The position numbers and the translations under genes were made by a program. From the NCBI GenBank assembly GCA_965240325.2, contig OZ251224.1, positions 3,968,001-4,032,000 of the forward strand: DNA of 64,000 bases, in the 5' to 3' direction. Numbering within the stretch: the first letter of the stretch is position 1; each line of letters starts with the position of its first letter. Positions 1 through 64,000 of the stretch are shown here, piece after piece. The DNA is from Rebecca billardiae RCC1528. Taxonomy: Eukaryota; Protista; Haptophyta. The notes beneath the pieces were generated by a model that worked only from the letters and a program-made list of their open reading frames with translations, searched no databases and was not told the origin of the DNA.

Positions 1-1759
1 GCGCGCGTGGCGCGAGGCGCACCCCGCCTACCTCTTCGCCGACGACGACCTGGACGACGCCGACGGCGCAAAGGCGCTGCCGTCCGCGCGCGAGCGCGAG
101 CGCGCGCCTCGCTCCTTCGCCGAGGCGGTCGGCACGGCGCGCGCGGCGGCGGAGGCGCGGAGCGCGGCGGCGGCGGCGGCGGGGCCCGACGCCGTCGGCA
201 AGGGCGCCGCCCCGCACCCGCCGCAGCCGCCGCTCGCGCCGCCGCCCGCCGCCGCCGCCTCGGAGCTCGCGCGCCGCGGCCCGCGCGTCGCCGCGCGCGA
301 CACTGCCTACCAAGCGGCTGCGAGCGGCGACGCCGGAGTGCTGGGCTACTCGCACTGGACGTTCGCGGACCAGCCGACGCTCGACCAGTTCCCGTCGTAC
401 ATGATGGCGCGGCGGCTGTCCGCGTGCGCGCCCGGCGGCGAGCTCCCGCCCGTCGCCACCGAGGACCCCGGCGCCGCCGCGGCCCAGGCCAACAGCGCGC
501 GGCCGTCAGCGCTGCGTCGGCTGCTAGCGCTGCGCCCGCGCGGCGTCGTGCCTCGAGGCGTCAAGTTCGTCGCCAAGCTGGTCGCGCCCTCGGGCGGCTC
601 GCCCGAGTACTTTGGGCCGTGCGACTCGGAGCGCGAGGTGGAGGAGCTCTACGCCCACGCCGCACACGCGCTCCGCGAGCGCGAGCGCGCAGTGGCCGCC
701 GCGGCCGAGGGAGCCGCCGAGCGCGCGGGCGCAGGCCAGCACGCTCGGCCGCAGCCGGGTGCGCTCGGCGGCCGCGCGAGACTCGCAGAGCACCTGGAGG
801 CGCTGCTGGTCGAGGCGGCGCCGCCGCCCGTGCCGCGCCGCGCGCCGACGGCGGGCGCGCCCGGCGCGGGCGTCCACGAAGGCGCACCCGCGTGCGTCGA
901 GCGGGCGAGCCCCCCAGATGGCGGCAGCTGCGGCGGCGCGGGGTGCGCGGCCGGCGAGGCGGTGCGTGCGTGTGGCACCGAGAGCTCCTCAGGCTCAGCA
1001 GCGGGCGGCTCCTTGGCACCGCACCCCGCGCCGCCGCAGCCGTGCGTGCGCATGCCGTCGCAGCGGCTGTACAACGCGGTCGTCACCATCTCCGACCTGC
1101 CGCAGGCGTACGCGCAGCACCGGTACTGGTTCGTCATGCAGTTTGTGCCCGATATGCAGTGGTGCGCGCGCCGCACTCACGCGGCGGCGCGGCGGCGCGA
1201 GACGCGCGCCCGCGTGCTCGCTGTGCCGCCGGCGGGCATGAGGGGCGGGCTGCTGACGCTGGCATCACGATGCCCCCGCGGCCCGCGCACGCCGCGCGCG
1301 CCCGCAGGTGTCACGTCGTCCCGCTCCGCAGCTACGGCCGCTTCCCTGCGCGCAACACCGCGCGCGGCGAGCGCCCAATCTGGTGTGTGCTGCAGCGCCC
1401 TTCTTCCGTGGGGGGGGCTCTGCCGCTGCGCTCGCGCGCACGCGCGCTTCTCGCCGCCCTCGCGCGCCGTGACGCTGGAGCCCGCCGGCGCTCATCCAGC
1501 CCTGCCGTGTGCCCTGCGCACCTGCGCATGCTTTCGCGCGCGCGAGCGCAGGAAGCTCGCCCCCGAGGGCCAGGTGCGGGAGCTGGACGTGCCGGCCTCG
1601 CGCTGCTCGCTCGTGAAGGCGCAGCTCGTCGCGCGCACCACGAACGCAGACGCGGAGGTGTGGGACATCCCCGACTCAGAGCCGTACGCTGCCCCGTTTG
1701 AGCAGCCGACCGCGAATGGGAGCACCACGACGGGCAAGTCGAGATCCAAGGCGAAGTAG
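1..1759 (+). CDS. 5'-truncated spliced hypothetical protein (exons <2-1161, 1308-1382, 1552-1759); C-terminal part recalls algal/stramenopile GNAT-domain proteins
   Basis: Frame is open from nt 2. GT..AG introns 1162-1307 and 1383-1551 join YWFVMQFVPDMQW/CHVVPLRSYGRF...RPIW/KLAPEGQVRELDVPASRC...DAEVWDI; stop TAG at 1757. The family link is from recollection, and the GNAT core is not in the window. Confidence 0.7.
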   Translation, partial: RAWREAHPAYLFADDDLDDADGAKALPSARERERAPRSFAEAVGTARAAAEARSAAAAAAGPDAVGKGAAPHPPQPPLAPPPAAAASELARRGPRVAARDTAYQAAASGDAGVLGYSHWTFADQPTLDQFPSYMMARRLSACAPGGELPPVATEDPGAAAAQANSARPSALRRLLALRPRGVVPRGVKFVAKLVAPSGGSPEYFGPCDSEREVEELYAHAAHALRERERAVAAAAEGAAERAGAGQHARPQPGALGGRARLAEHLEALLVEAAPPPVPRRAPTAGAPGAGVHEGAPACVERASPPDGGSCGGAGCAAGEAVRACGTESSSGSAAGGSLAPHPAPPQPCVRMPSQRLYNAVVTISDLPQAYAQHRYWFVMQFVPDMQWCARRTHAAARRRETRARVLAVPPAGMRGGLLTLASRCPRGPRTPRAPAGVTSSRSAATAASLRATPRAASAQSGVCCSALLPWGGLCRCARAHARFSPPSRAVTLEPAGAHPALPCALRTCACFRARERRKLAPEGQVRELDVPASRCSLVKAQLVARTTNADAEVWDIPDSEPYAAPFEQPTANGSTTTGKSRSKAK

Positions 1760-1963
1760 CAGCTGAGACGGTTGTCAGGCAGCAGCTAGCCTTTGTGCAT
1801 GCTGCCAGTGGAGTCGACATCGACATCTTCGTCAGACGTCATCGTCGCGGACCGGGATCCGGGTCACCGGGACCGCGGACCGGCCGGACCGTCAGGCTGC
1901 GTCAGAGGCCGTCAGACCCGCGGCGGGCCCGCCCGGGGGCGGGGCCCCGGGATCCGGCAATTC

Positions 1964-2407
1964 TAGAGGGGTCAGAGCCCCACTGGGGGGTGCGTGGCCC
2001 AAAATCCAACTCACCTGTCGTCTTGAGATGAGGCTCTCAAACTTCGGGATGTCAATATTCGCCTGAACGAAATGAGCTGGGGTCAATCACGCTCGGACAA
2101 GTTTTGCGAAAAAATGTCACATACTGGAGATATACGACCTCAATCTCGACGCGATCTCGGCAACATTAGTAGGGGAGATACACGATCTCCAAGGTGATCT
2201 CGCTATTTGCACCAGAATCGCACCGTCTAGATCACATTTTGGCAGTCTGAAATTGGCACAGGCGGATTCTACACCCTGGAATTAAGCCTTAACGTCTACT
2301 AACTACGGTTCGTCCAAGTAAATACCCGTGTGACGATAGTTCATGCTAAGAGATTTCGGGAGATTGTGGCACCCGAGAGTGTAACGGTCGGAGCTCTGAC
2401 CCCACTA
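1964..2407. mobile_element. MITE family A, copy 1 (TAG..CTA termini, hAT-like), 444 bp
   Basis: TIR TAG(A/T)GGGGTCAGAGC at both ends; flanking direct repeat CGGCAATTC (1955-1963, 2408-2416); homologous copies at 43167-43623 and ~43876-44197. Confidence 0.9.
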
Positions 2408-2755
2408 CGGCAATTCCGGCATGCATCACAATAAAATAATATATATATATATATATATATATACTATATACGTTCGCTCGTCACTCGCAGTTGCAGACGC
2501 AAGTCGCATCGCGGTTAAATTATGAAGTCGTCAGTAGTTAAGCAGCTAGACCTATATTGTCGATCGAGTATTGACGAGCTAGTCCGTAGGCTTCGCCACT
2601 TACCAGAGAGTGAGAGTGTCATTCGGACGCGGTCCGACGGCCGTGGTCGGCGTCGTGTCCTGACCGTAGTACGTATGCAGTAGTAGCGTAGTAGACTGGT
2701 GACGGCGCCACCGCTGCTGCTCGACGTAGACACCGCCGTCATTGTCGCACAATGG

Positions 2756-3388
2756 TCATTTCTTCGGAATCGCGTCGATGGCATCCTCCTCCTCGTCCGT
2801 CGTCGTGCTGCCGCCCTGTGCATGCACCCTGACATTCTCAGCCCACAGCGACTCAAGGGCGTAGTATTCTCTGCAGTGCTGCGTCATGACGTGAACAACC
2901 ACGGAGCCCAGGTCGACCGCAACCCAGCCATCCGCGCCCTCCCCGTCGATGTTCGGTCCCTGCTCCACTCCCGCAGCATGCTTGGCGGCCATGTGCAGCG
3001 CATCGGCGATGTGCGTCACGTGCCTTGGGTTGGAGGCGGTGGTGACGATCATTGTGTCGCCAATCTTGCCACTGTGGATGCCCTTGAGGTCGAGAACAAA
3101 TGTGTCCTGCCCCTTTTCTTGCTCGATCAGATCGCGCACCTGGTCGGAGCTCAGTACGCCCACAAACGACTTCCATCGATCATCGAGCGCCGACGCCTCC
3201 TCCTCCTCCGCGCCCTTCTTCGGTGCCTGCGTGCGCGCCACGCTGCTGCGTGCGCGAGACAGCCCGATCCGCGGGGTGCTGCCGTGGGCAGGAAGGAATG
3301 GCATTCGCGCCAATCGAGGGAGGCTCCCGACGGATGGGCGCGCGAGGACTCGTGACCACAAGCCGGCGCGCGCCGGCCACATCGCCAT
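2756..3388 (-). CDS. rsfS: Ribosomal silencing factor RsfS/Iojap (MALSU1-like), probably organelle-targeted
   Basis: EKGQDTFVLDL...DTMIVTTASNPRHVTHIAD...GWVAVDLGSVVVHVMTQHCREYYALESLW is the Iojap signature; Arg/Ser-rich N-terminal presequence; first ATG at 3388. Confidence 0.9.
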   Translation of the reverse strand: MAMWPARAGLWSRVLARPSVGSLPRLARMPFLPAHGSTPRIGLSRARSSVARTQAPKKGAEEEEASALDDRWKSFVGVLSSDQVRDLIEQEKGQDTFVLDLKGIHSGKIGDTMIVTTASNPRHVTHIADALHMAAKHAAGVEQGPNIDGEGADGWVAVDLGSVVVHVMTQHCREYYALESLWAENVRVHAQGGSTTTDEEEDAIDAIPKK

Positions 3389-3499
3389 CGTGTGCTCCTC
3401 GCGGCGAGCGGCCCGGACGGCGGACGCAAGCACTGGGACTTCAGTGCCAGCAGGCCGGAGTTACTCAACCTCGCCCGTGCGGGCCGCCGCCCATCCGGC

Positions 3500-4921
3500 A
3501 TGGCGTCGATGGCCATGGACCCCTCGGAGGTGCCGGCGGACGAGGAGCTGGCGGAGAGCTCGTATGAGGAGCCCGGTATTGAGGAGGACGTGCTCGCGTT
3601 CGATGACTCCAGGCGTGGGTCCGACGCGTTCGTGGAGCAGGGCGACATGCCTGCAGCCACATCGCGGGAGATTGAGGGCGCAGCGGCGTTCCCAATGGCC
3701 GCGGGCACGCTGGTCCCGAACTCTCAACGGCGGCTCGCGCGCGTGAATCGCGTCCTCGCTGCGAGCGAGAACCCACTCGCGCCCTCAAAGGTGCCGAAGG
3801 CCCGCGTGTACATGCAGACGCGCGCGCGTGACGTCGGGCGCGAGCTGTCAGACACGGCGGTTGAGGAGCTGATCCTCGAGTCGTCTCTGTTCCGCACGTG
3901 CACCGGGCGGCAGCTCCGACAGCTGCGCGCCGTGACGGAGCAGGTGCGCTACGCGCGGTACACTGAGGTGGTGCGCGAGGGCGAGCACAGCGAGCAGGCG
4001 CGGTGCGTGTACATCGTCGCCGAGGGCTCGGTCATCTTGCGCACGGCGCACGGCTTCCAGATCGACGTCAAGCGCGCCGGCCACTTTGGCGAGCTGGCGC
4101 TGGTGGCCGAGAAGCCGCGCATGGCGGGCGCCACCACGACCGATCCGAGCCTGCTGCTTCGGCTGCCGGCAGACGAGCTGCGCTCCCGGCCGCTCGTGCG
4201 CGAGCTCATCGAGGAGCGCGCGAACGCGATCGAGCAGCACCTCAAGCAGCGGTGGCTGCGCGGCCTGCCCTCGTTCTCGCGCATCGACCCCGAGCTGATC
4301 CGGCGGATGCTGCCCTTCTTCCACTACGTCGAGCTCGAGCGCGGGGCGTACCTCTACCGCCGGACCGACCAGACCCGCCTCTTCGCCATCGTCGTCTTCG
4401 GCACGGTCGAGGTGCTGCAGGGAGAGGCGGAGGTGCGGATCGGCGGCTGCACGCACCACGACGCGCGGCCGTGGGTGGGCGAGACGGCGCTCTTCCAGAC
4501 CGGGCCGGACGGCTCGGCCATTCGCTGCATCGAGCCGTCGCACCTGCTCACGCTCGACGCGGCGCGGTTCCAGGCGCTCGCCAAGGTGCTGCCATCGATC
4601 ATGGAGATCCTGCGCCTCTCCGAAGTGTATGCGCGCCTGGCCGAAGCGCAGCGGCTGGGCGGGCTGGGCGCTGCGGCCGGCTCGTCACGTGTCGACCGCG
4701 GCTGGCGCTCGACTCTCGAGTCCAACTACTTTGCACGCCGCGTGCACTTCGAGCTCTCGCTCGACAGCCGGCGCGCCAGCACAGGCAGCGTGCGGCGTAC
4801 TGCGAGCGGCAGTGGCTACCAAGCAGCGGTGCGACGACCGGCTACCAGTCACGGCCCACACGGACAGGGCAACATGGGTGGCCACGCGGGAGTGAATCGC
4901 GCCCGTGCGATCAGTCGATGA
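3500..4921 (+). CDS. Protein with two cyclic-nucleotide-binding domains (PKA-R-like fold)
   Basis: VVREGE..YIVAEGSV..FGELALVAEKPRMAGAT (CNB-A) and LPSFSRI..YLYRR..AIVVFGTVEV..VGETALF (CNB-B); ATG at 3500. Confidence 0.85.
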   Translation: MASMAMDPSEVPADEELAESSYEEPGIEEDVLAFDDSRRGSDAFVEQGDMPAATSREIEGAAAFPMAAGTLVPNSQRRLARVNRVLAASENPLAPSKVPKARVYMQTRARDVGRELSDTAVEELILESSLFRTCTGRQLRQLRAVTEQVRYARYTEVVREGEHSEQARCVYIVAEGSVILRTAHGFQIDVKRAGHFGELALVAEKPRMAGATTTDPSLLLRLPADELRSRPLVRELIEERANAIEQHLKQRWLRGLPSFSRIDPELIRRMLPFFHYVELERGAYLYRRTDQTRLFAIVVFGTVEVLQGEAEVRIGGCTHHDARPWVGETALFQTGPDGSAIRCIEPSHLLTLDAARFQALAKVLPSIMEILRLSEVYARLAEAQRLGGLGAAAGSSRVDRGWRSTLESNYFARRVHFELSLDSRRASTGSVRRTASGSGYQAAVRRPATSHGPHGQGNMGGHAGVNRARAISR

Positions 4922-5007
4922 GTCCTTGCACCTGATCCGACTCCGACGACTTTGATGCCTGCTACTTATCAAATTTGATGAACTCTCGTCGATGAGTCTC
5001 TCTCATA

Positions 5008-6937
5008 CCAGGTCGTTCCCCCTGCACTGGGAATCCGCGGTTTCGCACTATTCAGAGCACGAGGCCGCGGCATAGCAACGCAGATTTATTCTTCCGCTTG
5101 CTCTATCAGACCACTTGAACGATCTAATCGAGGTTTCCAATTGAAAATGACGAAAGTACATCCATCCATTAGAGAACCCAAATCCCGAGCGCGGCAAAGC
5201 CGTGGAACGCAGTAATCAGCCTCGTCAGCGATAGTCCGCTCACGAAATCGAGGCGCTGGAAATGAGTTCTTCGCGTGCAACCGCGGAGGCGGGAGCCCTC
5301 CCGCGGGTGCGGAGCACCGATTCTGACCCGCCCCCTGCGCCTGCGGCCGGGCGGCGAGTGCGATGCAGCTGGCCCGGCGCTGGGGGGCGCGGATGTGCTT
5401 GCGGAGCCGGCGTGCGTGGACGGGCTGTTGCGGGAGAGTATCTGCCGCCCTCCTGCGCCGCGCGACTTGCGCCACGCCTCTTTCGCCTCGGCTCAGGGCA
5501 GCGCGCACGCGCGCGCCGCCTCCGGGGCCAGCCTTCGGCCTGCGCCGCAGGCCGACCGCGCGCGCGCCGTGCGCGGCGTGGTCGGGAAGGAACGGGCGCG
5601 GCTGCCGGGCGAGATGGCGATATCATGTGCGCACGCCATGCCGCCCCGCCACGCCTTGCCGAGCGTGTCGCTGGTCCATTTGCACGCCTCTTCGAGTTGT
5701 CACAAATGGTGTGCACGCGGCCTCGCGGTCCGGTGACCGCTGGGGGCCGCGCCCGGGCCAGGGCGCTGCGGGCGCGGATGTGCTTGCGGAGCCGGCGTGC
5801 GTGGACGGGCTGTTGTGGGAGAGTATCTGCCGCCCTCCTGCACCGCGCGACTTGCGCCACGCCTCTTTCGCCTCGGCTCAGGGCAGCGCGCACGCGGCGC
5901 GTCGCCTCAAGGCCAGCCTTGCCTGCGCCGCAGCCGACCGCGTGCGCGCCGTGCGCGGCGTGGTCGGGAAGGAACGGGCACGGCTGCCGGGCGAGATGGC
6001 GATATCATGTGCGCACGCCATGCCGCCCCGCCACGCCTTGCCGAGCGTGTCGCTGGTCCGTTTGCACGCCTCTTCGAGTTGTCACACTATGAATGGTGTG
6101 CCACGGCCTCGCGGTCGTGACCCTTGCCGGGACGATCATTGAGACACAGAACAGTGCCAAGCGGGCACGCGGGATACTCTTACATGAATGTTCATCACCA
6201 CGTGGTCGTGTAGAAGTGCTGGGTGCGACGCTTTCCTCGCGCGGATGCACTTTCATCATCTTCTTCGAGCTCCGAGGTCTGGCTTCAGGCACGACAAGAA
6301 ATCAGCACTCGTCAACAGCTGTGCGGATCCGTTATCGTGCCCTTTCGCGGCGCCGCGGGGCGGCATGGCGTGCGCACATGATGTCGTCATCTCGCCCGGC
6401 AGCACCCCCCGTTCCTTCCCGACCACGCCGCGCACGGCGCGCGCGCGGTTGCGGCTGCGGCGCGGGCACGGTGCGGCCCTGGCCTCCGAGGCGGCGCGCG
6501 CGTGCGCGCTGCCCTGAGCCGCGGCGAAAAGAGGCGTGGCGCGAGACGCGCGGCGCAGGAGGGCGCCATATACTCTCCCGCAACAGCCTGTCCACGCAAG
6601 CCGGCTCCGCGAGCACATCCGCGCCCGCAGCGCCGTGCCCCGGGCGCGCCGGCCGCCAACGGCGCTCGGCCGCCTTCGCCTGCCCGCCCTGCCGCCGAGG
6701 GCAAAGGTCAAGATTTGGTCGGCCCTCGCCTGCCGAGCCGCCACCGGCCGGGGGCTCCCTGCACCATCTATCTCATTGCGGCTCAATTTTGGGATTGCGA
6801 GACCAGCTCATCGATTGACGCACATCCGCACCCGCGAGACCTGAAAATCTTATTCGCGGGTAGCGACGGGTGCGTCCTGCGGCTGTTTTTCTCGTATGTC
6901 CAAACCGCGGATTCCCAGTGCAGGGGGAACGACCTGG
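5008..6937. mobile_element. Non-autonomous TA-flanked DNA transposon (Tc1/mariner-type ends) with internal tandem and inverted repeats
   Basis: Perfect ~36-bp TIR CCAGGTCGTTCCCCCTGCACTGGGAATCCGCGGTTT with TA on both sides. An internal ~350-bp unit is duplicated (5386-5738, 5771-6122) and partly inverted (6355-6648). Confidence 0.88.
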
Positions 6938-7034
6938 TAGTAGCTCTCTGAGTTCTGACTGGCTCTCAGTCGATGAGGCTCTCAGTCGACTACTCTTATT
7001 ACTCAGTATTCAGTAAGTCAGCTAATACTATATA

Positions 7035-7038
<4 letters not shown>

Positions 7039-7097
<59 letters not shown>

Positions 7098-7310
7098 GAG
7101 ATCGATATATATCGTCGTAGTCTAATTTTAAAACCGTCTCGATCTCTCTGATCTGAGCGCCATACGGATCTCTCTAGCTCTAGAGTAGTAGTCTAGACTC
7201 AGTCTCTCCGGACTCCGAGTCATCTCAGCATCTATTCATCTCTCTCTCCTCTCTCTCTCTCTCACTCTGAGACTCTCTCTCTCTCTCTCTCTCTAGCTCA
7301 TCTCTCTCTC
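7039..7310. repeat. (GA)n microsatellite (7039-7096) followed by degenerate (CT)n tracts
   Basis: Directly visible. Confidence 0.9.
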
Positions 7311-7441
7311 CAGAGATCTGACTCAGTCAGACAGAGTAGTTAGTCATCAGATCTCTCTCTCTGGCTCAGAGTCAGACTGGCTCTCTCGACATTGTCGGCG
7401 ACAGTCGCCCTCCGTCTCTTGATCACACAAACAAATCCGCC

Positions 7442-7640
7442 GGACCCAAGGGCGTTCCCGGGATCCTGCCACACGCTTCCGAAAGCAATTAATGCCCCCC
7501 CCCGGGGGGGGGGGGGCATTGCTACCGGACTCACGCGGGCCGTAATCAGATGTATACGCTTGAAATAGAGGAAGCCAATTTCAATAGGAACGCGGTTCGA
7601 TTTGGCGTATGACCAGTGCGGGGAACGCCCCTGTGCGTCC
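7442..7640. mobile_element. Small degenerate MITE (~200 bp)
   Basis: Imperfect TIR GGACCCAAGGGCGTTCCCG vs revcomp GGACGCACAGGGGCGTTCCCCG; internal AATGC(C)n/(G)nGCATT palindrome; no TSD seen. Confidence 0.5.
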
Positions 7641-8776
7641 ATGATAATGCGCGGAGCTCCGTCCCTCTTGCCCCCTTGCCCTTGCCCTTGGCCTCTAGTC
7701 TCACGGTCCTGTCAAGACTCAAGTCCGCCAGTCGTCTCCGGCTCAGCGATGGATGGCTATTGGCTAGGACCGCTCCTGACTCCACTGAGACTGCCCTACG
7801 GCTTAGGCTACTCCTATTAGCTAGTTATTCGTCGTAGTATTAGCTTAGCTATACTTGGTACTACCTGTCCTGGGTCGGCTGACGCCGCTGACGGCGGGCC
7901 GGGCCCCGGGGACCATTGGGACCGTCTGCCGACTTGTTACGACTCATAATGCGCTGTCTTGAATGTGAGGCTTCAACGACTCGTCGGGCCGATCGACGTC
8001 GTCCGCCGGGCTGAACTCCGTACAAGTCTGTCAATATGTTGGCGCAGCACATCATCATATTTTATATACATAATAAATTCATATATTGAACGCACTGCCG
8101 CATACTGCATGTAGTACAGTACAGGCGCGCATATGATCCGCGACCACCGCGGTGGCGCGCAGGCGTCGACGCCAGACGGTCACGGTGCGTCGAGCTTCCG
8201 CTCGGCGATGGAGAGTGCCTGGGCGACTACGAGGGGGGGGGGGGGGGGACGACGGCGAGGAGCGCTGATATCCTGGTCGGCTGGTGTTTGTCTCTGCTGC
8301 TCGATCTGCTGCTACAGCTTGCTGACTCTGACGCCTGCCCGTTGCAACATACCACGTCGTCAATATGATCTGACTGAGTACTGATTATTAATTTAATAAT
8401 TATGATCGCGGGAAGATCAGTCGACGCGGCGTCGCTCACAGCGCAGGCAGGTGTTTGGCGTGGCTGCACTCTCGAGGTGGCTGGGATACAACATCCAGGT
8501 GCAGCACCCTCCCCGTGTGGTGTCAGAGCGCGCTCTCGAGCCGCCGCGTGCCTCCGACTCCGAGCGCGGGGCGGCCGCTTGCTCATGCTGCCAATGGCCG
8601 CCTCGATGAGGTGCGGCAACGCGCCTCTCACCTGCCTGCGCCGGTCTGTTTTGTGGCGGTGTCTTTGTGCAGTGTTGGATGGCGTCAATCACGCCTTATA
8701 ACCAAGTGTGCACGTTATAAATCATCATAGTAGCAGTATAAATAACTGTATGCGGCATCACTCATCAGCGGTGCAT

Positions 8777-9688
8777 TCACCAACATCGGACGACCTGATC
8801 AACCCGCCCGTTCTGCAGAGACTCGCGCGGGCTTCGATGTGCTCCAGCATGCTTGCTGCAGAGAGCGATACGAATCTTGCTGCCGCTCACCACAACGCCA
8901 GCGCGCTTCTCGAGCACAAAATCCAGCTGCTGCACGTTGAGATATTCCATCGCGTGCAAAGAAGGGCTGCCCAGCCGGCCATCACAGTGCTCGCGAGCCG
9001 AGTGAGCAGCAGCCTGCAGCCTGAAGCGCAGCTGCCGCTCGGTCGATCCCGGCAGCGGGCCGTGCACGCACAACTGGCCCGTCGGAAAGAAGTGCCGGCG
9101 GGCTGAGTACTCCGCGGACGGCTCTGTCGGCGACGACGACTCGATGCAGCCGATGGCGAGTGTGCACGGGTCCGCATGCTCGCTCACGAGCGTGTCACGC
9201 AGTGCAGGCGCACGAGCTGCGCTCAAGTACTCGGCAGCATTCGTCGCTAGGGCGAGCGTGCGGAGTAGACGGCTCTGCCGCTCATATGCGCTCGGCTCGT
9301 TCTCCAAATCAGCACCATGGAACGCGTTCAGATCCTCGATGACGAGCAGGCTGGGGGGTGGACTGACGAGGTGGATTGACGCCAGCAGGTGCCGGAGGGG
9401 CTCGTCACTCGGAAGGTACTTAAGCTTGATGCGATCGAGCGCACTCGTCGCCTCGGCGTCGGCAGCACCATCGTCGAACTCAGCTTCGGGCTCGAATCCG
9501 GGCCTCGCGTACTCCTCAGCTTGCAGTGCCTCACGCGACGACGCCACGTAAAGCACATCCTCGCCACGGCGCGCGCGGTTAAATGCGCGCTGTAGGAGCA
9601 GCGAGCGCGCGACACGAGCGTCGGGGCAGGAGAGCAGCGCCATCTCGGCCGCCCATGTGACATTGCCGTGACCGTGGAAGAACTCCAT
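8777..9688 (-). CDS. SWSAP1: SWSAP1-like RecA/RAD51-paralog (Shu complex subunit)
   Basis: SLLLQRAFNRA..VLYVAS..ALDRIKLKYLPSDEPLRHLLASIHLVSPPPSLLVIEDL aligns by eye with SWSAP1 (LQKIRFQYPPSTRELFRLLCSAH..PSLLLLDGL); Walker A is degenerate; 3' end uncertain. Confidence 0.7.
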   Translation of the reverse strand: MEFFHGHGNVTWAAEMALLSCPDARVARSLLLQRAFNRARRGEDVLYVASSREALQAEEYARPGFEPEAEFDDGAADAEATSALDRIKLKYLPSDEPLRHLLASIHLVSPPPSLLVIEDLNAFHGADLENEPSAYERQSRLLRTLALATNAAEYLSAARAPALRDTLVSEHADPCTLAIGCIESSSPTEPSAEYSARRHFFPTGQLCVHGPLPGSTERQLRFRLQAAAHSAREHCDGRLGSPSLHAMEYLNVQQLDFVLEKRAGVVVSGSKIRIALCSKHAGAHRSPRESLQNGRVDQVVRCW

Positions 9689-9801
9689 CGGCAAGTTTCC
9701 GCACGCCTCCCCCGGCCCGGCGGCGGCTGCGAAGACCGTTGAGCTTGTGGCGTGCTCTCGATCGGGTGCGACGACGACAGCAAGAAATAAAGGGGGGACG
9801 A

Positions 9802-11017
9802 CACCCGGAGCCCGTTATAAAGGGGAATTTAAAAACGACAGTAATTCTCGCAGTCCGCACCGTCGCGCGCCGGCGTGCCGGTTTGGGTTGGCTCCGGGCA
9901 AGGGTGTCCAGGGTCCGCAACAGCCAGTGCGCAGCGCGGCAGAGGCTGTGACATCGCGAGGTCGCCGCTCGCCAGTGGGACTCGCCCGCCCGCCGCCGTG
10001 CACGGTGGCCGAGCCGCTCGCGCCGTGCGCTCCTGCGGCCGTCGGATCGGGCTGCGTAGGCGGCGCGCGGCGTGGGCCGTCGCAGAGCCACCCAGCGCCC
10101 CTCGCTGCGCCGCGCGCCTTCCTCGTCCTCGCCTCCTCCGCGCCTTGAAGCAGCACGCACACGCGCGGCGCCGCCACAAAAGCAGCGCAGGCGCTCGCGT
10201 GCAAGCGTGCGCGCGCGCAGCGCGACGGGCTCGACTCGGGGCTCGCGCCGCTGCGGGGGCATGCAGCACCATCCCATGCGCGCGCGACGCCACCTCGAGC
10301 CTGCGCGTTTGACCGTCAGTGCACGCTGATGCACGTTACAAAATGGTCTGACTTGGCATCATCACACGTGCGACGGAAGCTTCCACAACGGGCCTTGAGG
10401 GCGTCGACGCGATCGATGCGGAGACGGTCATGCTTGCGTGCGCTTCTCTTGTGGTCTCCACGCGTGCTGAGAAGCGCCGCGTACGTAGCTGTCATCGTGT
10501 CTTGCCTAAGAAGTTGTCCTGACGCATGGCAGGTTCTGGTCAGATTGGGCCTACTTCAACACGAGGACGTGTGAGCATTTGGCGCGTGACGGTCACAGCG
10601 ATGCGCAGGCTCGAGGTGGCGTCGCGCGCGCATGGGATGGTGCTGCATGCCCCCGCAGCGGCGCGAGCCCTGAGTCGAGCCCGTCGCGCTGCGCGCGCGC
10701 GCTTGCACGCTAGCGCCTGCGCTGCTTTTGTGGCGGCGCCGCGCGTGTGCGTGCTGCTTCAAGGCGCGGAGGAGGCGAGGACGAGGAAGGCGCGCGGCGC
10801 AGCGAGGGGCGCTGGGTGGCTCAGCGACGGCCCACGCCGCGCGCCGCCTACGCAGCCCGATCCGACGGCCGCAGGAGCGCACGGCGCGAGCGGCTCGGCC
10901 ACCGTGCACGGCGGCGGGCGGGCGAGTCCCACTGGCGAGCGGCGACCTCGCGATGTCACAGCCTCTGCCGCGCTGCGCACTGGCTGTTGCGGACCCTGGA
11001 CACCCTTGCTCCGGGTG
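9802..11017. mobile_element. ~100-bp CAC-ended MITE (family C) interrupted in its right TIR by a foldback element
   Basis: Removing 9899-11008 and one TSD copy restores the TIR pair CACCCGGAGCC...GGCTCCGGGTG. The identical 34-bp left end recurs at 36119-36152. Confidence 0.75.
9899..11008. mobile_element. Foldback element FB1 (P-superfamily/Galileo-like), 1110 bp
   Basis: ~408-bp near-identical TIRs (9899-10306 / 10603-11008) starting CAAGGGTGTCCAGGGTC; 296-bp spacer; 7-bp TSD CTCCGGG on both sides. Confidence 0.88.
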
Positions 11018-11086
11018 ATGAGTGGCGGAGCCAGCGCGGCCGCCGCGGCGGCGGCGCCGAGTGCGCACCCTGTTTTTGAGTCTTCC

Positions 11087-11813
11087 ATGGCGTCGTCGCC
11101 CCAACGGTGGGCTCGGCCCCTTGTGCTGTCGTCACCCTCGGGGAAGAATGCCGAGCCTCTCGAGCAGGTGGACACTGGAGAGAGGGTAGCCCACCCAACG
11201 TCCTTCACCGCAGGCGTTCTCGACAACCTTCCGTCCCGCGACACCGGCAACTTCACATCGGCTGCAGCAGTCGTGCCGAAAGTATGCGCGCCCTGCTTCT
11301 TCGTATCCTGCGTGCGCCCATGCGGGGCGACAAGATCGCAGGTGGATCCAGGATGCCTGACCCCCTTGGTTCGCCGGCTCAACCCCGCCTGCATCCCTGC
11401 CCACGCTCCCGCGCACCTGTCTGCGGACGCGCTCAGAGCCGTCTGCGAATCTACCGAGCTGCACATGCACGCGCAGAGCCGCCGAAGACCCAGGTGATCA
11501 CAACAGACCGCAGAAATATCCTGGTGCGCCAGGCGCAGCTACACGAAGAAACCAGAGTGCGCGCCGCGGGAATGCCGGCAGAACAAGTGCGCGTCACCGT
11601 CCCTCATGCTTTTTTTTCATCGCTCTCCCGCGCGTGCTTCCGGATTGCGCCGCGCAGAGACAAACACCGCATCAGGTCAAGCGCAAAACTCTCTCGCCAG
11701 AGGACGACACGCCACGCACACCGGAGATGTCCGAACGCTCACCGCCCATGAGGGTTCATTTGGAGAAGAGGCAAAAGCTGCTTCACAACCACCGTGACGC
11801 ACGGCCAAAGTGA
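11087..11813 (+). CDS. DDA1: DDA1 (DET1- and DDB1-associated protein 1); exons 11087-11281, 11437-11556, 11658-11813
   Basis: Spliced product VLDNLPSRDTGNFTS...K/SRLRIYRAAHARAEPPKTQVITTDRRNILVRQ matches the DDA1 motifs L..LPS....NFS and Y..TH....PP..QVITT...NILIR; phase-0 GT-AG introns; the second donor could be 11587. Confidence 0.8.
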
Positions 11814-12338
11814 TGCTCACCGCACGGCGCACAGCTTGGTCAGCCACATGGCTCGCCCCCCGCACGACAGACACGCGCCCCGCGCTCGGATGCAAGCGCT
11901 CGAAAGCTCGCTCTGGACGACACGGGGAAGCTGCTGCACCTGAACGATTGAATCAGCCACCTCGGGAGTGCAGCCGGGCGCCGCGCGAACCACCTCGGCA
12001 CAGTCTGCCTTCGCTGTGACTGTGGTACTCGTCCGCCGACCGTCCGGCGTCTGCCGACTGCCGCGTCGACTCACTCGGTCGAGCCGTCGACTGATCGAGC
12101 CCCACCCGGAGCCGACAGAACCGGGAGATGAAGGGTGGACAGGTCTAGCTTACATGCCCGGGTGCCGGCTCTGGCTTCGGTTGACCCCTGCCAGAGACGG
12201 GCACTGTGAGCTCCTTCATGAAGTCACTCGTGAAAACTGCACAGGAGTGAGGAGGACCTTGCAATGGATGCCTAGAATTAGATGCTGACTTCATTCAGAG
12301 CGATATTGCGGGCCAACAAGCACTTCCTCTATAGTTCA

Positions 12339-12491
12339 TCAGACTCTATTTTTACTATATATATGTATTTACCCATTTCAGACTCTCACTCACTCTGGTC
12401 AGAACACGGTCCGGGAGCGATCCGGATGCACCCGTAGCTATTGGAAATATGTCACCGGACTGGGTAAATAGCTATGAAAAATAGAGTCTGA
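12339..12491. mobile_element. Small degenerate MITE (~150 bp)
   Basis: TIR TCAGACTCTATTTTT..TATTTACCCA vs TGGGTAAATA..AAAAATAGAGTCTGA. Confidence 0.6.
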
Positions 12492-12640
12492 AGTAGTCAC
12501 AAACTGAGTTTCACACCCTGGGCACTTATTGGCCATCCATAGTAACCCTACTTGGAGCCCTGTGGGACACTTCGGGCGTTCATTCGGCCGCAGGAATGCG
12601 AAGATCATTTTCGGTACGCCCGGTTTCTATGACCGGACTG

Positions 12641-14327
12641 GGACAGGTTGCACGGAAAAATGACCGCCCGCGACTGACAGATGTTACATTCACAGTGGAC
12701 GTGACCTGTCCACCCGTCTTTCGGTACATCGCGCCCGTCCCATGGCGGCCGGCGCGTGGCGCGAGTGCTTGGAAACCACGGAGCACACGAATGCCGGTGG
12801 TTTCCGACCTTCGCCGCCACGGCCCGCCTCCCCGTTCGCCCGCAATCGGTACCGCAGTCTGGTGCCCAGTTCCTCTCACTCCCGCGTCGGCAGTGGCGCG
12901 AAGCCGAAGCGCATCGGGAAGAAGCACAACTGGGACCTGGATACAGGTGGTAGATAGAGCCTTCAAGGAGGCTGCCGTCGCGAACGAGCAGGATGCGCCG
13001 GTTGTAGTATGCGCGTGCACCCTTGCACGAACGTGTGCTGGTCTCCTGCTGCACTGCTCATACCGTACGCACGAGCACGCAACCGTGCGCACGCGCTCAG
13101 GTGGCTCGGACCACACACGCGAGTGCTTGTGAAGCTCGCCTCACGAGGCCTTCGTAGAAGAAGGCGGGCAACCGGAGCGCGCTAAGGAAACAGAAGACGA
13201 TGCTCGCCAAACGCGTCCAGCGCACGAGGGCGAAGCTTGCTACGGCGCGCGCGGCCTCTGCTGTTGCAGCTCGGGCCGCTGCTCCGGCCGTGCAGGCGTC
13301 TGGCGCGGGGTCCTCGGACAAGCAGGCGAACTCTGGGCAGTCTGCCTTTGCCGCCGGCAAGAAGTATCGGAAGCGCACGCATTTGGTCGAGCGCGTGGCT
13401 CGCTCGCGCGCCGTGACGCAGCAAGCAGGCGATCCTTGACAAGCGCCTCGCTGACGCTCAGCAGGCCGAGGCAACAAGCGCGGCGCTCGACCACGCTGAC
13501 AGGCACGCCCTGAGTGAGGGGGAAGGCACCTTTCGAGACAGCACTCAGGCGCTCGACGTTGAGTATCTCATTGATCGCGCGCGTGTGTGATCACGTCAGC
13601 AAGACTAAGTCGCGCGAGGTGGAGTAGGTGGTAGCGCGCCTCTTCGCCGCATCATCCGCAGCTGACTGGCGTGCACCCGCCAGCTCGCTCACGTCGCGCG
13701 CGGCAGCGGTCGGCTTCCACCCTGCTCGCACAGCGCGGCGCCGGCTGCACCGCCCGTTCCGCTGGACGCCGGCTCGCTCGTCGTTGACGACTTCTTCTTC
13801 AACCCGGTCGCGCGGGCGCGGTGATGGTACACTCCGGCAGGCAGATGCGGCGCACTGTCTGATGCTCTATGCGTGCGCGTGCCTTTCCACGACGTCGACT
13901 CGGGCTGCTACGCGTGGCATCCAGCTCGAGGCGGAGGTCGCCAGGGCTCGCCCAAGGTCGAATCTGCCTTGCGTGTGCTGGGTCGCCGAGGTGCGGCCGC
14001 AGGGTGCTCGCTGGCTGACTCCTGACGATGACGAGGAGTTGCGCGCCGTCGCAACTTCTCGCACGTATCGTGCCGACCGCGAGTCGAGTGGATGACGCTC
14101 GTGGCGGCTGCTCTTCAAATGACGCGGTTGGGCCCTTGGCGAGCTTGGGAGGAGGGCTCGGTCTGCTACATGTGCGTCAGTAGGCACGGCCTAAACCGTG
14201 CGCAAGACTCATTGAGTCGTACATGGCGCGGCAGCAACGGCCGCACCCGCGAGGGCCCGTGGGCGGGCAGCCATGCTCCAAAGGGCCGAAATGTAACACC
14301 AAGGTCAGTTTCCCGTGCAACCTGTCC
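12641..14327. mobile_element. Degenerate ~1.7-kb TIR DNA transposon with broken internal ORF remnants
   Basis: TIR GGACAGGTTGCACGG(A/G)AAA(A/C)TGACC plus TGTTACATT/AATGTAACA; the interior has stop- and frameshift-interrupted coding-like stretches (13140-13590, 13920-14100); no TSD resolved. Confidence 0.6.
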
Positions 14328-15518
14328 TGGCAGGGGTCAACCGGAGCCAGAGCCTGCCCACCAGTGCGCATAATATAACCCTCTAGTCACGGGCCGCGGC
14401 TCGTCGTCGGTCCGGCGGTCCGCGCGACACTGCGGTCCGTACCGCATGTTGATGCACTCTGAGCCCGGGCCCGTTAGTCCGACGCCCGACGCCGCAGATT
14501 CCGCCGCAGAATGACAGGCCAGTCCGAGACGGAGTCTGCGAGCTCCGAACTGAGTACTGACCGTCCTGAGCACCTGTCCGTTGGTGCCCGCGACCACCGT
14601 AAATCCACGTCCGCCATGACCGGTGATGACCGCGTTATGAAGCGGCGTTTCGGCGCCGGCGGGCCGTTGCGCGCGGCTCGGCCGTGGCCGCGGGGCAGCC
14701 AACCGTGCGGGCGTGTGCCACGCCCACTGCTTAACTAGTCAACTGCTACGTCTACTAACCGTAAGGCTACGCTAACTACTAGTTGTACTGTAGTTCGTCT
14801 GCCGAGTATGTGACGGTATATTGCGCTACTTAGTTATTAGCAGTGTCGCCTGTCTATAGTTATAATAATACTACTACGCATATTTGCGGATTGACGATGA
14901 TCAGAATATGCTGAAACCCTTGCTAATGTCACTGTCTGTGATACGCATTCTTCACGCTAGTTACTAGTTAGTAGTTAGTAGACCTGTCACTGTGAGAGTG
15001 TGACTAGGTGACTTCAGTGCCTGGCGGTGATAACGACCGACGGCTCACAGTGGTAGCTTATTACTAATCTGCAGCCGTACTAGCCGAGCCGGACTGTGTA
15101 GCAGTGTAGTGTTTGCGGAAATAAGTAATAACTGGCGTGCGGCACCTTGTCCTTGTCACGCCGGCACGAAGGCGTCGAAGCGTGCGCGGCTGGCGGCTCC
15201 ACGACCGCGGCTCGCACCGCAGAAACCGCACCAACAGCAGTTGCCTCGGCCAGCGCCCAGCGGCTCCCTCGCTCGCCGAGCCAGCGGTGGAGCACGCCAA
15301 GTGCGCTTTTGTCCCGCCCCTACCGGCGGCTGCCCTCGTGGCTGACAGGCGTGCCTGTCCGTGTGGTAGACTTGAGGGTGTTTCGCGCTCCGCGGGCTGC
15401 CCGTCCACCCCGGCCGCGCCGGCCATTTTATGGGCGGCCCGGGTCCGGGTCAACGTCTCGGTCACAAGCAGCGTCACACAGTCACCAATCGATCGTAGTT
15501 CAAAGCGTCACGGCGACG

Positions 15519-18500
15519 ATGGCGCACGCGATGTCCGGCATCCTTGTCGTCCTCGCGCTCTCCTTCCTTACACCAGGTGCGTCCTCCCCGCGCGCGAACG
15601 CGCGCGCGCGCGCGCAGATCGACGCTCCGCTTTTCATCCCGCGCACTGACGTCGCTGCCCCCTCACGTGTGCGCGCGTCGCGCACGCGCCACCCCGCACC
15701 CGCACGGTGCGCACGCGCGCAGGTGCGTCGGATGCAGGCATCTGGCAGCCCGTTCGCACGGCGTTTGCGCGCCTGACCATCGACGACTTGGCGACAGCAT
15801 CACTTATCCGCGGCGGCTGGCCGCTGCCCCACACCTTCCCCGAGCCGGCCGTGCGCGCACCACTGCGCCGCCGGAACGGCACGGCAAAGGTGGCTGGGCC
15901 TCGGCGCGACCGCGTGCCAGCGGAGAAGCAGCGCACAGGAGACGCGCGATCGGCGCCAAGAGTCGGCAAGTTCCTGTGGGCGCAGATTTCGCGAGTCGCC
16001 TCTGCCGCTGCTCGCGCGCTGCGGCCGTCGCCAGCATCCGATGCAGGCGCGCGCTCGGCTGCGGCGCGACACCGGAGCGCAGGCACTGCTCCGGCTGATG
16101 GCGCAAGCCCGGGGTTGACGCCGACGGTCGTCAACGGCACCTCTGCTCTCGGCTCGTCCGCGCCACCTCGCGCTCACGGCCCCAACGCCTCGGTCAGCAG
16201 CAGCCGCACACAGCCCCAGTACGTGCCAGCAGCAGCAGAGCACGACGCAGCGGGCAGTGCCGCAGTGCTCTCATCCTCAGCACCGACTGAGGCCCGGACT
16301 GAGGCCGTGCGCCGTGCGCCGGCCGCGCTGCCGCCGCTGCCCGCGACATCCGTGGTCGGCACGCTGCCTGGAGCGCCGCGAAGCTCGGCAGTGCCGGACT
16401 CCGTGTCCTCGGCGCTGCCAGAGGGCGGAGAGCTGTCGCAGCCGCCGCAAGGTGCCGCCTCATGGCCGTCGCCAGCCGCCTCGCTGCATCCGTCACCGCG
16501 GCCAGAGCCGGCGACTAAGCCCGAGGCGCAGTCGTCGACACCGCCGCCAGAGCTCTCGCCTACGCCCGAGCCGCAGTCACCGCCGCTGCCGCTGCCGGAG
16601 CCCGCGCCTTCGCCGGAGCCGCAGCCGCCACCGACGCCAGAGCCCGCGCCGCAGCCGCAGCCGCCACCACCGCCGCCGCCAGAGCCCGCGCCGTCGCCGG
16701 AGCCGCAGCCGCCACCACCGCCGCCGCCAGAGCCCGCGCCGTCGCCGGAGCCGCAGCCGTCGCCGCCGCCAGAGCCCGCGCCGCAGCCGCAGCCGCCACC
16801 ACCGCCGCCGCCAGAGCCCGCGCCGTCGCCGGAGCCGCAGCCGCCACCACCGCCGCCGCCAGAGCCCGCGCCGTCGCCGGAGACGCAGCCGTCGCCGCCG
16901 CCAGAGCCCGCGCCGCAGCCGCAGCCGCCACCACCGCCGCCGCCAGAGCCCGCGCCGTCGCCGGAGCCGCAGCCGTCGCCGCCGCCAGAGCCCGCGCCGC
17001 AGCCGCAGCCGCCACCACCGCCGCCGCCAGAGCCCGCGCCGTCGCCGGAGCCGCAGCCGCCACCACCGCCGCCGCCAGAGCCCGCGCCGTCGCCGGAGCC
17101 ACAGCCGCCACCACCGCCGCCGCCAGAGCCCGCGCCGTCGCCGGAGCCGCAGCCGCCGCCGCGTCCGTCGCCCTCACCGCCGCCAGGGCGCGGGCGTGCG
17201 GTCGCGCGCGAGGAGGGCGGAGGCAGCCTGCCAGAGCCTTGGGCCGCGCAACGCCCGGCCCTGGCACCGCTCGGGTCCACGGATGACGGCGGGCGCGCCC
17301 CGCGCAGCGGCGGGCTGGATCTGCTCGGCTGGGCGCAGCAGCTGCTGCTTGGTGCCGAGCGTGGCGCGCACATCCCCGCGCTCGGCGCGCCCCCGGCCGC
17401 GGCCGGCGCGGAGGACGCGCGCGCGCTGCCCGCGCAGGCGAAGCTGCTGCTCGCCAGCTCGCTCGCGGTGGTGCTCGCCGCGGCGGTGGTCGCACGGCTG
17501 CGCGAGAACGCGGACCGACGGCGCGCGCGCGCCGCCGCCACCGCCGTCGCCGTCGTCGCGCCGCCCGCGCCGCCGGCAGTGCCGCAGCCGGCGGCGCCGG
17601 GCTCCACGGTGCTGCCCCCGCCGGGGCACGCGTGGCACCAGCTGGCGGACGGTCGGATCGTGCTGCTGCCCGCGCCGATGGCGGCGGCGCCCACCGAGGC
17701 GCGCGCTGTCGACTCGCTGGGGGTTCCCTTCCGCACGCGGCCCGTCGCGTCGCACAGCGCGGCGGACGCGGAGCGCCGGCGGCGCGCTGAGGTGCTCTCT
17801 GCCTGGCTCGCCGTTGTGCAATGGAAGCTGGGCGCGGGCGAGCCGCTCAGCGCGTCGGCCTTCTGGGGGTTGCTCGTGCCTGCGCTGTGGGCGATGGTGC
17901 GGGACGAGGCGGCGCGGCAGCGGAGGGGCGCGCGCGTGTCGTACGCTGCGGCCGACGGCCTCGCGCCCACCGAGCTGGCGCTGATCGAGAGGGTCGTCCT
18001 CGGCAGCCACCGCGAGCTGCACCCGCGGCTGTGCTGGCACTGGTCGGGCTCGGGCGGCTCGGGCTCGGGCGGCGCGGCCACGCCCGCGCGCCGCTCCGCC
18101 GCGCCCGCCGCAGACGGCTGGCTGCGCCTCGCGCTCTCCGAGCCCGTCGACGTGCCCACGCTCTGCGCGCGCGCGCAGCCGGCGCGCGGGCGGCACGCGT
18201 GGCTCGTGCCGCCCGACGAGCGGAGCGCGCTCGACGCGCGGCTGAGCGCGCACGCGGACGCGGCCGCGCTCGCGCGCGCCGCGGCCGAGCCGCCCCCCTT
18301 CCACGGACTCGCGCGCTCCGAGCTTCTTCGTGTGGGCGAGGCGGTGCGCGCGCGGCTCGACGCGCTCGGCGCGGTGCCCAGCTCGGCGCAGCTCGAGGCG
18401 GAGGTGCGCGCGTGGCGCGGCGCGCTCGAGCACGCGCCCGCGCGGCTGCGCATCACGCTCGGCTCAGCCGCGCCGCCGGGCTCGCACGTCTTCGTCGTGC

Positions 18501-21472
18501 CCGCGCACGCGCGCGTGCGCTGGCGCAACGGCACCGCGCGCACGCTCGGCGCGACGATCGGCCAGCTCGAGCTGCGGCTGCCGCCCGGCGCCGAGTACGC
18601 CGTCGAGGACGTAGGCGCGCGCTCGCGGCTCTTCTGGTACACGTGGCGGCAGCAGCAGCCGCAGCATGGCGCGGCCGCGCACGCGGCCGCCGGAGGCGCG
18701 GAAGGCGGGGCCGCGCCGCAGGCCGCGGCGGCGGGCGGCGGCGGCGCGGGCGGCGCGGGCGGCGGCGCTCGTGGCTGCAGCGCCGCTGAACCCGAGCTGC
18801 TGTGCGGCCGCCTCTTCGTGCAGGAGGCGGGCGCGCTTAGCCAGTACGGCACGGTGGTGCCGCAGGCCGCGGCGCGGGCGACATCCGCGGCCGCTGCCGG
18901 GAGCGCCGCCGCCGCCGCCGCCGCCACGGGCGCAGGGCCGGGCCGCTCGCGCGAGGGCGGCGGCGGCGCGGCGCGCGTCGAGCGCGCGCTGAGCGGCGGC
19001 GCTGTGTGCGCCGCCGCCCCGGCCGGCGCGGAGCCGAGCGCCGCCGCCGCCTCGCCGGCATGCGCCGAGCTCGGCGCGACGTGCTGCGCGCCCTCCGGCG
19101 CGACGCCCGCGCAGCTCGTGCGCACGGCGATGGCTGAGCTCGAGCGGTGCGCTGCGCAGGCGGGCCGCGCGGCGTGCGGCGGCGCGGCCGGCGCATCTGA
19201 GGGCGCGGCCGATGCGGCGCGCGCGTGTGCACCCGACGGCGTGCGCCGCGCCGCGGCCGAGCTCGCGCGCACGCCAGAGGCGGAGTCGGCAGCTGCGGGC
19301 GGCGGGCTGCGCGCGGGGATGCGCGCGCCGAGCTCGGCGGCGGGCGGCGGGCGCGGCGGCGGCGGCGGCGGCTCGGCACCCCCCTCGCGCAGCCTGCCGG
19401 CCACGCCCCCGGCGCGCGACCGCGCCGCCGCTGCGTGCGGCGCGCGCGGTGAGAGCTGCGGAGGGCCTCGCACGCGCACGCCAGAGCCCGAGGCGCGGGG
19501 TGACGGTGCGGCGGGAGACGGCGCGGCCGGTGCGGCCGGCGCGCACGCCGCCGCGGCCGCACCGCTCGCCAAGCCGCGCGCAGCGGGCGGGCACGCGCCG
19601 CTCGGCGCGTGGGCGCACGGCTCGGCGGCGGAGACGGAGGCGTGGGCGTGTGCACACGCCGAGCCTCTGGCGGTCACACCCGAGTGCGCCGGGCGCAGCG
19701 CGCGCGCGCGCGCCGCGCTCGCGCGCGAGCAGGCGGAGGCGGCGGTGGCGACCGCGGCCGCGCACGCCGGCGCCTTCGTGCGCAAGCTGCGCGCGGCGAG
19801 CAGCGAGGGCGGCGAGGCGAGCCCGGCGCGGCCCGGCGCGGGCGCGGCCGCCTCCTCTGCGCCGCGCACGCCCGCGGCGCGCGTCTCGACGCCCGCGCCC
19901 GACGCGGTGGCCGCGGGCTGGGCGGGCGCGACGCCCGAGCGCGCGGGCACGGCTGCGCGCGGCCTGCTCGCCGTCGCCGGCGCCGCCGAGCGTGCCGCGT
20001 GGCGCGCCGCCGAGCTGCACGGCGAGTGCGGCCGCGCGGCGCAGGCCATCAACGACTTCGAGGCCACGACGCTCGCCGGCACGAGCGCGCGCGCCGACGG
20101 GCGGAGCGCGGTCGATGCGTTCGGCGCGCAGCTCGCGGCGCACGACCCATCGGGCGCGCTGTGCGCGGCGCTCGAGGCGCACGCGGTGCGGCACGCCGCG
20201 GAGACGCACGCCGTGGTGGCCACGGCCGTGCGCACGCGCAGCGAGGTGTGCGGCACGCGGCGCGCCGCGCGAGAGGCACGCGCGCGCACCCTCGCGTCAC
20301 CCGTGCCCCCGCCGCCCTTGCCCTCGCGGACGCGCGCGCCCGCGCGCGAGCGCAGTCGGATGTGCGCGCGGCGCGGCTGGCGCTGCGCCGGCTGCGCCGG
20401 CCGAGGCTCGAGCTCGCGCACCGCGTGTTCAGCCGCGCGGCCGCGGTGGCGGAGGCCGGGCTGGGCGAGGGTGAGGGCGCGGCGCCCGACGCGCGCGTCT
20501 CGCCAGCCTCTTCGGACGCAGACGTCTCGCCGCCGGCCGCGGGCGCGAGGGCGCTTGCGTGTGTGGCGCACAGCCGGCTCTCGGCGGCGGCGGATCGCTC
20601 TCGGCAGCTGCTCGAGGCGAGCGCGCAGGACGAGGCGGCCGTGCGCGCCGTGGTGCGCGCCGCGCACCACACTGCGCCGCGAGCCGCCGCGTGCGCGTGC
20701 GTGCGCGTGCGTGCGCGTGCGTGCGCGCGCGTGCGCGCGCGTGCGCGCGCGTGCGCGCGCGTGCGCGTGCGTGCGCGTGCGTGCGCGTGCGTGCGCGTGC
20801 GTGCGCGCGCCTCTCCCTCACGCGCCCCTCCTGCCACCGCCGCGTGCGCCCGCGCCGGCTGCGACTCGGCCGCCACGCGGGGCCCGCCGCGGCCCGCCGC
20901 GCTCTCAGGCCGTGCTCGCCTCGCCGCACACGCCGTGCGCCGAGCGCGCCTCCGCCGGCAGCGCCGCGTCCTCGCTCTGCGCGCCCTCGACGCCGCCGAC
21001 GCTGCCCTCCGCCACGCCCGGCTCCAGAGCGTCGCTCTCGCCGCCCGAGCGCGGAGCGACGGCGGCGCTGTCCGCGCCGCCCTCGGCCGAGCGCACCGCC
21101 ACGCCGGTGGGTGCTCAGGACGAGGCGCGCGTGCAGCGCATGCGCGCCGCCCTCGAGCAGCAGCGCCAGACGCTCAGCGCGCAGCGCGCCGCGCGCGGCG
21201 CCGGACGGCCGCGTGTCCCGCGCGCCGCGGCGGCGCCCTGCTCGCCGCCCGCGCGTCGCGCCGCTTCGGAGGCCGGCGGGGCAGCGCCGGAGGAGGGCGC
21301 ACGCGCCGTGTCGCCCGCTGCTGCCGCCACCGGCCTCTGCGCGAGCGGCAGATCGGACGCCTGCACGCCGACTGCACTCGGCGCGGCCGCGCCACTGCGC
21401 CCGCGCCCGGCTCACGCGCCCGCGGCCGAGCTGCGCCGACAGGCGCAGGCAGTCTGCCCACGCGCGGCGTGA
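15519..21472 (+). CDS. Large Pro-rich type-I membrane protein (signal peptide, extensin-like stalk, TM, long low-complexity tail)
   Basis: ATG 15519 gives signal-like MAHAMSGILVVLALSFLTPG; introns 15577-15722, 20246-20355 and ~20653-20908 keep frame; TM LLLASSLAVVLAAAVVA at ~17445-17495. Confidence 0.75.
16560..17185 (+). repeat. Coding minisatellite encoding (PEPAPSPEPQPPPPPP / PEPAPQPQPPPPPP)n
   Basis: Near-identical 36-48-bp units directly visible. Confidence 0.9.
20690..20808. repeat. Intronic (GTGC/GCGC)n microsatellite
   Basis: Directly visible inside predicted intron 3. Confidence 0.85.
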
Positions 21473-21813
21473 TGGCGGACGCAGCAGGCGACGGGCGGCT
21501 GGCTGGTGCCGCGTCGGTGGCCGGTGCGGGCTGCTGCCTGATGCTGCTGACGAACTCCGAATCAGAGCGCCCAGCGTGGCTGAGTGGGCAGGCCCATCGC
21601 AGCACTGTTGGCAGCTCTGGCGGCTGCAGTCTGCAGTGCAGAGTGGGCTGAGCCTCGGAGTCGGAACGCGCGGAACCTCAGACCGTTCGGGATGACTACA
21701 ATTACGAGTATGAGCCTTCGGACCGTATATACTCACTCTGACGACTGATTCTTCGTCTGAATGCCGTAGCTACTGTGCTGCCGCGACGTCACTGCGTTAT
21801 CTGCTATGCTACC

Positions 21814-21814
21814 A

Positions 21815-21872
<58 letters not shown>

Positions 21873-21905
21873 CATATACATACATACATATATATATACA
21901 TATAC
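21814..21905. repeat. (TA)n/(TACATA)n microsatellite
   Basis: Directly visible. Confidence 0.9.
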
Positions 21906-22353
21906 GACTACATTATTTGAACATCATCAGCCTCACAGGCCAGTACTCTACGTACTAGACTCTACGTCTAACGTAAACGTAAATTACGTAAAACGAGGCC
22001 GCGAGGCGACCGTAAGTCATTAGTGAGTGCGAGTGATTATGAGTGTGAGCCGGGTGCTGGCGGCGGACGCGGGATCCGAATCACATATACTCACAGCAGT
22101 CACAGCGCAGGTTACACTAGTTAGTAACTAGTACATTATCATCATGCGTGACAATGCGACTTACGTGTCTGCCGGTCAGGCGGTCACTCCGCAGGCCAGG
22201 CTCATGCCGGCTCCCGCATCCGGACAGACCGATGAGTCCGACTCGGGCGGGAGACTCCGCTGCCGGACTGCAGACAGCCTGACTCGCGCACCTGCGCTCA
22301 GCCAGCACTTTTCTCACGTGGAATGCGCGTCCAAGCACTCGCTCAGCTTGTCG

Positions 22354-22770
22354 CTATGCGGCGTCGACAGCGTTGGGGCAAAACTGGCGGAGCTGCTTGA
22401 GCCACGCGTCACGTGCGAGTTCGTTCGCAAAGCGCAGCTTGAACTTGGCATCTTTCGTGCCCTTCGCACTGCGCACCATGATCACAAGCATATGACTGCT
22501 GGTCTTCTTCTCCTCCTTGGGCCGCAGCTGGACCACTTCCTGCAGCAGAATCTCGCGCCGCTTCTCCTCACCCGGCACAAAGTAGTAGAGCTTGCCCTCG
22601 TGTGGAGAGAGCTCCATCTGCTTCTCCTGGTAGCCTTTCCACGGCACGCTGCGCCGTCTCTTCTCCACAGGCTGCATCATCGCCGCCTTCTCCCGTGCCT
22701 CCTGCTCGCGCCGCTTCCGCTCCTCATCCGAGGCCTGCGCGTGCACGACACGGCCTCTGGCGCGCATCAT
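22354..22770 (-). CDS. Short PH-like domain protein, tandem paralog of the C-terminal part of the upstream IQ/PH gene
   Basis: RVVHAQ..PWKGYQEKQMEL..EGKLYY..KRREILL..FKLRF..ARDAWLKQLR..C aligns with the 23213-24763 product. Confidence 0.7.
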   Translation of the reverse strand: MMRARGRVVHAQASDEERKRREQEAREKAAMMQPVEKRRRSVPWKGYQEKQMELSPHEGKLYYFVPGEEKRREILLQEVVQLRPKEEKKTSSHMLVIMVRSAKGTKDAKFKLRFANELARDAWLKQLRQFCPNAVDAA

Positions 22771-23212
22771 GATGATGATCCCGGCGCGCGGGTAGTAATT
22801 CCCTAGTTACTGGGGCTGGGCGGGCCGGCGAGGAGCACAGCTGGTCAGTTGTCAAAGAGCTCAGCCTCTCACTAAGGTACCAACTATAACGGTTAACCAG
22901 CAAGTCATCACGCTCCTCATCCAATTCCACAGACCACACCCGGCGCAGCCACGGCCCATGTGCTAGTGACGCGTAGGCGCGGTGCCTCCACGCCGCAATC
23001 GACAGCATCTGCATTCAGCCTTCAGGCATCAGGCGTATCAGCGTGGCGCGGCGGCGCGGTCCCGCAGTGGCGCGACGCACGCAGGTGCCCCAGAGGCCCG
23101 AGCGACAAGTGGCCAGTGCGCTGTCGGCTGGGGTCGCGGCACGGCGCAATATGCTCTGCAGGGCGCTGCACGATGCCATGGGTTGGCCGAGGACGACGCC
23201 GCCCATGCGTGC

Positions 23213-24763
23213 TCACCGCGGCGGCGTCTGGCCGCCCGCGGGCGTCTGCCCGCCTGAGCGAGGCGTCTGCTTCCCCGAGCGCGTCGGGAACCAGCCTTTG
23301 GAGCGCGGCGCTCGCCCCGCCGAGTGTGGCGGCGTCTGCCCGCCCGCAGGCGTCTGCCCGCCCGAGCGCGGCGTCTGCCCGCCCGAGCGCCCCGCCCCCG
23401 GCAGGCCGAGCGTGCGCGGCGCGCGCGGCGGCGTCTGCCCGCCCGCGCGCGACGGCGGCTGCGAGTTGGCCGGCGTTGGCCCCGGGCTCTCACCCGAGTC
23501 GATCACGTTGTGGCACACGCGCCGCAGCCGCCTGAGCCACGTGTCGCGCGCGGCCTCGGTCTCGAAGCGCAGGGCGAACTTGCCGGCCTTCGAGCCCGCC
23601 GACTTGCGCACCTCGAGCGTGATCATGTGCTGTCCGCTCGCGCGCTCGAGCTCGGGCGTGAGGCCCACCACGTCTCGCAGCAGGATCTCTCTGCGCTTCT
23701 GCTGCGTCGGGTTCCAGTAGTACAGCTTGCCCTCGTCGGCCTGCAGGCTCATGCGCCGCTCCTGGTACCCGATCCACGGCGCGCTCCGCGCCTTCTTCCA
23801 CACGGGCATCTCCATCTCCGCGCTCTCTCGCGCGAGCGCCTCGCGCTGCAGCCGCTCGTCCTCGGCGACCTGCGCGTGCACGACGCGCGCCTCCGCCACC
23901 TTGCGCCGCTCGGCCACCTTGGCGCGGTACTGCCACCACGCGTACTGGATGCGCATGGCGGCTTTGGTCTGGCCCTTCGCCATCAGGTACACCAGCTTGC
24001 GCTTCGTCACCTCCTCGTCCACCTGCTTCCGCGCCTTGCGCCCGTGCCAGTGCGCCTGCACGATGTGCGCGGCAAACCCGCGCTGCCGCTCTCGCCTGCG
24101 GATGTACGCGAGCTGCGCGCGCCGGGCGCGAGGGCGGGGGCGGCGTGGCCCCGCGCGTGAGCGCGCGTGCGTGCGGTGTGCGCCCTCGCGCCGCCGCGCA
24201 CCGCGCGCGCACCTCGAGCTTCATCACCGCCTTCCGCTCCGCCGACGCGAAGAGGGTGATCACCTGGTACTGGCGCTTCGTCTCGCGCAGCCGCTTGCGC
24301 GCGAGCCACGCGCGCACGTGCTTCTGGATGAAGGTGGACTTCTCCTGCTGCACCTTGGCGCGGGTCGCGCTCGTGCGGTCGAGCATGCCCCGCGCGCGCG
24401 CCTGGATGCGGATCGCGTGCCGCTCGTTGATCACCTGGTTCACCTCGTCCTGGTACTCGCGCCACGCCTCCTGCGCACGCACGCGCGTACCGGGCGCCCA
24501 GCCACGCGGAGCGAGGGGGCAGGTGAGCACGTCGCTCGCGCCAGCTTCACACTCTCAGGCGGACCGCCTCGCCCCTGCGCGCCGAGCCGCGAATGCCAAG
24601 GCGCGCATGTGCGGTGCGCGCGCGCGTGTGCGCACACCCACAGTGTGCGCTCAAACTTGAGCACGCGCCCGATGTGCGGCGTGGCGCTCGGATTCTTGAG
24701 GTGTGCCGCGGGGTCGGGCTCGCCCTTCGCCTTGTAGTTGTCATCGTACTTCTTCTTCACCAT
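23213..24763 (-). CDS. IQ-motif (calmodulin-binding) and PH-like domain protein; exons 24763-24638, 24470-24213, 24112-23213
   Basis: IQ motifs AIRIQARARGMLDR, FIQKHVRAWLARK, IVQAHWHGRKARK, AAMRIQYAWWQYR; PH C-terminal helix LRFETEAARDTWLRRL; GGQTP repeats; canonical introns 24471-24637 and 24113-24212. Confidence 0.82.
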
Positions 24764-25422
24764 GGCGTGTCTCCGCCGAGTCCGCGCGAGCGCCCAGCCG
24801 CGGCAGGAGCAGTCTCGCAGTCGAACTCAAACAGGCGGCCACCCGGCAATGCGCCCGCCGCCGCCGGGAATGATTGTGGCCTCTCGTGACGAACGATGGC
24901 GGCCGGTGACGAGGGCCGAGTGCTTGGCTGGGCTGCAAGTCTGCCTGCTCATAGTCTTGCTGCCAACACTTGCTGCCCCTCTCGTTTCCACACGAGCAGC
25001 CGTACGTGGCCGACATGCTCTGTGAAAACGCGCACACTCGATCTGCTCGCGCTTCCTGCTCTCGCCGTCACAGGCCGCTCGCCGCCTCGTCCCGGCAGCC
25101 TGGCCAGCCGCCGCCGCCAGCGGGCCCGCCACACGTTGACACTGACGTAGCCTACCCTGACACCGCGAGCTCAGTCTCTGAGATGTAGGCACATGCGCAC
25201 AATGAGCGCGCCAAGCTGTGCCTCATACCAGCCCAGTACGGCCTCATGCGTCGCCAAAGTGGTGACCCCTTGAGAGTTGAGAGCTGCTTGCAACTGCCAT
25301 GCGGCCATGCTGACGGGGCCTCCCTGTTTTTTTCGCAGCGGGGACTGGGGAGCGACGGTTTCACTGGAGGCGCACGCCTCGACCTCCGCTTCGCGCGTGC
25401 CGCCGGGGCGGGCGGTCTCGCC

Positions 25423-27309
25423 ATGCGGTATGTGGAGGCGACAGCCCCGTCGGTGATCGACGAGGAGCTCTGCCGCGCGTGCATCCACCTGCTCCAGCCC
25501 AAGGAGCTCACGCCGAGCGGCACGATTGAGACGGAGGTCAACCGACAAAGCACGGTGACCAAGCAGCAGAACCTGCCGTTCAGCGAGGTGGAGTATCTGG
25601 TGTTCTCGTTCAAGAGTGCGCGCGCGCGCGTGGCGCGCGCGATCCCACGATCTCAGCCGTCCGCACCACTCGCACTTCGCGCCGAGCGGCCGCGCCTGCC
25701 CGCGGCTGATCCGGCGTGCGCACACGCGGCATCGCGACCGGGGCGTGCGCTGCGCTGCGTACGCCGCCAGACATCCTCAAGATCAACAACCTGGTGGGCT
25801 TCGACCGGCTGGTGCGGCTGTACCTGGACAACAACGTGATCGTGAAGATCGAAAACCTCGACCACCTCGTCAACCTCGAGTGGCTCGACCTCTCGTTCAA
25901 CAACATCGAGCGGATCGAGGGTCTCGACTCGCTCGTCAAGCTCGAGAGCCTCTCGCTCTTCAACAACCGGATCGAGGCGCTGGAGAACCTCGACGCGCTG
26001 GTGGGCTCGCTGCAGGTGCTCTCGATCGGGAACAACCGCCTCGCCGACCTCGAGCAGACCAAGGAGCTGCGCAAGTTCAAGCAGCTCCAGGCCGTCACGT
26101 TTGCGGGCAACCCGCTCGCCGCCAAGGACGACTACCGCGCGTACGTGCTCGCGCACCTCAACCACCTGCGCTACCTCGACTACCGGCTGGTGGACGAGGC
26201 GGAGGTGGCGCAGGCGGAGACGGACGGCTCGTTGCAGGAGCGTCTGCAGGAGATCCGCGCGGCCGAGGCGCAGGACGAGGAGAACCTCGAGGTCTCGCGC
26301 AAGCTGGCGGACAGGTCAGCGGCGCTGCACAACGCCCACCTCGGCGCCATCGACAACTTCTGGGGCAAGCTGGAGGCGGCGACGGCCGAGTCGACGGCCA
26401 AGGTGAGCGTGGTGGACCAGCTGAGCGAGCTGCACGCGAAGAAGCGGCCCGAGTTCGAGAGCAGGCTCGACGACTTCATCCAGCTCGCCACCACCCGGCT
26501 CAAGACCAAGCAGGAGGAGCACGCCCTGTACCTGGACGCGGCCGCCTCAATGCGCCAGGCGAACAACGCGGAGGCGCTCGAGCACATTGCGCGGTGCGCG
26601 CGCACGCCCCCGCCGCCGCGCGCGCGGGCGCGGCCCCGCGCGCTCACGCTCCGCGCGCCGCCCCTCCCCGCGCCGCAGCTTCAACGCCAAGGCGAAGGAG
26701 GTGCGCCGCCTCTTCGCCGCGGCCGAGGGCAAGGCGTACAACGCGGCGCAGGAGCAGCAGCGCAGCGACGCGCTCGTTGCGCTGCGCGAGGCCAACGAGC
26801 AGCTGTACGACTCTCTGATGGACCTGGAGATGATGGAGGTCGACCAGTTCCGCGCGGCGCTCGACGCGTTCGAGCTGCAGTACAACGCGCTGCACAACGC
26901 GAGCAAGGAGGCGATCAACTCGACGTTCGACGAGATGCGCACGCTCGCGACCGCGTGGACGGAGGAGGCGCAGGACTACGCGACGCAGCGGCACGACCTC
27001 TTCGTGTCCGAGGCGCAGAACGACTCGGACGAGCTCTCCGACGAGCTCAAGCAGGTGCTCAACGACAAGGAGGGCATGACCAACGCGATCACCGGCGAGC
27101 ACGAGTCGCGCATCGGCTTCCTCGACGCGACCGAGGACACGCTGGGCAAGGACGAGACACGCGCGTACAACAGCATCATCGACGGGCTGCGCGAGGGCGA
27201 GTACAGGCGCAACCGCGAGCGCGTCAACGAGATCAGCAAGCTCGTGCACGACACGAACAAGGACATGATCGAGGAGCTGCAGGCCGCTCTGGATGCGGAG
27301 GACAAGTAG
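25423..27309 (+). CDS. DRC3: Dynein regulatory complex subunit 3 (LRRC48); exons 25423-25615, 25771-26593, 26679-27309
   Basis: PSVIDEEL..L.FSFKNILKINNL..L.LDNN.I.KIENL..LVNLEWLDLSFNNI SDS22-type LRRs, LRRcap YR.YVLAHL..L.YLDYRL, coiled-coil C-terminus ending EYRRNRERVNEI. Confidence 0.92.
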
Positions 27310-27774
27310 GGCCGCGGAGTCTCCTGTCCTGCGGATGAGTAGCCACTGATCTGTCAGGCCGTCGTCGCGTAGGGTCCGAGTGGTCCGACAGGGGAGGTGA
27401 GCGGAGGCAGCGCTTGTCTTGACGAAACACGGTGGTTGGGGACGTTTCATTTTCAGTTTCCCGCCACCGAACCTAACGGCAAGCCCTGAACAGGTTGGCT
27501 TTGCTGAAACGGTGCGACACCATTCAGACCGGTAGGTAAAATCAGGCTGTGGTTGTGAACTTGAGACTCATTAGCACAGGCTGAAGGATAGTGATAGAAT
27601 CTTGTGAATCAGGTTGAAAGACCCAATCGGAACAGATGTGAAAGCTCATTGGTCGATCTCAAAAGGAAGTTTGTTTTCAGTAGGACCTTTCTTGTTCTCT
27701 TTCGCGTCTTCCCCCTTTTCCCGCGCCAAGAGGCGCCAAACGCCGTCTCGCGCGGCACCACGTGTGTCTCTCGC

Positions 27775-28911
27775 ATGATGACATCAAACTCCAGCCTGAC
27801 GCACGCCTCGATCGAGGTCCCCGTGAAGGGCGAGGACGCGATCGTGAAAGGCCTGGTCAACCTCGGTGACCACCGCGTCCAATACTTCTCCGTCTTCGAC
27901 GGCCACGGCGGACAAGCCGCCTCCCGCATGTGCGCAGACCATATGGACGAGTACCTCGCTGCGTCGTACGGCGAGCTCGCGCGGCGCGGCGGCAGCACGC
28001 AGGAGGACGAGCTGCTCGCGCAAGCGTTCACGCGCGCGTTCGATCTTGCCGATAAGGACATCGCTGCGCATGCTTCCAAACGCGCGGGCACCACCGCCAC
28101 CTGCGTCGCTGTGAATGAGCGGACGCACGGCATTGTCGTCGCCAACGTGGGCGACAGCAGCGCGTACCTCTTCAGTCCGGACGGACGTATGACGCAGCTG
28201 ACTGCTGACCATCGCGTCGGGCGCTGCGGCGAAGCAGAGACCAAGCGCCTGCTCGAAGGCGGCGCCGACATACGCCAAGCGACTGGCGTCTCCGGCAAGT
28301 CTGTCGGCCCGCCGCGCGTGTATCCCGGCGGGCTGTGCGTCACGCGCTCGATTGGCGACAAGGACTCGTCCAGCGCGGTGACTTCCGAGCCGAGCGTCGC
28401 GCGCTTCACGTACCCAGAAGAGGGCGGTACCATCATCGTCGCATCCGACGGCGTGTGGGACTTCATCAAGGAGGAGGACGTGATGCGGCTCGTGCGCACG
28501 TCGCACCACATGGGAGTTGTCTGGCTGGCCGAGTCGCTGATTGCAAACGTGTGCCAGTACAACGACAAGATCGACGACGTTTCGCTCGTGTGCATCTCCC
28601 TCGGCGGTGGCGCGCCGGGTGTGCGGAGCCCACCCCGTGCCGCGGTGCGCCGCATCTCGCGCGCGGTCACTCTGCCGCGCTCGTTGCGCCTGGGCAAGGC
28701 CACGAGCACGTCGGCAGGCAACAGGTCGCCGCCGACATCGTCGAGCGACTCGGACGACACTTCCGTGTCGTTTGGTGGTCACAGCTCTTCTGTCGGGTCG
28801 ACGTCCTTGACGACAAGCCCGGCGAGCAGCGTCGCGAGCCACCTCGACGTGTCTTTCGCCACCAAGGCCATGCGTGCTCTCTTCACCCGAGGCCCTCGCG
28901 CAGGCGCGTGA
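27775..28911 (+). CDS. PP2C/PPM-family Ser/Thr protein phosphatase
   Basis: FSVFDGHGG, GTTA, VANVGDS, LTADH, GLCVTRSIGD, IIVASDGVWD and DDVS motifs. Confidence 0.93.
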   Translation: MMTSNSSLTHASIEVPVKGEDAIVKGLVNLGDHRVQYFSVFDGHGGQAASRMCADHMDEYLAASYGELARRGGSTQEDELLAQAFTRAFDLADKDIAAHASKRAGTTATCVAVNERTHGIVVANVGDSSAYLFSPDGRMTQLTADHRVGRCGEAETKRLLEGGADIRQATGVSGKSVGPPRVYPGGLCVTRSIGDKDSSSAVTSEPSVARFTYPEEGGTIIVASDGVWDFIKEEDVMRLVRTSHHMGVVWLAESLIANVCQYNDKIDDVSLVCISLGGGAPGVRSPPRAAVRRISRAVTLPRSLRLGKATSTSAGNRSPPTSSSDSDDTSVSFGGHSSSVGSTSLTTSPASSVASHLDVSFATKAMRALFTRGPRAGA

Positions 28912-30230
28912 GTGAGACTCGTCGCCGTGCGGGCTCCCACGATTCCCGGACCGGGCGAGATCGCCGTTGAAACGTCCACGGCTGCTGCCAAGTGCCAGCT
29001 GGGTCACTCCTTAGCCTGGGCCTTCGGATGAGGCTGCTCGATCTGTTGACTAGTCTCACACTACTACACTAATTTAATTCTCGGTACACTAGCCACCACT
29101 GCCACCAGTCTCCGCCGCTGCCTGGTAGTGACCGGGTTGGCCGAGTGAGTAGCCTAGTAGGCAGTATCATACTGTATAGTGCCGCACTCATTTTGACACG
29201 CCGACACGGCAGCCTACGGCCCTACGGACTCACTACGGCTAGTCGCGCCCGGCCGCCCGACTCGGGCGGCCGAGTAGCTACATGTAATGAGTACGACTAC
29301 AGCAGCTATTTAGCGATATAGGCAGCTAAGTCAGAATTATTATTCGGTCATAGTTCGGCTTCGCCTCCTTCGGCGCGGCGGGTCTGCCCTGCAGCCGAGC
29401 GAGAGTCATCGGAGTATGTCGTATGCAATGAGTATGATGCCGCCGCACTATAGTAAGTAGAATTTATGCTGCTTAGCTACTGAGTAGCTATCCGATTCGT
29501 CCGGCCCGGCGGCTCCGCGGGCGGTTCCGGCGGCAGATGGTACTAGATTGGCAGGCGGCGCGCCGCAGGCGGCCCCCGGCCCCGGGGCCGGGACCGGGTT
29601 CGTTCGCGGACGGCTCGGCGGCGGGCCCGGCGGCGCGGGCGGGCAGCGGACAATCGGGCGGATCGGCTGCACGACGGGCACGACTCATCAGGCCACACGA
29701 CTGCTCACGACTCACTGAATCTGATGACTCGACGACTCACTCCGACACGAGCGCTAGACGACACGACTCACTACGAGATATATATATTAGGCTTCCGACG
29801 GACACTACGAGCCTCCGCCTCGGTCCTCCGCCGCTGCCCGCTTCGGCTCAGACTCCGCGCGCCTCGCCCGGGCACGGCGCGGCGGCCGGGCACGGTGCCT
29901 CGTTCCGTTTACCGTTACGACGTCGTCCCGCGGCTGCTCACTACAGCTTAGCAGTCGCGTCGTTCGTTTAGTCGGTTTAGTGATGTAATTATGTCTGCTA
30001 CGTGTAAACTGTAAGTTCTATATCTATAATAACGACTCAAATATAACGAGTTTTGCGCGCAGGCGCCGCCAGCCGGGCGGTCGGCCGCTGATCGATCCGC
30101 GCTGCGGATCGCCGCCGGCGTCCGAGGGTCGAAGAACCATCAGTCGGACCGCGCGCGGGCCCCGGGTCATAATGACATAATCAGCGCAGGCCATGTCGTT
30201 ATATGTGAGCCTCGTCGTCAGACGATGTCA

Positions 30231-31469
30231 TCATCGCAGGGGCTCGAAGCTCACGCCTGCGAGCGTGCGACCCTCGACCAGCCTTTTGGTCGCTCCGAGT
30301 TCTGTCAGCGTGAGCCATCGGTGGCGGTAGCTGCCTCGCCGCGGGCAGAACTCGAAGAGGCGCACGCCGGCCACGTCCGGCCGCGGCGTGACCCGCTCGG
30401 CGATGAGGCTGAAGTTTGCCTCGCCGCGGCCGCCTGTGCGCAGCACAAAGGACTCGAAGGCGTGCCCACCGTCCGGCGCGGCTGCGACTTGGCTCGCCTC
30501 GGCCGGCTCGAGCGACTCGGCCCCATTCCAGCGAATGGGGCACGCGACGGACGAGGTGGTGATCACGCGCAAGGGCGCGCCTCCAAACGAGTCTGCAGAC
30601 GTGAGCGCGTTGGCGTGGAAGTGGCCGCAGATGACGACGCGCGGGCGCATGGCGGCAGTGGCGAGCACGTCTGCCAGCCGCGCGCGCTCGGCGGAGGGCC
30701 AGTTGGCCCAGCCTGCGGGCTCGTCCGGCGCGCCGACGAAGGGGGGGACGTGGGTGAGCAGCACCACGCCGCTCGTATTTGTGCTGCGCACCGTGCGCAG
30801 CTCTTCCGCCAGCCACGCCAGCTGCGCCTCGCGCGCCGCGCGTGCGCCATCCCCTGGCGCATCTCTGAGCAGCAGCGAGTTGAAGCTGAGGAAGCGCACG
30901 CCCTCCACGCTGAACGAGGAGCGGTCGGCGCCCCAGCGCCGCTCGTACGCGTCGAGGGCCGCAGGCGTGGGCGTGTCGCCGATGTCGTGGTTTCCTGGGG
31001 TGACGCCGTGCATGGGTACACGCAGCCGGCTGAGCGAGCGCTGCACTTCAGCCGCCTGCCGCGCGCCCACATCGCCGTGCCCAGCGAGCGCGCCGTGGTT
31101 CGCCGCCGTGGGATCCCAATTCTGCATGTCGCCGGAGAGGAACGCGACGCGAGGGGCAAGACGGTTCAGCTCGCGGACGGCCAAGTCCAAGTTCGCCCGC
31201 TCCGCTGACCAGTCGAGCGCCACGGCGGGATCGGAGCTCGCGCCGTTCACGATGCCAAACTGCGGGTCTGCGAGCTGCGCGGCGAAGAAGCAGCTCGTCG
31301 CGCCGACCGGGAACGGTGGTGTCGGCAGCATGCGGCCTACGGCGAGGGCCTCCCCCTGCGCGACGATCGCCACGCTGGCGGCCAGGATGAAGAGGGCCGC
31401 GAGCACGCTGAACGCGGCCATCGTCTGGAAGTAGTCCAGCGCCGCCATCCTTGCATGGAGCATCAGCAT
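30231..31469 (-). CDS. CPPED1: CPPED1-like calcineurin-type metallophosphoesterase with N-terminal hydrophobic segment
   Basis: QLADPQFG, SGDM, PGNHDIG, THVPPF, CGHFHAN, VITTSSV motifs; start could be 31448 or 31421. Confidence 0.85.
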   Translation of the reverse strand: MLMLHARMAALDYFQTMAAFSVLAALFILAASVAIVAQGEALAVGRMLPTPPFPVGATSCFFAAQLADPQFGIVNGASSDPAVALDWSAERANLDLAVRELNRLAPRVAFLSGDMQNWDPTAANHGALAGHGDVGARQAAEVQRSLSRLRVPMHGVTPGNHDIGDTPTPAALDAYERRWGADRSSFSVEGVRFLSFNSLLLRDAPGDGARAAREAQLAWLAEELRTVRSTNTSGVVLLTHVPPFVGAPDEPAGWANWPSAERARLADVLATAAMRPRVVICGHFHANALTSADSFGGAPLRVITTSSVACPIRWNGAESLEPAEASQVAAAPDGGHAFESFVLRTGGRGEANFSLIAERVTPRPDVAGVRLFEFCPRRGSYRHRWLTLTELGATKRLVEGRTLAGVSFEPLR

Positions 31470-32319
31470 TCAAGCTCCACCACTCTGCCACCAGCACGAG
31501 TTTCTCCAAAACTTCGCGGCTTCGCCGTCGCACCAAACTTGATTCCTGATGTGGAGTGTGGTGGCACTGTGCTAAGTGCTTGTGCCGAGTTGCTCATGAT
31601 CAGCGAGGGCGCCCGCCCGCCCGGGGCCCGAGTCGTCTTCGTCTGATCTGATTCATTTCGTCGTCCAGCAGGGTATGGGGGTACAGTAGACTTTGCGTCC
31701 GTCTTGTCGCGTCTCAACTCTCAACTCACGACCCAGAGTCGTGTCTCGTCATCGGCGTCGGCTGGCGAGCGCGCTCGCGATCGTCGGCCATCGGGCATCG
31801 GCGCCGCGACGATGCGCGCTGCTGCCTGCTACCGCCGCCACCCAAGATGTTACAGCTGTTAGGTCTCTCCGTAGCTAGATTCTAAACGTCTTTTGTCTAG
31901 CGTAGTCTCTGTCAATATACATCTCTCATGCTGGCTCTAAGATACATATGACCGCGTTCCGCGGTCCTTTTCCGTAGAACCAACGCAGTTGGGGGCCCGC
32001 GGCGCAGTGGTTGAGAATGAGACCGTGACGTCGTCAATCCGCACGGTCTGGCGTCTGCCTGGCAGTCAGACAGGCAGCCGCACCGTCTCGGAGAGTGAGT
32101 GAGAGTCAGACCCGTCCGTCGGACTCGCGGCGCGTGAATGGGCGCGCCGACGGCCAAGGGTGGCCGGCACGGGACACCAGCGGACGGGCCGCGCGGGGAA
32201 GCGGGGCGGCGCGCGCGCAGGGCGAGAGGCGCGGACGGGCCGCGCGGGGAAGCGGGGCGGCGCGCGTGCAGGGCGAGAGGCGCCGCGCGGCGCGGGCCGG
32301 CGCGTGCGCGCGCGCGCGC

Positions 32320-33120
32320 GCACCTGCTTGAGGTGCTCGCGCTGCGCCATGCGCTCGACGAAGGGCCGCTGGTCGCTCAGCCGGCGCGCCTCGGGCCGGC
32401 ATAGCGAGAGCGCGCGCCACTGCTGCCCGCCCACGCTGCGCAGCCACGCGCAGACCGAGCGGAGCTCGGGGTGGGACGAAGCGAGTGGCGTGTCGCGCCC
32501 GCCGCCAGGCGCACGCGTGCCCTGCTCCGCACCGCGCCGCCGTGCTCGCCCGCCGCCTGCTCCGCCGCGTCGGCCTCGAGGATGGCGGCGGCCAGCGGCA
32601 GGCTGAGTGGCGCGCGCTCGCCCACCGTAGCTTCGAGGGCCGTCCACACCTGCTCGAGCTGCTGCAGGGCGTGGACAAGGGCAGCGCGCGCGCCCAGCGC
32701 ATCCGTGCCGCGTGACGCAGCGCGTCGAGCTCGGCGTCTCGCTTCGCCAGCTCGGCGCCCAGCGCCTCTGCGCGCACGCGTCGAGCTCGGCGTCGCGCTT
32801 TGCCAGCTCGGCGCCCAGCGCCTTCACGCGCACGTGCTCGTGTATCTGCGCGCGCACGGCCTGCGCGCCGCCGCCCATCTGCGCGCGCAGACTCGGACTC
32901 GTCGCGGCTGGCTGCTAGGGAGTGCTAGGGTGCGCGCCGCGTAGTCGATGGCCAAGGCCTGCAGCCAGCGCGCCTGCACCGAGAAAAGAAGGCGCGGCAC
33001 GCGCGCTATAACCCAGTCCACGCAGACACGCGAGCGCGTGCTCGAGCGGCGCGCCGGGGGCGACCGTCCACGTCGGCCGCGCGGGAGCCGCAGGTACTCT
33101 CGCGTGCCTGCGCGACGCAG
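32320..33120 (-). pseudogene. Frameshifted gene fragment(s) with coiled-coil and intron-like segments inside element X
   Basis: Coding-like pieces in different frames (QIHEHVRVKALGAELAKRDAELDA x2, LQQLEQVWTALEA.., PFVERMAQREHLKQ followed by a GTGCG donor). Confidence 0.5.
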
Positions 33121-33592
33121 CGCGCACGCACAGCGAAACGGGCGCGGGGTAGAATTCAGGAGAGCGCCGCCGCCCGCGCACCACCCCACCGAGAGTGCGC
33201 ACATGCGCACGCCACGACATGCAGCACGACATGGCGCACGATTGACGCAACGCCCGACAGACAGAAGCCTTCATCGACAATCCGCGCGCGCCCGCAAACG
33301 CGGCCGCGCGCGCGGGCGGGCGCGCGGGCGTGCGTGCGCCACCCGCGCGGGAGGCGCCCGCGGCCGCGCGGGCGGCGCGCGCGCGGCGCGCGCTCCGCGC
33401 GGTCGTCCACACCGATGGCGGTCGATCGAGGGCTCGCCCCGTTTGGCGGTCGATTTTGATCGAGGGCTCGCCCCGTTTTTGGAGCGAGCGCGTGCCGCGC
33501 GCCCCCTGGCTCCCAACTGGGTATGATAATACCCACAATTACCCAAAATGACCTTATGCCCCCAACACCGTTATCATAGCGAGCCAATGTAC

Positions 33593-33809
33593 TGATATGA
33601 TAGACTGAACGATAGTACCCACAATTACCCAATCAAGAGGCGATACAGCCCTTGCCTTGCTCGCTATGATATGATAGACTGAACGATAGTACCCACAATT
33701 ACCCAATCAAGAGGCGATACAGCCCTTGCCTTGCTCGCTATGATATGATAGACTGAACGATAGTACCCACAATTACCCAATCAAGAGGCGATACAGCCCT
33801 TGCCTTGCT
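33593..33809. repeat. Perfect 74-bp tandem repeat (x~2.9) within element X
   Basis: TAGACTGAAC recurs at 33601, 33675 and 33749; core TACCCACAATTACCC also at 33530 and 33938. Confidence 0.95.
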
Positions 33810-34291
33810 GAATGTCTCGCACTATTGGAGTTGGTTGGACTCGGCTATAATGTTGATCAACTGTCGTTCTAGTGATGGCATCTTGCGGCGGCGAGGCCAT
33901 ATTATTTTACTATGGTCACACTACATTAAGGAGAGTCTACCCACAATTACCCTGCCTCGCACACTTGGGCGTGGGTTTCGTTGATTCCTCTGTTCACTAT
34001 TCAAGACGGCGGACGCGCCCTTTTTCGACGCTAATGCACCTGTAAGGGAGTCTCAAAATCGAAACTCGGTCTCCTCCAGCCCTAAAAAATCGCCCCCCGT
34101 CCCTTTTTTCTTGATCAAAGATCTTTTTGAAACGTGGTTCGGGCCCGCTGGTGCGGGCTCCACGCTGCGCGCTCCGCCCTGCACCGCGGGCCATTAATAT
34201 ATGCATGATACAGCCACAGTCGCGTATTATAACATGAATATATATCTCGATGATGATGATGCAATTCGCGATCATCATGATATTCGAATAA

Positions 34292-35928
34292 TCATGTTGT
34301 GTCGTCGTCGAGCTCCTTTTCGATGAAGACGCGCTCGAGTCTCTCCAGCTTCTCGTGCAGCGCCTCGTTCTCGCGCTTCACGTCGTCGTAGGAGCGCTGG
34401 AGCAGGTCATTGGAGATGCGCAGGTGCGCATTCTGCTGCCGCAGCTGCAGCAACTCGCGCTCGAGCTCGGCGAGAGCGGCCGCGGACTGCGCCGTCGGCA
34501 GCTGCGCGCTGTGCGCGTGCGCGCCCGGGCCCATGGCGGGCTGCATCGGCGGCGGCGCGGCGTGCAGCGCGCCGAGCTGCTGCGTGAGCGCCATGTTATG
34601 CGCGCGCAGGCCGTGCACCTCCTCGCGCAGGCTCTTCAGCGACGCGGCCATCCCCGACGCCTGGCTCAGCTGCACCACAGGCCGGTTCTGGATCTTCTTG
34701 GCCGCGTGCAGGTAGTTGAGCGTGTGCGTCGACTCGTCTGCGGACAGGGCGGCGGGCGAGACGCAGCCGATCATCATCGCGATGCTGCTGCCGCCGAGCG
34801 AGTCGGCGAGCAGCTTGGTCAGCTTCGAGTCGCGGTAGGGCACGTGCCCCGCCGGCCGCCCCGACTCGAAATGCGCCGAGAGTGCCGCGATCACCTGGCC
34901 GAGCACCAGCAGCGAGCGGTTGATGTGAGCGGTCTCGCGCGCCTGCCCGCCGACTGAGCCGGACTGCTGCAGCCGCTCCGAGCCCGCCAGGTCGACGAAG
35001 GAGAGGCGGCCGTGCGTCTCCACGGCGTGCGCCACGCCGGGCGCGCCCGCGTGCTCGTCGAGCGCGATCTCCTCCCTCGACGTGAGCTGCACCTGCATGA
35101 TCGAGTGCGAGCGCGACGAGTCCTTGTTCAGCTGGTGCGAGCCGACCTGCGGCGCAGTCCACAGCCGTCACGCGCGGCGGGGCGCCGGAGCGCGCGGCGC
35201 GCGCGCGCGCGCGGCGTCGGCAGGGGTGTCAGACTGCCAGCCCGCGACCCGGCGGCCGGACACGCGCGCGGCGCCGCGGCCGACAGCCGCGCGCGCACCG
35301 TGCGGTTCTTCGTGCCCTCCCTGAAGACCATCATGAGCTCGTCGACCGTCTCGCAGTCGACCACCAGCAGCCCCTCGACGAAGAAGCCCTGCTGCGCGTT
35401 CCAGCGGATGGGCAGGCCGGTCGACGCGGGGTTGAGGAGGTCGTTGATCTGCTCGTTGTAGATCTCCAGGTACGACGCGGACACCGCGTACGACACGCCC
35501 GCCCGGCCGGACCTGTGCGCGTCGAGCGCGTTGAAGAGGTAGCGCACAGCGCGCGGGATGATGCCGTCGCCCGCGCTGCCCTCCGCGGAGGCGGCGCGGT
35601 CGGCGATGCCCTCGGGGCCGGACATGGTGAAGGTCTTGCCCGACCCCGTCTGCCCGTACGCGAAGACCGTGGCCGCGTACCCCTGCAGCGCCGCGTCGAG
35701 CAGCTGGCGCATGTCGGTGCGCTCAAACACGTGCTGCTGGTTGGACCCGCCCAGCGCCGCGTCAAAGGTGAGCTGCCGCGGCCCCACCTGCACGGTGCGG
35801 TCGTCCAGGCAGCGCACAGACTCGCTGTCACCACGCGCGCGCTCCATCTCGCTCGGCGGCCGCACGCGCGCGACCACGGTGATGCCGGAGGCTCTTCCTG
35901 GCGGACCGTTGCTCATGGCGGCCGCCAT
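34292..35928 (-). CDS. Kinesin motor protein, KIF12-like; exons 35928-35299, 35146-34292
   Basis: VARVRP, FAYGQTGSGKT, YLEIYNE, NKDSSRSH (restored by intron 35147-35298), FVDLAGSE, HVPYRDSKLTKLLADSLGG; PIRWN..GFFVE resembles KIF12. Confidence 0.93.
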
Positions 35929-36118
35929 CGTGTCGCTGAGCACACTCAGCGACCGCGCGACGATTCGATGCTTTCGGCTTTCCTTTGTCACTGTATCGAA
36001 GGGACATTACACAGTCAAGGCACTCGGTGTATCGGTCAGTGGTTTGAGGTTGGGTGAGGGTGGTGGTTGGTTGGGGGCTGGCCAGGGTAGGGCTGGAGGC
36101 TTCGGCCGCCAGTCTGAT

Positions 36119-36152
36119 CACCCGGAGCCCGTTATAAAGGGGAATTTAAAAA
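36119..36152. mobile_element. Solo left end of CAC-ended MITE family C
   Basis: CACCCGGAGCCCGTTATAAAGGGGAATTTAAAAA is identical to 9802-9835. Confidence 0.7.
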
Positions 36153-36503
36153 AACAGCACGGTCTACTACTGGTAGCTACTTTAGCTAGTAGTACAATTA
36201 TAAGCACGACTACGACTGGATCTTGACGATGACCAACGGGGCGGTCAGACGTGACCAAGGCTGTTGATTCAGATATTGATCAGACTTCAGACCATTGTCC
36301 AGCCTATACCAGTAGCATTCACACATGATATATGTGATGATGATAGTAACGGTCATCCCGGCGGCGCGGTGAGGGCGGCGCGTCGTCGTCCGGAGTCGCC
36401 TCCGTGCCCTCCGTCGCCTCGCGCGCCGCGCGTTCACGAATCACGATCAGTGCGGAGCCCTGCAGACGCATGGTTCACAGTCTGGCTTCGTCAGGGCCTG
36501 CTG

Positions 36504-39500
36504 TCATGAGAGGGTCGGCGGGGAAGCCAGGCCGTCGTCCACTGCCGCGGGGCTCACCAGGCCGTAGTGGGCGGGCATGCGCTCCCTGCGCCTCGGCGGC
36601 GAGTCTGGGTCGGAGTCGATGACGTCCGACTCCGAGGCGGTGGCCCCCACCATCGAGCCGCTCGGGTGCATCGCCTTGATCGCAGCCCACGAGCCAGATG
36701 CGGCGAGGCCGGAGCGCTGCCGCATCCGCTGAGACCACGTGAGCTCGGCGCCAGAGGCCGCCAGCCCGGACTGCGCGCGCCGCCGCCGCGGCGCAGGCTG
36801 TGCAGGCTCCGACGCCGCCGGCGCCGCCGCGAGCGCCGCGGAGCGCTGCTCGGCAAGCGCCGCGCGCTTCGCCGCGAGCGTCTTCAGCACCGCCTTCTGC
36901 ACCGCGGGCAGGTAGCCGTGCACCGTCTCGTTGAAGCCCTCGACCGTCGCGAGCTCGACCGCGCGCAGCAAGTGCGCGTCCTCCAGCTCCGTGCGCGCGC
37001 GCGCGTACACGCAGTGGAACGCGTCGATCGAGGAGATGGTCAGGTTGAGCGCGCGCTCGTCCGACCCGACAGCCAGCACGTGCACGTCGTCGAGCGAGCC
37101 GCCGATCGCGCGCCACGCGTACAGCTCCATCGCCGCCCAGAGCCGGTCGACCAGCGTCGGCCCCCACAGCACGAGCAGGCTGTGCGCGCTCGCGAGGTGC
37201 AGCGGCATGCGCGCCACGTGCGCGCTCGGCTCGAGCGTCGCGTCCGCGCTGAGCTCGTCCAGCCACACGCACGGAGGCCGGCCGTGCTCGGCCGCAAAGT
37301 CGCGCGCCCAGCGCGAGAGCGCGAGCCGCTTCTCGTCCGCGTCGTCGTGATGCGAGTGCACCACGTACGCGTCCACGTGCGCCGCGCCCGCGGCCGCGCC
37401 TCCGGGCGAGGCGGCGGCGTTGAGCCAGCTCGGTCTCCCCGGGCGGCGCAGGCTGGAGCGCCGGCCGGGGCGCGCGCCCAGCATTGGCGCGCTGTTCTTG
37501 CGCTGGGCCACGGGGCTGCCAGCGCACGGGCTGGCGCAGCCGCTCCCCGCCGACCTCCAGCGGCTGGGCACGGCCTCCGCCTTGCGCGCGGGCAGCTCCG
37601 GCGAGGGCACGAGGGCGGAGGGGCGCCGCCTGCCACCGGGCAGCTCGGGCGACGACAGAGTCATCCACCCGGGCAGCGCGCTCGGTCGCTCCTCGGACGG
37701 GCGGCCGCTGCCGCTGCCGCGGCCATGGCCACGCACAGCGGCATGCTCCTCGGACGGGCGGCCGCTGCAGGATGGGCGGCCGCTGCCACCCCAGCTTGGG
37801 TCGCTGGGCGCGGTAGCCTGCGGCTCTGAGGAGCCGGCACCACTGCCACAGCTCGCGGCACTGCTCCGCGCCACCCTGCGCTCCTCGGACGCGCGGCCGG
37901 AGCCGCGCGATGAGCCCAGGCGGAAGCAGCCGCGCTCCTCCGAGGGCCGGCCAGAGCTGAGCGTGCGCCGGCCTGCGCGGCTGCCCGCCTGCTGCTTGGC
38001 GCTGGCCTGAGCGCCGGGCGTGCCCAAGGCCGCAGCCGAGCCGGCTTCGCTGAGACAGCCAAGGCGGCGGGGCAGTGGGGACGTGCCTGCGCCCGGCGGA
38101 GGGCCCGGCGTCTCGCCACTCGCCTCCTCAGCGCGCGCGCTCAGCGCACGCTCCGCGCTCACGACGCTGCGCGCGCCAGTGGCCGGAGGCGTCGTTGATG
38201 AGCCCGACGGCTGTGCGTCCCGAGCGGCCAGGACCATCGGCTGGCTGAGCAGCGAGAGCGAGCACACGGGCGAAGCCACCGCCTCATGCACCGCGGTGGC
38301 CTGCGACGCACTAGCGCCGCCCCGCGCGCGGCTCGCGCCGCTCGACGGGCTGCCGCCACCTGCGCCTGCGCCCGCGCCGTCCGCCTCCGCCTCCGCCTCC
38401 GCCGCCTCCTCCTCCTCCTCCTCGCTGCATCCCTCCTCCGTCACCTCCACCGCATCGACGCGCGTACTGAGCCGCCGCCTGCTGGCCGCGGGCGTGCCGA
38501 GCCCGCGCGCGGCCGTCGCGCCGAAGAGCGAGTGCAGCGTGCGCGCCTCGAGCGGCACGGCGCGCATCGAGCCGACGCCCACGGCGCACAGACGCTTGAG
38601 CTCGAGCGGCGACAGCGCGTCGGCGCGCAGGCTGCGCGCGCTGGCGGCCGCGCCGCCCGCGCCCTGCGCGCTGACGAGCGCCGCGAGGGAGGCGTGCGCG
38701 CCGCGCGCGTGCGAGCTGTGCAGCAGCGCCGACACCAGCCGACGGCGAACGCGCGCCGATACCATCACGAGCGCAGGCGGGAGCGTGAGCGCGAGCAGGC
38801 CGAGCCGCGCGCCCAGCAGCCACGCGCGCCCCTCGAAGGAGCCGGTGGCCGCGCCGACGCCCAGCGCCGCGCCCTCGAGCAGCGCCACGCCGGCCGCCTC
38901 GAGCCCGACGGACGCGGCGCCCCCCTCCATCAGCCGGTACGAGCGGCCCCAGTGCCGCGCGAGCGCGCAGGCCCAGCCGAGAGCTGCGCACGCGTGCGCG
39001 GCGGCAGCGCCGACGCCGAGCGCACAGATCGCCACCTCGGCCGGCCGCGCCAGCGGCTCGCTCGCCGAGCTGCCCAGCTCGGCGGACAGCTTGGCGACGG
39101 CCGCGCCCGCGGCGGCGCCGCCGAGCGCGAGCGCCACCAGCCGCATGTGCACGAGGTGCGCCTGCACCGCCGGCGCGGCGAGCGTGGCGAGGACAGAGCA
39201 GAGAGTGCCCAGCGTCGCGAGCAGCCCGGCGCGCAGCGCGTGCGCATCGTCGGCGGCCTCGACGGCGTGCTCTGCCAGCCCGAGGCTTCGCGCGGAGAGC
39301 GCGCGGTCGACGCAGAAGGCGACGAGCAGCAGAGGCACCGCCGCCGCCGCGCAGCCGCTCGCGCCGGCCGCCGCCGCGCCCGGCTGCCGGCTCGCCTCTG
39401 CGCGCGCGTTCTCGAGCAGAGCGACGATCTCATCGAGACTCATCGCGCCGTGCTTGCCCGTGAGCGCGCCGACGCGCCTGCCGGCCTGCAGCGGAGACGC

Positions 39501-41417
39501 GGTCAAGCTCGCGCCGCCGCCGCCCTTCCCGGGCGCGGGGTTGCCGCCCACGTCCAGGGGGTTGACCCCGGCCGCGCTGACGAGGCTGACGACGGAGTTG
39601 GTGCGCGACACGCCGTTGGAGGCGCGGCTGCTCGCGCGAGACATCCGGTTCGAGCCGCCGTTCGGAGCAGCGCCCACGTCGCGCGCGTGGAGCATCTGCC
39701 AGCGCTCTGTCAACGGCGCCGGCGACACCGCGCCTCCCACCGCGCTCGCGGACCACGCTGGCGGCTCGTTCGGATCCTGCGGCTGCAGCTGCGCGCCCGC
39801 CTCCGCCGTCGCCAGCACCACGTCGTGGTAGACCGACCTGCAGCGCGCGGAAGGAAGGAAGGACGGGAGAGGAGGGCATGCGACGGCGCAGCTGAGCGTG
39901 CGCGTGTCGGGACGGGGCGCACGGCGGGGCGCCGGCGCCCGTCGCGTGCCGCGCCCGTCGCGTGGCGGGTGCGCGCGCGCGGCGCGCACCGGAGCAGCGA
40001 GAGCACTTCGCTCACGTTGATGGTCTGCTGCCCGGACAGGTACAGCCGGTGGCACGCGCCGTTGATGCGCACCGTCTCGGCCGGCGGGAAGAGCTCGCGC
40101 GTGCGCGGCAGCGCCGTCATCAGCGCCACCACGTCGTACGGCTTGACGTACCCGTTGAGGAACTCCTGAATCGCCGAGCTCTCGACCAGCTGCGCGAGGC
40201 CCTCCTGCTCGAACTCGTCCCCGGCGACGCCGCAGAAGGTCTCAAAGTACCACTGCTTGGTGCAGCGCGCGGGCAGCTCGCCTCTGCACAGCCGCTGCCA
40301 CAGCCCCTCGAGCCCGAGGAACTGCGCGCTGGAGAGGTACGCCATCACCTGCGCACGCGACGCGGCAGACGCGGCACACGGCACCCAGCAGGCACGGGCG
40401 CGCGGCGGGCCGGCCGCGCAGGTCGGCAAGTGAGCGCGAGGGCGAGGGCGAGCGCGCGCGCGCCTGTCCGCCTGACTGTCTGCCCTCCCTCGGTCCGAAG
40501 CAGCCCCAGACCAACAGGCCTGCCTGCGTACGCAGCGGCGGCGGGCGGTGGCGCGCGCCGTGCGCTCGCGCGCACCGGGCAGTACGTGCGCTCGGCAAAG
40601 CTGCGCGCCAGCTGCATCGGCAGCATCGGCACCGCGTGCCGGCTCGTGACGCTGAGCGGCACGCCGTGCGCGAAGCAAAAGTCGTACACGGCCTGCGCCG
40701 CCTCCACGTCAAAGCCGTTGTTCACGGACGAATCCGCGCGCCAGCCGTGCGTCGCGGAGGCGTCGCGCTCGAGCCCAGCCTGCACGGCCACGTGGCGAAC
40801 CCTGCTGCGCACGAGTGCCGCCTCCTCGGCGATCGCGTCCGCAAAGTCGCGCAGGGAGCTGATGAGCACAACCGTCAGGCCCGCTGGCGGCGCGGCTCGC
40901 AGCGTGGAGAGCAGCAGCTCGTGGCCACGGACGAGCCGCCCGGCATCGACGGATTCGTACCCATCGAGGCGATACTCGTGCGGCTGCGGTTCCAGCGCGT
41001 GCCCCTGCGAGCCCACGCCCACGGGCACGTCGACCCCAATATGGTCGAGCACGCACAGCGCCAGCCGAGCGCGGGCCTCGGCCTGACCGCCACCGTTGCA
41101 CACGACCGCGCGCAGAACGACCTCGCCCTGCTTGTGCAGCACGCCAAGGACCAGCAGTGCTTTGATATCGTCCGGATCCGGCCCCTGCAGATCGGCGCGG
41201 TGGCGCGCAGCGCGGGACGTGAGCGCGAGTGCGTTGGCACGCCGCCGCGCCGTGCACGCGCACAGACGGCCGCACATACCGGGTCGGTGACGAGCAGGAT
41301 GTCCGGCGGGATGCGCTTGCGCGCGCCGAGCGTCCACGGGCGGGGCCGGCCCTTCACCCAACTGCCATCACCAGGCGGCGGGTCGCCACCCGCCGGGCTG
41401 ACGTGCGCGCGCCCCAT
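36504..41417 (-). CDS. 1479-aa fusion: nucleoside-hydrolase-fold (HopQ1/XopQ-like) domain + ~6 TM helices + C-terminal TIR-like domain; exons 41417-41280, 41184-40576, 40348-39990, 39837-36504
   Basis: Three GT-AG introns give a 4440-nt in-frame CDS. NH motifs LLVTDP/GPDPDD, VPVGVG, NN.FD.EAA..VY, PYD. TIR-like DAYVVHSHHDD..VWLD..LLVLWGPTLVDRLWAAMEL. Confidence 0.82.
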
Positions 41418-41985
41418 GTGGTCGGGAGCCTCGAGGGGCACGCTCGGCAGCGGGGCTCTCCTCTGCTGAGCGTCCTCTGCTGAGCGTGACGTCAATTTTA
41501 TAGCGCGCATCAGCCCAGGGATGTACATCAGCGTGGAGAATCGGCAAGCCCTCCATACAGGTAAATACTTTACTGCTGCACGGTATTCCGTATTCATCGT
41601 AAGCGACCAGCGCATATTGGAGGATAGTTAGCAACATTTCGACCTGAGTAAAAAGATGCGATCTTCGTCAAGCCAGCGGTTCCTTGGGTGCTGGGGGTGA
41701 ATTCCTCGCGTATTTCACCTCGTGGGTATTCAACGATTGCTATTCATATTCTGAATTATGATGGTGTCCCGACACTTCCAAACTTCGCAACGCGCCTCTA
41801 CAGGTAATTCGTTGGTCACTTGAGCAAGATTCTATCCGAAAATTTTGTCAACAGCTTGACGAGAAGGAATCGTTCATAATCGATATTTTGACGAACGTTC
41901 ATCCGATTTTGTCATAACCGATGTGGTGGATCATATCTCTATTAATTGGGTATTAGATGCCGGGTCTATCAGTTTTCCGGCGGCG

Positions 41986-42078
41986 CTACCATCGGCGACG
42001 GCTTCATGGGCGGTGACAGTTGGCGGGCGTCAATCTCGCCTGCCTGAGCTGTGTGCGTCTCTTATTCTTAGTAAACTG
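41986..42078. mobile_element. Partial copy (body + right TIR) of mariner-type MITE family D
   Basis: Near-identical to 61536-61632; ends TGCGTCTCTTATTCTTAGTAAACTG|TA. Confidence 0.75.
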
Positions 42079-42126
42079 TAACGGGCGCCAAGCATCACGG
42101 CGCAAGTCCGTAACCGTTTCTGCACG

Positions 42127-42804
42127 ATGGCGCATCCCGAGCTCCTCGCGCCCGCTAATGCGTTCGTCCACGATGGACCGTTCGGCGGGCCGGCGTGGCC
42201 GGTGACGACCTATACGGTGCAACGATCGCTTAAAACATCGTCGGCCGACTGCCGCGTCGGTTTCGAACCAGCATCGGCCGCGCACCTCGCAGCTGCTTCG
42301 CGCCGACGCCTCGTGGAGCTGCGCACCGCACGGCCACTTGCCGAGCGCCCGCCGGCGAGCTTGCCCGCGGGGCTTGATGGCTCTGGTACGTGGGTCAGCG
42401 ACTCGCCTGTCGTTGCAGACGCGCTCGCACACCTGCCATGGCGCTCTCCGGACACGCAGCGGGAATCTGACCGCATCCAAGTCCTGCAGCAGGACAAGGC
42501 AACTGGCCAATTGGACCTCACTGGGTCGGGAGATGGGGTTTGCCCGAACTGCTCAGCCACGCGGCGTGAACTCGATGGGCTACGTGAGCGGTGTGATACT
42601 CTCGAGTACGAGCTGGCACGCGCGCGCGTGCTCGTGGACAGCGCCGCGCAAGCCAGGCGATCCTCGGCGCGGCGCGCCCGATCTGCCGGGCGGCGAAGGG
42701 GACCAGTGATGCAGCAATCTGCTGAGAAGCCTCCGACGACTCGCGCTGCCAGGCGGGTCTCGCCTTCACACAGACCGGGTCGCCGCCCGGCGTGGACCAG
42801 GTGA
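42127..42804 (+). CDS. Hypothetical protein with CxxC and short coiled coil
   Basis: ATG-initiated 225-aa ORF containing CPNCSATRRELDGLRERCDTLEYELARARVL; followed by 3'-type intergenic DNA. Confidence 0.4.
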   Translation: MAHPELLAPANAFVHDGPFGGPAWPVTTYTVQRSLKTSSADCRVGFEPASAAHLAAASRRRLVELRTARPLAERPPASLPAGLDGSGTWVSDSPVVADALAHLPWRSPDTQRESDRIQVLQQDKATGQLDLTGSGDGVCPNCSATRRELDGLRERCDTLEYELARARVLVDSAAQARRSSARRARSAGRRRGPVMQQSAEKPPTTRAARRVSPSHRPGRRPAWTR

Positions 42805-43166
42805 ACCAAAACGAAATACTAGGGTCGCCGACAGACCGGACGACAGGCGCGGCACGTACTGCCATCCGCGCAGCCGCGCCGCCCGGCGCGCGCGCCGGCC
42901 GCGGCGGGGCACTGGCGGCCACTGGAGACTGAGTGTAGTGTTAAATCGCAGGCCCGACTGCTAGTCGTATTCTCAGTACGGCACCTGGTCCTGTAACTCT
43001 GTTCAGCGAGACTGACAGTCATTAGCGCCAGCAGAACTAGCAGACTGAGAAACAGCGCGGTACTCCTGACGAGAGTCCGACTACAGTATCCGATCCGTCG
43101 TACTGTCAGTGTCACTACTGACGAACTATATACGGTGGCCGGTTCAGATCCAGGCCCGTAGGGCCG

Positions 43167-43623
43167 TAGTGGGGTCAGCCGAGCTCCGACCGTTACACTC
43201 TCGGGTGCCACAATCTCCCGAAATCTCTTAGCATGAACTATAACACGGATATATATTTACTTCAAGGACGAACTAGTTAGTAGGCGTTAAGGCTTAATTC
43301 CAGGGTGTAGAATCCGCCTGTGCCAATTTCAGACTGCCAAAATGTGATCTAGACGGTGCGATTCTGGTGCAAATGGCGAGATCACCTTGGAGACCGTGTA
43401 TCTCCCCTACTAATGTTGCCGAGATCGCGTCGAGATTGAGGTCGTATATATCTCCAGTATGTGACATTTTTTCGCAAAACTTGTCAGCGTGACCCCAGCT
43501 TATTTCAGGCGAATATTGACATCCCGAAGTTTGAGAGCCTCATCTCAAGACGACAGGAAGTTGGATTTTGGGCCACTCACCCCCCTGCCCCCAGTCACCA
43601 GTGGCGGGGCTCTGACCCCTCTA
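43167..43623. mobile_element. MITE family A, copy 2 (inverted relative to copy 1)
   Basis: Full-length reverse-complement homology to 1964-2407; TAGTGGGGTCAG...CTGACCCCTCTA termini; no TSD retained. Confidence 0.9.
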
Positions 43624-43875
43624 TCTAGACTTATCAGCAGAGACCGCGGGACGGTATCGAGCTCAAGTGGTAACAGCCATAGGCACTAAACGGATGACTC
43701 ATCGGTCATCGGACCTCAGTTCTAAAATTCAAAATTGACGGCGCGGAGAGAGTCAATGCTAGTCAGAGAGCCGCAGACGCAGTCGCAGTCAGACTACAGT
43801 ACTCAGCAGTACTCAGAGACTCAGATGAGATCTCCAGGATCTAGCCAGGCGGGCGGTAATACTGTAGTACTAATA

Positions 43876-44197
43876 CAGAGCCCCGCCCGACTGTGGCCAT
43901 GGGGTGTACGTGGCCCCGCAAAATGAAAATCCAACTTTCTGTCGTCTTGAGATGAGGCTCTCAAACGAATTGTTCGGGCGGATGTCAATATTCGCCTGAA
44001 GTGTAACCCGAATGGGGGCACGCTGGTCCAACAAGTTTGCCCGTTTGGCCAAAAAAGTCCGACCGGACATACTGGAGATATACGACCTCAATCTCGACGC
44101 GATCTCGGCAACATTAGCAGGGGAGATAGTTGTTTCGAGATTATTTCGGGAGATTGTGTAACTCGGGAGTGTAACCGTCGGAGCTCTGACCCCACTA
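43876..44197. mobile_element. MITE family A, copy 3 (internally deleted, left end decayed)
   Basis: Matches 1973-2180 and 2350-2407 with many short insertions; ends GAGCTCTGACCCCACTA. Confidence 0.85.
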
Positions 44198-44217
44198 AGA
44201 GAGATCGAGCAGAGTAA

Positions 44218-44224
44218 GAGAGAA

Positions 44225-44315
<91 letters not shown>
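44218..44315. repeat. (GA)n microsatellite
   Basis: Directly visible. Confidence 0.95.
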
Positions 44316-44317
<2 letters not shown>

Positions 44318-45076
44318 GCCAGAGAGCAGAGCAGACGAGTCACGAGACTGCGACTGAGCCTGAGGAGCCCTACTGTCAGAGAGACGAGGACGAATACTTC
44401 GTCTGAGCCGTGCCTAGTGCCTACTCACGGCTTACATAATGGCCCGCGGTGCAGGGCGGAGCGCGCAGCGTGGAGCCCGCACCAGCGGGCCCGAACCACG
44501 TTTCAAAAAGATCTTTGATCAAGAAAAAGGGACGCGGGGGCCGATTTTTAGGGCTGGCGGAGACCGAGTTTCGAATTTTGAGACCCTCTCTACAGATGCA
44601 TCACGGAGAAAAAAACCGCGCCCACGACATTCCCCTAATCAATCGTGGACGGCCGGGCGTGAGAGTTCACTTCTGTGTGAAGTAGGACGGTTACAAGTCC
44701 AATACAAGCGTCAGCTTCTTTGAGGCTATATTTGCACGTCCTTACGGGATCAGCGAAGTAACCAACCGATATATATTGGCTTCGTCGGGGTCGTATTCAC
44801 TACTGGAGAACATTTGCACCGCGCTTCGTCTTCATATGTATGGTTCACACAGGCATAAAGTCGCTTCGTCGGGGTCGTATCCACTATACTGGAGAACATC
44901 ATTTGCACCGCTTCGTTTTCATACATTGTAATATGTATATATATGGTTCGTGGACTGCTACGGGGTCGAGCAGAATATCATCGATATTCATCAGGCGCAC
45001 GTGTGCGTATTCATCATCAGCCTTCGGGAATTGGGAGTAGCTATTGGCCTTTTGCCCTCTGGCGAGCCAGTTGTGC

Positions 45077-46169
45077 CAAGGGTGGTCAGGGTCGCCGACT
45101 CCAGCGGAGGCCGGCGCCGGAGGTTCACCTCCGATTTTTTGGAGCGGCGCGGCGCGCGGGGCCGCCGCCGCTGTGGCGGGCCGCTCGGGGTGTGCACGGC
45201 GTGGGCTCGTGCGGCCGCTGCCGCGCACGCCGAGCGATCCGGCGCGGGCTCGCGGCTTGTCGATGGCCTCGCGCGCCGCAGCGCGCCGCAGCGCGACGCG
45301 CGCCTTGCCTAGCTTCGCCTGTCTCGCGCCTTGGCCGCCGTGCACGCGTGCGCCGCCAAACCGCAAGCTCGGCATAGCTCTCAGCCGAGCGTGCACGTGC
45401 CTTGCGCGACGCGACGCGGGCATTGCCGGCGGGTGATGTAGCCGTAGTGCGAGCGCGCGTCGTGAAGCCTCGACGCGGATCGTGAGTGTCTTCAACGTCT
45501 CGGTCAGCTGTCGACAACAGCTGACGGCACCAACCACAAATGGACACCACGGTCCTCCGTTGAACGACTCTCAGGGCTATCGCGACGCTGCAACTCGTGA
45601 AGACTAGTCGAGCGTTGTTGTCAAGAAGACACACGCCACTATGTCATGCGTGCGGGCCTTGCGTGACGATGCGACATGACGATCGCCCCGGCAAGAGAGT
45701 CAGTCGTCAAGCTTTCAGCACTGCTCAACGCACAGACGGTCCACGCGCGTACGCGGCATCGTCTCATTGCTCTCGATCCGCGCCGAGGCTTCACGACGCG
45801 CGCTCGCACTACGGCTACATCGCCCGCCGGCAATGCCCGCGTCGCGTCGCGCAAGGCACGTGCACGCTCGGCTGAGAGCTATGCCGAGCTTGCGGTTTGG
45901 CGGCGCACGCGTGCACGGCGGCCAAGGCGCGAGACAGGCGAAGCTAGGCAAGGCGCGCGTCGCGCTGCGGCGCGCGAGGCCATCGACAAGCCGCGAGCCC
46001 GCGCCGGATCGCTCGGCGTGCGCGGCAGCGGCCGCACGAGCCCACGCCGTGCACGCCCCGAGCGGCCCGCCACAGCGGCGGCGGCCCCGCGCGCCGCGCC
46101 GCTCCAAAAAATCAGAGGTGAACCTCCGGCGCCGGCCTCCGCTGGAGTCGGCGACCCTGACCACCCTTG
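45077..46169. mobile_element. Foldback element FB2 (P-superfamily/Galileo-like), 1093 bp, nested in element Y
   Basis: ~400-bp TIRs (45077-45482 / 45774-46169) starting CAAGGGTGGTCAGGGTC; 291-bp spacer; 7-bp TSD GTTGTGC on both sides. Confidence 0.88.
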
Positions 46170-46231
46170 GTTGTGCGCACTTGAGCAGGCCTTGAGCAGG
46201 CTCGAGGCCACTTTTTTGCGCTCACGTGGAC

Positions 46232-47130
46232 ATGATGCCGATCACGTCAGCTGGCGACGCCGACGAGGACCGCGCTCGCCGCGTATTGAACGTGCTGCTC
46301 GAATCCGGGGCAGTGAAGAAGGTGGCTAAGAGCACGCTCCAGAGCATCGCTGCTGCCATCTCAGTCGTGAGGCACAAGCAGGACGTGCCCTCTGCGGCGG
46401 TGAAGTACAACGTGCCCAAATGGTCGATCTACAACTTCGTTCGCAAGGTCCGCACCGTGCTGGAGGACGAAGGCGCAATCGGCAGGGGGAGCGCGACGCG
46501 ACTGATCACCGACTTCACCACGCGCCCCGCAGGCCAGCTCCCTCCCTCCTCCTCACCCGGCCCAACAGCTGGCAGCCGCTTTGCGGCACTCGCCGCGCTC
46601 GACGGCCACGGGGAAATGCCCGCTGCAGAGAAAGCACAGCCGCAGCGGGGGCGCCCGGCCGGCTCGCTCAGCCTGCTGGGCACGCTCAACCTAGGCGTCA
46701 CGTGCTACCTCGGCTCGCTGCTGGCGGCGCTGCTCGCGTGCCCTTCCATCGTCTCGCTCGCCACATCTGCCGCGGCTGAGCAGTCCACCAACCCCATCGT
46801 GTCCCGAGCATGCGCTCGCTGGCGCTCGCGCATGTCAACTGCGAGTGGCCCAGCGACTCAGCGAGGTGGGGCCGACGCGTAGCTTGCTCGAGCCGCTCCA
46901 CGACGCGATCGCGGAGGTCTGTCGGTGGACAACGGCGTTTGGGCAGCAGCAGCAGGACGCGTGCGAGGTGCTGTACAAAATCATGGAGGCCCTGGCTGGC
47001 TGCGACGAGGCGTGCTCATACCTTGGCTTGCTCGAGTGCCTCGGTCAGCTGGCGAGCGAGCAGCCCTCGCAGCAGCAGCGCGTGCCGACGCCGACGATCT
47101 CGCAGCAGCAGCGCGTGCCGACGATCTCAG
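46232..47130 (+). pseudogene. Frameshifted, truncated HTH(psq-like) + USP/peptidase C19 N-terminal fragment
   Basis: AAAISVVRHKQDVPSAAVKYNVPKWSIYNFVRK (HTH), GTLNLGVTCYLGSLLAAL (Cys box) and, after a frameshift, FGQQQQDACEVLYKIMEAL (QQD box); no His box. Confidence 0.65.
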
Positions 47131-47647
47131 TCGGCCATGACTTCGACTGTACACAATCGGCGCCTCGCCGGCGGCTGCGATGGGCCCGCCCGGCCGCGCG
47201 GCGGGCGGCGGCGCGCCGCTGGAGTCTACTCGCTGCCGGCTGCCGGGCTCGCGGCCGGGCGGGCCCACTCTCGATCGCGACGGAGGGTGCGACGGAGGGT
47301 GCACCGCCACCGCGGGCCCCGAACTACGTTCGTTCTACGGAAAAGGACCGCGGAACGCGGTCATATATATATATATATATATATACTCAACGACATGAAT
47401 AACAGTCGTATGACAATATATATCGATCCTCTTCGACGCAGCGGACCGATGACTCGGATTATTGCCGCCGATCAGTGCTGCGTGTGGCAGAGTACGGTCG
47501 TCGTCGTGTCGTCACATCAGCAAATTAGTCGCGAGACGCGGACGCCGCGACTCGCCGACTGCGCCGATCCGGGTCAAAATATACGGCGCGCAGACTGATG
47601 ATGGGTAGACTAGTCACGGCTCTGATCGCGTCGTCTTAAAACGTGCA

Positions 47648-47650
<3 letters not shown>

Positions 47651-47728
<78 letters not shown>
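47651..47728. repeat. (TA)n microsatellite
   Basis: Directly visible. Confidence 0.95.
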
Positions 47729-47732
<4 letters not shown>

Positions 47733-47973
47733 TCGAACTCATCAGAGAACCAGCAAGCCTCACTCCGCCTCGTCGGACTTGCGCATGCGGATCGACTTGC
47801 GCATGCGGATCGATGAATGCGAACTCAGCGAAGAGCCGCTTGGTCAGTTGGTGATGACTCCGACCGACCGGCCAGACGCAGCTTGACGCACGCGCCAGCA
47901 CTGATGACGAGTGCCAAGCACTGGCAGCTGAAAACTCCCGGACTGATGGCGCAGGAGAATGCCCGTGCAAAAG

Positions 47974-49242
47974 TCACGGCAGCCGCCTCCGAGCGTTGGC
48001 AGCGCGTCGCCGGGGCCGCTGCATCGCGACGCGCTTCTGGTCGACGGTGACGGCGTTCACGTTGTCAGTGCCGCTGGCATCGACGCTTGGGGTGAAAGCC
48101 AGGCGGCCACTGGAGGCCGCTGCGACGGAGCTCTCGTCGCTGAGGGGCCCAGCTGGCTCGCTGGCGTGCGCCAGCGGTGCTGACACCCGTTGGGCGCTGC
48201 GAATGGCAGCCCCAGCCGCGGCCCCCGCCGGCGCGCTCGGGGAGCGCCGTCGCTTCGAGGCGCCCACCGCGCGCACCTGCTCCCCTCGCTGCCGCGTGCT
48301 GGTGCGCGGCGTGTTGTGCGCGAAGGGCGAGTTGGCGACGCGGCGCATTGAGCCGTCGAACCCGCGGTCCCAGCCAGTGTGTGGCGCATTGCGCTCGCAC
48401 TGCGCCGCGATCGGCGCGACGTCGTACTCGGCGAGGTCGACGGGTATCTCCGCCTCCACGCGCACGCCATCATCTAGGCACGGCGCGGCACGGATCGCCC
48501 TGAATTCGACTCCGCGCGCGCCCGCCTCGCGGCACGCGCGCGCAAACTCGGGGTCGTGGTGGTCCGAGGGTCGGACGCCGTGGCGCACGTCCGCTCGCTG
48601 TACGACGAAGAGCACCGTCGCGCGCTCGCCCTGGAGCGCGAGCTCGCCCAGCTCGCGCACGTGCCTCGCTGCGCGCTCGCTGACAGAATCCGGAAAGTAG
48701 CCCCAGCCGTCCTCGTACACCATGTGGCAGTTCTTGACCTCGACCCAGTGCCGCGCGGCGTGCGAGCTAGTGCCCGGCTCGATCAGGCAGAAATCACAGC
48801 GCCCGCCCTCCGGCAGGCTCATCTCAGCGTGCACCTCGGCATGTGCGCTCAAGCCCGGTAGTGCACGCGCCTCGAGCACCGCGGCCGCGATGGCGTTTGG
48901 GCGTTGCGTGTTCGTCCCGCAGAGCACAGCGGCACCGCTCTCCAGTGGGGTGTGCTCGAGGAGCTCCCACGTGTACCGGCACCTGCGCTTGGGGTTTGCG
49001 CTGGGCAGCAGGTAGCAGCGCGCGCCCGGCACCACAAATGCCTCCATGCGCCCTGGGTTGACGCAGTGCGCCTCTACCGCCTCGCCCGAGGACTCGAGCA
49101 CCATGTCGGCGAGGAAGCGGTCGCGCCGCGCGCAGAATGTTGCTGCCACCAGCGGGCAGGGCCACGGCACCGTGAGGGCGAGGCGCTCGAGCATCCTCGG
49201 CGGGCGGCCTGAGGCACGGGGCATTTCAGACTGGCAGATCAT
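47974..49242 (-). CDS. sfsA: SfsA-family DNA/RNA nuclease (OB fold + PD-(D/E)xK) with C-terminal extension
   Basis: RRDRFLAD, AHCVNPGRM, NPKRR..YTWEL, NTQRPN, RCDF, WVEVKN, FPDSVSERAARHVREL, LFVVQR, DPEFA motifs; start may be 49224 or 49194. Confidence 0.92.
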   Translation of the reverse strand: MICQSEMPRASGRPPRMLERLALTVPWPCPLVAATFCARRDRFLADMVLESSGEAVEAHCVNPGRMEAFVVPGARCYLLPSANPKRRCRYTWELLEHTPLESGAAVLCGTNTQRPNAIAAAVLEARALPGLSAHAEVHAEMSLPEGGRCDFCLIEPGTSSHAARHWVEVKNCHMVYEDGWGYFPDSVSERAARHVRELGELALQGERATVLFVVQRADVRHGVRPSDHHDPEFARACREAGARGVEFRAIRAAPCLDDGVRVEAEIPVDLAEYDVAPIAAQCERNAPHTGWDRGFDGSMRRVANSPFAHNTPRTSTRQRGEQVRAVGASKRRRSPSAPAGAAAGAAIRSAQRVSAPLAHASEPAGPLSDESSVAAASSGRLAFTPSVDASGTDNVNAVTVDQKRVAMQRPRRRAANARRRLP

Positions 49243-49287
49243 TTCATTTCAGACTGCCCAGTCTGCCCCGCGTTGTGGGCGGGCGGG

Positions 49288-50358
49288 ATGGCAGGCGGCT
49301 CGTACGTCCTCGAGACGGTGTTCCCGTCGATCGGCGTGGTCACATCGACGATGCTATACCTCGCGCCTTTGCCGGCCGTCGTGCGCGTTCGCGACCAGCG
49401 GCAACTCGGCGGGCTGAACACGCTGCCAATCGGCCTGATGCTGCTGGCGACCGTCTCGTGGGTGGCGTACGGCCTCGCGGTGCCCAACGGTTACATTGTG
49501 GCATCCAACGTGCCCGGCTTGGTGGCCTCGGTGTGGTACGTCACGACAGTGTTGCCCGCCATGACGCACGACCCCGCGCTCGCCTCGCTTCGCGCGCTCC
49601 TGGTCGGCGGCACTGCTGTGCTCACGTGCGTGCTCACGTGGGTGCGATTCGGCGTGCCTGACGAGCTCGAGCGCGCAGGCATCCTCGGCGGGTTCGCGAC
49701 GCTGGTATGCATCGTGCTCTTCGCGTCGCCGCTGTCGACGATCGCTGAGGTTGTGCGCGTGCGCAGCTCCGCGAGCGTCTACGGCCCACTCACTGCCGCG
49801 CAGGTCTTCAACTGCGGCCTGTGGCTGGGCTTTGGCAGCGCCATCGGCGACTTGTGGGTGTGGGGCCCCAACCTCGCCGGCTTTGTGCTCGGGCTGGCGC
49901 AGCTCGCGCTCAAGCTGCGCTACCCGTCTGCCGGCGTGCACGGCGGCAGGGCGCCACCGGTCGGCGTGGCGCGTGGCTCGCACAGCGAAGAGCAACTCGC
50001 CATCCTCGGGAACGTCGAATCCGAAGAGGTTGGTGGTCGCGCCCGCACCAAGGTTCGGCCGCGCGAGTCGGCCGCGCCGGCCGTCGCTCTGACAGACGTA
50101 CGCAGGGTGCCAAGGGGAGGCGCGCTGGATGCGGGATGGGGGCGCCGATGCCGGCGCGGGATGCCCATGCGCCCTGCGCCTTGCGTGTCCTGCCCTGACG
50201 CCCCGTCCCTCATCCCTGCCCTACGGCTGACTACGTGCGTGCATGTGCCCATGCCGACGCGACGCCTCATCGTCTGCGGCACCATGTCCATGACCGCGGG
50301 ACGCCGGACTGGTGTCACGCGCCATGATGCGCAACTTCTTGGCGCCCCCGAATCATGA
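49288..50358 (+). CDS. SWEET (MtN3/saliva) sugar transporter
   Basis: 7 TM with LAPLPAV..LGGLNTLP..WVAYG..SNVPG and FASPLSTIAEVVR.RSSAS..NCGLWLGFG..DLWVWGPN..G..LG..QL.L; the tail after ~50050 may be spliced. Confidence 0.9.
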   Translation: MAGGSYVLETVFPSIGVVTSTMLYLAPLPAVVRVRDQRQLGGLNTLPIGLMLLATVSWVAYGLAVPNGYIVASNVPGLVASVWYVTTVLPAMTHDPALASLRALLVGGTAVLTCVLTWVRFGVPDELERAGILGGFATLVCIVLFASPLSTIAEVVRVRSSASVYGPLTAAQVFNCGLWLGFGSAIGDLWVWGPNLAGFVLGLAQLALKLRYPSAGVHGGRAPPVGVARGSHSEEQLAILGNVESEEVGGRARTKVRPRESAAPAVALTDVRRVPRGGALDAGWGRRCRRGMPMRPAPCVSCPDAPSLIPALRLTTCVHVPMPTRRLIVCGTMSMTAGRRTGVTRHDAQLLGAPES

Positions 50359-50620
50359 TCGCCTGTCTTCGCCTGCGGCGTGTGATCCCTGACGATGCCA
50401 TGCGTCGTCGCCGACCGACCGTCACCACAGCTGCGCTCCACCCCGGAAGTTGACGAGTTGCCGATCTGACTGGCAGTGTGGGTCCGCGATGACTAGTATT
50501 CGGTTACGTGTAACGTACACGGTGGGAAGTATGATAACGGCGCATCCGGGCGCGAAACGACGGGCGTCAACCGACGCGACCTTCCCTGCTTGCAGTCCGA
50601 GGCGCGTGGACCAGTCACCT

Positions 50621-51457
50621 ATGCCAAGCCGTGGCGGTGGCGCCGCTGGGAGCGACGATGGCGTCGCCGCTCCCGGGGATGAGGAGGTTCAGGAGTTGCC
50701 CACGAGTGCACCTCTCTCGAAGCAGCGACCTCGGCGCTCACGCGCCAAGGTGAGCTACATCGAGAGTCCTGTCCACACCGACAGCGACGAGGACGAGGAG
50801 ATGCGCGAGCTGCGGGCGAAGCGCAAGCGTGCGGCTGAGAAGCCAGATGACAAGCCTGTGGTGAATGACCCGACACCTCTCTCCGAGTACGAGATCGCGC
50901 GCCTGGAGAACATTCGCAAGAATCAGGAGATGCTGCAGACCCTCGGGCTCGCAAAGCCAGGTGGCCTTCCCACGCCGCCCACGCACTCCCGCCCTCCGAT
51001 TGACCGGCCTCCAGTCGACCCGACTGGCGCATCATCGCGCGCTTGCGTCCTTCCTGCCAACGCACATGCGCCGTCCGCCGTGGCAACCAGGCGAGAGGCT
51101 CAGCCAGCGGCACGCCCGGACAGTGCGAAGCGTGCAAAGGCAGCGGCGCGCAAGCAGTCTGGCAGCATCGCAGTCCTATCGCAGGGCACGGCGGCGGCGC
51201 TTGCGGCGACACCGATCGCTGACGCGGCGCGATCCTTCTTCGATGCAATCGACACCGCAGGCACTGGGCTGATCACCGCCCCTATGCTCGAGAGGTTGTG
51301 TATCGACGTCCTCAACATGCCCGCGCTCGCCGTGCACGCACATGCGATGGTTGATGTCTTTGACCGTGGAGGTAAGGGCGGCGTCGATCTGGCAGACCTT
51401 TGCCGCCTGCTCGAGCTCCCTGAGCTGCGGCCGGTGCGCAATGGGCTCGCCATCTGA
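50621..51457 (+). CDS. Hypothetical nuclear protein with SEYE..RL.NI..N..ML..LG motif and C-terminal EF-hand pair
   Basis: LSEYEIARLENIRKNQEMLQTLGL; FFDAIDTAGTGLI and VFDRGGKGGVDLADL EF-hand loops; possible in-frame intron near 50961. Confidence 0.75.
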   Translation: MPSRGGGAAGSDDGVAAPGDEEVQELPTSAPLSKQRPRRSRAKVSYIESPVHTDSDEDEEMRELRAKRKRAAEKPDDKPVVNDPTPLSEYEIARLENIRKNQEMLQTLGLAKPGGLPTPPTHSRPPIDRPPVDPTGASSRACVLPANAHAPSAVATRREAQPAARPDSAKRAKAAARKQSGSIAVLSQGTAAALAATPIADAARSFFDAIDTAGTGLITAPMLERLCIDVLNMPALAVHAHAMVDVFDRGGKGGVDLADLCRLLELPELRPVRNGLAI

Positions 51458-54400
51458 TCACGGTGCCCGTGAAGCTGTGGCAATACGGCATGATGACTGA
51501 TTCCTTCAGCCTCACAAAAGTCCTGGAGTCATGCGGCAGGGCCCGCGCCCGTCGCACCGCTCCGTGCCCGCGCAGGCGCGCTGGCCCGATGAGCCAACGG
51601 TGCCAGCGGCCCACGGGCGGCCTAGCCGCCGGGCCCTGTGTCACCAATGCGCCGCCCCGCTGCCAATCAATGGCGCCCGGGGGCTGGCCCTTCAGTGCTG
51701 TCATGAATAAACCGTAGACTGACGATCTTTCAATACGACCGTATCATCAGTACTCCCCGAATCACTACCGTTGATGATTGAGTTTGACGATGAATATTAT
51801 ATATATATAATATATATCATTAATATTAATATAATATAATCGGCCTGAGTAACCGGTCAGTCACCGGACTGGCCGAGTCGACTCGGACGCTGGCGGTGGC
51901 TTGGCGGCGCCGTCTGACCGCCTGTCTCAAGGCCCTTATTCACTGAGTTATTGGCTCAGTCTGTCCGAGCTCGTGCCCTGCACTCTGCAGAGCCTCCGCT
52001 GTCTTTTTATTATAAGCTACTCTGCTTGTTATTAATATTATTGGGGCGGGCCAACTCGCGCCGCCCGCGCCGACGGCCGTACGCCCGTACATACGATGCT
52101 GCGGCCGCGCCGCCTAAGCTACCTAAAGTACGACCTGATCCGCTGAGTGCCGAGTGGGCAGCCGGTGAGGCGGATCAGGCTGATCCTGATGCCGGTAGTC
52201 CGGTGCGTTCGCGGCGGCGCGGCCAGGCCACGGCACAGTCAGCAGAATGCGGCCGGCGCCTGTCGGACCGAGTCCGAGTGGCGATTCGAAGATCGACTGA
52301 GTGTGATGACTCAGTCAGGCCGCCGGCGGGTTGGCCGCCGGCCGGCTCCGCTGCCCGCCCCGAACCGCCAAGTGGCCGCCGGGTGCGAACCTGGCAGCCC
52401 GCTACTCAGGCTGAGTGCCGTATCAGTGCTCATGAACCAGCGGCGCGCCATACACCACAGTGTATGTACAAAGCTGCTGCGCCAGCGCCAGTACGGAGGT
52501 GACCCGCGCGGAGTCCGCCAGTCCGACAACTGACACTAGCTACTCATGCACTCCGTCTGACATCAGCACTCAGTCACTACTCACTGACTGCTCGGTGGCG
52601 GCGGCGACCAGGCCTCACGGATCATCCTGAAACAGGCTCCTTAACAGCCCGGTGGCGGCCATGCTTCCCGACTCATCGCCCACATGGCGCGCGCTATATC
52701 GCTGCGGTGTAGATGAGTGACTGAGTGACTAAATGAGAGTCGCACGCTGCACCACTCGTCATGTCAGGCATGTGGAGGGCTGTGGGCTCACGTCACACGT
52801 GTGCACCTTAGGTGGTGAGCTGGCCGGTGTGGTCAGTTGGTGACGAGTCTAAGGCGTCACGGCGGAATGGTACGGTTTGAGGTGAGATACCTAAGGCTTG
52901 CAGTGTACACCGCGACCTGGTGAGCAGCTTGGCGCTGGCCACCCGCGCTCACTCCTTAGTCCTTGCTGGCAGCGTGCGCGGCACTTTGGGAGCAACCACG
53001 TCGTCCCCGATACGAGATCCCCGGGGCACCCGCGGCTTAGAATACTCGGCAGCCTGGCTGCATCAACCGGTGTACCTGCGATTCGGCACTTCGCCCGTGA
53101 GGTCATTCGTGCACAAGCGGGATGTACTGGCTCATGAACGCAGCGCTATCGTATGTGTCCAATGGTGGCAGCATTTTGGTGCATGCAGAGGCGAGATGAC
53201 GCGTACGCCAACCCAGCGCGCAATGGACTCGCGCATGGCCCTCCATCCCCGTTCATTCCTTTGGAGGGCGGAGGCCATGCCGGCACGACACTGCTCACCA
53301 CTCACCAATCCACTGATCAAAAGCCAGAGATCCGGACGAGCTCCGGAAGAGCGAGCGGCGTTGGAGCCGATGGAGTTCAGAGAGTCATGGAGAGTGTGCT
53401 CAGGCTGCGCAGTGCTTGCGCACCCGCTGCTCACGAGGTTTGATCCGGGTTGCCCTGCCCACATCGCGCCGCCGCGCGAGAACGCGACGTAGGCCGCGCT
53501 GACCAAAGCGCTGACGTCGCCGCGCGCGCGGCGCGTGGTGCGCCGAGCAAGTGCACGTGTACTGCCACACAGCGTCGACGTGACCCAGCTTGCACACAGT
53601 GGATGAGAAGCTGCGCCCTGAGGCCGAGCTGCGCTCTAGCCCCCGGCGCGGCCGGTTGGCCCCCGGCGCGGCCGGTTGGCAGCGTTTGCATGCGTGCTCT
53701 GAAACTTCCCCGCGCTCGGTGGTCTGTCTCGAGGCGTCTCTAGAGTGAGTAGTCGACTCTGCGACTGGCTGCGTTTTGCATTGCGCGCACGGTGTCGACT
53801 CACTCAGTAATGACCGTGTGTGGGCAGTGTACGTCCTCGGGTGGCGGGTGCACGCGCACGTCTCATCGGAGTATACATGCGCCTACCCGACGCCTACGAT
53901 TGTGGGTCCTGCACGGTCATCCGGTGGGCGCAGTGCACGTGCGTACGCAGTGCGAATTGCGGCATCCAAGCCGCGACGCCTTTGCGCGCACTGCTCGCAT
54001 TGGCGAAAGGAGGCAAGGAGCGACCGCCCACGCGTATCGGGGGACTCCTCATGACTCTGGGCGACTACCAGGCTCGTCGCGTTCGCGCACTCGTCGCACA
54101 TTCGTCTGAACTCGCGGCATTATTCTGTTGGCACTACTGTTCGCGGCAGGCGGGGTGTGTTGAGGTGGCTGGAGGAGTGGGGTTCAAGGCGCGGTGAGTA
54201 CCGGAATACCGCGACGCGTTTCTGCATGGAAATTTGGTGATATGGAACGAGTCCAAAGATTCCTTGATTGTTGATGAACCACCATCCACATATGATAGCT
54301 AGAGTCTCGCGTACTGTACCCAGCTTGGGTGATTGTGCGGGTTCGGTCTGGTACCCAGGATGATAGAACATTTGGCGGGTAAATATGTTTATGACGATCC

Positions 54401-54931
54401 GTTAAAATTACATCCCCTCGCTAATAGGTGTTCATACCCATTCATCACACCGGAATCGGGCTCTCACGTGTTCCGAAACGGTATGCTTGATTGAACGATG
54501 TAAAGCGGTAAAGCGGTGATTGATGAAGCCCGCATATGTGAGCATGTAGAATTGGAATGAGAAGCACGAGATGATATTGCAAGATCACTCCAATCCCGCG
54601 TGCAGATTGCGCGAAGTGGACCAAACGTCGTCTATCCGCGACCGACCAACCTTGGACAGAGACCACCCTTCACAGATTGCGCGCGCGAAAATCGAGGACC
54701 TTGATGTTGATCACACTGAGGCACTTGTGTTGATCAGTGTGAGTTGCTGCGCCAGACGACTACCGACAGAGTGAGTGAGTACCGTTCATCATCAGCAGCT
54801 TGTTTGAAGGCCGCGGTCTCAGAGCCTCAGCGCGCCGGCAGGAGGAATGTCGGCGAGGACGGCGGCTAAGAATCTGAACGTCACGCAGTGCTTCCGTGAC
54901 AGTTACAGCGTGAGTTCGGGGTCCGATCTGA

Positions 54932-56545
54932 TCACTGCGCTCGACACCGCTGCGCCGGCGGGGCCGATGCGGGCGCGGCGGCATCCGCACAGCGCGAGCG
55001 CTTGCGCGTCGTGCGCGGGGACGGGCTTCCATCGCGCGCCGCGCCCTCCGCCGCGTCGGTGTCGATGTACAGCCGCGCCGCGGATGCGCCGCGCAGCTTG
55101 CCCAGCAGCGCATTCGTGTCGCGCTGCCACGACTGCAGCAGCTCGTGCAGCGTGCTGCGGTACCCGCCGGGCGTGCCCGCCGGGTGCGCGAGACCGAGCG
55201 CGTTGTCGTCGGCCTCGAGCACCAGTCGCCACGCGGCCGAGAGCGAGCGCGAGAGCTGGCGCACCGCGCCCGGGCACGGTCCGAGCCCTGCGTCGCTCAG
55301 CCAGCCGCTGTCCGACAGCCCGAACATCAGCACGCCGAGCAAGTCGCCGAGGGCGTCGCGGACGCGCCCCGCGCGCGCCAACTCGAGAGCGCTCTCCGCA
55401 GCAGGCAGGAGGTGCCCGCCGAGCAGCTGCGCGCCGAGGCCGTCGCGGCCGAATTCGGCGGGCCAGCTGTGTACCAGCAGCGCCATCTGCCGGAACAGCT
55501 CGAGCGCGCGCTCGCCCACGTCCACGGGCACGATCAGGTGCTCGCGCGCGAGCACGGTCCCGCGGCAGATCGCCTCTGGCGGCTCCGTCGGGTCGTACGC
55601 CTGCTCGAGCATGAGGAGGTGCGCGCCTTCGCTCTCGAGCCCCTCCATGACCGCGTCGAGCGCGCGCTCGGACGTGTTCGGGCAGCCACCCGGCGCAGGC
55701 CCGCCCAGGAAGTCGCCGCCGACGCCGCGCGCTGTGCTCGCCGTCGCACAGAACGCCAGGTCGTCGTGCTCGTCGTCGTCGTCGTCGTCATCCTCGCCGT
55801 CTTTGTTGCCCGCGTCCGCGGCGCCGGCCGCGCCGTGCTCGAGCGCCGAGCGGACGAGTGCCGCGGCCACCGCGGCGTCCGCGGCGTGAGCCGGCGTCAA
55901 CGGCGCGGCCTCAGTCGGCTCGCCATCCGCGCCGTCCGCGCTGTCCCCTGTGCTGTCGTCGCACGCCAGATCCATTGCCGCCGCCGGCGCGGCCGCGTCT
56001 GGCTCCGTCGAGTGCAACGAGCGCGCGCGGCTCGACGCGGACTTGGCGTCGTCGTCGTCGTGTCCGCTCGCCTCGGCGGTGCAATCAGGCCGAGAGTGTG
56101 TGCCACATGGCTCGCCTGCGCCCGGTGGCGCGCTCGCGCCGCTCGTGAGCAGCGACTTGCAGACCGCATCGAGCAGCGTCGCAAACAGCGCGCGCCTCCG
56201 GCGTGGCGGATCGAGCGGGAGGAGGAAGCCCAGGGGCGACCCGCGCTTGAACGCGTGCGCGATCTCGGCGTCGAGTGACCCATCCGAGATGTGCGAGTAG
56301 TGCTCGAACATGCGCCTCTCCCAGCTGGCTGGTGAAGCGCACGCGACGAGCGGCCGGGCAGTCGCGAAGAAGTCGCAATCGTCCGAGAGGAGGTCGGACG
56401 CGGCGAGCAGCCGGCGAGCGACGGAGAAGTTGGTGAGGCCGACCAGGTAGCCCACGAGGGCGTGGTCGGGCACTCGGAGCGTGCCAGCGCGAGGGTCTCC
56501 GCCCCCTTTGGGCGGCGGACGCCCGTGAATGTGTTGGTGCATCAT
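54932..56545 (-). CDS. Hypothetical protein
   Basis: Long ORF with GC-rich third positions, two globular-looking blocks and an acidic linker; ATG at 56545 preferred because the upstream extension has non-coding composition. Confidence 0.7.
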   Translation of the reverse strand: MMHQHIHGRPPPKGGGDPRAGTLRVPDHALVGYLVGLTNFSVARRLLAASDLLSDDCDFFATARPLVACASPASWERRMFEHYSHISDGSLDAEIAHAFKRGSPLGFLLPLDPPRRRRALFATLLDAVCKSLLTSGASAPPGAGEPCGTHSRPDCTAEASGHDDDDAKSASSRARSLHSTEPDAAAPAAAMDLACDDSTGDSADGADGEPTEAAPLTPAHAADAAVAAALVRSALEHGAAGAADAGNKDGEDDDDDDDEHDDLAFCATASTARGVGGDFLGGPAPGGCPNTSERALDAVMEGLESEGAHLLMLEQAYDPTEPPEAICRGTVLAREHLIVPVDVGERALELFRQMALLVHSWPAEFGRDGLGAQLLGGHLLPAAESALELARAGRVRDALGDLLGVLMFGLSDSGWLSDAGLGPCPGAVRQLSRSLSAAWRLVLEADDNALGLAHPAGTPGGYRSTLHELLQSWQRDTNALLGKLRGASAARLYIDTDAAEGAARDGSPSPRTTRKRSRCADAAAPASAPPAQRCRAQ

Positions 56546-58484
56546 GTCTCCCACGGGGTGTTGGTGGGTGTTGGATCTGGAAGCGGGAGGGTGCTTCACG
56601 AACGTCGAGCCGCGGTTGGCGGCAGATCGTGATGAGGCGGAGCGTGCACGCAAAGATGCCGTATGGGTTCGATTGTTTTGGTTCGGCTCACCAATGACCT
56701 TTCCCAGCAAATCGAGCAACTCATCACAGTTACGGGAATCGCCCGCGTCGAGCGGGTTCGGCGGGAAGGACCAACTTCCTTTTACACCTATACCCGACAT
56801 TTTGCGAAGCTGCTAATGCGAACCGACACCAACATGAGCGGAGAAGCTGTAATCACCGCGTAATCAGACGTTTGCTAGGCTTGCGCACACCCCAAGCAAT
56901 CCGAAATATACCTTTTTGAAGGGGTTCAAAAGTTCACCCCGCCGTGTCCATAATTATAGTCATCACCAGGCCGGCCTCCTCCTCCTCATCCCGGTTCCGA
57001 GATGATTATCGCGGCAAGCGGTGTTGACGCAACGGCATCAAAGCAAACGCCGGAAACGCAACATGAGCACCGCAATTGGCCGATATTCATCGGCGGGGGT
57101 CATCAATTCATTGCTCGGGTAGACTAGGGCAGGCGTCCGACAAAAACGGAGGTCCCAAGCATAGCTTTTTCAGATGATGATAGCCACGCAGATGAGGGAA
57201 TCCCCATCGCCCTGCACACTTGAGTAGTTGCGTCCGCTTGGTTTGATGCACTCCTCAACTTTGCAGGTCGGCGACACCCCACCCTGGCGCGCTCCAGCCA
57301 TCGCGGGTGCGGCTTGTAATGATGAGCTACCCATCCGAAGATAGAAAAAACAACGCTCGTATGATGTGATACGCCACAAAGGTACCGAAGCAATCAGAAG
57401 GCGTACTAACTGTACCACCAGCCCGGGCGGTTGATGGTCAGATGAGCACCCGCCGCTTGGGAAACTATGGCGAATCTGATGAATAAAACGTTTGCTTACT
57501 TGTCAATTACTGACCGGGTATTTTGCCACGTCGGTTCAATAATCCAGGCGTCTACTTCTCGGATGATCGTAATCACACAGTTACGGGGGTCGGGGGGTGA
57601 GGCACCCGTCCGTGCGTCAGCCGCTGCCTCGGATTGCACACCGCCGTGTGACGCAAGCGCAAACCCGGGCGGCTAACGAGTGAGCCTCTACTCAGTGACC
57701 CACGCTAATCAGGGACGGGGCAGCGCCGTCCGCCCATTCTTTTGCCAACTAGTTTGGGCTGCGCGGGGGGTCAGTCGTAACCGCGGAAGCCCACTCCGTA
57801 CTTCAGATGGGCACTGGCCGCTCGCCGGCGTGCGAGAGGCAACGGGCTGCCCCTCGAGCGATGACAGGAAGTATGGCACGGAGGAGTACTTGTTAAGCCG
57901 AATCTGGCTCTTCCCACGATGGACTGGTAGTCTGACTCTTCCCACGATGGACTGGTAGACCGTCGCGGAGTGTGTCTCACAGTACGGTGCCTGCGTGCAA
58001 CTCACCGCAGGCGCTGCGACGCGGCAAGTGAGCCCAGGCAATGCTCATGGCCATGTGATGCACACCACATTTGAACGTATCAACCATCACTCCGGGGCTG
58101 TGGTGACGATTGGTCATCTCGAGCCTGCTTGAATTGAAGTCTGGCTCCGTCGAAGCGGAAGCGGCCGAACCTAGCAGCGCTGCCTGTAGCCGCGACCGAT
58201 GCAGCGGCAGACACGCTGCGCGGCTCAGCTCCGGATGACGCGTGGCTGGCGCGGGAGGACGCACACGCAGTCCCCTGTGTGCAGCACAGACGATGCCTTG
58301 TCGAGTGCGAAGCGTTGCACATTGCTACCGAGTCAACAGTGACGCCACCATGCGATCGGCAACTCGGGCAGTCGGCATGCTGATTCCTTTGTGATTGACG
58401 ACGACGAAACTGCGAAAGCCGAAAGTCAATGGCCAAGTCAATGCGGACGAGTCATTCGATCATCAATCTCGGCGGCGGGCCACG

Positions 58485-60095
58485 ATGGCGGACCAGAGCA
58501 CCGACCAGGAGCCGGTCAGGAGCACCATGGCGGCGCGAAGAGCCGCGGTGCTCCCGGCTCTGGTCGGGGCCGTCATCGCGTGCTCAGCGCCGCTCCAGCA
58601 GATCATTCTGCCGGCTCACATCCTGGAGCTCTCGTGTGCCACGGGCTCTGCGCCGTGCGGCACAGCCGCTGCGAGCGAGGAGGCGGCGTTCTGGCTCGAG
58701 GGCTCGAGGTCATTTGTGAATGTGTGCGCGCTGCTCACACTGCCTGCGCTCACCCTCGCGGCGGACCGCTGGGGGCGCAAGCCCGTCCTCTGCCTGTGCG
58801 TGTGCTCCATGGCACTCGACGCACTTGCGTGCGCGCTCGCGCCCACGCTCGCGCTCATGCTGGCGCTGCACTCAGCGAGCGGGCTGCTCGGCTCTGTCTG
58901 GCTGTTCCTCGCGGCCGCGTGTGCGAGCCGCGCCGACCTGACGAGTGCCGAGGGCAGCGACCGGAGCGGGGCGTTCGCACTGATCGAGGCGGCCGTGATG
59001 AGTGCGCTCGTGGTCGGGCCGTTTGCATGGGGCGCGTTCGCGCAGGCGCTCGGCAACCGCGCAGCCATGCTTGCGATGAGCTGCGCGCTGCTGCTGCTGC
59101 TGCTGCTGATGGCGGCACTGCTGCCTGAGACGCTCGCGCCCGAGCTGCGCGCCGCGCGCCTCGGCAGCGCGCGCGCCTTGCTCGCCGCCGCGCATCCACT
59201 CGCACCGCTCGGCTATCTGCGCGGCGCCCGCCACGCGGGCATGCCCGGGGCGGCGGCCGGCGGGCGTGCTTGCTCGGGCGTCCTCCTGGTCGCCTGCATG
59301 ATGGCGGCGTGCTGGGGTGCGATGCGCGCGACCGAGTACCTCTACGTGCCGTTCGCTGCGACCGAGTTTGGGTGGAGCGACGCGCGGCTCGGTGCGTACT
59401 CGACAGTGCTGTCGTGCGCGATGGTCGCCTCGAACCTACTCGTGTCGCTCACGTCGTCGCGCGCGGGCGCGCGCGACGCACGCGCCGAAGCGCACGCAAT
59501 CACGCGCAGCTCGGCGCTCTCTGCTGCGTGCGCGTGCGCGCTGTGGGCATGCCTCAGCGCACTGCGCGCCGAGCGTGCTCGATGGGCGCAGCCGCTCTTC
59601 TGGGTCGGCGCGCTGCCGTACGGTCTCGCCATGTGCATCAGCCCCGTGCTGCGCGCGCGCCTCTCTGCGCTGGTCCCAGCAGCCGAGCAGGCGCGCGCGC
59701 TCGGCTGCGCGGCGGCGGTCGAGACCGTCGCGGCCGTGTGCGCACCGCTCGCCGTCGGCGCGCTGCTCGAAGCATGCGAGCGCATCGGCCTGCCCTCACT
59801 GGGATACGTGCCCTCCGCGCTCCTCTTCCTGGCAATCGCACCACTCAGCGCGCAGCTCGAGCACACCGCCGGGGCCTGGCGGCCACACGCGCTCGCTGAG
59901 CCCCTCATTGCGGCAGTGGCCGCGGCCGAAGCGGCGGGCCACGCGCTGCCTCCAGCTGACTCGGATGGCGGCGCTGCTGACAACGTGGAGGACCCGAGAG
60001 GCGATTGCCTCCGCGTGCCCGCATCCGACGACGCGGATGTGTCTCGCGACGAGATGACGACTGCGCCTGCTGAGTGCACTGCTCCTGATTCCTGA
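58485..60095 (+). CDS. Major facilitator superfamily transporter (DHA1/SLC46-like)
   Basis: ~12 hydrophobic helices, motif A LAADRWGRKPVL, LLPETL after TM6, LSALVP..EQARALG. Confidence 0.88.
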   Translation: MADQSTDQEPVRSTMAARRAAVLPALVGAVIACSAPLQQIILPAHILELSCATGSAPCGTAAASEEAAFWLEGSRSFVNVCALLTLPALTLAADRWGRKPVLCLCVCSMALDALACALAPTLALMLALHSASGLLGSVWLFLAAACASRADLTSAEGSDRSGAFALIEAAVMSALVVGPFAWGAFAQALGNRAAMLAMSCALLLLLLLMAALLPETLAPELRAARLGSARALLAAAHPLAPLGYLRGARHAGMPGAAAGGRACSGVLLVACMMAACWGAMRATEYLYVPFAATEFGWSDARLGAYSTVLSCAMVASNLLVSLTSSRAGARDARAEAHAITRSSALSAACACALWACLSALRAERARWAQPLFWVGALPYGLAMCISPVLRARLSALVPAAEQARALGCAAAVETVAAVCAPLAVGALLEACERIGLPSLGYVPSALLFLAIAPLSAQLEHTAGAWRPHALAEPLIAAVAAAEAAGHALPPADSDGGAADNVEDPRGDCLRVPASDDADVSRDEMTTAPAECTAPDS

Positions 60096-60334
60096 ATATT
60101 CTTTATGATAATATATATAGAGAGGCTAGCTGCCTAGCTCATAAGTAGTCATGTACCGGCCCGCCATACAGTACGCATCGCTGCAGGCCGTGCACCGGGC
60201 CGCTCCGGGCACTCGGGGCTCCGCCTGTTTAGCTGTTGGTGAGTTCACGCCCACGGTCCTACCGGTTGCAATATAGGACCCGCGTCGCTCACTCGATACA
60301 GCGCTATATGTGATACCGTCTGCTCTTGCGGCGC

Positions 60335-60940
60335 TCATAACGGCATGAGTGGACTGGCAGGCTGCCCGGCAGCAGGCTCCTCACGTCCGCAGTCCGGGCC
60401 GGTTGCCGACTGCGGAAGGCCCGATGCCGGTGGCCGCGGCTGGCTGGCGTTCATTCCCGCGGCACCATCCGACACGCCCCCTAACCAATCGTCGATCTGC
60501 TGCCGCATCTCGTCTTCGACAAGCAGCGCGCTCTCCACGCTTTCAAAGGGCTCTGGCGCAGGGTTGAGCTCAGGGACGCCGCCAGCAGCCAGGCACAGAG
60601 GCGGCGTGCGGGCGAGACATCGCCAGCCAAGGTCACAGATGGAGTCAAGTAGTAGCACGAAGGTGAAGCGCCCGGAGTATCTCGCCAGGTCTCTCGCCGA
60701 AAACGTCACATGGCCGTTCGGCTTGTTGCGCGTGATCTTTTTGAAGGCCAACCGTTTCCGCGTCATGACGCTGTCCCCAACGCCGATCGGCACACCTGCC
60801 GCGCCACAGTCCGCATACAGCGCGATGCAGGCGTTCCAGTCACCCAAGTTCCCTTCTGGATAGCGGTACTCCACGTGCACACCACGAGCGTTCGACCCCT
60901 GCAAAGAGGCAACCAGCGTCGCCTCTGGGACGGCCGCCAT
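60335..60940 (-). CDS. Hypothetical protein, possible SKICH/Ig-like beta domain
   Basis: VHVEYRY..DW..CIALY..GHVTF...YSGRFTFVL..LARTPPL pattern; ATG at 60940 (the upstream ORF extension is MITE sequence). Confidence 0.55.
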   Translation of the reverse strand: MAAVPEATLVASLQGSNARGVHVEYRYPEGNLGDWNACIALYADCGAAGVPIGVGDSVMTRKRLAFKKITRNKPNGHVTFSARDLARYSGRFTFVLLLDSICDLGWRCLARTPPLCLAAGGVPELNPAPEPFESVESALLVEDEMRQQIDDWLGGVSDGAAGMNASQPRPPASGLPQSATGPDCGREEPAAGQPASPLMPL

Positions 60941-60981
60941 CGTCGTCAGGGCCGTGGCGGTGGCTTGGTGAGCGATTTTTA

Positions 60982-61416
60982 CAGGGCTCAAAGATCCGGT
61001 GCTCGGTACGCGTACCGGTGCACCGGCGCCGCAGGCGCCGGTGTACCGGTACACCGGTGCGCGCACCGCGGGGGGGTCCGGGGGGGTGTCCCCCCCGGGG
61101 CCCCGCCGGCCCGAGGCGACGAAAATTTTTGGGCCTATTTACTGATAGAAACAGCCCAATTATTGGACGAAATCGGCCGGCGTCCCTTCCCTGAGTGCGG
61201 CACGCGGCCTGAGAGTGCCAGCAGTGACTCCGACCTCGGACACTGACAAGTGCCGGCTCCGCGTAGTCCGTACTCGCGGGTGCTGTGGTCCGGGCGCATA
61301 CGACCCCTCCCGGACTCTCACCGGTGCGCGGCAGTTTGTGGCGGTGCATACCGGTACGCACCGGTACGCACCGGTACGGTATTTACCGGTGTCCGGTGTA
61401 CCGTCTTGGAGCCCTG
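60982..61416. mobile_element. hAT-family MITE, 435 bp
   Basis: TIR CAGGGCTC(A/C)AAGA; perfect 8-bp TSD GATTTTTA; many subterminal ACCGGT motifs. Confidence 0.93.
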
Positions 61417-61509
61417 GATTTTTATTAAAGCGATTTTTTAGGCCTCGCAGGCGACGGCTCGGTGCCTCGGAACGAATCTTCGGTCTTCCGACAGCGCTAC
61501 AGCCTGCTA

Positions 61510-61678
61510 CAGTTTACTAAGAATAAGAGACGCAGTACCACCGGCGACGGCTTCCGATCATGGGCGGTGACAGTTGGCGGGCGTCGATCTCGCCTGCCTG
61601 AGCTGTGTGCGTCTCCTATTTTTAGTAAACTGTACTCGCCTGCCTGAGCTGTGTGCGTCTCTTATTCTTAGTAAACTG
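61510..61678. mobile_element. Tc1/mariner-type MITE family D with tandemly duplicated right end
   Basis: TA|CAGTTTACTAAGAATAAGAGACGCA ... TGCGTCTCTTATTCTTAGTAAACTG|TA; the right ~46 bp is repeated (ends at 61632 and 61678). Confidence 0.85.
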
Positions 61679-62504
61679 TACTCTAATGCTGCTTTGAAGC
61701 GGCCTATATTGAATCGGTGATGCAATTCTGCTGCTGGCTGGACCATTTCATATAATAATTCATTTCCGGCGTTATCACTATCCGGACTCAGTTCTGAGTT
61801 CACACTGTCGCTCTAAGTCAGACTAAGTCGGACAAAGTAAGTGTCAAAGACTGAAAGACTACGGTGCCAATAACTGAAATCTGAATCAGTCTCAGAGTCA
61901 GACCAGTTCGCGGACTGGACTTAGCTAAGCGTACGGAGTAAGTTATAATAGACGTACTAAATTAGCGCGGTATTATTAACACTGAGAGCCCTTACGGGGA
62001 TGAGAGCGGTGCCCGTATAATCATGACCGCTCCTCGGCCCGGCGAATCGGGTTATCGGCAGGGCCGCCTGTCACTGCGTCATCTGGAATGTCAGAACTCA
62101 GATCGGCTCACGGCCCGCGACTCGCGGGTACCCGATTACCGGAGTTACTACGTTACCGTCGCGCCCGTGCGGCATACCGGGGCTGGCGCGCGGAGCGGCC
62201 GAGCGGGGCGCAGCGCCAGCCTGCGTCTTCACCGCAAAAGAGTGAAAAGTCGGGAGGCAGGCCGGCAGGTAAGCAGGGTTTAGGATCATAGCAATGGGAT
62301 CCAGTCGCGTATACATGATGCCGCTGAGCTTGCTGCGCGATCTGGCCGGAGGCCGAGCCTTGAAGATCATGCTCGCCACGAGTTGGCGGGCTCATGATTC
62401 ACCTACTTGCAGTCGCCAATCAAGCGGGGCAGCGGGCGCGGTACGCCGTACCGGCGCTCCGTCGAAGAGTGTGTAGCGTGCGCGGCGCCTGGCGCGGGTG
62501 GCAC

Positions 62505-62834
62505 CTAGTTGATCGCAAGGAGCTGCACCTCAAACCTGAGCGCCGCGTTGGGCGGGATGACGCCGCCCGCGCCCTGCGCGCCGTAGCCGTAGTCAGGCGT
62601 CATCTCGAGGATGGCCTTCTCACCGAGGCTCATCTTCATCACGCCCTCGTCCCAGCCCTTGATGACCTGGCCCTGGCCGATGACGAACTGGAACGGGCGG
62701 CCGCGCTTGTGGCTTGAGTCGAACTCCTGGCCACCGTCGACGAGGGTGCCGCGGTAGTGCATCTGCAAGCGGTCGCCAGCCTTGGGGTAGGTTTTGCCAT
62801 CTCCCGCCTCAGTCGTCTGCACGCTGACACCCAT
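62505..62834 (-). CDS. FKBP12: FKBP12 peptidyl-prolyl cis-trans isomerase (109 aa)
   Basis: MGV....GDGKTYPK.G....[27 protein letters not shown]...MSLGE...PDYGYG.....IPPNA.L.FEV.LL. Confidence 0.97.
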
Positions 62835-63168
62835 GGCGGCTGATGGCGAGGGGGGGCTGCGCCGTGCGGGTGGGGCCGGGATGGAGGGCGGATGCGTGCG
62901 CGTGGGCGCGCGCGACCGCTGGCGCGCAGGAGGAGGCAACGACGGCGCGGCGGGAGACGAAAGCGCGGCGGCGCGCACGTCTATCCCCGAAACTCTGCAG
63001 TCTTCACGACGGCCGGCGGCATAATATCCGGGTGGATCGATCGGCGAGTCCGGTTTCGAGTCGTTGCAAGTTGTAACTGTCCGAGTTCAGACTTCAGATC
63101 GGAGTCCGGCCTTTCCGTCTTCAAACCAACCTCAGTGGTGGCGGTTGCGCGAGGGAAGGCGCCAAGGC

Positions 63169-64000
63169 ATGGCGCTCGCGCGCGCGACCGTGGACGCGCG
63201 GGCGCGTCAGGTGATGGCCTCGACCTACTTCATCCTGAGCGAGAATGGTCCCCTCTCCTTCACCGTCCGATCCGCGGAGTCTGAGGAGAAACACCGCGTC
63301 TCCATCGGGGAGGCGCACAAGTGCACGTGTCCGACCGCGACGCACGGCCCGTCCGAGCCGTGCGAGCACGTGCTCTTCGTGCTGCTCAAGGTGTTCCGTG
63401 TGCCGGTGCGTGCGACTCGAAGCATGCCGCGTCGTCCATCCGCTGGCTGCGACCCTGCTGCGCTGCGCGCCCACACACACGCTCAGCCCTGCTGACCTGC
63501 GCCCCTTCCCCAACACGGCCGCGACAACAGCCGACAAACCCGGTGTTGCACGCGATGGGGATCCGCGAGGCGCAGCTCGAGGAGGTCATGCGCGGCCGCG
63601 TCAAGCGCGGCGGGCGCTCGCGCGCGCCACGCGCGCACGGCGCGGACGGCGAGGGCGCTCACGGCGCGGCGCCGGCGCACGGCGCGGCGTCGAGCGCTGC
63701 GGACGCACCGCCGCCGGGCGGGGTGACTCGGCGCGTGCCGACGGCGGACGACTCATGCCCGATCTGCATGGAGTCGCTCGACTCGGGCGGCTCGCTCGTG
63801 TGGTGCCGCGAGGGCTGCGGCAACAACGTGCACCGTCACTGCATGCTCGTGTGGTCCAAGCACCGCGCGACGGCCGAGCGCGCGGGCGCGGCCGCGGGCG
63901 GCGGGCTCTCGTGCCCGATGTGCCGCGCGACGTGGGGCGAGATCGGGCTGCCCGAGCGCGACGCGCACCCGAGGCAGACCGCAGCGCAGCGGCGCGAGCA
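63169..64000 (+). CDS. SWIM + RING zinc-finger E3 ligase (ZSWIM2/MEKK1-N-like), 3'-truncated; intron 63406-63530
   Basis: GP.SF...HRVSIG..HKCTC...PCEHVLFVLLKVFRVP (SWIM); CPICME...WCREGCGNNVHRHCM..W...CPMCR (RING). Confidence 0.88.

Follow-up and report, generated by a model that had tools for sequence, protein, structure and literature searches.

Helitron-like elements of group 2 (HLE2: Helitron2/Helentron) have a published layout in which the terminal inverted repeats are asymmetric: the 5' repeat forms the basis of a 5' hairpin, and a stem-loop comes after the 3' repeat (PMC3627910, PMC4067079, PMC5148889, PMC11417382). The defining mark of Helitron2 is a 5' asymmetric terminal inverted repeat that lies 0-2 bp from the end and pairs with downstream bases to form the 5' hairpin (PMC3627910); in HINE elements, the subterminal inverted repeat is found 2-4 nt in from the 5' end (PMC4067079). 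At the other end, the 3' repeat has been placed 20-30, 38-51, or 38-60 nt from the terminus with a hairpin immediately downstream, and published HLE2 palindromes lie 8-35 nt from the 3' end. Compensatory changes have been reported in the terminal structures of Helitron2, and nonautonomous Helitron2 elements of Chlamydomonas are conserved over ~200 nt at the 5' end and ~50 nt at the 3' end (PMC3627910). HINE/DINE-1 elements carry internal tandem repeats (PMC4067079), the hairpins of FoHeli1/2 have a GAA loop, HLE2 insertion follows the rule T|T with no target duplication, and both Helentrons and Helitrons are known to capture gene fragments. The hallmarks of canonical Helitrons (HLE1) are a 5'-TC, a 3'-CTRR, a hairpin ~11 nt from the 3' end, and insertion at A|T.

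We analyzed 2 repeats in a 64-kb stretch of DNA, hereafter the window, each described as running from an A end (5') to a B end (3'):

44439..47363, plus strand: copy 2, entire element, from its A end (5') to its B end (3'); the start is 44438 if insertion was at T|T
31949..34194, minus strand: copy 1, whole element, A end at 34194 and B end at 31949

The repeats are real at these coordinates, as the sequence-only reading had placed them, and its accounts of TA flanks, unrelated interiors, and shared ends were also borne out. The copies are 2-3 kb in size, 10 kb apart, and in mutually inverted orientation. Only their ends are common to both, and conservation is asymmetric: about 175-189 nt at 90-92% identity at the A end (~180 bp had been claimed; ~175 nt in the comparison of ends) vs about 54 nt at 94% at the B end (~57 bp claimed). 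Outside TA|ATGG... and ...GGTCA|TA, the flanks of the 2 copies differ at once, so that all 4 boundaries are sharp. The junction between kinesin and the A end of copy 1 was recovered in an independent short-read contig (Logan) and is therefore not an assembly artifact; this contig ends 22 nt into the A end, as a repeat would predict. Ordinary host genes, among them a kinesin and a nucleoside hydrolase, lie in the 10 kb that separates the copies.

With 2 copies in the 64-kb window, the word family stands on n = 2, and this number, together with the inverted arrangement over 10 kb, leaves room for a nonmobile origin, either as what is left of a local inverted duplication or of gene conversion, or as regulatory or RNA modules common to both sites. 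The public collections searched, which do not contain this genome and are hence uninformative on the point, yielded no copy. We consider such an origin quite improbable, given the 4 sharp boundaries with unrelated flanks and interiors, the consistent pairing of ends in A-to-B orientation, and the lack of any Rfam family or tRNA match to the elements.

On the structure of these 2 copies, we assign both to nonautonomous HLE2 rolling-circle transposons of the HINE/DINE-1 type, with a probability of roughly 0.65. The A end would then be the left (5') and the B end the right (3') terminal sequence of an HLE2 element. The earlier proposal of nonautonomous, single-strand HUH-type elements is supported by the conserved ends, unrelated interiors, and gene-like fragments, but its suggestion that they were possibly undescribed is not supported. 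It had compared them with canonical TC...CTRR Helitrons alone; the ends fit the published HLE2 layout, and the elements look like a new family within a known kind of mobile element, not a new kind. The following features were identified at the A end:

44439..44613, plus strand: copy 2 A end, ~175 nt, 92% identical to copy 1, first 64 nt identical
34021..34194, minus strand: copy 1 A end, containing the 5' repeat (34179-34192) and the 5' hairpin (34142-34192)
44441..44451, plus strand: copy 2 5' asymmetric terminal inverted repeat, GGCCCGCGGTG, 2 nt from the terminus
44441..44491, plus strand: copy 2 5' hairpin, arms 44441-44457 and 44475-44491, 17-nt loop; the left arm includes the 5' repeat
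44492..44504, plus strand: copy 2 weak small stem-loop adjoining the 5' hairpin, CGAAC-CAC-GTTTC

No match as long as the shared first 64 nt is expected by chance (expectation 0). The 5' repeat, GGCCCGCGGTG(CAG), starts 2 nt from the A terminus, or 3 nt if insertion was at T|T (at most 4 nt on alternative starts), as in HLE2, where a repeat of 8-16 nt lies 0-4 nt from the 5' terminus. It takes part in a 5' hairpin, as in HLE2, with an interrupted stem of 16-17 bp that begins 2 nt from the end and folds at -23.5 kcal/mol (DNA fold z = -3.7; 0 of 200 shuffles equally good), confirming the self-folding A end noted before.

At the B end, we identified the following features:

47308..47318, plus strand: copy 2 3' asymmetric inverted repeat, CACCGCGGGCC, 45-55 nt from the 3' terminus, 11 nt exact
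31994..32007, minus strand: copy 1 3' asymmetric inverted repeat, CTGCGCCGCGGGCC, 13/14 complementary to the 5' terminus, 45-59 nt from the 3' end
47320..47332, plus strand: copy 2 3' stem-loop 1, CGAAC-TAC-GTTCG, 1 nt past the 3' repeat and 31 nt from the terminus
31980..31992, minus strand: copy 1 3' stem-loop 1, CCAAC-TGC-GTTGG, 5-bp stem
47346..47362, plus strand: copy 2 terminal palindrome, GACCGCG-GAA-CGCGGTC; the last base, A (47363), comes after it
31950..31966, minus strand: copy 1 terminal palindrome, same sequence as in copy 2

Positions 3-13 of the A end thus reappear reverse-complemented 45-56 nt from the B terminus. The sequence-only reading had called the elements TIR-less and held that their ends were not inverted repeats of each other; neither statement was supported, as 11-14 nt of the A terminus recur inverted near the B terminus, as asymmetric terminal inverted repeats in the Helitron2/Helentron layout. 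The significance of this match is modest, being equaled in each copy by ~1% of GC-matched random window pairs, and the background is GC-rich and rich in CCGCGG. The 9-mer GGCCCGCGG occurs 4 times in the 64 kb, all 4 at inverted-repeat positions. As in the HLE2 elements Helitron-1N1_CRe, FoHeli1/2, HINE, and DINE-1, the repeat is terminal on the 5' side and subterminal on the 3' side (45-59 nt from the end, within the ~20-60 nt of HLE2), both ends bear hairpins, and a stem-loop follows straight after the 3' repeat (5-bp stem after a gap of 1 nt). The second pair of this stem is C:G in copy 1 and G:C in copy 2, a compensatory double change that makes up 2 of the 3 differences between the B ends; it is one event in two copies, with a rough estimate of p ~0.01. 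The final 19 nt of the B end are identical between copies (0.06 expected by chance) and include the terminal palindrome, whose fold was as previously described (DNA fold z = -2.4 to -2.8) and whose GAA loop is shared with the FoHeli1/2 hairpins.

A motif in direct orientation near both ends had also been reported, and we found it exact in copy 2 and with 2 mismatches at the B end of copy 1. This motif is the 3' repeat with its adjoining stem-loop, and its likeness to the right arm of the 5' hairpin comes from the fact that each of them pairs with the 5' terminus; the module repeated directly at the B end consists of that right arm and the small stem-loop at 44492..44504. Such a module of ~20-30 nt near both ends would also suit another HUH or single-strand group, such as Replitrons (whose Y1 Rep has no helicase) or a lineage not yet described, with the resemblance to HLE2 being superficial. 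Replitrons carry short direct repeats at both termini or close to them, a right-end palindrome, and mostly no target duplication, and they are known from algae, stramenopiles, and haptophytes. Their repeats are, however, ~6 bp long and terminal whereas the module here is subterminal, neither a 5' hairpin nor an asymmetric inverted repeat has been described for them, and the direct repeat here is mostly a product of the Helitron2 geometry of inverted repeat plus hairpin. We regard this alternative as unlikely. Some features nevertheless sit poorly with HLE2: the 5' end is (T)AATGG and not clearly T or TC, a second perfect 7-bp palindrome lies 1 nt from the 3' terminus, and the module common to both ends takes in the small stem-loop, beyond what the repeat logic needs. 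The extra terminal hairpin and the 5' start are unusual for HLE2 and speak for the other HUH groups. Likewise improbable, in our estimate, is a different or undescribed HUH transposase marked by the duplicated arm and stem-loop module, the GAA-loop terminal hairpin, and a TA-centered target; if true, eukaryotes would have one more rolling-circle group in addition to Helitrons and Replitrons. The prokaryotic HUH elements IS200/IS605 are like these copies in that one strand bears subterminal hairpins at both ends and, probably, in making no target duplication, but their left and right hairpins are similar and they have tetranucleotide cleavage sites, whereas the ends here differ from each other and are linked by an inverted repeat.

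The termini read (A)ATGG... and ...GGTCA, and in either orientation the canonical TC...CTRR ends are absent, as the earlier reading had it. The copies do not fit the canonical Helitron pattern, neither the 5'-TC nor the 3'-CTRR being present. Like HLE1, they lack classical terminal TIRs, possess a 3' hairpin and variable captured cargo, and probably made no target duplication; they differ from it in having an asymmetric repeat and a 5' hairpin and in lacking the hairpin 10-12 nt from the 3' end. Copies 1 and 2 both have a host T just before AATGG... and another just after ...GGTCA, and the flanks allow T|AATGG...GGTCA|T (no duplication) and TA|ATGG...GGTCA|TA (TA duplication) equally well.

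All 4 termini being flanked by TA, as in Tc1/mariner-type MITEs, the copies could also be cut-and-paste DDE elements with TA duplication and short degenerate TIRs (TGGCCCGCG / TGACC-GCG), the GC-rich palindromes serving as transposase-binding sites. The termini are of the form TG...CA with a gapped inverted match of 9/13 (read by eye), and a genuine TA-flanked TIR element lies at 43169-44195 in the same genome. The 9/13 gapped match is poor beside the long, well-matched terminal TIRs of Tc1/mariner-type MITEs and beside the genuine TIR families of the window (60-410 nt), TA is frequent in the AT-rich, microsatellite-like flanks, the ends are strongly asymmetric (175 vs 54 nt), and the compensatory stem change suggests base pairing rather than a site read by protein. 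Well-matched TIRs, as a Tc1/mariner-type element proper would have, were not found at the very termini. A variant of the DDE explanation takes all of 31949-47363 as one composite with the B ends as 54-nt TIRs; these outer B ends are indeed inverted and sharply bounded, but the inner A boundaries, which a composite does not need, are equally sharp, and the intervening 10 kb contains the ordinary host genes (kinesin, nucleoside hydrolase). We give the DDE explanation little credence.

Since one and the same dinucleotide occurs at both junctions, a site-specific recombinase (Crypton-like tyrosine or IS607-like serine) might be invoked, with excision as a circle, a TA core, and imperfect inverted half-sites. 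The joined ends, CGCGGTCA-TA-ATGGCCCGCG, form an imperfect palindrome around TA, and motifs occur in direct orientation near both ends. Against this stand the lack of a recombinase gene within the 64-kb window and, to our knowledge, the lack of any description of long structured ends, a 5' hairpin, or a compensatory stem change in the Crypton-like and IS607-like groups. We judge this the least probable of the alternatives, very unlikely to hold.

The HLE2 assignment also agrees with further shared traits, namely, long 5' and short 3' conserved ends, T-flanked sites, internal tandem repeats, and gene-fragment cargo, the last 2 of which lie in the interiors:

46226..47200, plus strand: copy 2 coding-like cargo in 2 frames, 46226-46879 and 46845-~47200
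32250..32950, minus strand: copy 1 coding-like cargo with GC3 periodicity and 3 phase shifts, in the element's own orientation
33593..33809, no strand assigned: copy 1 internal tandem repeat, 2.9 x 74 nt, 100% identity
32180-32283 (2 x 51) and 32716-32834 (2 x 56): further tandem duplications in copy 1

In the copy 2 cargo, a weak USP Cys-box and a QQD-like box are present and a His box is absent; judged from its sequence, the cargo looks like a truncated gene fragment. No recognizable domain was found in the copy 1 cargo, and homology searches with the element ORFs gave no matches. The gene capture proposed earlier is thus weakly shown: the coding-like periodicity and the USP Cys-box favor it, and a parent gene was not identified. 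Coding-like cargo and a truncated USP-like piece would be consistent with the capture of gene fragments by Helentrons and Helitrons.

No RepHel gene was found within the 64-kb window, and the transposase (HUH Y2 nuclease with a Pif1-type helicase) would have to be supplied by an autonomous partner elsewhere in the genome. By a mechanism that is established for Helitrons and proposed for Helitron2, and from which we infer enzyme, strand chemistry, target rule, and mode of capture, RepHel would nick the A-to-B strand at the 5' end, unwind 5' to 3', and recognize the 3' end through the subterminal repeat and stem-loops. As Bao and Jurka proposed, pairing of the 5' and 3' repeats may melt the 5' hairpin and set the end point. 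RepHel would then ligate the ends into a single-stranded circle, and the element would be pasted into T-rich DNA without target duplication. Host DNA might be acquired by occasional bypass of the 3' signal or by template switching, which would account for unrelated gene-like interiors between identical ends.

The findings open no new class of element. If the HLE2 assignment is true, the terminal signature (5' repeat with hairpin, 3' repeat with 2 stem-loops) could be used to annotate Helitron2-type elements in a very GC-rich protist lineage that has been poorly sampled. The standard programs for finding Helitrons seek TC...CTRR and would overlook such elements. These elements would also offer a route for shuffling gene fragments, such as the USP-like piece, in the source genome, and the compensatory change would be a small independent data point for selection of the HLE2 3' stem-loop as a base-paired structure.

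Copy 2 additionally contains a nested element:

45077..46169, no strand assigned: foldback-type TIR transposon with ~410-bp TIRs

This transposon is a later insertion into copy 2 and not captured cargo, and it is bordered by a 7-bp target duplication, GTTGTGC, at 45070-45076 and 46170-46176.

Two insertions with shared ends had been claimed from this DNA, and both proved real. Copy 2 runs from the A end (left, 5' terminal sequence) to the B end (right, 3' terminal sequence) on the plus strand, and copy 1 is arranged likewise on the minus strand.

31949-34194, minus strand: copy 1
44439-47363, plus strand: copy 2

The initial 64 nt of the A end were identical between the copies, against a chance expectation of none, and the likeness extended to approximately 175-189 nt at 90-92%, while 54 nt of the B end could be aligned with 3 differences. 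Outside the 2 ends the copies did not align, and similarity of the flanks was gone within 1-3 nt of the termini, so that all 4 boundaries are sharp. The junction between the kinesin gene and the A end of copy 1 was reproduced on an independent contig of the same organism in the Logan short-read contig collection, which ends 22 nt into the element, as a repeat would predict. No further copies, diverged ones included, were identified within the 64-kb window. That the pair is a non-mobile duplication fits these data more poorly and is quite unlikely. Three other readings were rejected: a segmental inverted duplication, because flanks and interiors are unrelated; an LTR element with TG...CA termini, because the 2 ends differ from each other; and a 10-kb inner element with A ends as terminal inverted repeats (TIRs), because the sharp edges face the wrong direction.

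The sequence-only reading held that the ends are not inverted repeats of each other, and so missed an asymmetric inverted repeat; its observation is otherwise sound. The A terminus (ATGGCCCGCGGTGCAG...) recurs inverted near the B end, with GGCCCGCGGTG (44441-44451) pairing with CACCGCGGGCC (47308-47318) in copy 2, and 34179-34192 pairing with 31994-32007 over 14 nt with 1 mismatch in copy 1. Such a match was equalled by approximately 1% of random GC-matched window pairs drawn from this window, and its position agrees between the copies; all 4 occurrences of the 9-mer GGCCCGCGG in the 64 kb are at these repeat sites. A 6-nt tandem duplication (CACCGC CACCGC, 47300-47313) precedes the 3' repeat of copy 2; were it absent, the match of this repeat to the 5' terminus would extend over 13 nt. 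From 5' to 3', the shared layout is as follows.

5' repeat: after 2 terminal nt; doubles as the left arm of a hairpin
Left end: long and conserved, followed by a variable interior
3' repeat: 45-59 nt from the 3' end
Small stem-loop: 5 bp, 1 nt past the 3' repeat
Spacer: 13 nt, past the 5-bp stem-loop
3' terminus: perfect palindrome of 7 bp whose loop is GAA; the last base is A

The 5' hairpin is strong (stem of 16-17 bp, z = -3.7). The motif previously described as occurring in direct orientation near both ends is made up of the 3' repeat and the small stem-loop, and its likeness to the right arm of the 5' hairpin reflects that each of them is complementary to the 5' terminus.

Two of the 3 B-end differences between the copies hit both partners of 1 base pair in the small stem-loop, which reads CGAAC-TAC-GTTCG in copy 2 and CCAAC-TGC-GTTGG in copy 1, a compensatory G:C to C:G exchange with a roughly estimated chance of ~0.01 of arising from 3 random substitutions. 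This double change would be predicted by selection for single-strand base pairing and is not predicted by selection on a sequence bound by a double-strand-binding protein; as a single event in 2 sequences, it is suggestive rather than proof.

Canonical Helitrons have TC...CTRR ends and a hairpin approximately 11 nt from the 3' end, and the earlier statement that such ends are absent here was borne out. The features seen are exactly those defining the second Helitron group, Helitron2/Helentron (HLE2), for which the RepHel transposase (an HUH Y2 nuclease with a Pif1-type helicase) is the final criterion of membership. In Helitron2, a 5' repeat situated 0-2 bp from the end makes a 5' hairpin by pairing with bases downstream of it, a subterminal 3' repeat directly precedes the 3' hairpin, compensatory mutations keep the terminal structures, and non-autonomous elements of Chlamydomonas have ~200 bp (5') and ~50 bp (3') in common with their partners (PMC3627910). 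Thomas and colleagues described, in Helentron-derived HINE/DINE-1 elements, repeats of 12-15 bp, often palindromic themselves, located 2-4 nt from the 5' and 38-60 nt from the 3' terminus, along with a 5-10 bp palindrome 8-35 nt from the 3' end, internal tandem repeats, and a T-rich target that is left unchanged (PMC4067079). Fusarium Helitron2 has GAA-loop hairpins at both ends and a repeat of 12 bp placed 38-51 nt from the 3' end, and its joined-end products suggest a circular intermediate (PMC5148889). For HLE2, the HELIANO study reports terminal inverted repeats that are short, a stem-loop behind the right one, and T/T insertion (PMC11417382). Every structural feature of HLE2 that can be compared in the 2 copies is present in them. 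Internal tandem repeats were found in copy 1 (2.9 x 74 nt, 2 x 51, and 2 x 56). The motif TACCCACAATTACCC occurs 5 times in its AT-rich part (33525-33954), with 3 of these within the perfect 74-nt tandem repeat, and this motif may be the counterpart of the "central repeats" in HINE/DINE-1.

The junctions of both copies allow the reading T/AATGG...GGTCA/T, as in T/T insertion without duplication, and a TA duplication fits them equally; either reading is weakened by the TA-rich flanks. A search for empty alleles or other strains through the neighbouring SfsA and kinesin proteins returned only the organism's own Logan contigs, which break off at the (TA)n tract or 22 nt into the element. The 40 ORFs scanned in the window included neither RepHel nor any other transposase. 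End-motif scans of viral and metagenome contigs, collections that lack the source genome, gave only chance pattern matches as judged by blastn; the ORF spanning the A end had no match in the protein index, 10 interior ORFs were absent from the exact-look-up protein collection, and neither a credible Rfam family overlapping the ends nor a tRNA was found.

We consider both copies to be HLE2 elements with a probability of approximately 0.65, which takes into account that no RepHel was identified in the window and that the flanks fit T/T insertion and TA duplication alike. The single-strand, rolling-circle origin proposed earlier is reasonable. The suggestion of a possibly undescribed element is not supported: the ends have the Helitron2/Helentron architecture, which has already been described, and the copies most likely represent a new family of this known kind in an under-sampled protist. 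Assignment to a Replitron-like or unknown HUH group is possible but unlikely; Replitrons, too, carry a palindrome at the right end and have direct repeats close to either end, and the ends seen here show some touches foreign to HLE2. Movement by a recombinase fits the data more poorly and is very improbable.

Genuine TIR families were also identified in the window.

43169-44195: TA-flanked, Tc1/mariner-like TIR element (TIR GTGGGGTCAG..GAGCTCCGAC..), 240 nt upstream of copy 2
2050-2405: partial copy of that element, with the same terminus, then TA
45077-46169: foldback-type element of 1.09 kb nested in copy 2, with TIRs of ~410 bp and a perfect 7-bp target duplication (GTTGTGC)
9899-11008: second foldback member with its own perfect 7-bp duplication (CTCCGGG)

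Beside these families, the terminal match of the 2 copies is poor, which argues against a DDE element that duplicates TA and has degenerate TIRs; the related possibility of a single 15.4-kb composite with B ends as TIRs is opposed by inner boundaries as sharp as the outer ones and by the ordinary genes filling the 10 kb between the copies, and this pair of readings is improbable. The foldback elements (~1.1 kb, TIRs starting CAAGGGTG..CAGGGTC) are ~60% identical across their whole length, and the later insertion of one accounts for part of the interior of copy 2 that had been called unrelated. With the TA-flanked element, copy 2, and the nested foldback element clustered together, 43.1-47.4 kb forms a small transposon nest.

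Nested insertion aside, the cargo in each copy is AT-rich beside the A end and GC-rich beside the B end, and its GC-rich portion shows codon-like GC3 periodicity in the element's orientation, albeit with phase shifts. The coding-like ORF of copy 2 has a weak ubiquitin-specific-protease (USP) Cys box (Pfam UCH, E = 0.0019, below the family threshold; the 9 best PDB matches all USP30 or USP1, E = 0.07-0.3), a QQD-like box was found in the next frame, and no His box was identified in this cargo. Nothing beyond the weak Cys box was found against Pfam and PDB, and the ORF had no homologue among 5.8 billion clustered proteins or 1.84 billion representatives. Helentrons are reported to capture gene fragments, and this cargo fits captured, decaying fragments of that type; gene capture is plausible rather than shown because no parent gene was identified.

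The window is eukaryotic, with GC-rich genes (65-85%), including kinesin, SfsA, PP2C, FKBP, and transporters of the MFS and SWEET types; the spacers between them are AT-rich and contain (TA)n and (GA)n tracts. For the 2 proteins tested, SfsA and kinesin, exact protein look-up found 100%-identical public matches only on short Logan contigs (L035, L036, and L037; runs ERR14847148 and ERR14847151) from the same organism. The next-nearest SfsA relative was 55% identical, and the host lineage is therefore poorly sampled; the best named relatives were dinoflagellates and a pelagophyte. The kinesin gene adjoining copy 1 (34295-36006) is broken into 2 frames at ~35098/35128, possibly by a short intron or by a frameshift, and the Logan gene calls likewise have it in 2 pieces. 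A stop-free frame of 1940 codons with GC >80% (15650-21469) had no Pfam match and contains periodic repeats of 12 and 18 nt at 16409-17166. Direct and inverted repeats of 100-150 nt each cluster at 5385-6648, and a 77-nt repeat is common to 42004-42080 and 61558-61680.

Follow-up and report, generated by a model that had tools for sequence, protein, structure and literature searches.

We confirmed that one minus-strand gene of four exons lies at positions 36504 to 41417 of the window, i.e., of the whole 64,000-nucleotide stretch analysed here (Rebecca billardiae RCC1528, contig OZ251224.1). Reading the minus strand directly gives exons with a total length of 4440 nt, which join in frame into 1479 codons plus the stop. 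Exon 1 (41280-41417, 46 codons) opens with an ATG at 41417-41415, ends in ...LLVTDP and provides the first Asp of a DxxxDxDD motif. It is followed by intron 1 (41185-41279, 95 nt, GTATGT...CTGCAG, phase 0), the removal of which is required by the alignment with homologs. Exon 2 (40576-41184, 203 codons) begins with GPDPDD and encodes the core of a nucleoside-hydrolase (NH) fold. Intron 2 (40349-40575, 227 nt, GTGCGC...GCGCAG, phase 0) is stop-free in frame and separates it from exon 3 (39990-40348, 119 codons and 2 nt), which encodes the C-terminal part of the same fold, including KPYD. Intron 3 (39838-39989, 152 nt, GTGCGC...CTGCAG, phase 2) splits an Arg codon. Exon 4 (36504-39837, 1110 codons and the stop TGA at 36506-36504) encodes the end of the NH domain, a pre-membrane stretch, a six-helix block, a linker, a TIR-like domain and a tail.

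Homologs, including complete transcript ORFs of Pavlova gyrans, align without gaps over all three junctions. They read ITDP-GPDPDD at the first, run ...RTxCP-VMxYL... over the second, and have LL[R]xxYHEVV at the third, where the split codon corresponds to a conserved Arg. A family profile that excluded the query matched the four pieces of the gene colinearly in the six-frame translation. The preliminary description of this locus had proposed both the four in-frame exons and a TDPGPDPDD motif arising only across intron 1. Both proposals hold, with TDP coming from exon 1 and GPDPDD from exon 2.

The local GC content is 75-80%, and the strand opposite the gene carries overlapping ORFs of 400-627 aa; hence, ORF length by itself is weak evidence here. 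The in-frame GC3 over the domains was 0.86-1.00, homology to relatives is strong, and a run of 1110 codons free of stops has a chance of ~2e-6 given the base composition. The presumed start codon is the one at 41417: GC3 was 0.89 in exon 1 versus just 0.65 in the in-frame stretch upstream, where further in-frame ATGs occur up to 41615. Exon 4 has neither codon bias nor GC3 periodicity over residues ~515-715 (window ~38294-37692), within the linker. These ~200 codons without coding signature may be an unrecognised in-frame intron, in which case the protein would be shorter and its architecture the same. We found no transcript of the window's own gene.

The N-terminal domain (39801-41300, minus strand, residues ~40-381 of 1479, spanning exons 1 to 4) is, judged from its sequence, a member of the HopQ1/XopQ-like group of the NH fold, as had been proposed. 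Its DxxxDxDD motif (T-D-P-G-P-D-P-D-D, at 41288-41280 and 41184-41167, split by intron 1) matches D116/D120/D122/D123 of XopQ column for column. The two proteins also have in common the NN..D block and a Tyr-Asp pair (KPYD), the latter standing where canonical enzymes have His-Asp. Exon 2 alone scored 34.4 bits against the Pfam profile IU_nuc_hydro (PF01156, cut-off 34.2) and relatives scored up to 48 bits. The precomputed annotation of most family members includes PF01156, which is the only Pfam model recognised in the window's protein. Against the family's own NH profile, exons 2 and 3 scored 318.9 and 169.8 bits. The best solved relatives of exon 2 were XopQ structures (4kl0, 4p5f and 7jlu, E 4e-8); XopQ chains were the only PDB matches of exons 2 and 3, which matched positions 65-254 and 277-372 of the XopQ profile in order. 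The NH domain of a close homolog (P0047) was 30-33% identical to Xanthomonas XopQ over the whole domain (E 2.5e-26), and its named non-algal matches were all Xanthomonas XopQ. No canonical nucleoside hydrolase was found among the solved or database relatives. Judged by database and PDB matches, XopQ/HopQ1 are thus closer to the domain than canonical nucleoside hydrolases are. We rejected its assignment to XopQ proper: against the XopQ equivalog of NCBIfam (NF041355), exons 2 and 3 scored 43.3 and 20.7 bits, far below the cut-off of 500 bits.

In HopQ1-like proteins (HLPs) the non-canonical DxxxDxDD replaces DxDxxxDD, and these proteins form a separate NH group that includes an algal clade (PMC6019455). 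The HLPs described in heterokonts and haptophytes have the same defining motif as our domain (Piechocki et al. 2018, PMC6019455), which, given this motif and the haptophyte lineage, is most likely a member of the algal clade. That study treats NH domains only and makes no mention of TIR domains, transmembrane segments or domain architecture. The type III effectors XopQ and HopQ1 of Xanthomonas, Pseudomonas syringae and Ralstonia resemble the algal protein in the NH fold and the Ca-binding motif TDPxxDPDD. The algal protein differs from them in lacking a secretion or 14-3-3-binding N-terminal region, and its gene is eukaryotic, is interrupted by introns and joins the NH part to a membrane block and a TIR-like domain.

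According to a 2026 preprint, the TIR product 2'cADPR is converted to ADPR by XopQ in a hydrolysis that requires a motif Asp (D120N), and the pocket of XopQ binds ADPR (PDB 4p5f), whereas standard nucleosides are cleaved by neither XopQ nor HopQ1 (10.64898/2026.06.15.732069). The Ca-binding Asp cluster, the NN..D block and the YD pair show little or no variation in the algal family and are shared with catalytically active XopQ. XopQ Tyr279, a residue reported to be important in XopQ, is replaced by Val in the algal family, so the domain may act on a substrate other than 2'cADPR.

The NH domain is followed by a hydrophobic block at ~39365-38748, which is part of a six-helix unit specific to this family (38709-39437, minus strand) with a leading amphipathic and a trailing Arg-rich helix. 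Helices 1 to 3 span 39437-39282, 39248-39177 and 39164-39072, helices 4 to 6 span 39047-38955, 38942-38847 and 38825-38760, and the Arg-rich helix spans 38756-38709. The query alone gave 5 clear Kyte-Doolittle peaks, whereas the family-averaged hydropathy has 6 conserved peaks and the AF2 model six long helices (pLDDT 83.7, pTM 0.77), in agreement with the earlier count of about six. Against a family profile from which the query was left out, the block scored 16.1 bits (200 shuffles gave -26.2 +/- 4.0), and it had no fold match in the PDB (best E 1.3). Positively charged residues follow the positive-inside rule (K+R of 9.6 on the putative cytosolic segments versus 5.0 on the others). There is neither a signal peptide nor an N-terminal hydrophobic stretch (maximum Kyte-Doolittle value of exon 1, -0.05). 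The six helices, the charge pattern and the lack of a signal peptide argue for an N-in/C-in topology with both soluble domains in the cytosol, as had been suggested. A protein of the Toll-like receptor type was rejected, given the six helices, the N-in/C-in charges and the missing N-terminal hydrophobic stretch.

The membrane block leads into a low-complexity linker of 410 codons (37407-38636, minus strand) rich in Ala, Ser, Gly, Arg and Pro; the corresponding linker of relatives has 70-200 residues. It contains four GRPSEE[R/H]-type repeats (37963-37686), spaced by multiples of 3 in all cases. Frame 0 of the linker has no stops and each of the other frames has 2 (P ~0.09 if non-coding). At the other end of the protein, a tail of 110 codons (36507-36836) rich in Ala, Ser, Pro and Arg had no detectable relatives.

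Between linker and tail, the C-terminal domain (36882-37379, minus strand, residues ~1189-1354) is a divergent domain of the TIR/HET type, placed between TIR and fungal HET domains. It has 1400 relatives at E <= 0.001. Its AF2 model (pLDDT 94.8) has strands and helices in the TIR order, and at least 45 of the top 50 Foldseek matches were TIR domains (E 6e-4 to 1.4e-2, probability 0.97-1.00), at TM-scores of just 0.34-0.53 and 8-18% identity. The window's own sequence was not matched by the Pfam TIR or HET models. TIR_2 was weakly matched by 18 of the 83 relatives (best E 1.5e-5) and HET (PF06985) by 15, weakly and below threshold (best E 0.0029); none of ten closer relatives scanned separately matched HET. 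The TIR-like fold announced by the preliminary description stands, and the domain is better termed divergent TIR/HET-type than plain TIR.

The family profile matched the TIR domains of TLR2/15 (E 0.0068) and SIGIRR (E 0.043). In the profile alignment, RLWAAMEL corresponds to WCQYEL (WCxxEL) of the TLR2/15 TIR, and its Glu (residue 1273, codon 37127-37125), the retention of which had been pointed out before, lies at the WxxxE position of helix C. From what is established for TIR domains, this position corresponds to the catalytic Glu in SARM1 and in the TIR domains of plants. The Glu is kept in 61 of the 83 relatives and missing in 22; within the subfamily that bears the NH domain it is almost always present (at least 90%). 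The first half of the domain has invariant residues of its own (D, H, D, W, P, W, D, C, D). TIR NADases (plant RUN1/RPS4/Roq1, SARM1, AbTir, the TIR-APAZ of SPARTA), which gave the top Foldseek matches, share with it the order of strands and helices and the WxxxE Glu, but the algal domain is very divergent, with these invariant residues and extra C-terminal helices. The family's VWLD..C.D and RLWC..E blocks resemble the W-I-D..C..Q and R-x-W...E blocks of HET. Fungal HET, a TIR-related cell-death domain, also occurs in expanded gene families and has no established biochemistry (PMC12881547). HET proteins differ in being soluble and often linked to NACHT or WD40, with no membrane block or NH domain.

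The gene is a member of a large multigene family in Pavlovophyceae rather than an isolated oddity. The order NH domain, membrane block, TIR-like domain recurs in 25 fetched relatives, among them full-length reading frames on MMETSP transcripts of Pavlova gyrans and a 3219-nt ORF on a cDNA-like contig of 3288 nt (L001), so the earlier proposal of a single polypeptide is borne out. Diacronema lutheri encodes at least 15 paralogs (KFE25_*), listed as hypothetical proteins, and Pavlovales sp. CCMP2436 several; members from these two genomes are 30-63% identical to the query. UniProt gives three D. lutheri relatives (P0003, P0154, P0156) the name "TIR domain-containing protein"; two of them have the membrane block and one the NH domain. 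Another 31 relatives, some of them truncated fragments, combine the membrane block with the TIR-like domain but show no detectable NH domain, which is therefore not obligatory for the module. Our literature search found no published description of the fusion of NH, membrane and TIR-like parts, in line with the initial remark that none was known.

Our tentative reading, which we rate slightly short of even, is that of a membrane protein of ~1300-1479 residues with a built-in maker and trimmer of ADP-ribose-derived signals. The TIR-like domain, probably activated by clustering in the membrane, would cleave NAD+ into such a signal. The XopQ-like domain of the same chain would then hydrolyse a ribosyl bond of this product, or of a close relative, ending the signal and setting a threshold as XopQ does with 2'cADPR; alternatively, hydrolysis could convert the signal to its final form. 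The membrane block would anchor the protein and probably oligomerise it, and a disordered linker would connect it to the cytosolic TIR/HET-like domain. The fusion of the domains suggests that they are functionally coupled, and the reported hydrolysis of 2'cADPR by XopQ makes a writer/eraser more plausible than before. SARM1 offers an analogy, as its single chain combines a TIR NADase with a domain that senses a metabolite, and so does CD38, one membrane protein capable of both cADPR synthesis and cADPR hydrolysis, albeit at just one active site and with a different fold. The non-TIR parts of both are unrelated to the algal protein in sequence and domains. The size and divergence of the family suggest a conflict-type role rather than housekeeping, with immunity, virus defence and self/non-self recognition as candidates. 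The earlier interpretation is supported in part, namely in the fusion, the motif, the Glu and the topology. Its other suggestion, a sensor/decoy immune receptor, gained no specific support: the active-site residues of the NH domain look like those of an enzyme and there are no NLR or LRR parts.

The XopQ-like domain might instead sense an ADP-ribose-type or nucleoside metabolite and release NAD+ depletion by the TIR-like domain, leading to cell death or arrest. Its role would then parallel that of the ARM domain in SARM1 or the SLOG domain in Thoeris ThsA, with the membrane block as a possible second effector. The ADPR bound in the pocket of XopQ is compatible with such gating, an expanded and divergent family fits a defence role, and the relatives lacking the NH domain would make it an exchangeable input module. 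Yet, the (near-)invariance of the Asp cluster, NN..D and YD, shared with active XopQ, is the pattern expected of an enzyme, and we regard sensing as unlikely.

It is less likely still that the parts are unrelated in function, i.e., that a membrane-anchored hydrolase of nucleoside or NAD salvage carries a TIR/HET-like scaffold or interaction module and no nucleotide signal is involved. Pfam recognises only IU_nuc_hydro, the Glu is missing in some relatives, and animal TIR domains act as adaptors in TLR pathways (10.64898/2026.04.20.719644). A salvage enzyme is however at odds with the HopQ1-type non-canonical motif, with the lack of canonical nucleoside hydrolases among the relatives, and with the inability of XopQ and HopQ1 to cleave standard nucleosides (10.64898/2026.06.15.732069). 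The Glu is nearly invariant where the NH domain is present, and at least 15 divergent paralogs per genome would be unusual for such an enzyme.

Were there only five membrane-spanning helices, the NH and TIR-like domains would lie in different compartments and the protein could signal outside-in like a TLR. Just five segments pass a Kyte-Doolittle value of 1.6 in the query and most relatives, and helix 5 of the query has two Glu. We consider this very improbable in view of the six family-average peaks, the six long AF2 helices, the N-in/C-in charges, and an N-terminal part of 500 residues that is not preceded by a signal peptide. Least credible of all is an artefactual join of an NH gene with a membrane block/TIR gene for want of stops at 77% GC: long chance ORFs are plentiful, part of exon 4 lacks coding periodicity and no transcript of the gene itself was found, but two separate genes would require a break between the NH domain and the membrane block, a region with a strong coding signal in which homologs, complete transcript ORFs among them, are continuous, and there is no in-frame stop, whereas the other frames of the linker have their stops and its repeats keep the frame.

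The gene lies on the minus strand of the window, between 41417 and 36504, and encodes on a single chain an N-terminal nucleoside-hydrolase (NH) domain resembling XopQ/HopQ1, a six-helix membrane block and a C-terminal TIR-like domain. Exon 1 (41417-41280, minus strand) starts with the ATG at 41417 and ends with the residues LLVTDP, exon 2 (41184-40576) begins with GPDPDD, exon 3 spans 40348-39990, and exon 4 (39837-36504) terminates in TGA. They are separated, on the same strand, by introns of 95 nt (41279-41185, GTATGT...CAG), 227 nt (40575-40349, GTGCGC...CAG) and 152 nt (39989-39838, GTGCGC...CAG, phase 2). The summed exons make 4440 nt, i.e., 1479 codons and a stop, which is exactly the 1479 aa given in the preliminary description. 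The gene region has 72-80% GC and its flanks 47-56%. Long ORFs are frequent at this GC content, so ORF length by itself is no evidence for a gene, and ORFs of 400-627 aa overlap this one on the opposite strand. GC3 in the reading frame is 0.86-1.00 across the folded parts and 0.65 in the in-frame stretch 5' of the ATG, and the codon-position values are flat in all three introns. This periodicity, together with homology, ruled out high GC content as the mere cause of the long ORF. Exact look-ups of the gene's ORF products (the ATG-start products of 1063 aa and 246 aa), and of one product of a neighbour, found none on record; a 28-nt exon-2 pattern had no match in JGI metagenome contigs.

A search of 1.84 billion cluster representatives with the C-terminal 190 residues yielded 1400 relatives at E ≤ 0.001, and at least 13 among the best 150 of these also had the N-terminal domain. 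Exons were otherwise searched separately, or joined with X at each junction only. In an alignment with the X-joined query, the relatives with the N-terminal domain run gap-free through each of the three junctions, as expected if the splicing initially proposed from the sequence is correct: they read ITDP-GPDPDD at junction 1, RTxCP-VMxYLAxAQFLGL at junction 2, and VLxLLR-xxYHEVVLAT at junction 3. The conserved Arg of junction 3 is specified by the query's split codon. A query-free profile of 12 full-length relatives gave colinear matches on one strand in the six-frame translation of the window. The relatives comprise proteins listed as hypothetical in Diacronema lutheri and Pavlovales sp. CCMP2436, complete ORFs on Pavlova gyrans MMETSP transcripts, and ORFs filling cDNA-like JGI contigs (e.g., 3219 of the 3288 nt of contig L001). 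In the relatives, all three parts are therefore carried by a single mRNA. Whole exon 4 searched against a 5.8-billion protein set scored none of 8000 candidates, probably because Ala-rich words dominated.

Among the 298 proteins fetched, 25 had all three parts, 31 had the membrane block and the TIR-like domain, and 87 had only the NH domain. The best identity of the query to the proteins of D. lutheri and Pavlovales sp. CCMP2436 is 63% in the NH domain and 49% in the TIR-like domain, too low for either to be the source, which is therefore another alga and presumably a pavlovophyte. D. lutheri encodes at least 15 named paralogs, some of them on shared contigs. Several family members of Pavlovales sp. 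CCMP2436 and D. lutheri share a contig (the proteins P0047, P0165 and P0172 on a contig of 493,744 nt, and the pairs P0188/P0189 and P0181/P0185), a hint of local clusters. Two public gene models are peculiar. The D. lutheri protein P0001 (KAG8460936.1, annotated with 1085 aa) has no counterpart of exon-2 residues 31-115, likely because of a wrongly called intron, and in P0161 (Pavlovales sp. CCMP2436, 1450 aa) the NH domain begins at residue 601, which reflects either a long N-terminal extension or a fused gene model.

Exon 2 matches the Pfam family IU_nuc_hydro at cut-off level, and exons 2 and 3 are colinear with the NCBIfam XopQ model, with scores far under its equivalog cut-off. The only solved structures retrieved by sequence with these two exons were XopQ entries (4kl0, 4p5f and 7jlu). 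P0047 is a close homolog whose NH domain, 62.7% identical to exon 2 of the query, matched Xanthomonas XopQ over 92% of its length (E 2.5e-26, 30-33% identity). In the joint alignment, the T-D-P-G-P-D-P-D-D of the query falls on D116, D120, D122 and D123 of XopQ and is the DxxxDxDD motif by which the HopQ1-like group is defined (PMC6019455). XopQ and the algal family also have in common an NN..D block and a Tyr-Asp pair, whereas Tyr279 of XopQ is replaced by Val in the algal family. A 2026 preprint reports that XopQ/HopQ1 destroys 2'cADPR, an immune signal made by TIR domains (10.64898/2026.06.15.732069). Neither this preprint nor the paper on HopQ1-like proteins (PMC6019455) mentions a fusion with TIR or membrane segments, and further full-text literature searches did not find the architecture. 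The individual parts are of known kinds and their combination is undescribed.

The TIR-like sequence of the window reached no Pfam model, nor did ten close TIR-like relatives; weak matches were found among 83 relatives, to TIR_2 (18/83) and HET (15/83). Taken singly, the sequence gave only chance-level matches to PDB sequences. The family profile matched the TIR domains of TLR2/15 (E 0.0068) and SIGIRR (E 0.043), aligning LLvLaGP...RLWCvvEL onto VLFVLSPSFVNSCWCQYEL, and three D. lutheri relatives are named "TIR domain-containing protein" in UniProt. The AF2 model (pLDDT 94.8, pTM 0.90) has the strand/helix succession of TIR domains. Almost all of its top 50 Foldseek matches are TIR domains, as the preliminary description had anticipated, e.g., those of RPS4, RUN1, SPARTA TIR-APAZ, AbTir, SARM1, Roq1 and TLRs, with modest E-values (6e-4 to 1.4e-2) and low TM-scores (0.34-0.53). 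Given the weak Pfam and profile matches, the predicted fold and the Foldseek results, the domain is a divergent member of the TIR/HET superfamily and not a canonical TIR. The HET domain is considered to be related to TIR and has no established biochemistry (PMC12881547). Of the 83 relatives, 61 keep the Glu of RLWAAMEL (residue 1273, codon 37127-37125), which is nearly invariant within the NH-bearing subfamily.

Five segments of the query pass the Kyte-Doolittle threshold, in addition to a weaker one containing two Glu, and the average of 17 aligned family members has six hydrophobic peaks. AF2, with an alignment of 45 sequences, predicted six long helices (pLDDT 83.7, pTM 0.77). Detecting the homology of this block required a profile combined with a shuffle control: the query scored 16.1 bits against a query-free profile of the block, versus -26.2 ± 4.0 for 200 shuffles, and phmmer searches with the block, both linkers and the tail gave zero matches among the relatives. 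In the 31 relatives with no detectable NH domain, too, the block lies N-terminal to the TIR-like domain. It is a true domain of the family. Foldseek comparison of the six-helix model with the PDB gave nothing meaningful (best E 1.3).

The linker that connects helix 6 to the TIR-like domain has around 455 residues in the query, versus 70-200 in relatives. Part of it, residues ~515-715 of exon 4 (38294-37692), has neither codon bias nor GC3 periodicity and in this resembles the introns of the gene, which would fit a hidden in-frame intron. Yet, frame 0 is free of stops whereas the other frames have two each (P ~0.09 if the stretch is non-coding). In addition, four imperfect direct DNA repeats encoding GRPSEE[R/H]-type motifs (37686-37963) have start-to-start spacings of 54, 57, 135 and 192 nt, all divisible by three. 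These repeats sit inside the linker stretch that lacks codon periodicity. We consider the hidden intron rather unlikely; it would alter the length of the protein and leave its architecture unaffected.

The query is one gene, with a three-part architecture conserved throughout the family, an XopQ-type active-site motif, and a TIR-like fold with its Glu. The fusion suggests that the NH and TIR-like domains are functionally coupled. We tentatively favour, at a little under an even chance, a membrane-anchored signalling unit in which the TIR-like domain would convert NAD+ into an ADP-ribose-derived nucleotide and the XopQ-like domain would trim or terminate it. That pavlovophytes thereby have a self-contained, membrane-bound second-messenger device, with a TIR-like synthase and an XopQ-type hydrolase acting on the same ADP-ribose-derived signal from one chain, is a bolder proposal to which we give a minority chance. 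An unlikely alternative is that the NH domain senses a ligand and thereby gates a TIR-like executioner. That unrelated functions were joined on one chain is improbable. A receptor topology, with the two domains on opposite sides of the membrane, is very improbable: Lys and Arg are enriched in the segment preceding helix 1, the loop joining helices 4 and 5, and the segment following helix 6 (family mean of 9.6 on these three segments versus 5.0 on the alternate loops), and there is no hydrophobic stretch at the N terminus of the query, which together point to an N-in/C-in topology with both domains in the cytosol. A gene-model artefact is scarcely credible.

The natural fusion of an XopQ-type enzyme with a TIR-like domain is meaningful because of the reported activity of XopQ on 2'cADPR. 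It provides independent "Rosetta-stone" evidence linking XopQ-type and TIR activities, and extends this link to a eukaryotic lineage distant from land plants. If the second-messenger device exists, XopQ-type signal-destroying enzymes would be ancient components of TIR signalling on the side of the host, and plant-pathogenic bacteria would have copied or acquired their activity rather than invented it as effectors. The family offers a testable system for the switching-off of TIR signals from within, the products of divergent TIR/HET-type domains, and the origin of the activity of the bacterial effectors. Haptophytes are ecologically important and heavily infected by viruses, and these results point to an unexplored immune-like gene family among them.

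The neighbourhood was searched for paralogs or a gene cluster. The 12-relative profile found no second family copy in the six-frame translation of the 64 kb, and the neighbouring genes are ordinary: they encode a kinesin, a PP2C, an LRR protein, an MFS transporter, an SfsA-like protein and a cNMP-binding protein. The first exon of the kinesin motor gene (35128-35991, minus strand) lies directly downstream; the kinesin is a separate gene, since a spacer of 56% GC (36000-36500) intervenes. The SfsA family is known mostly from bacteria; here, an ORF of 422 aa with SfsA and SfsA_N (47974-49242, minus strand) lies in an algal nuclear-type context. An ORF of 1921 aa (15707-21472, plus strand), in DNA of 79-85% GC, had no match in a Pfam scan and is overlapped by an antisense ORF of 1498 aa (16174-20670, minus strand); it may be a very large gene of low complexity, or else an ORF that arose by chance from the high GC content. 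Finally, two Logan contigs, L002 and L003 (runs ERR14847148 and ERR14847151), are identical to the window at both ends in the region 21880-31972, so the same or a near-identical organism was sequenced independently. Each of them encodes exactly the 412-aa Metallophos-like ORF of the window.
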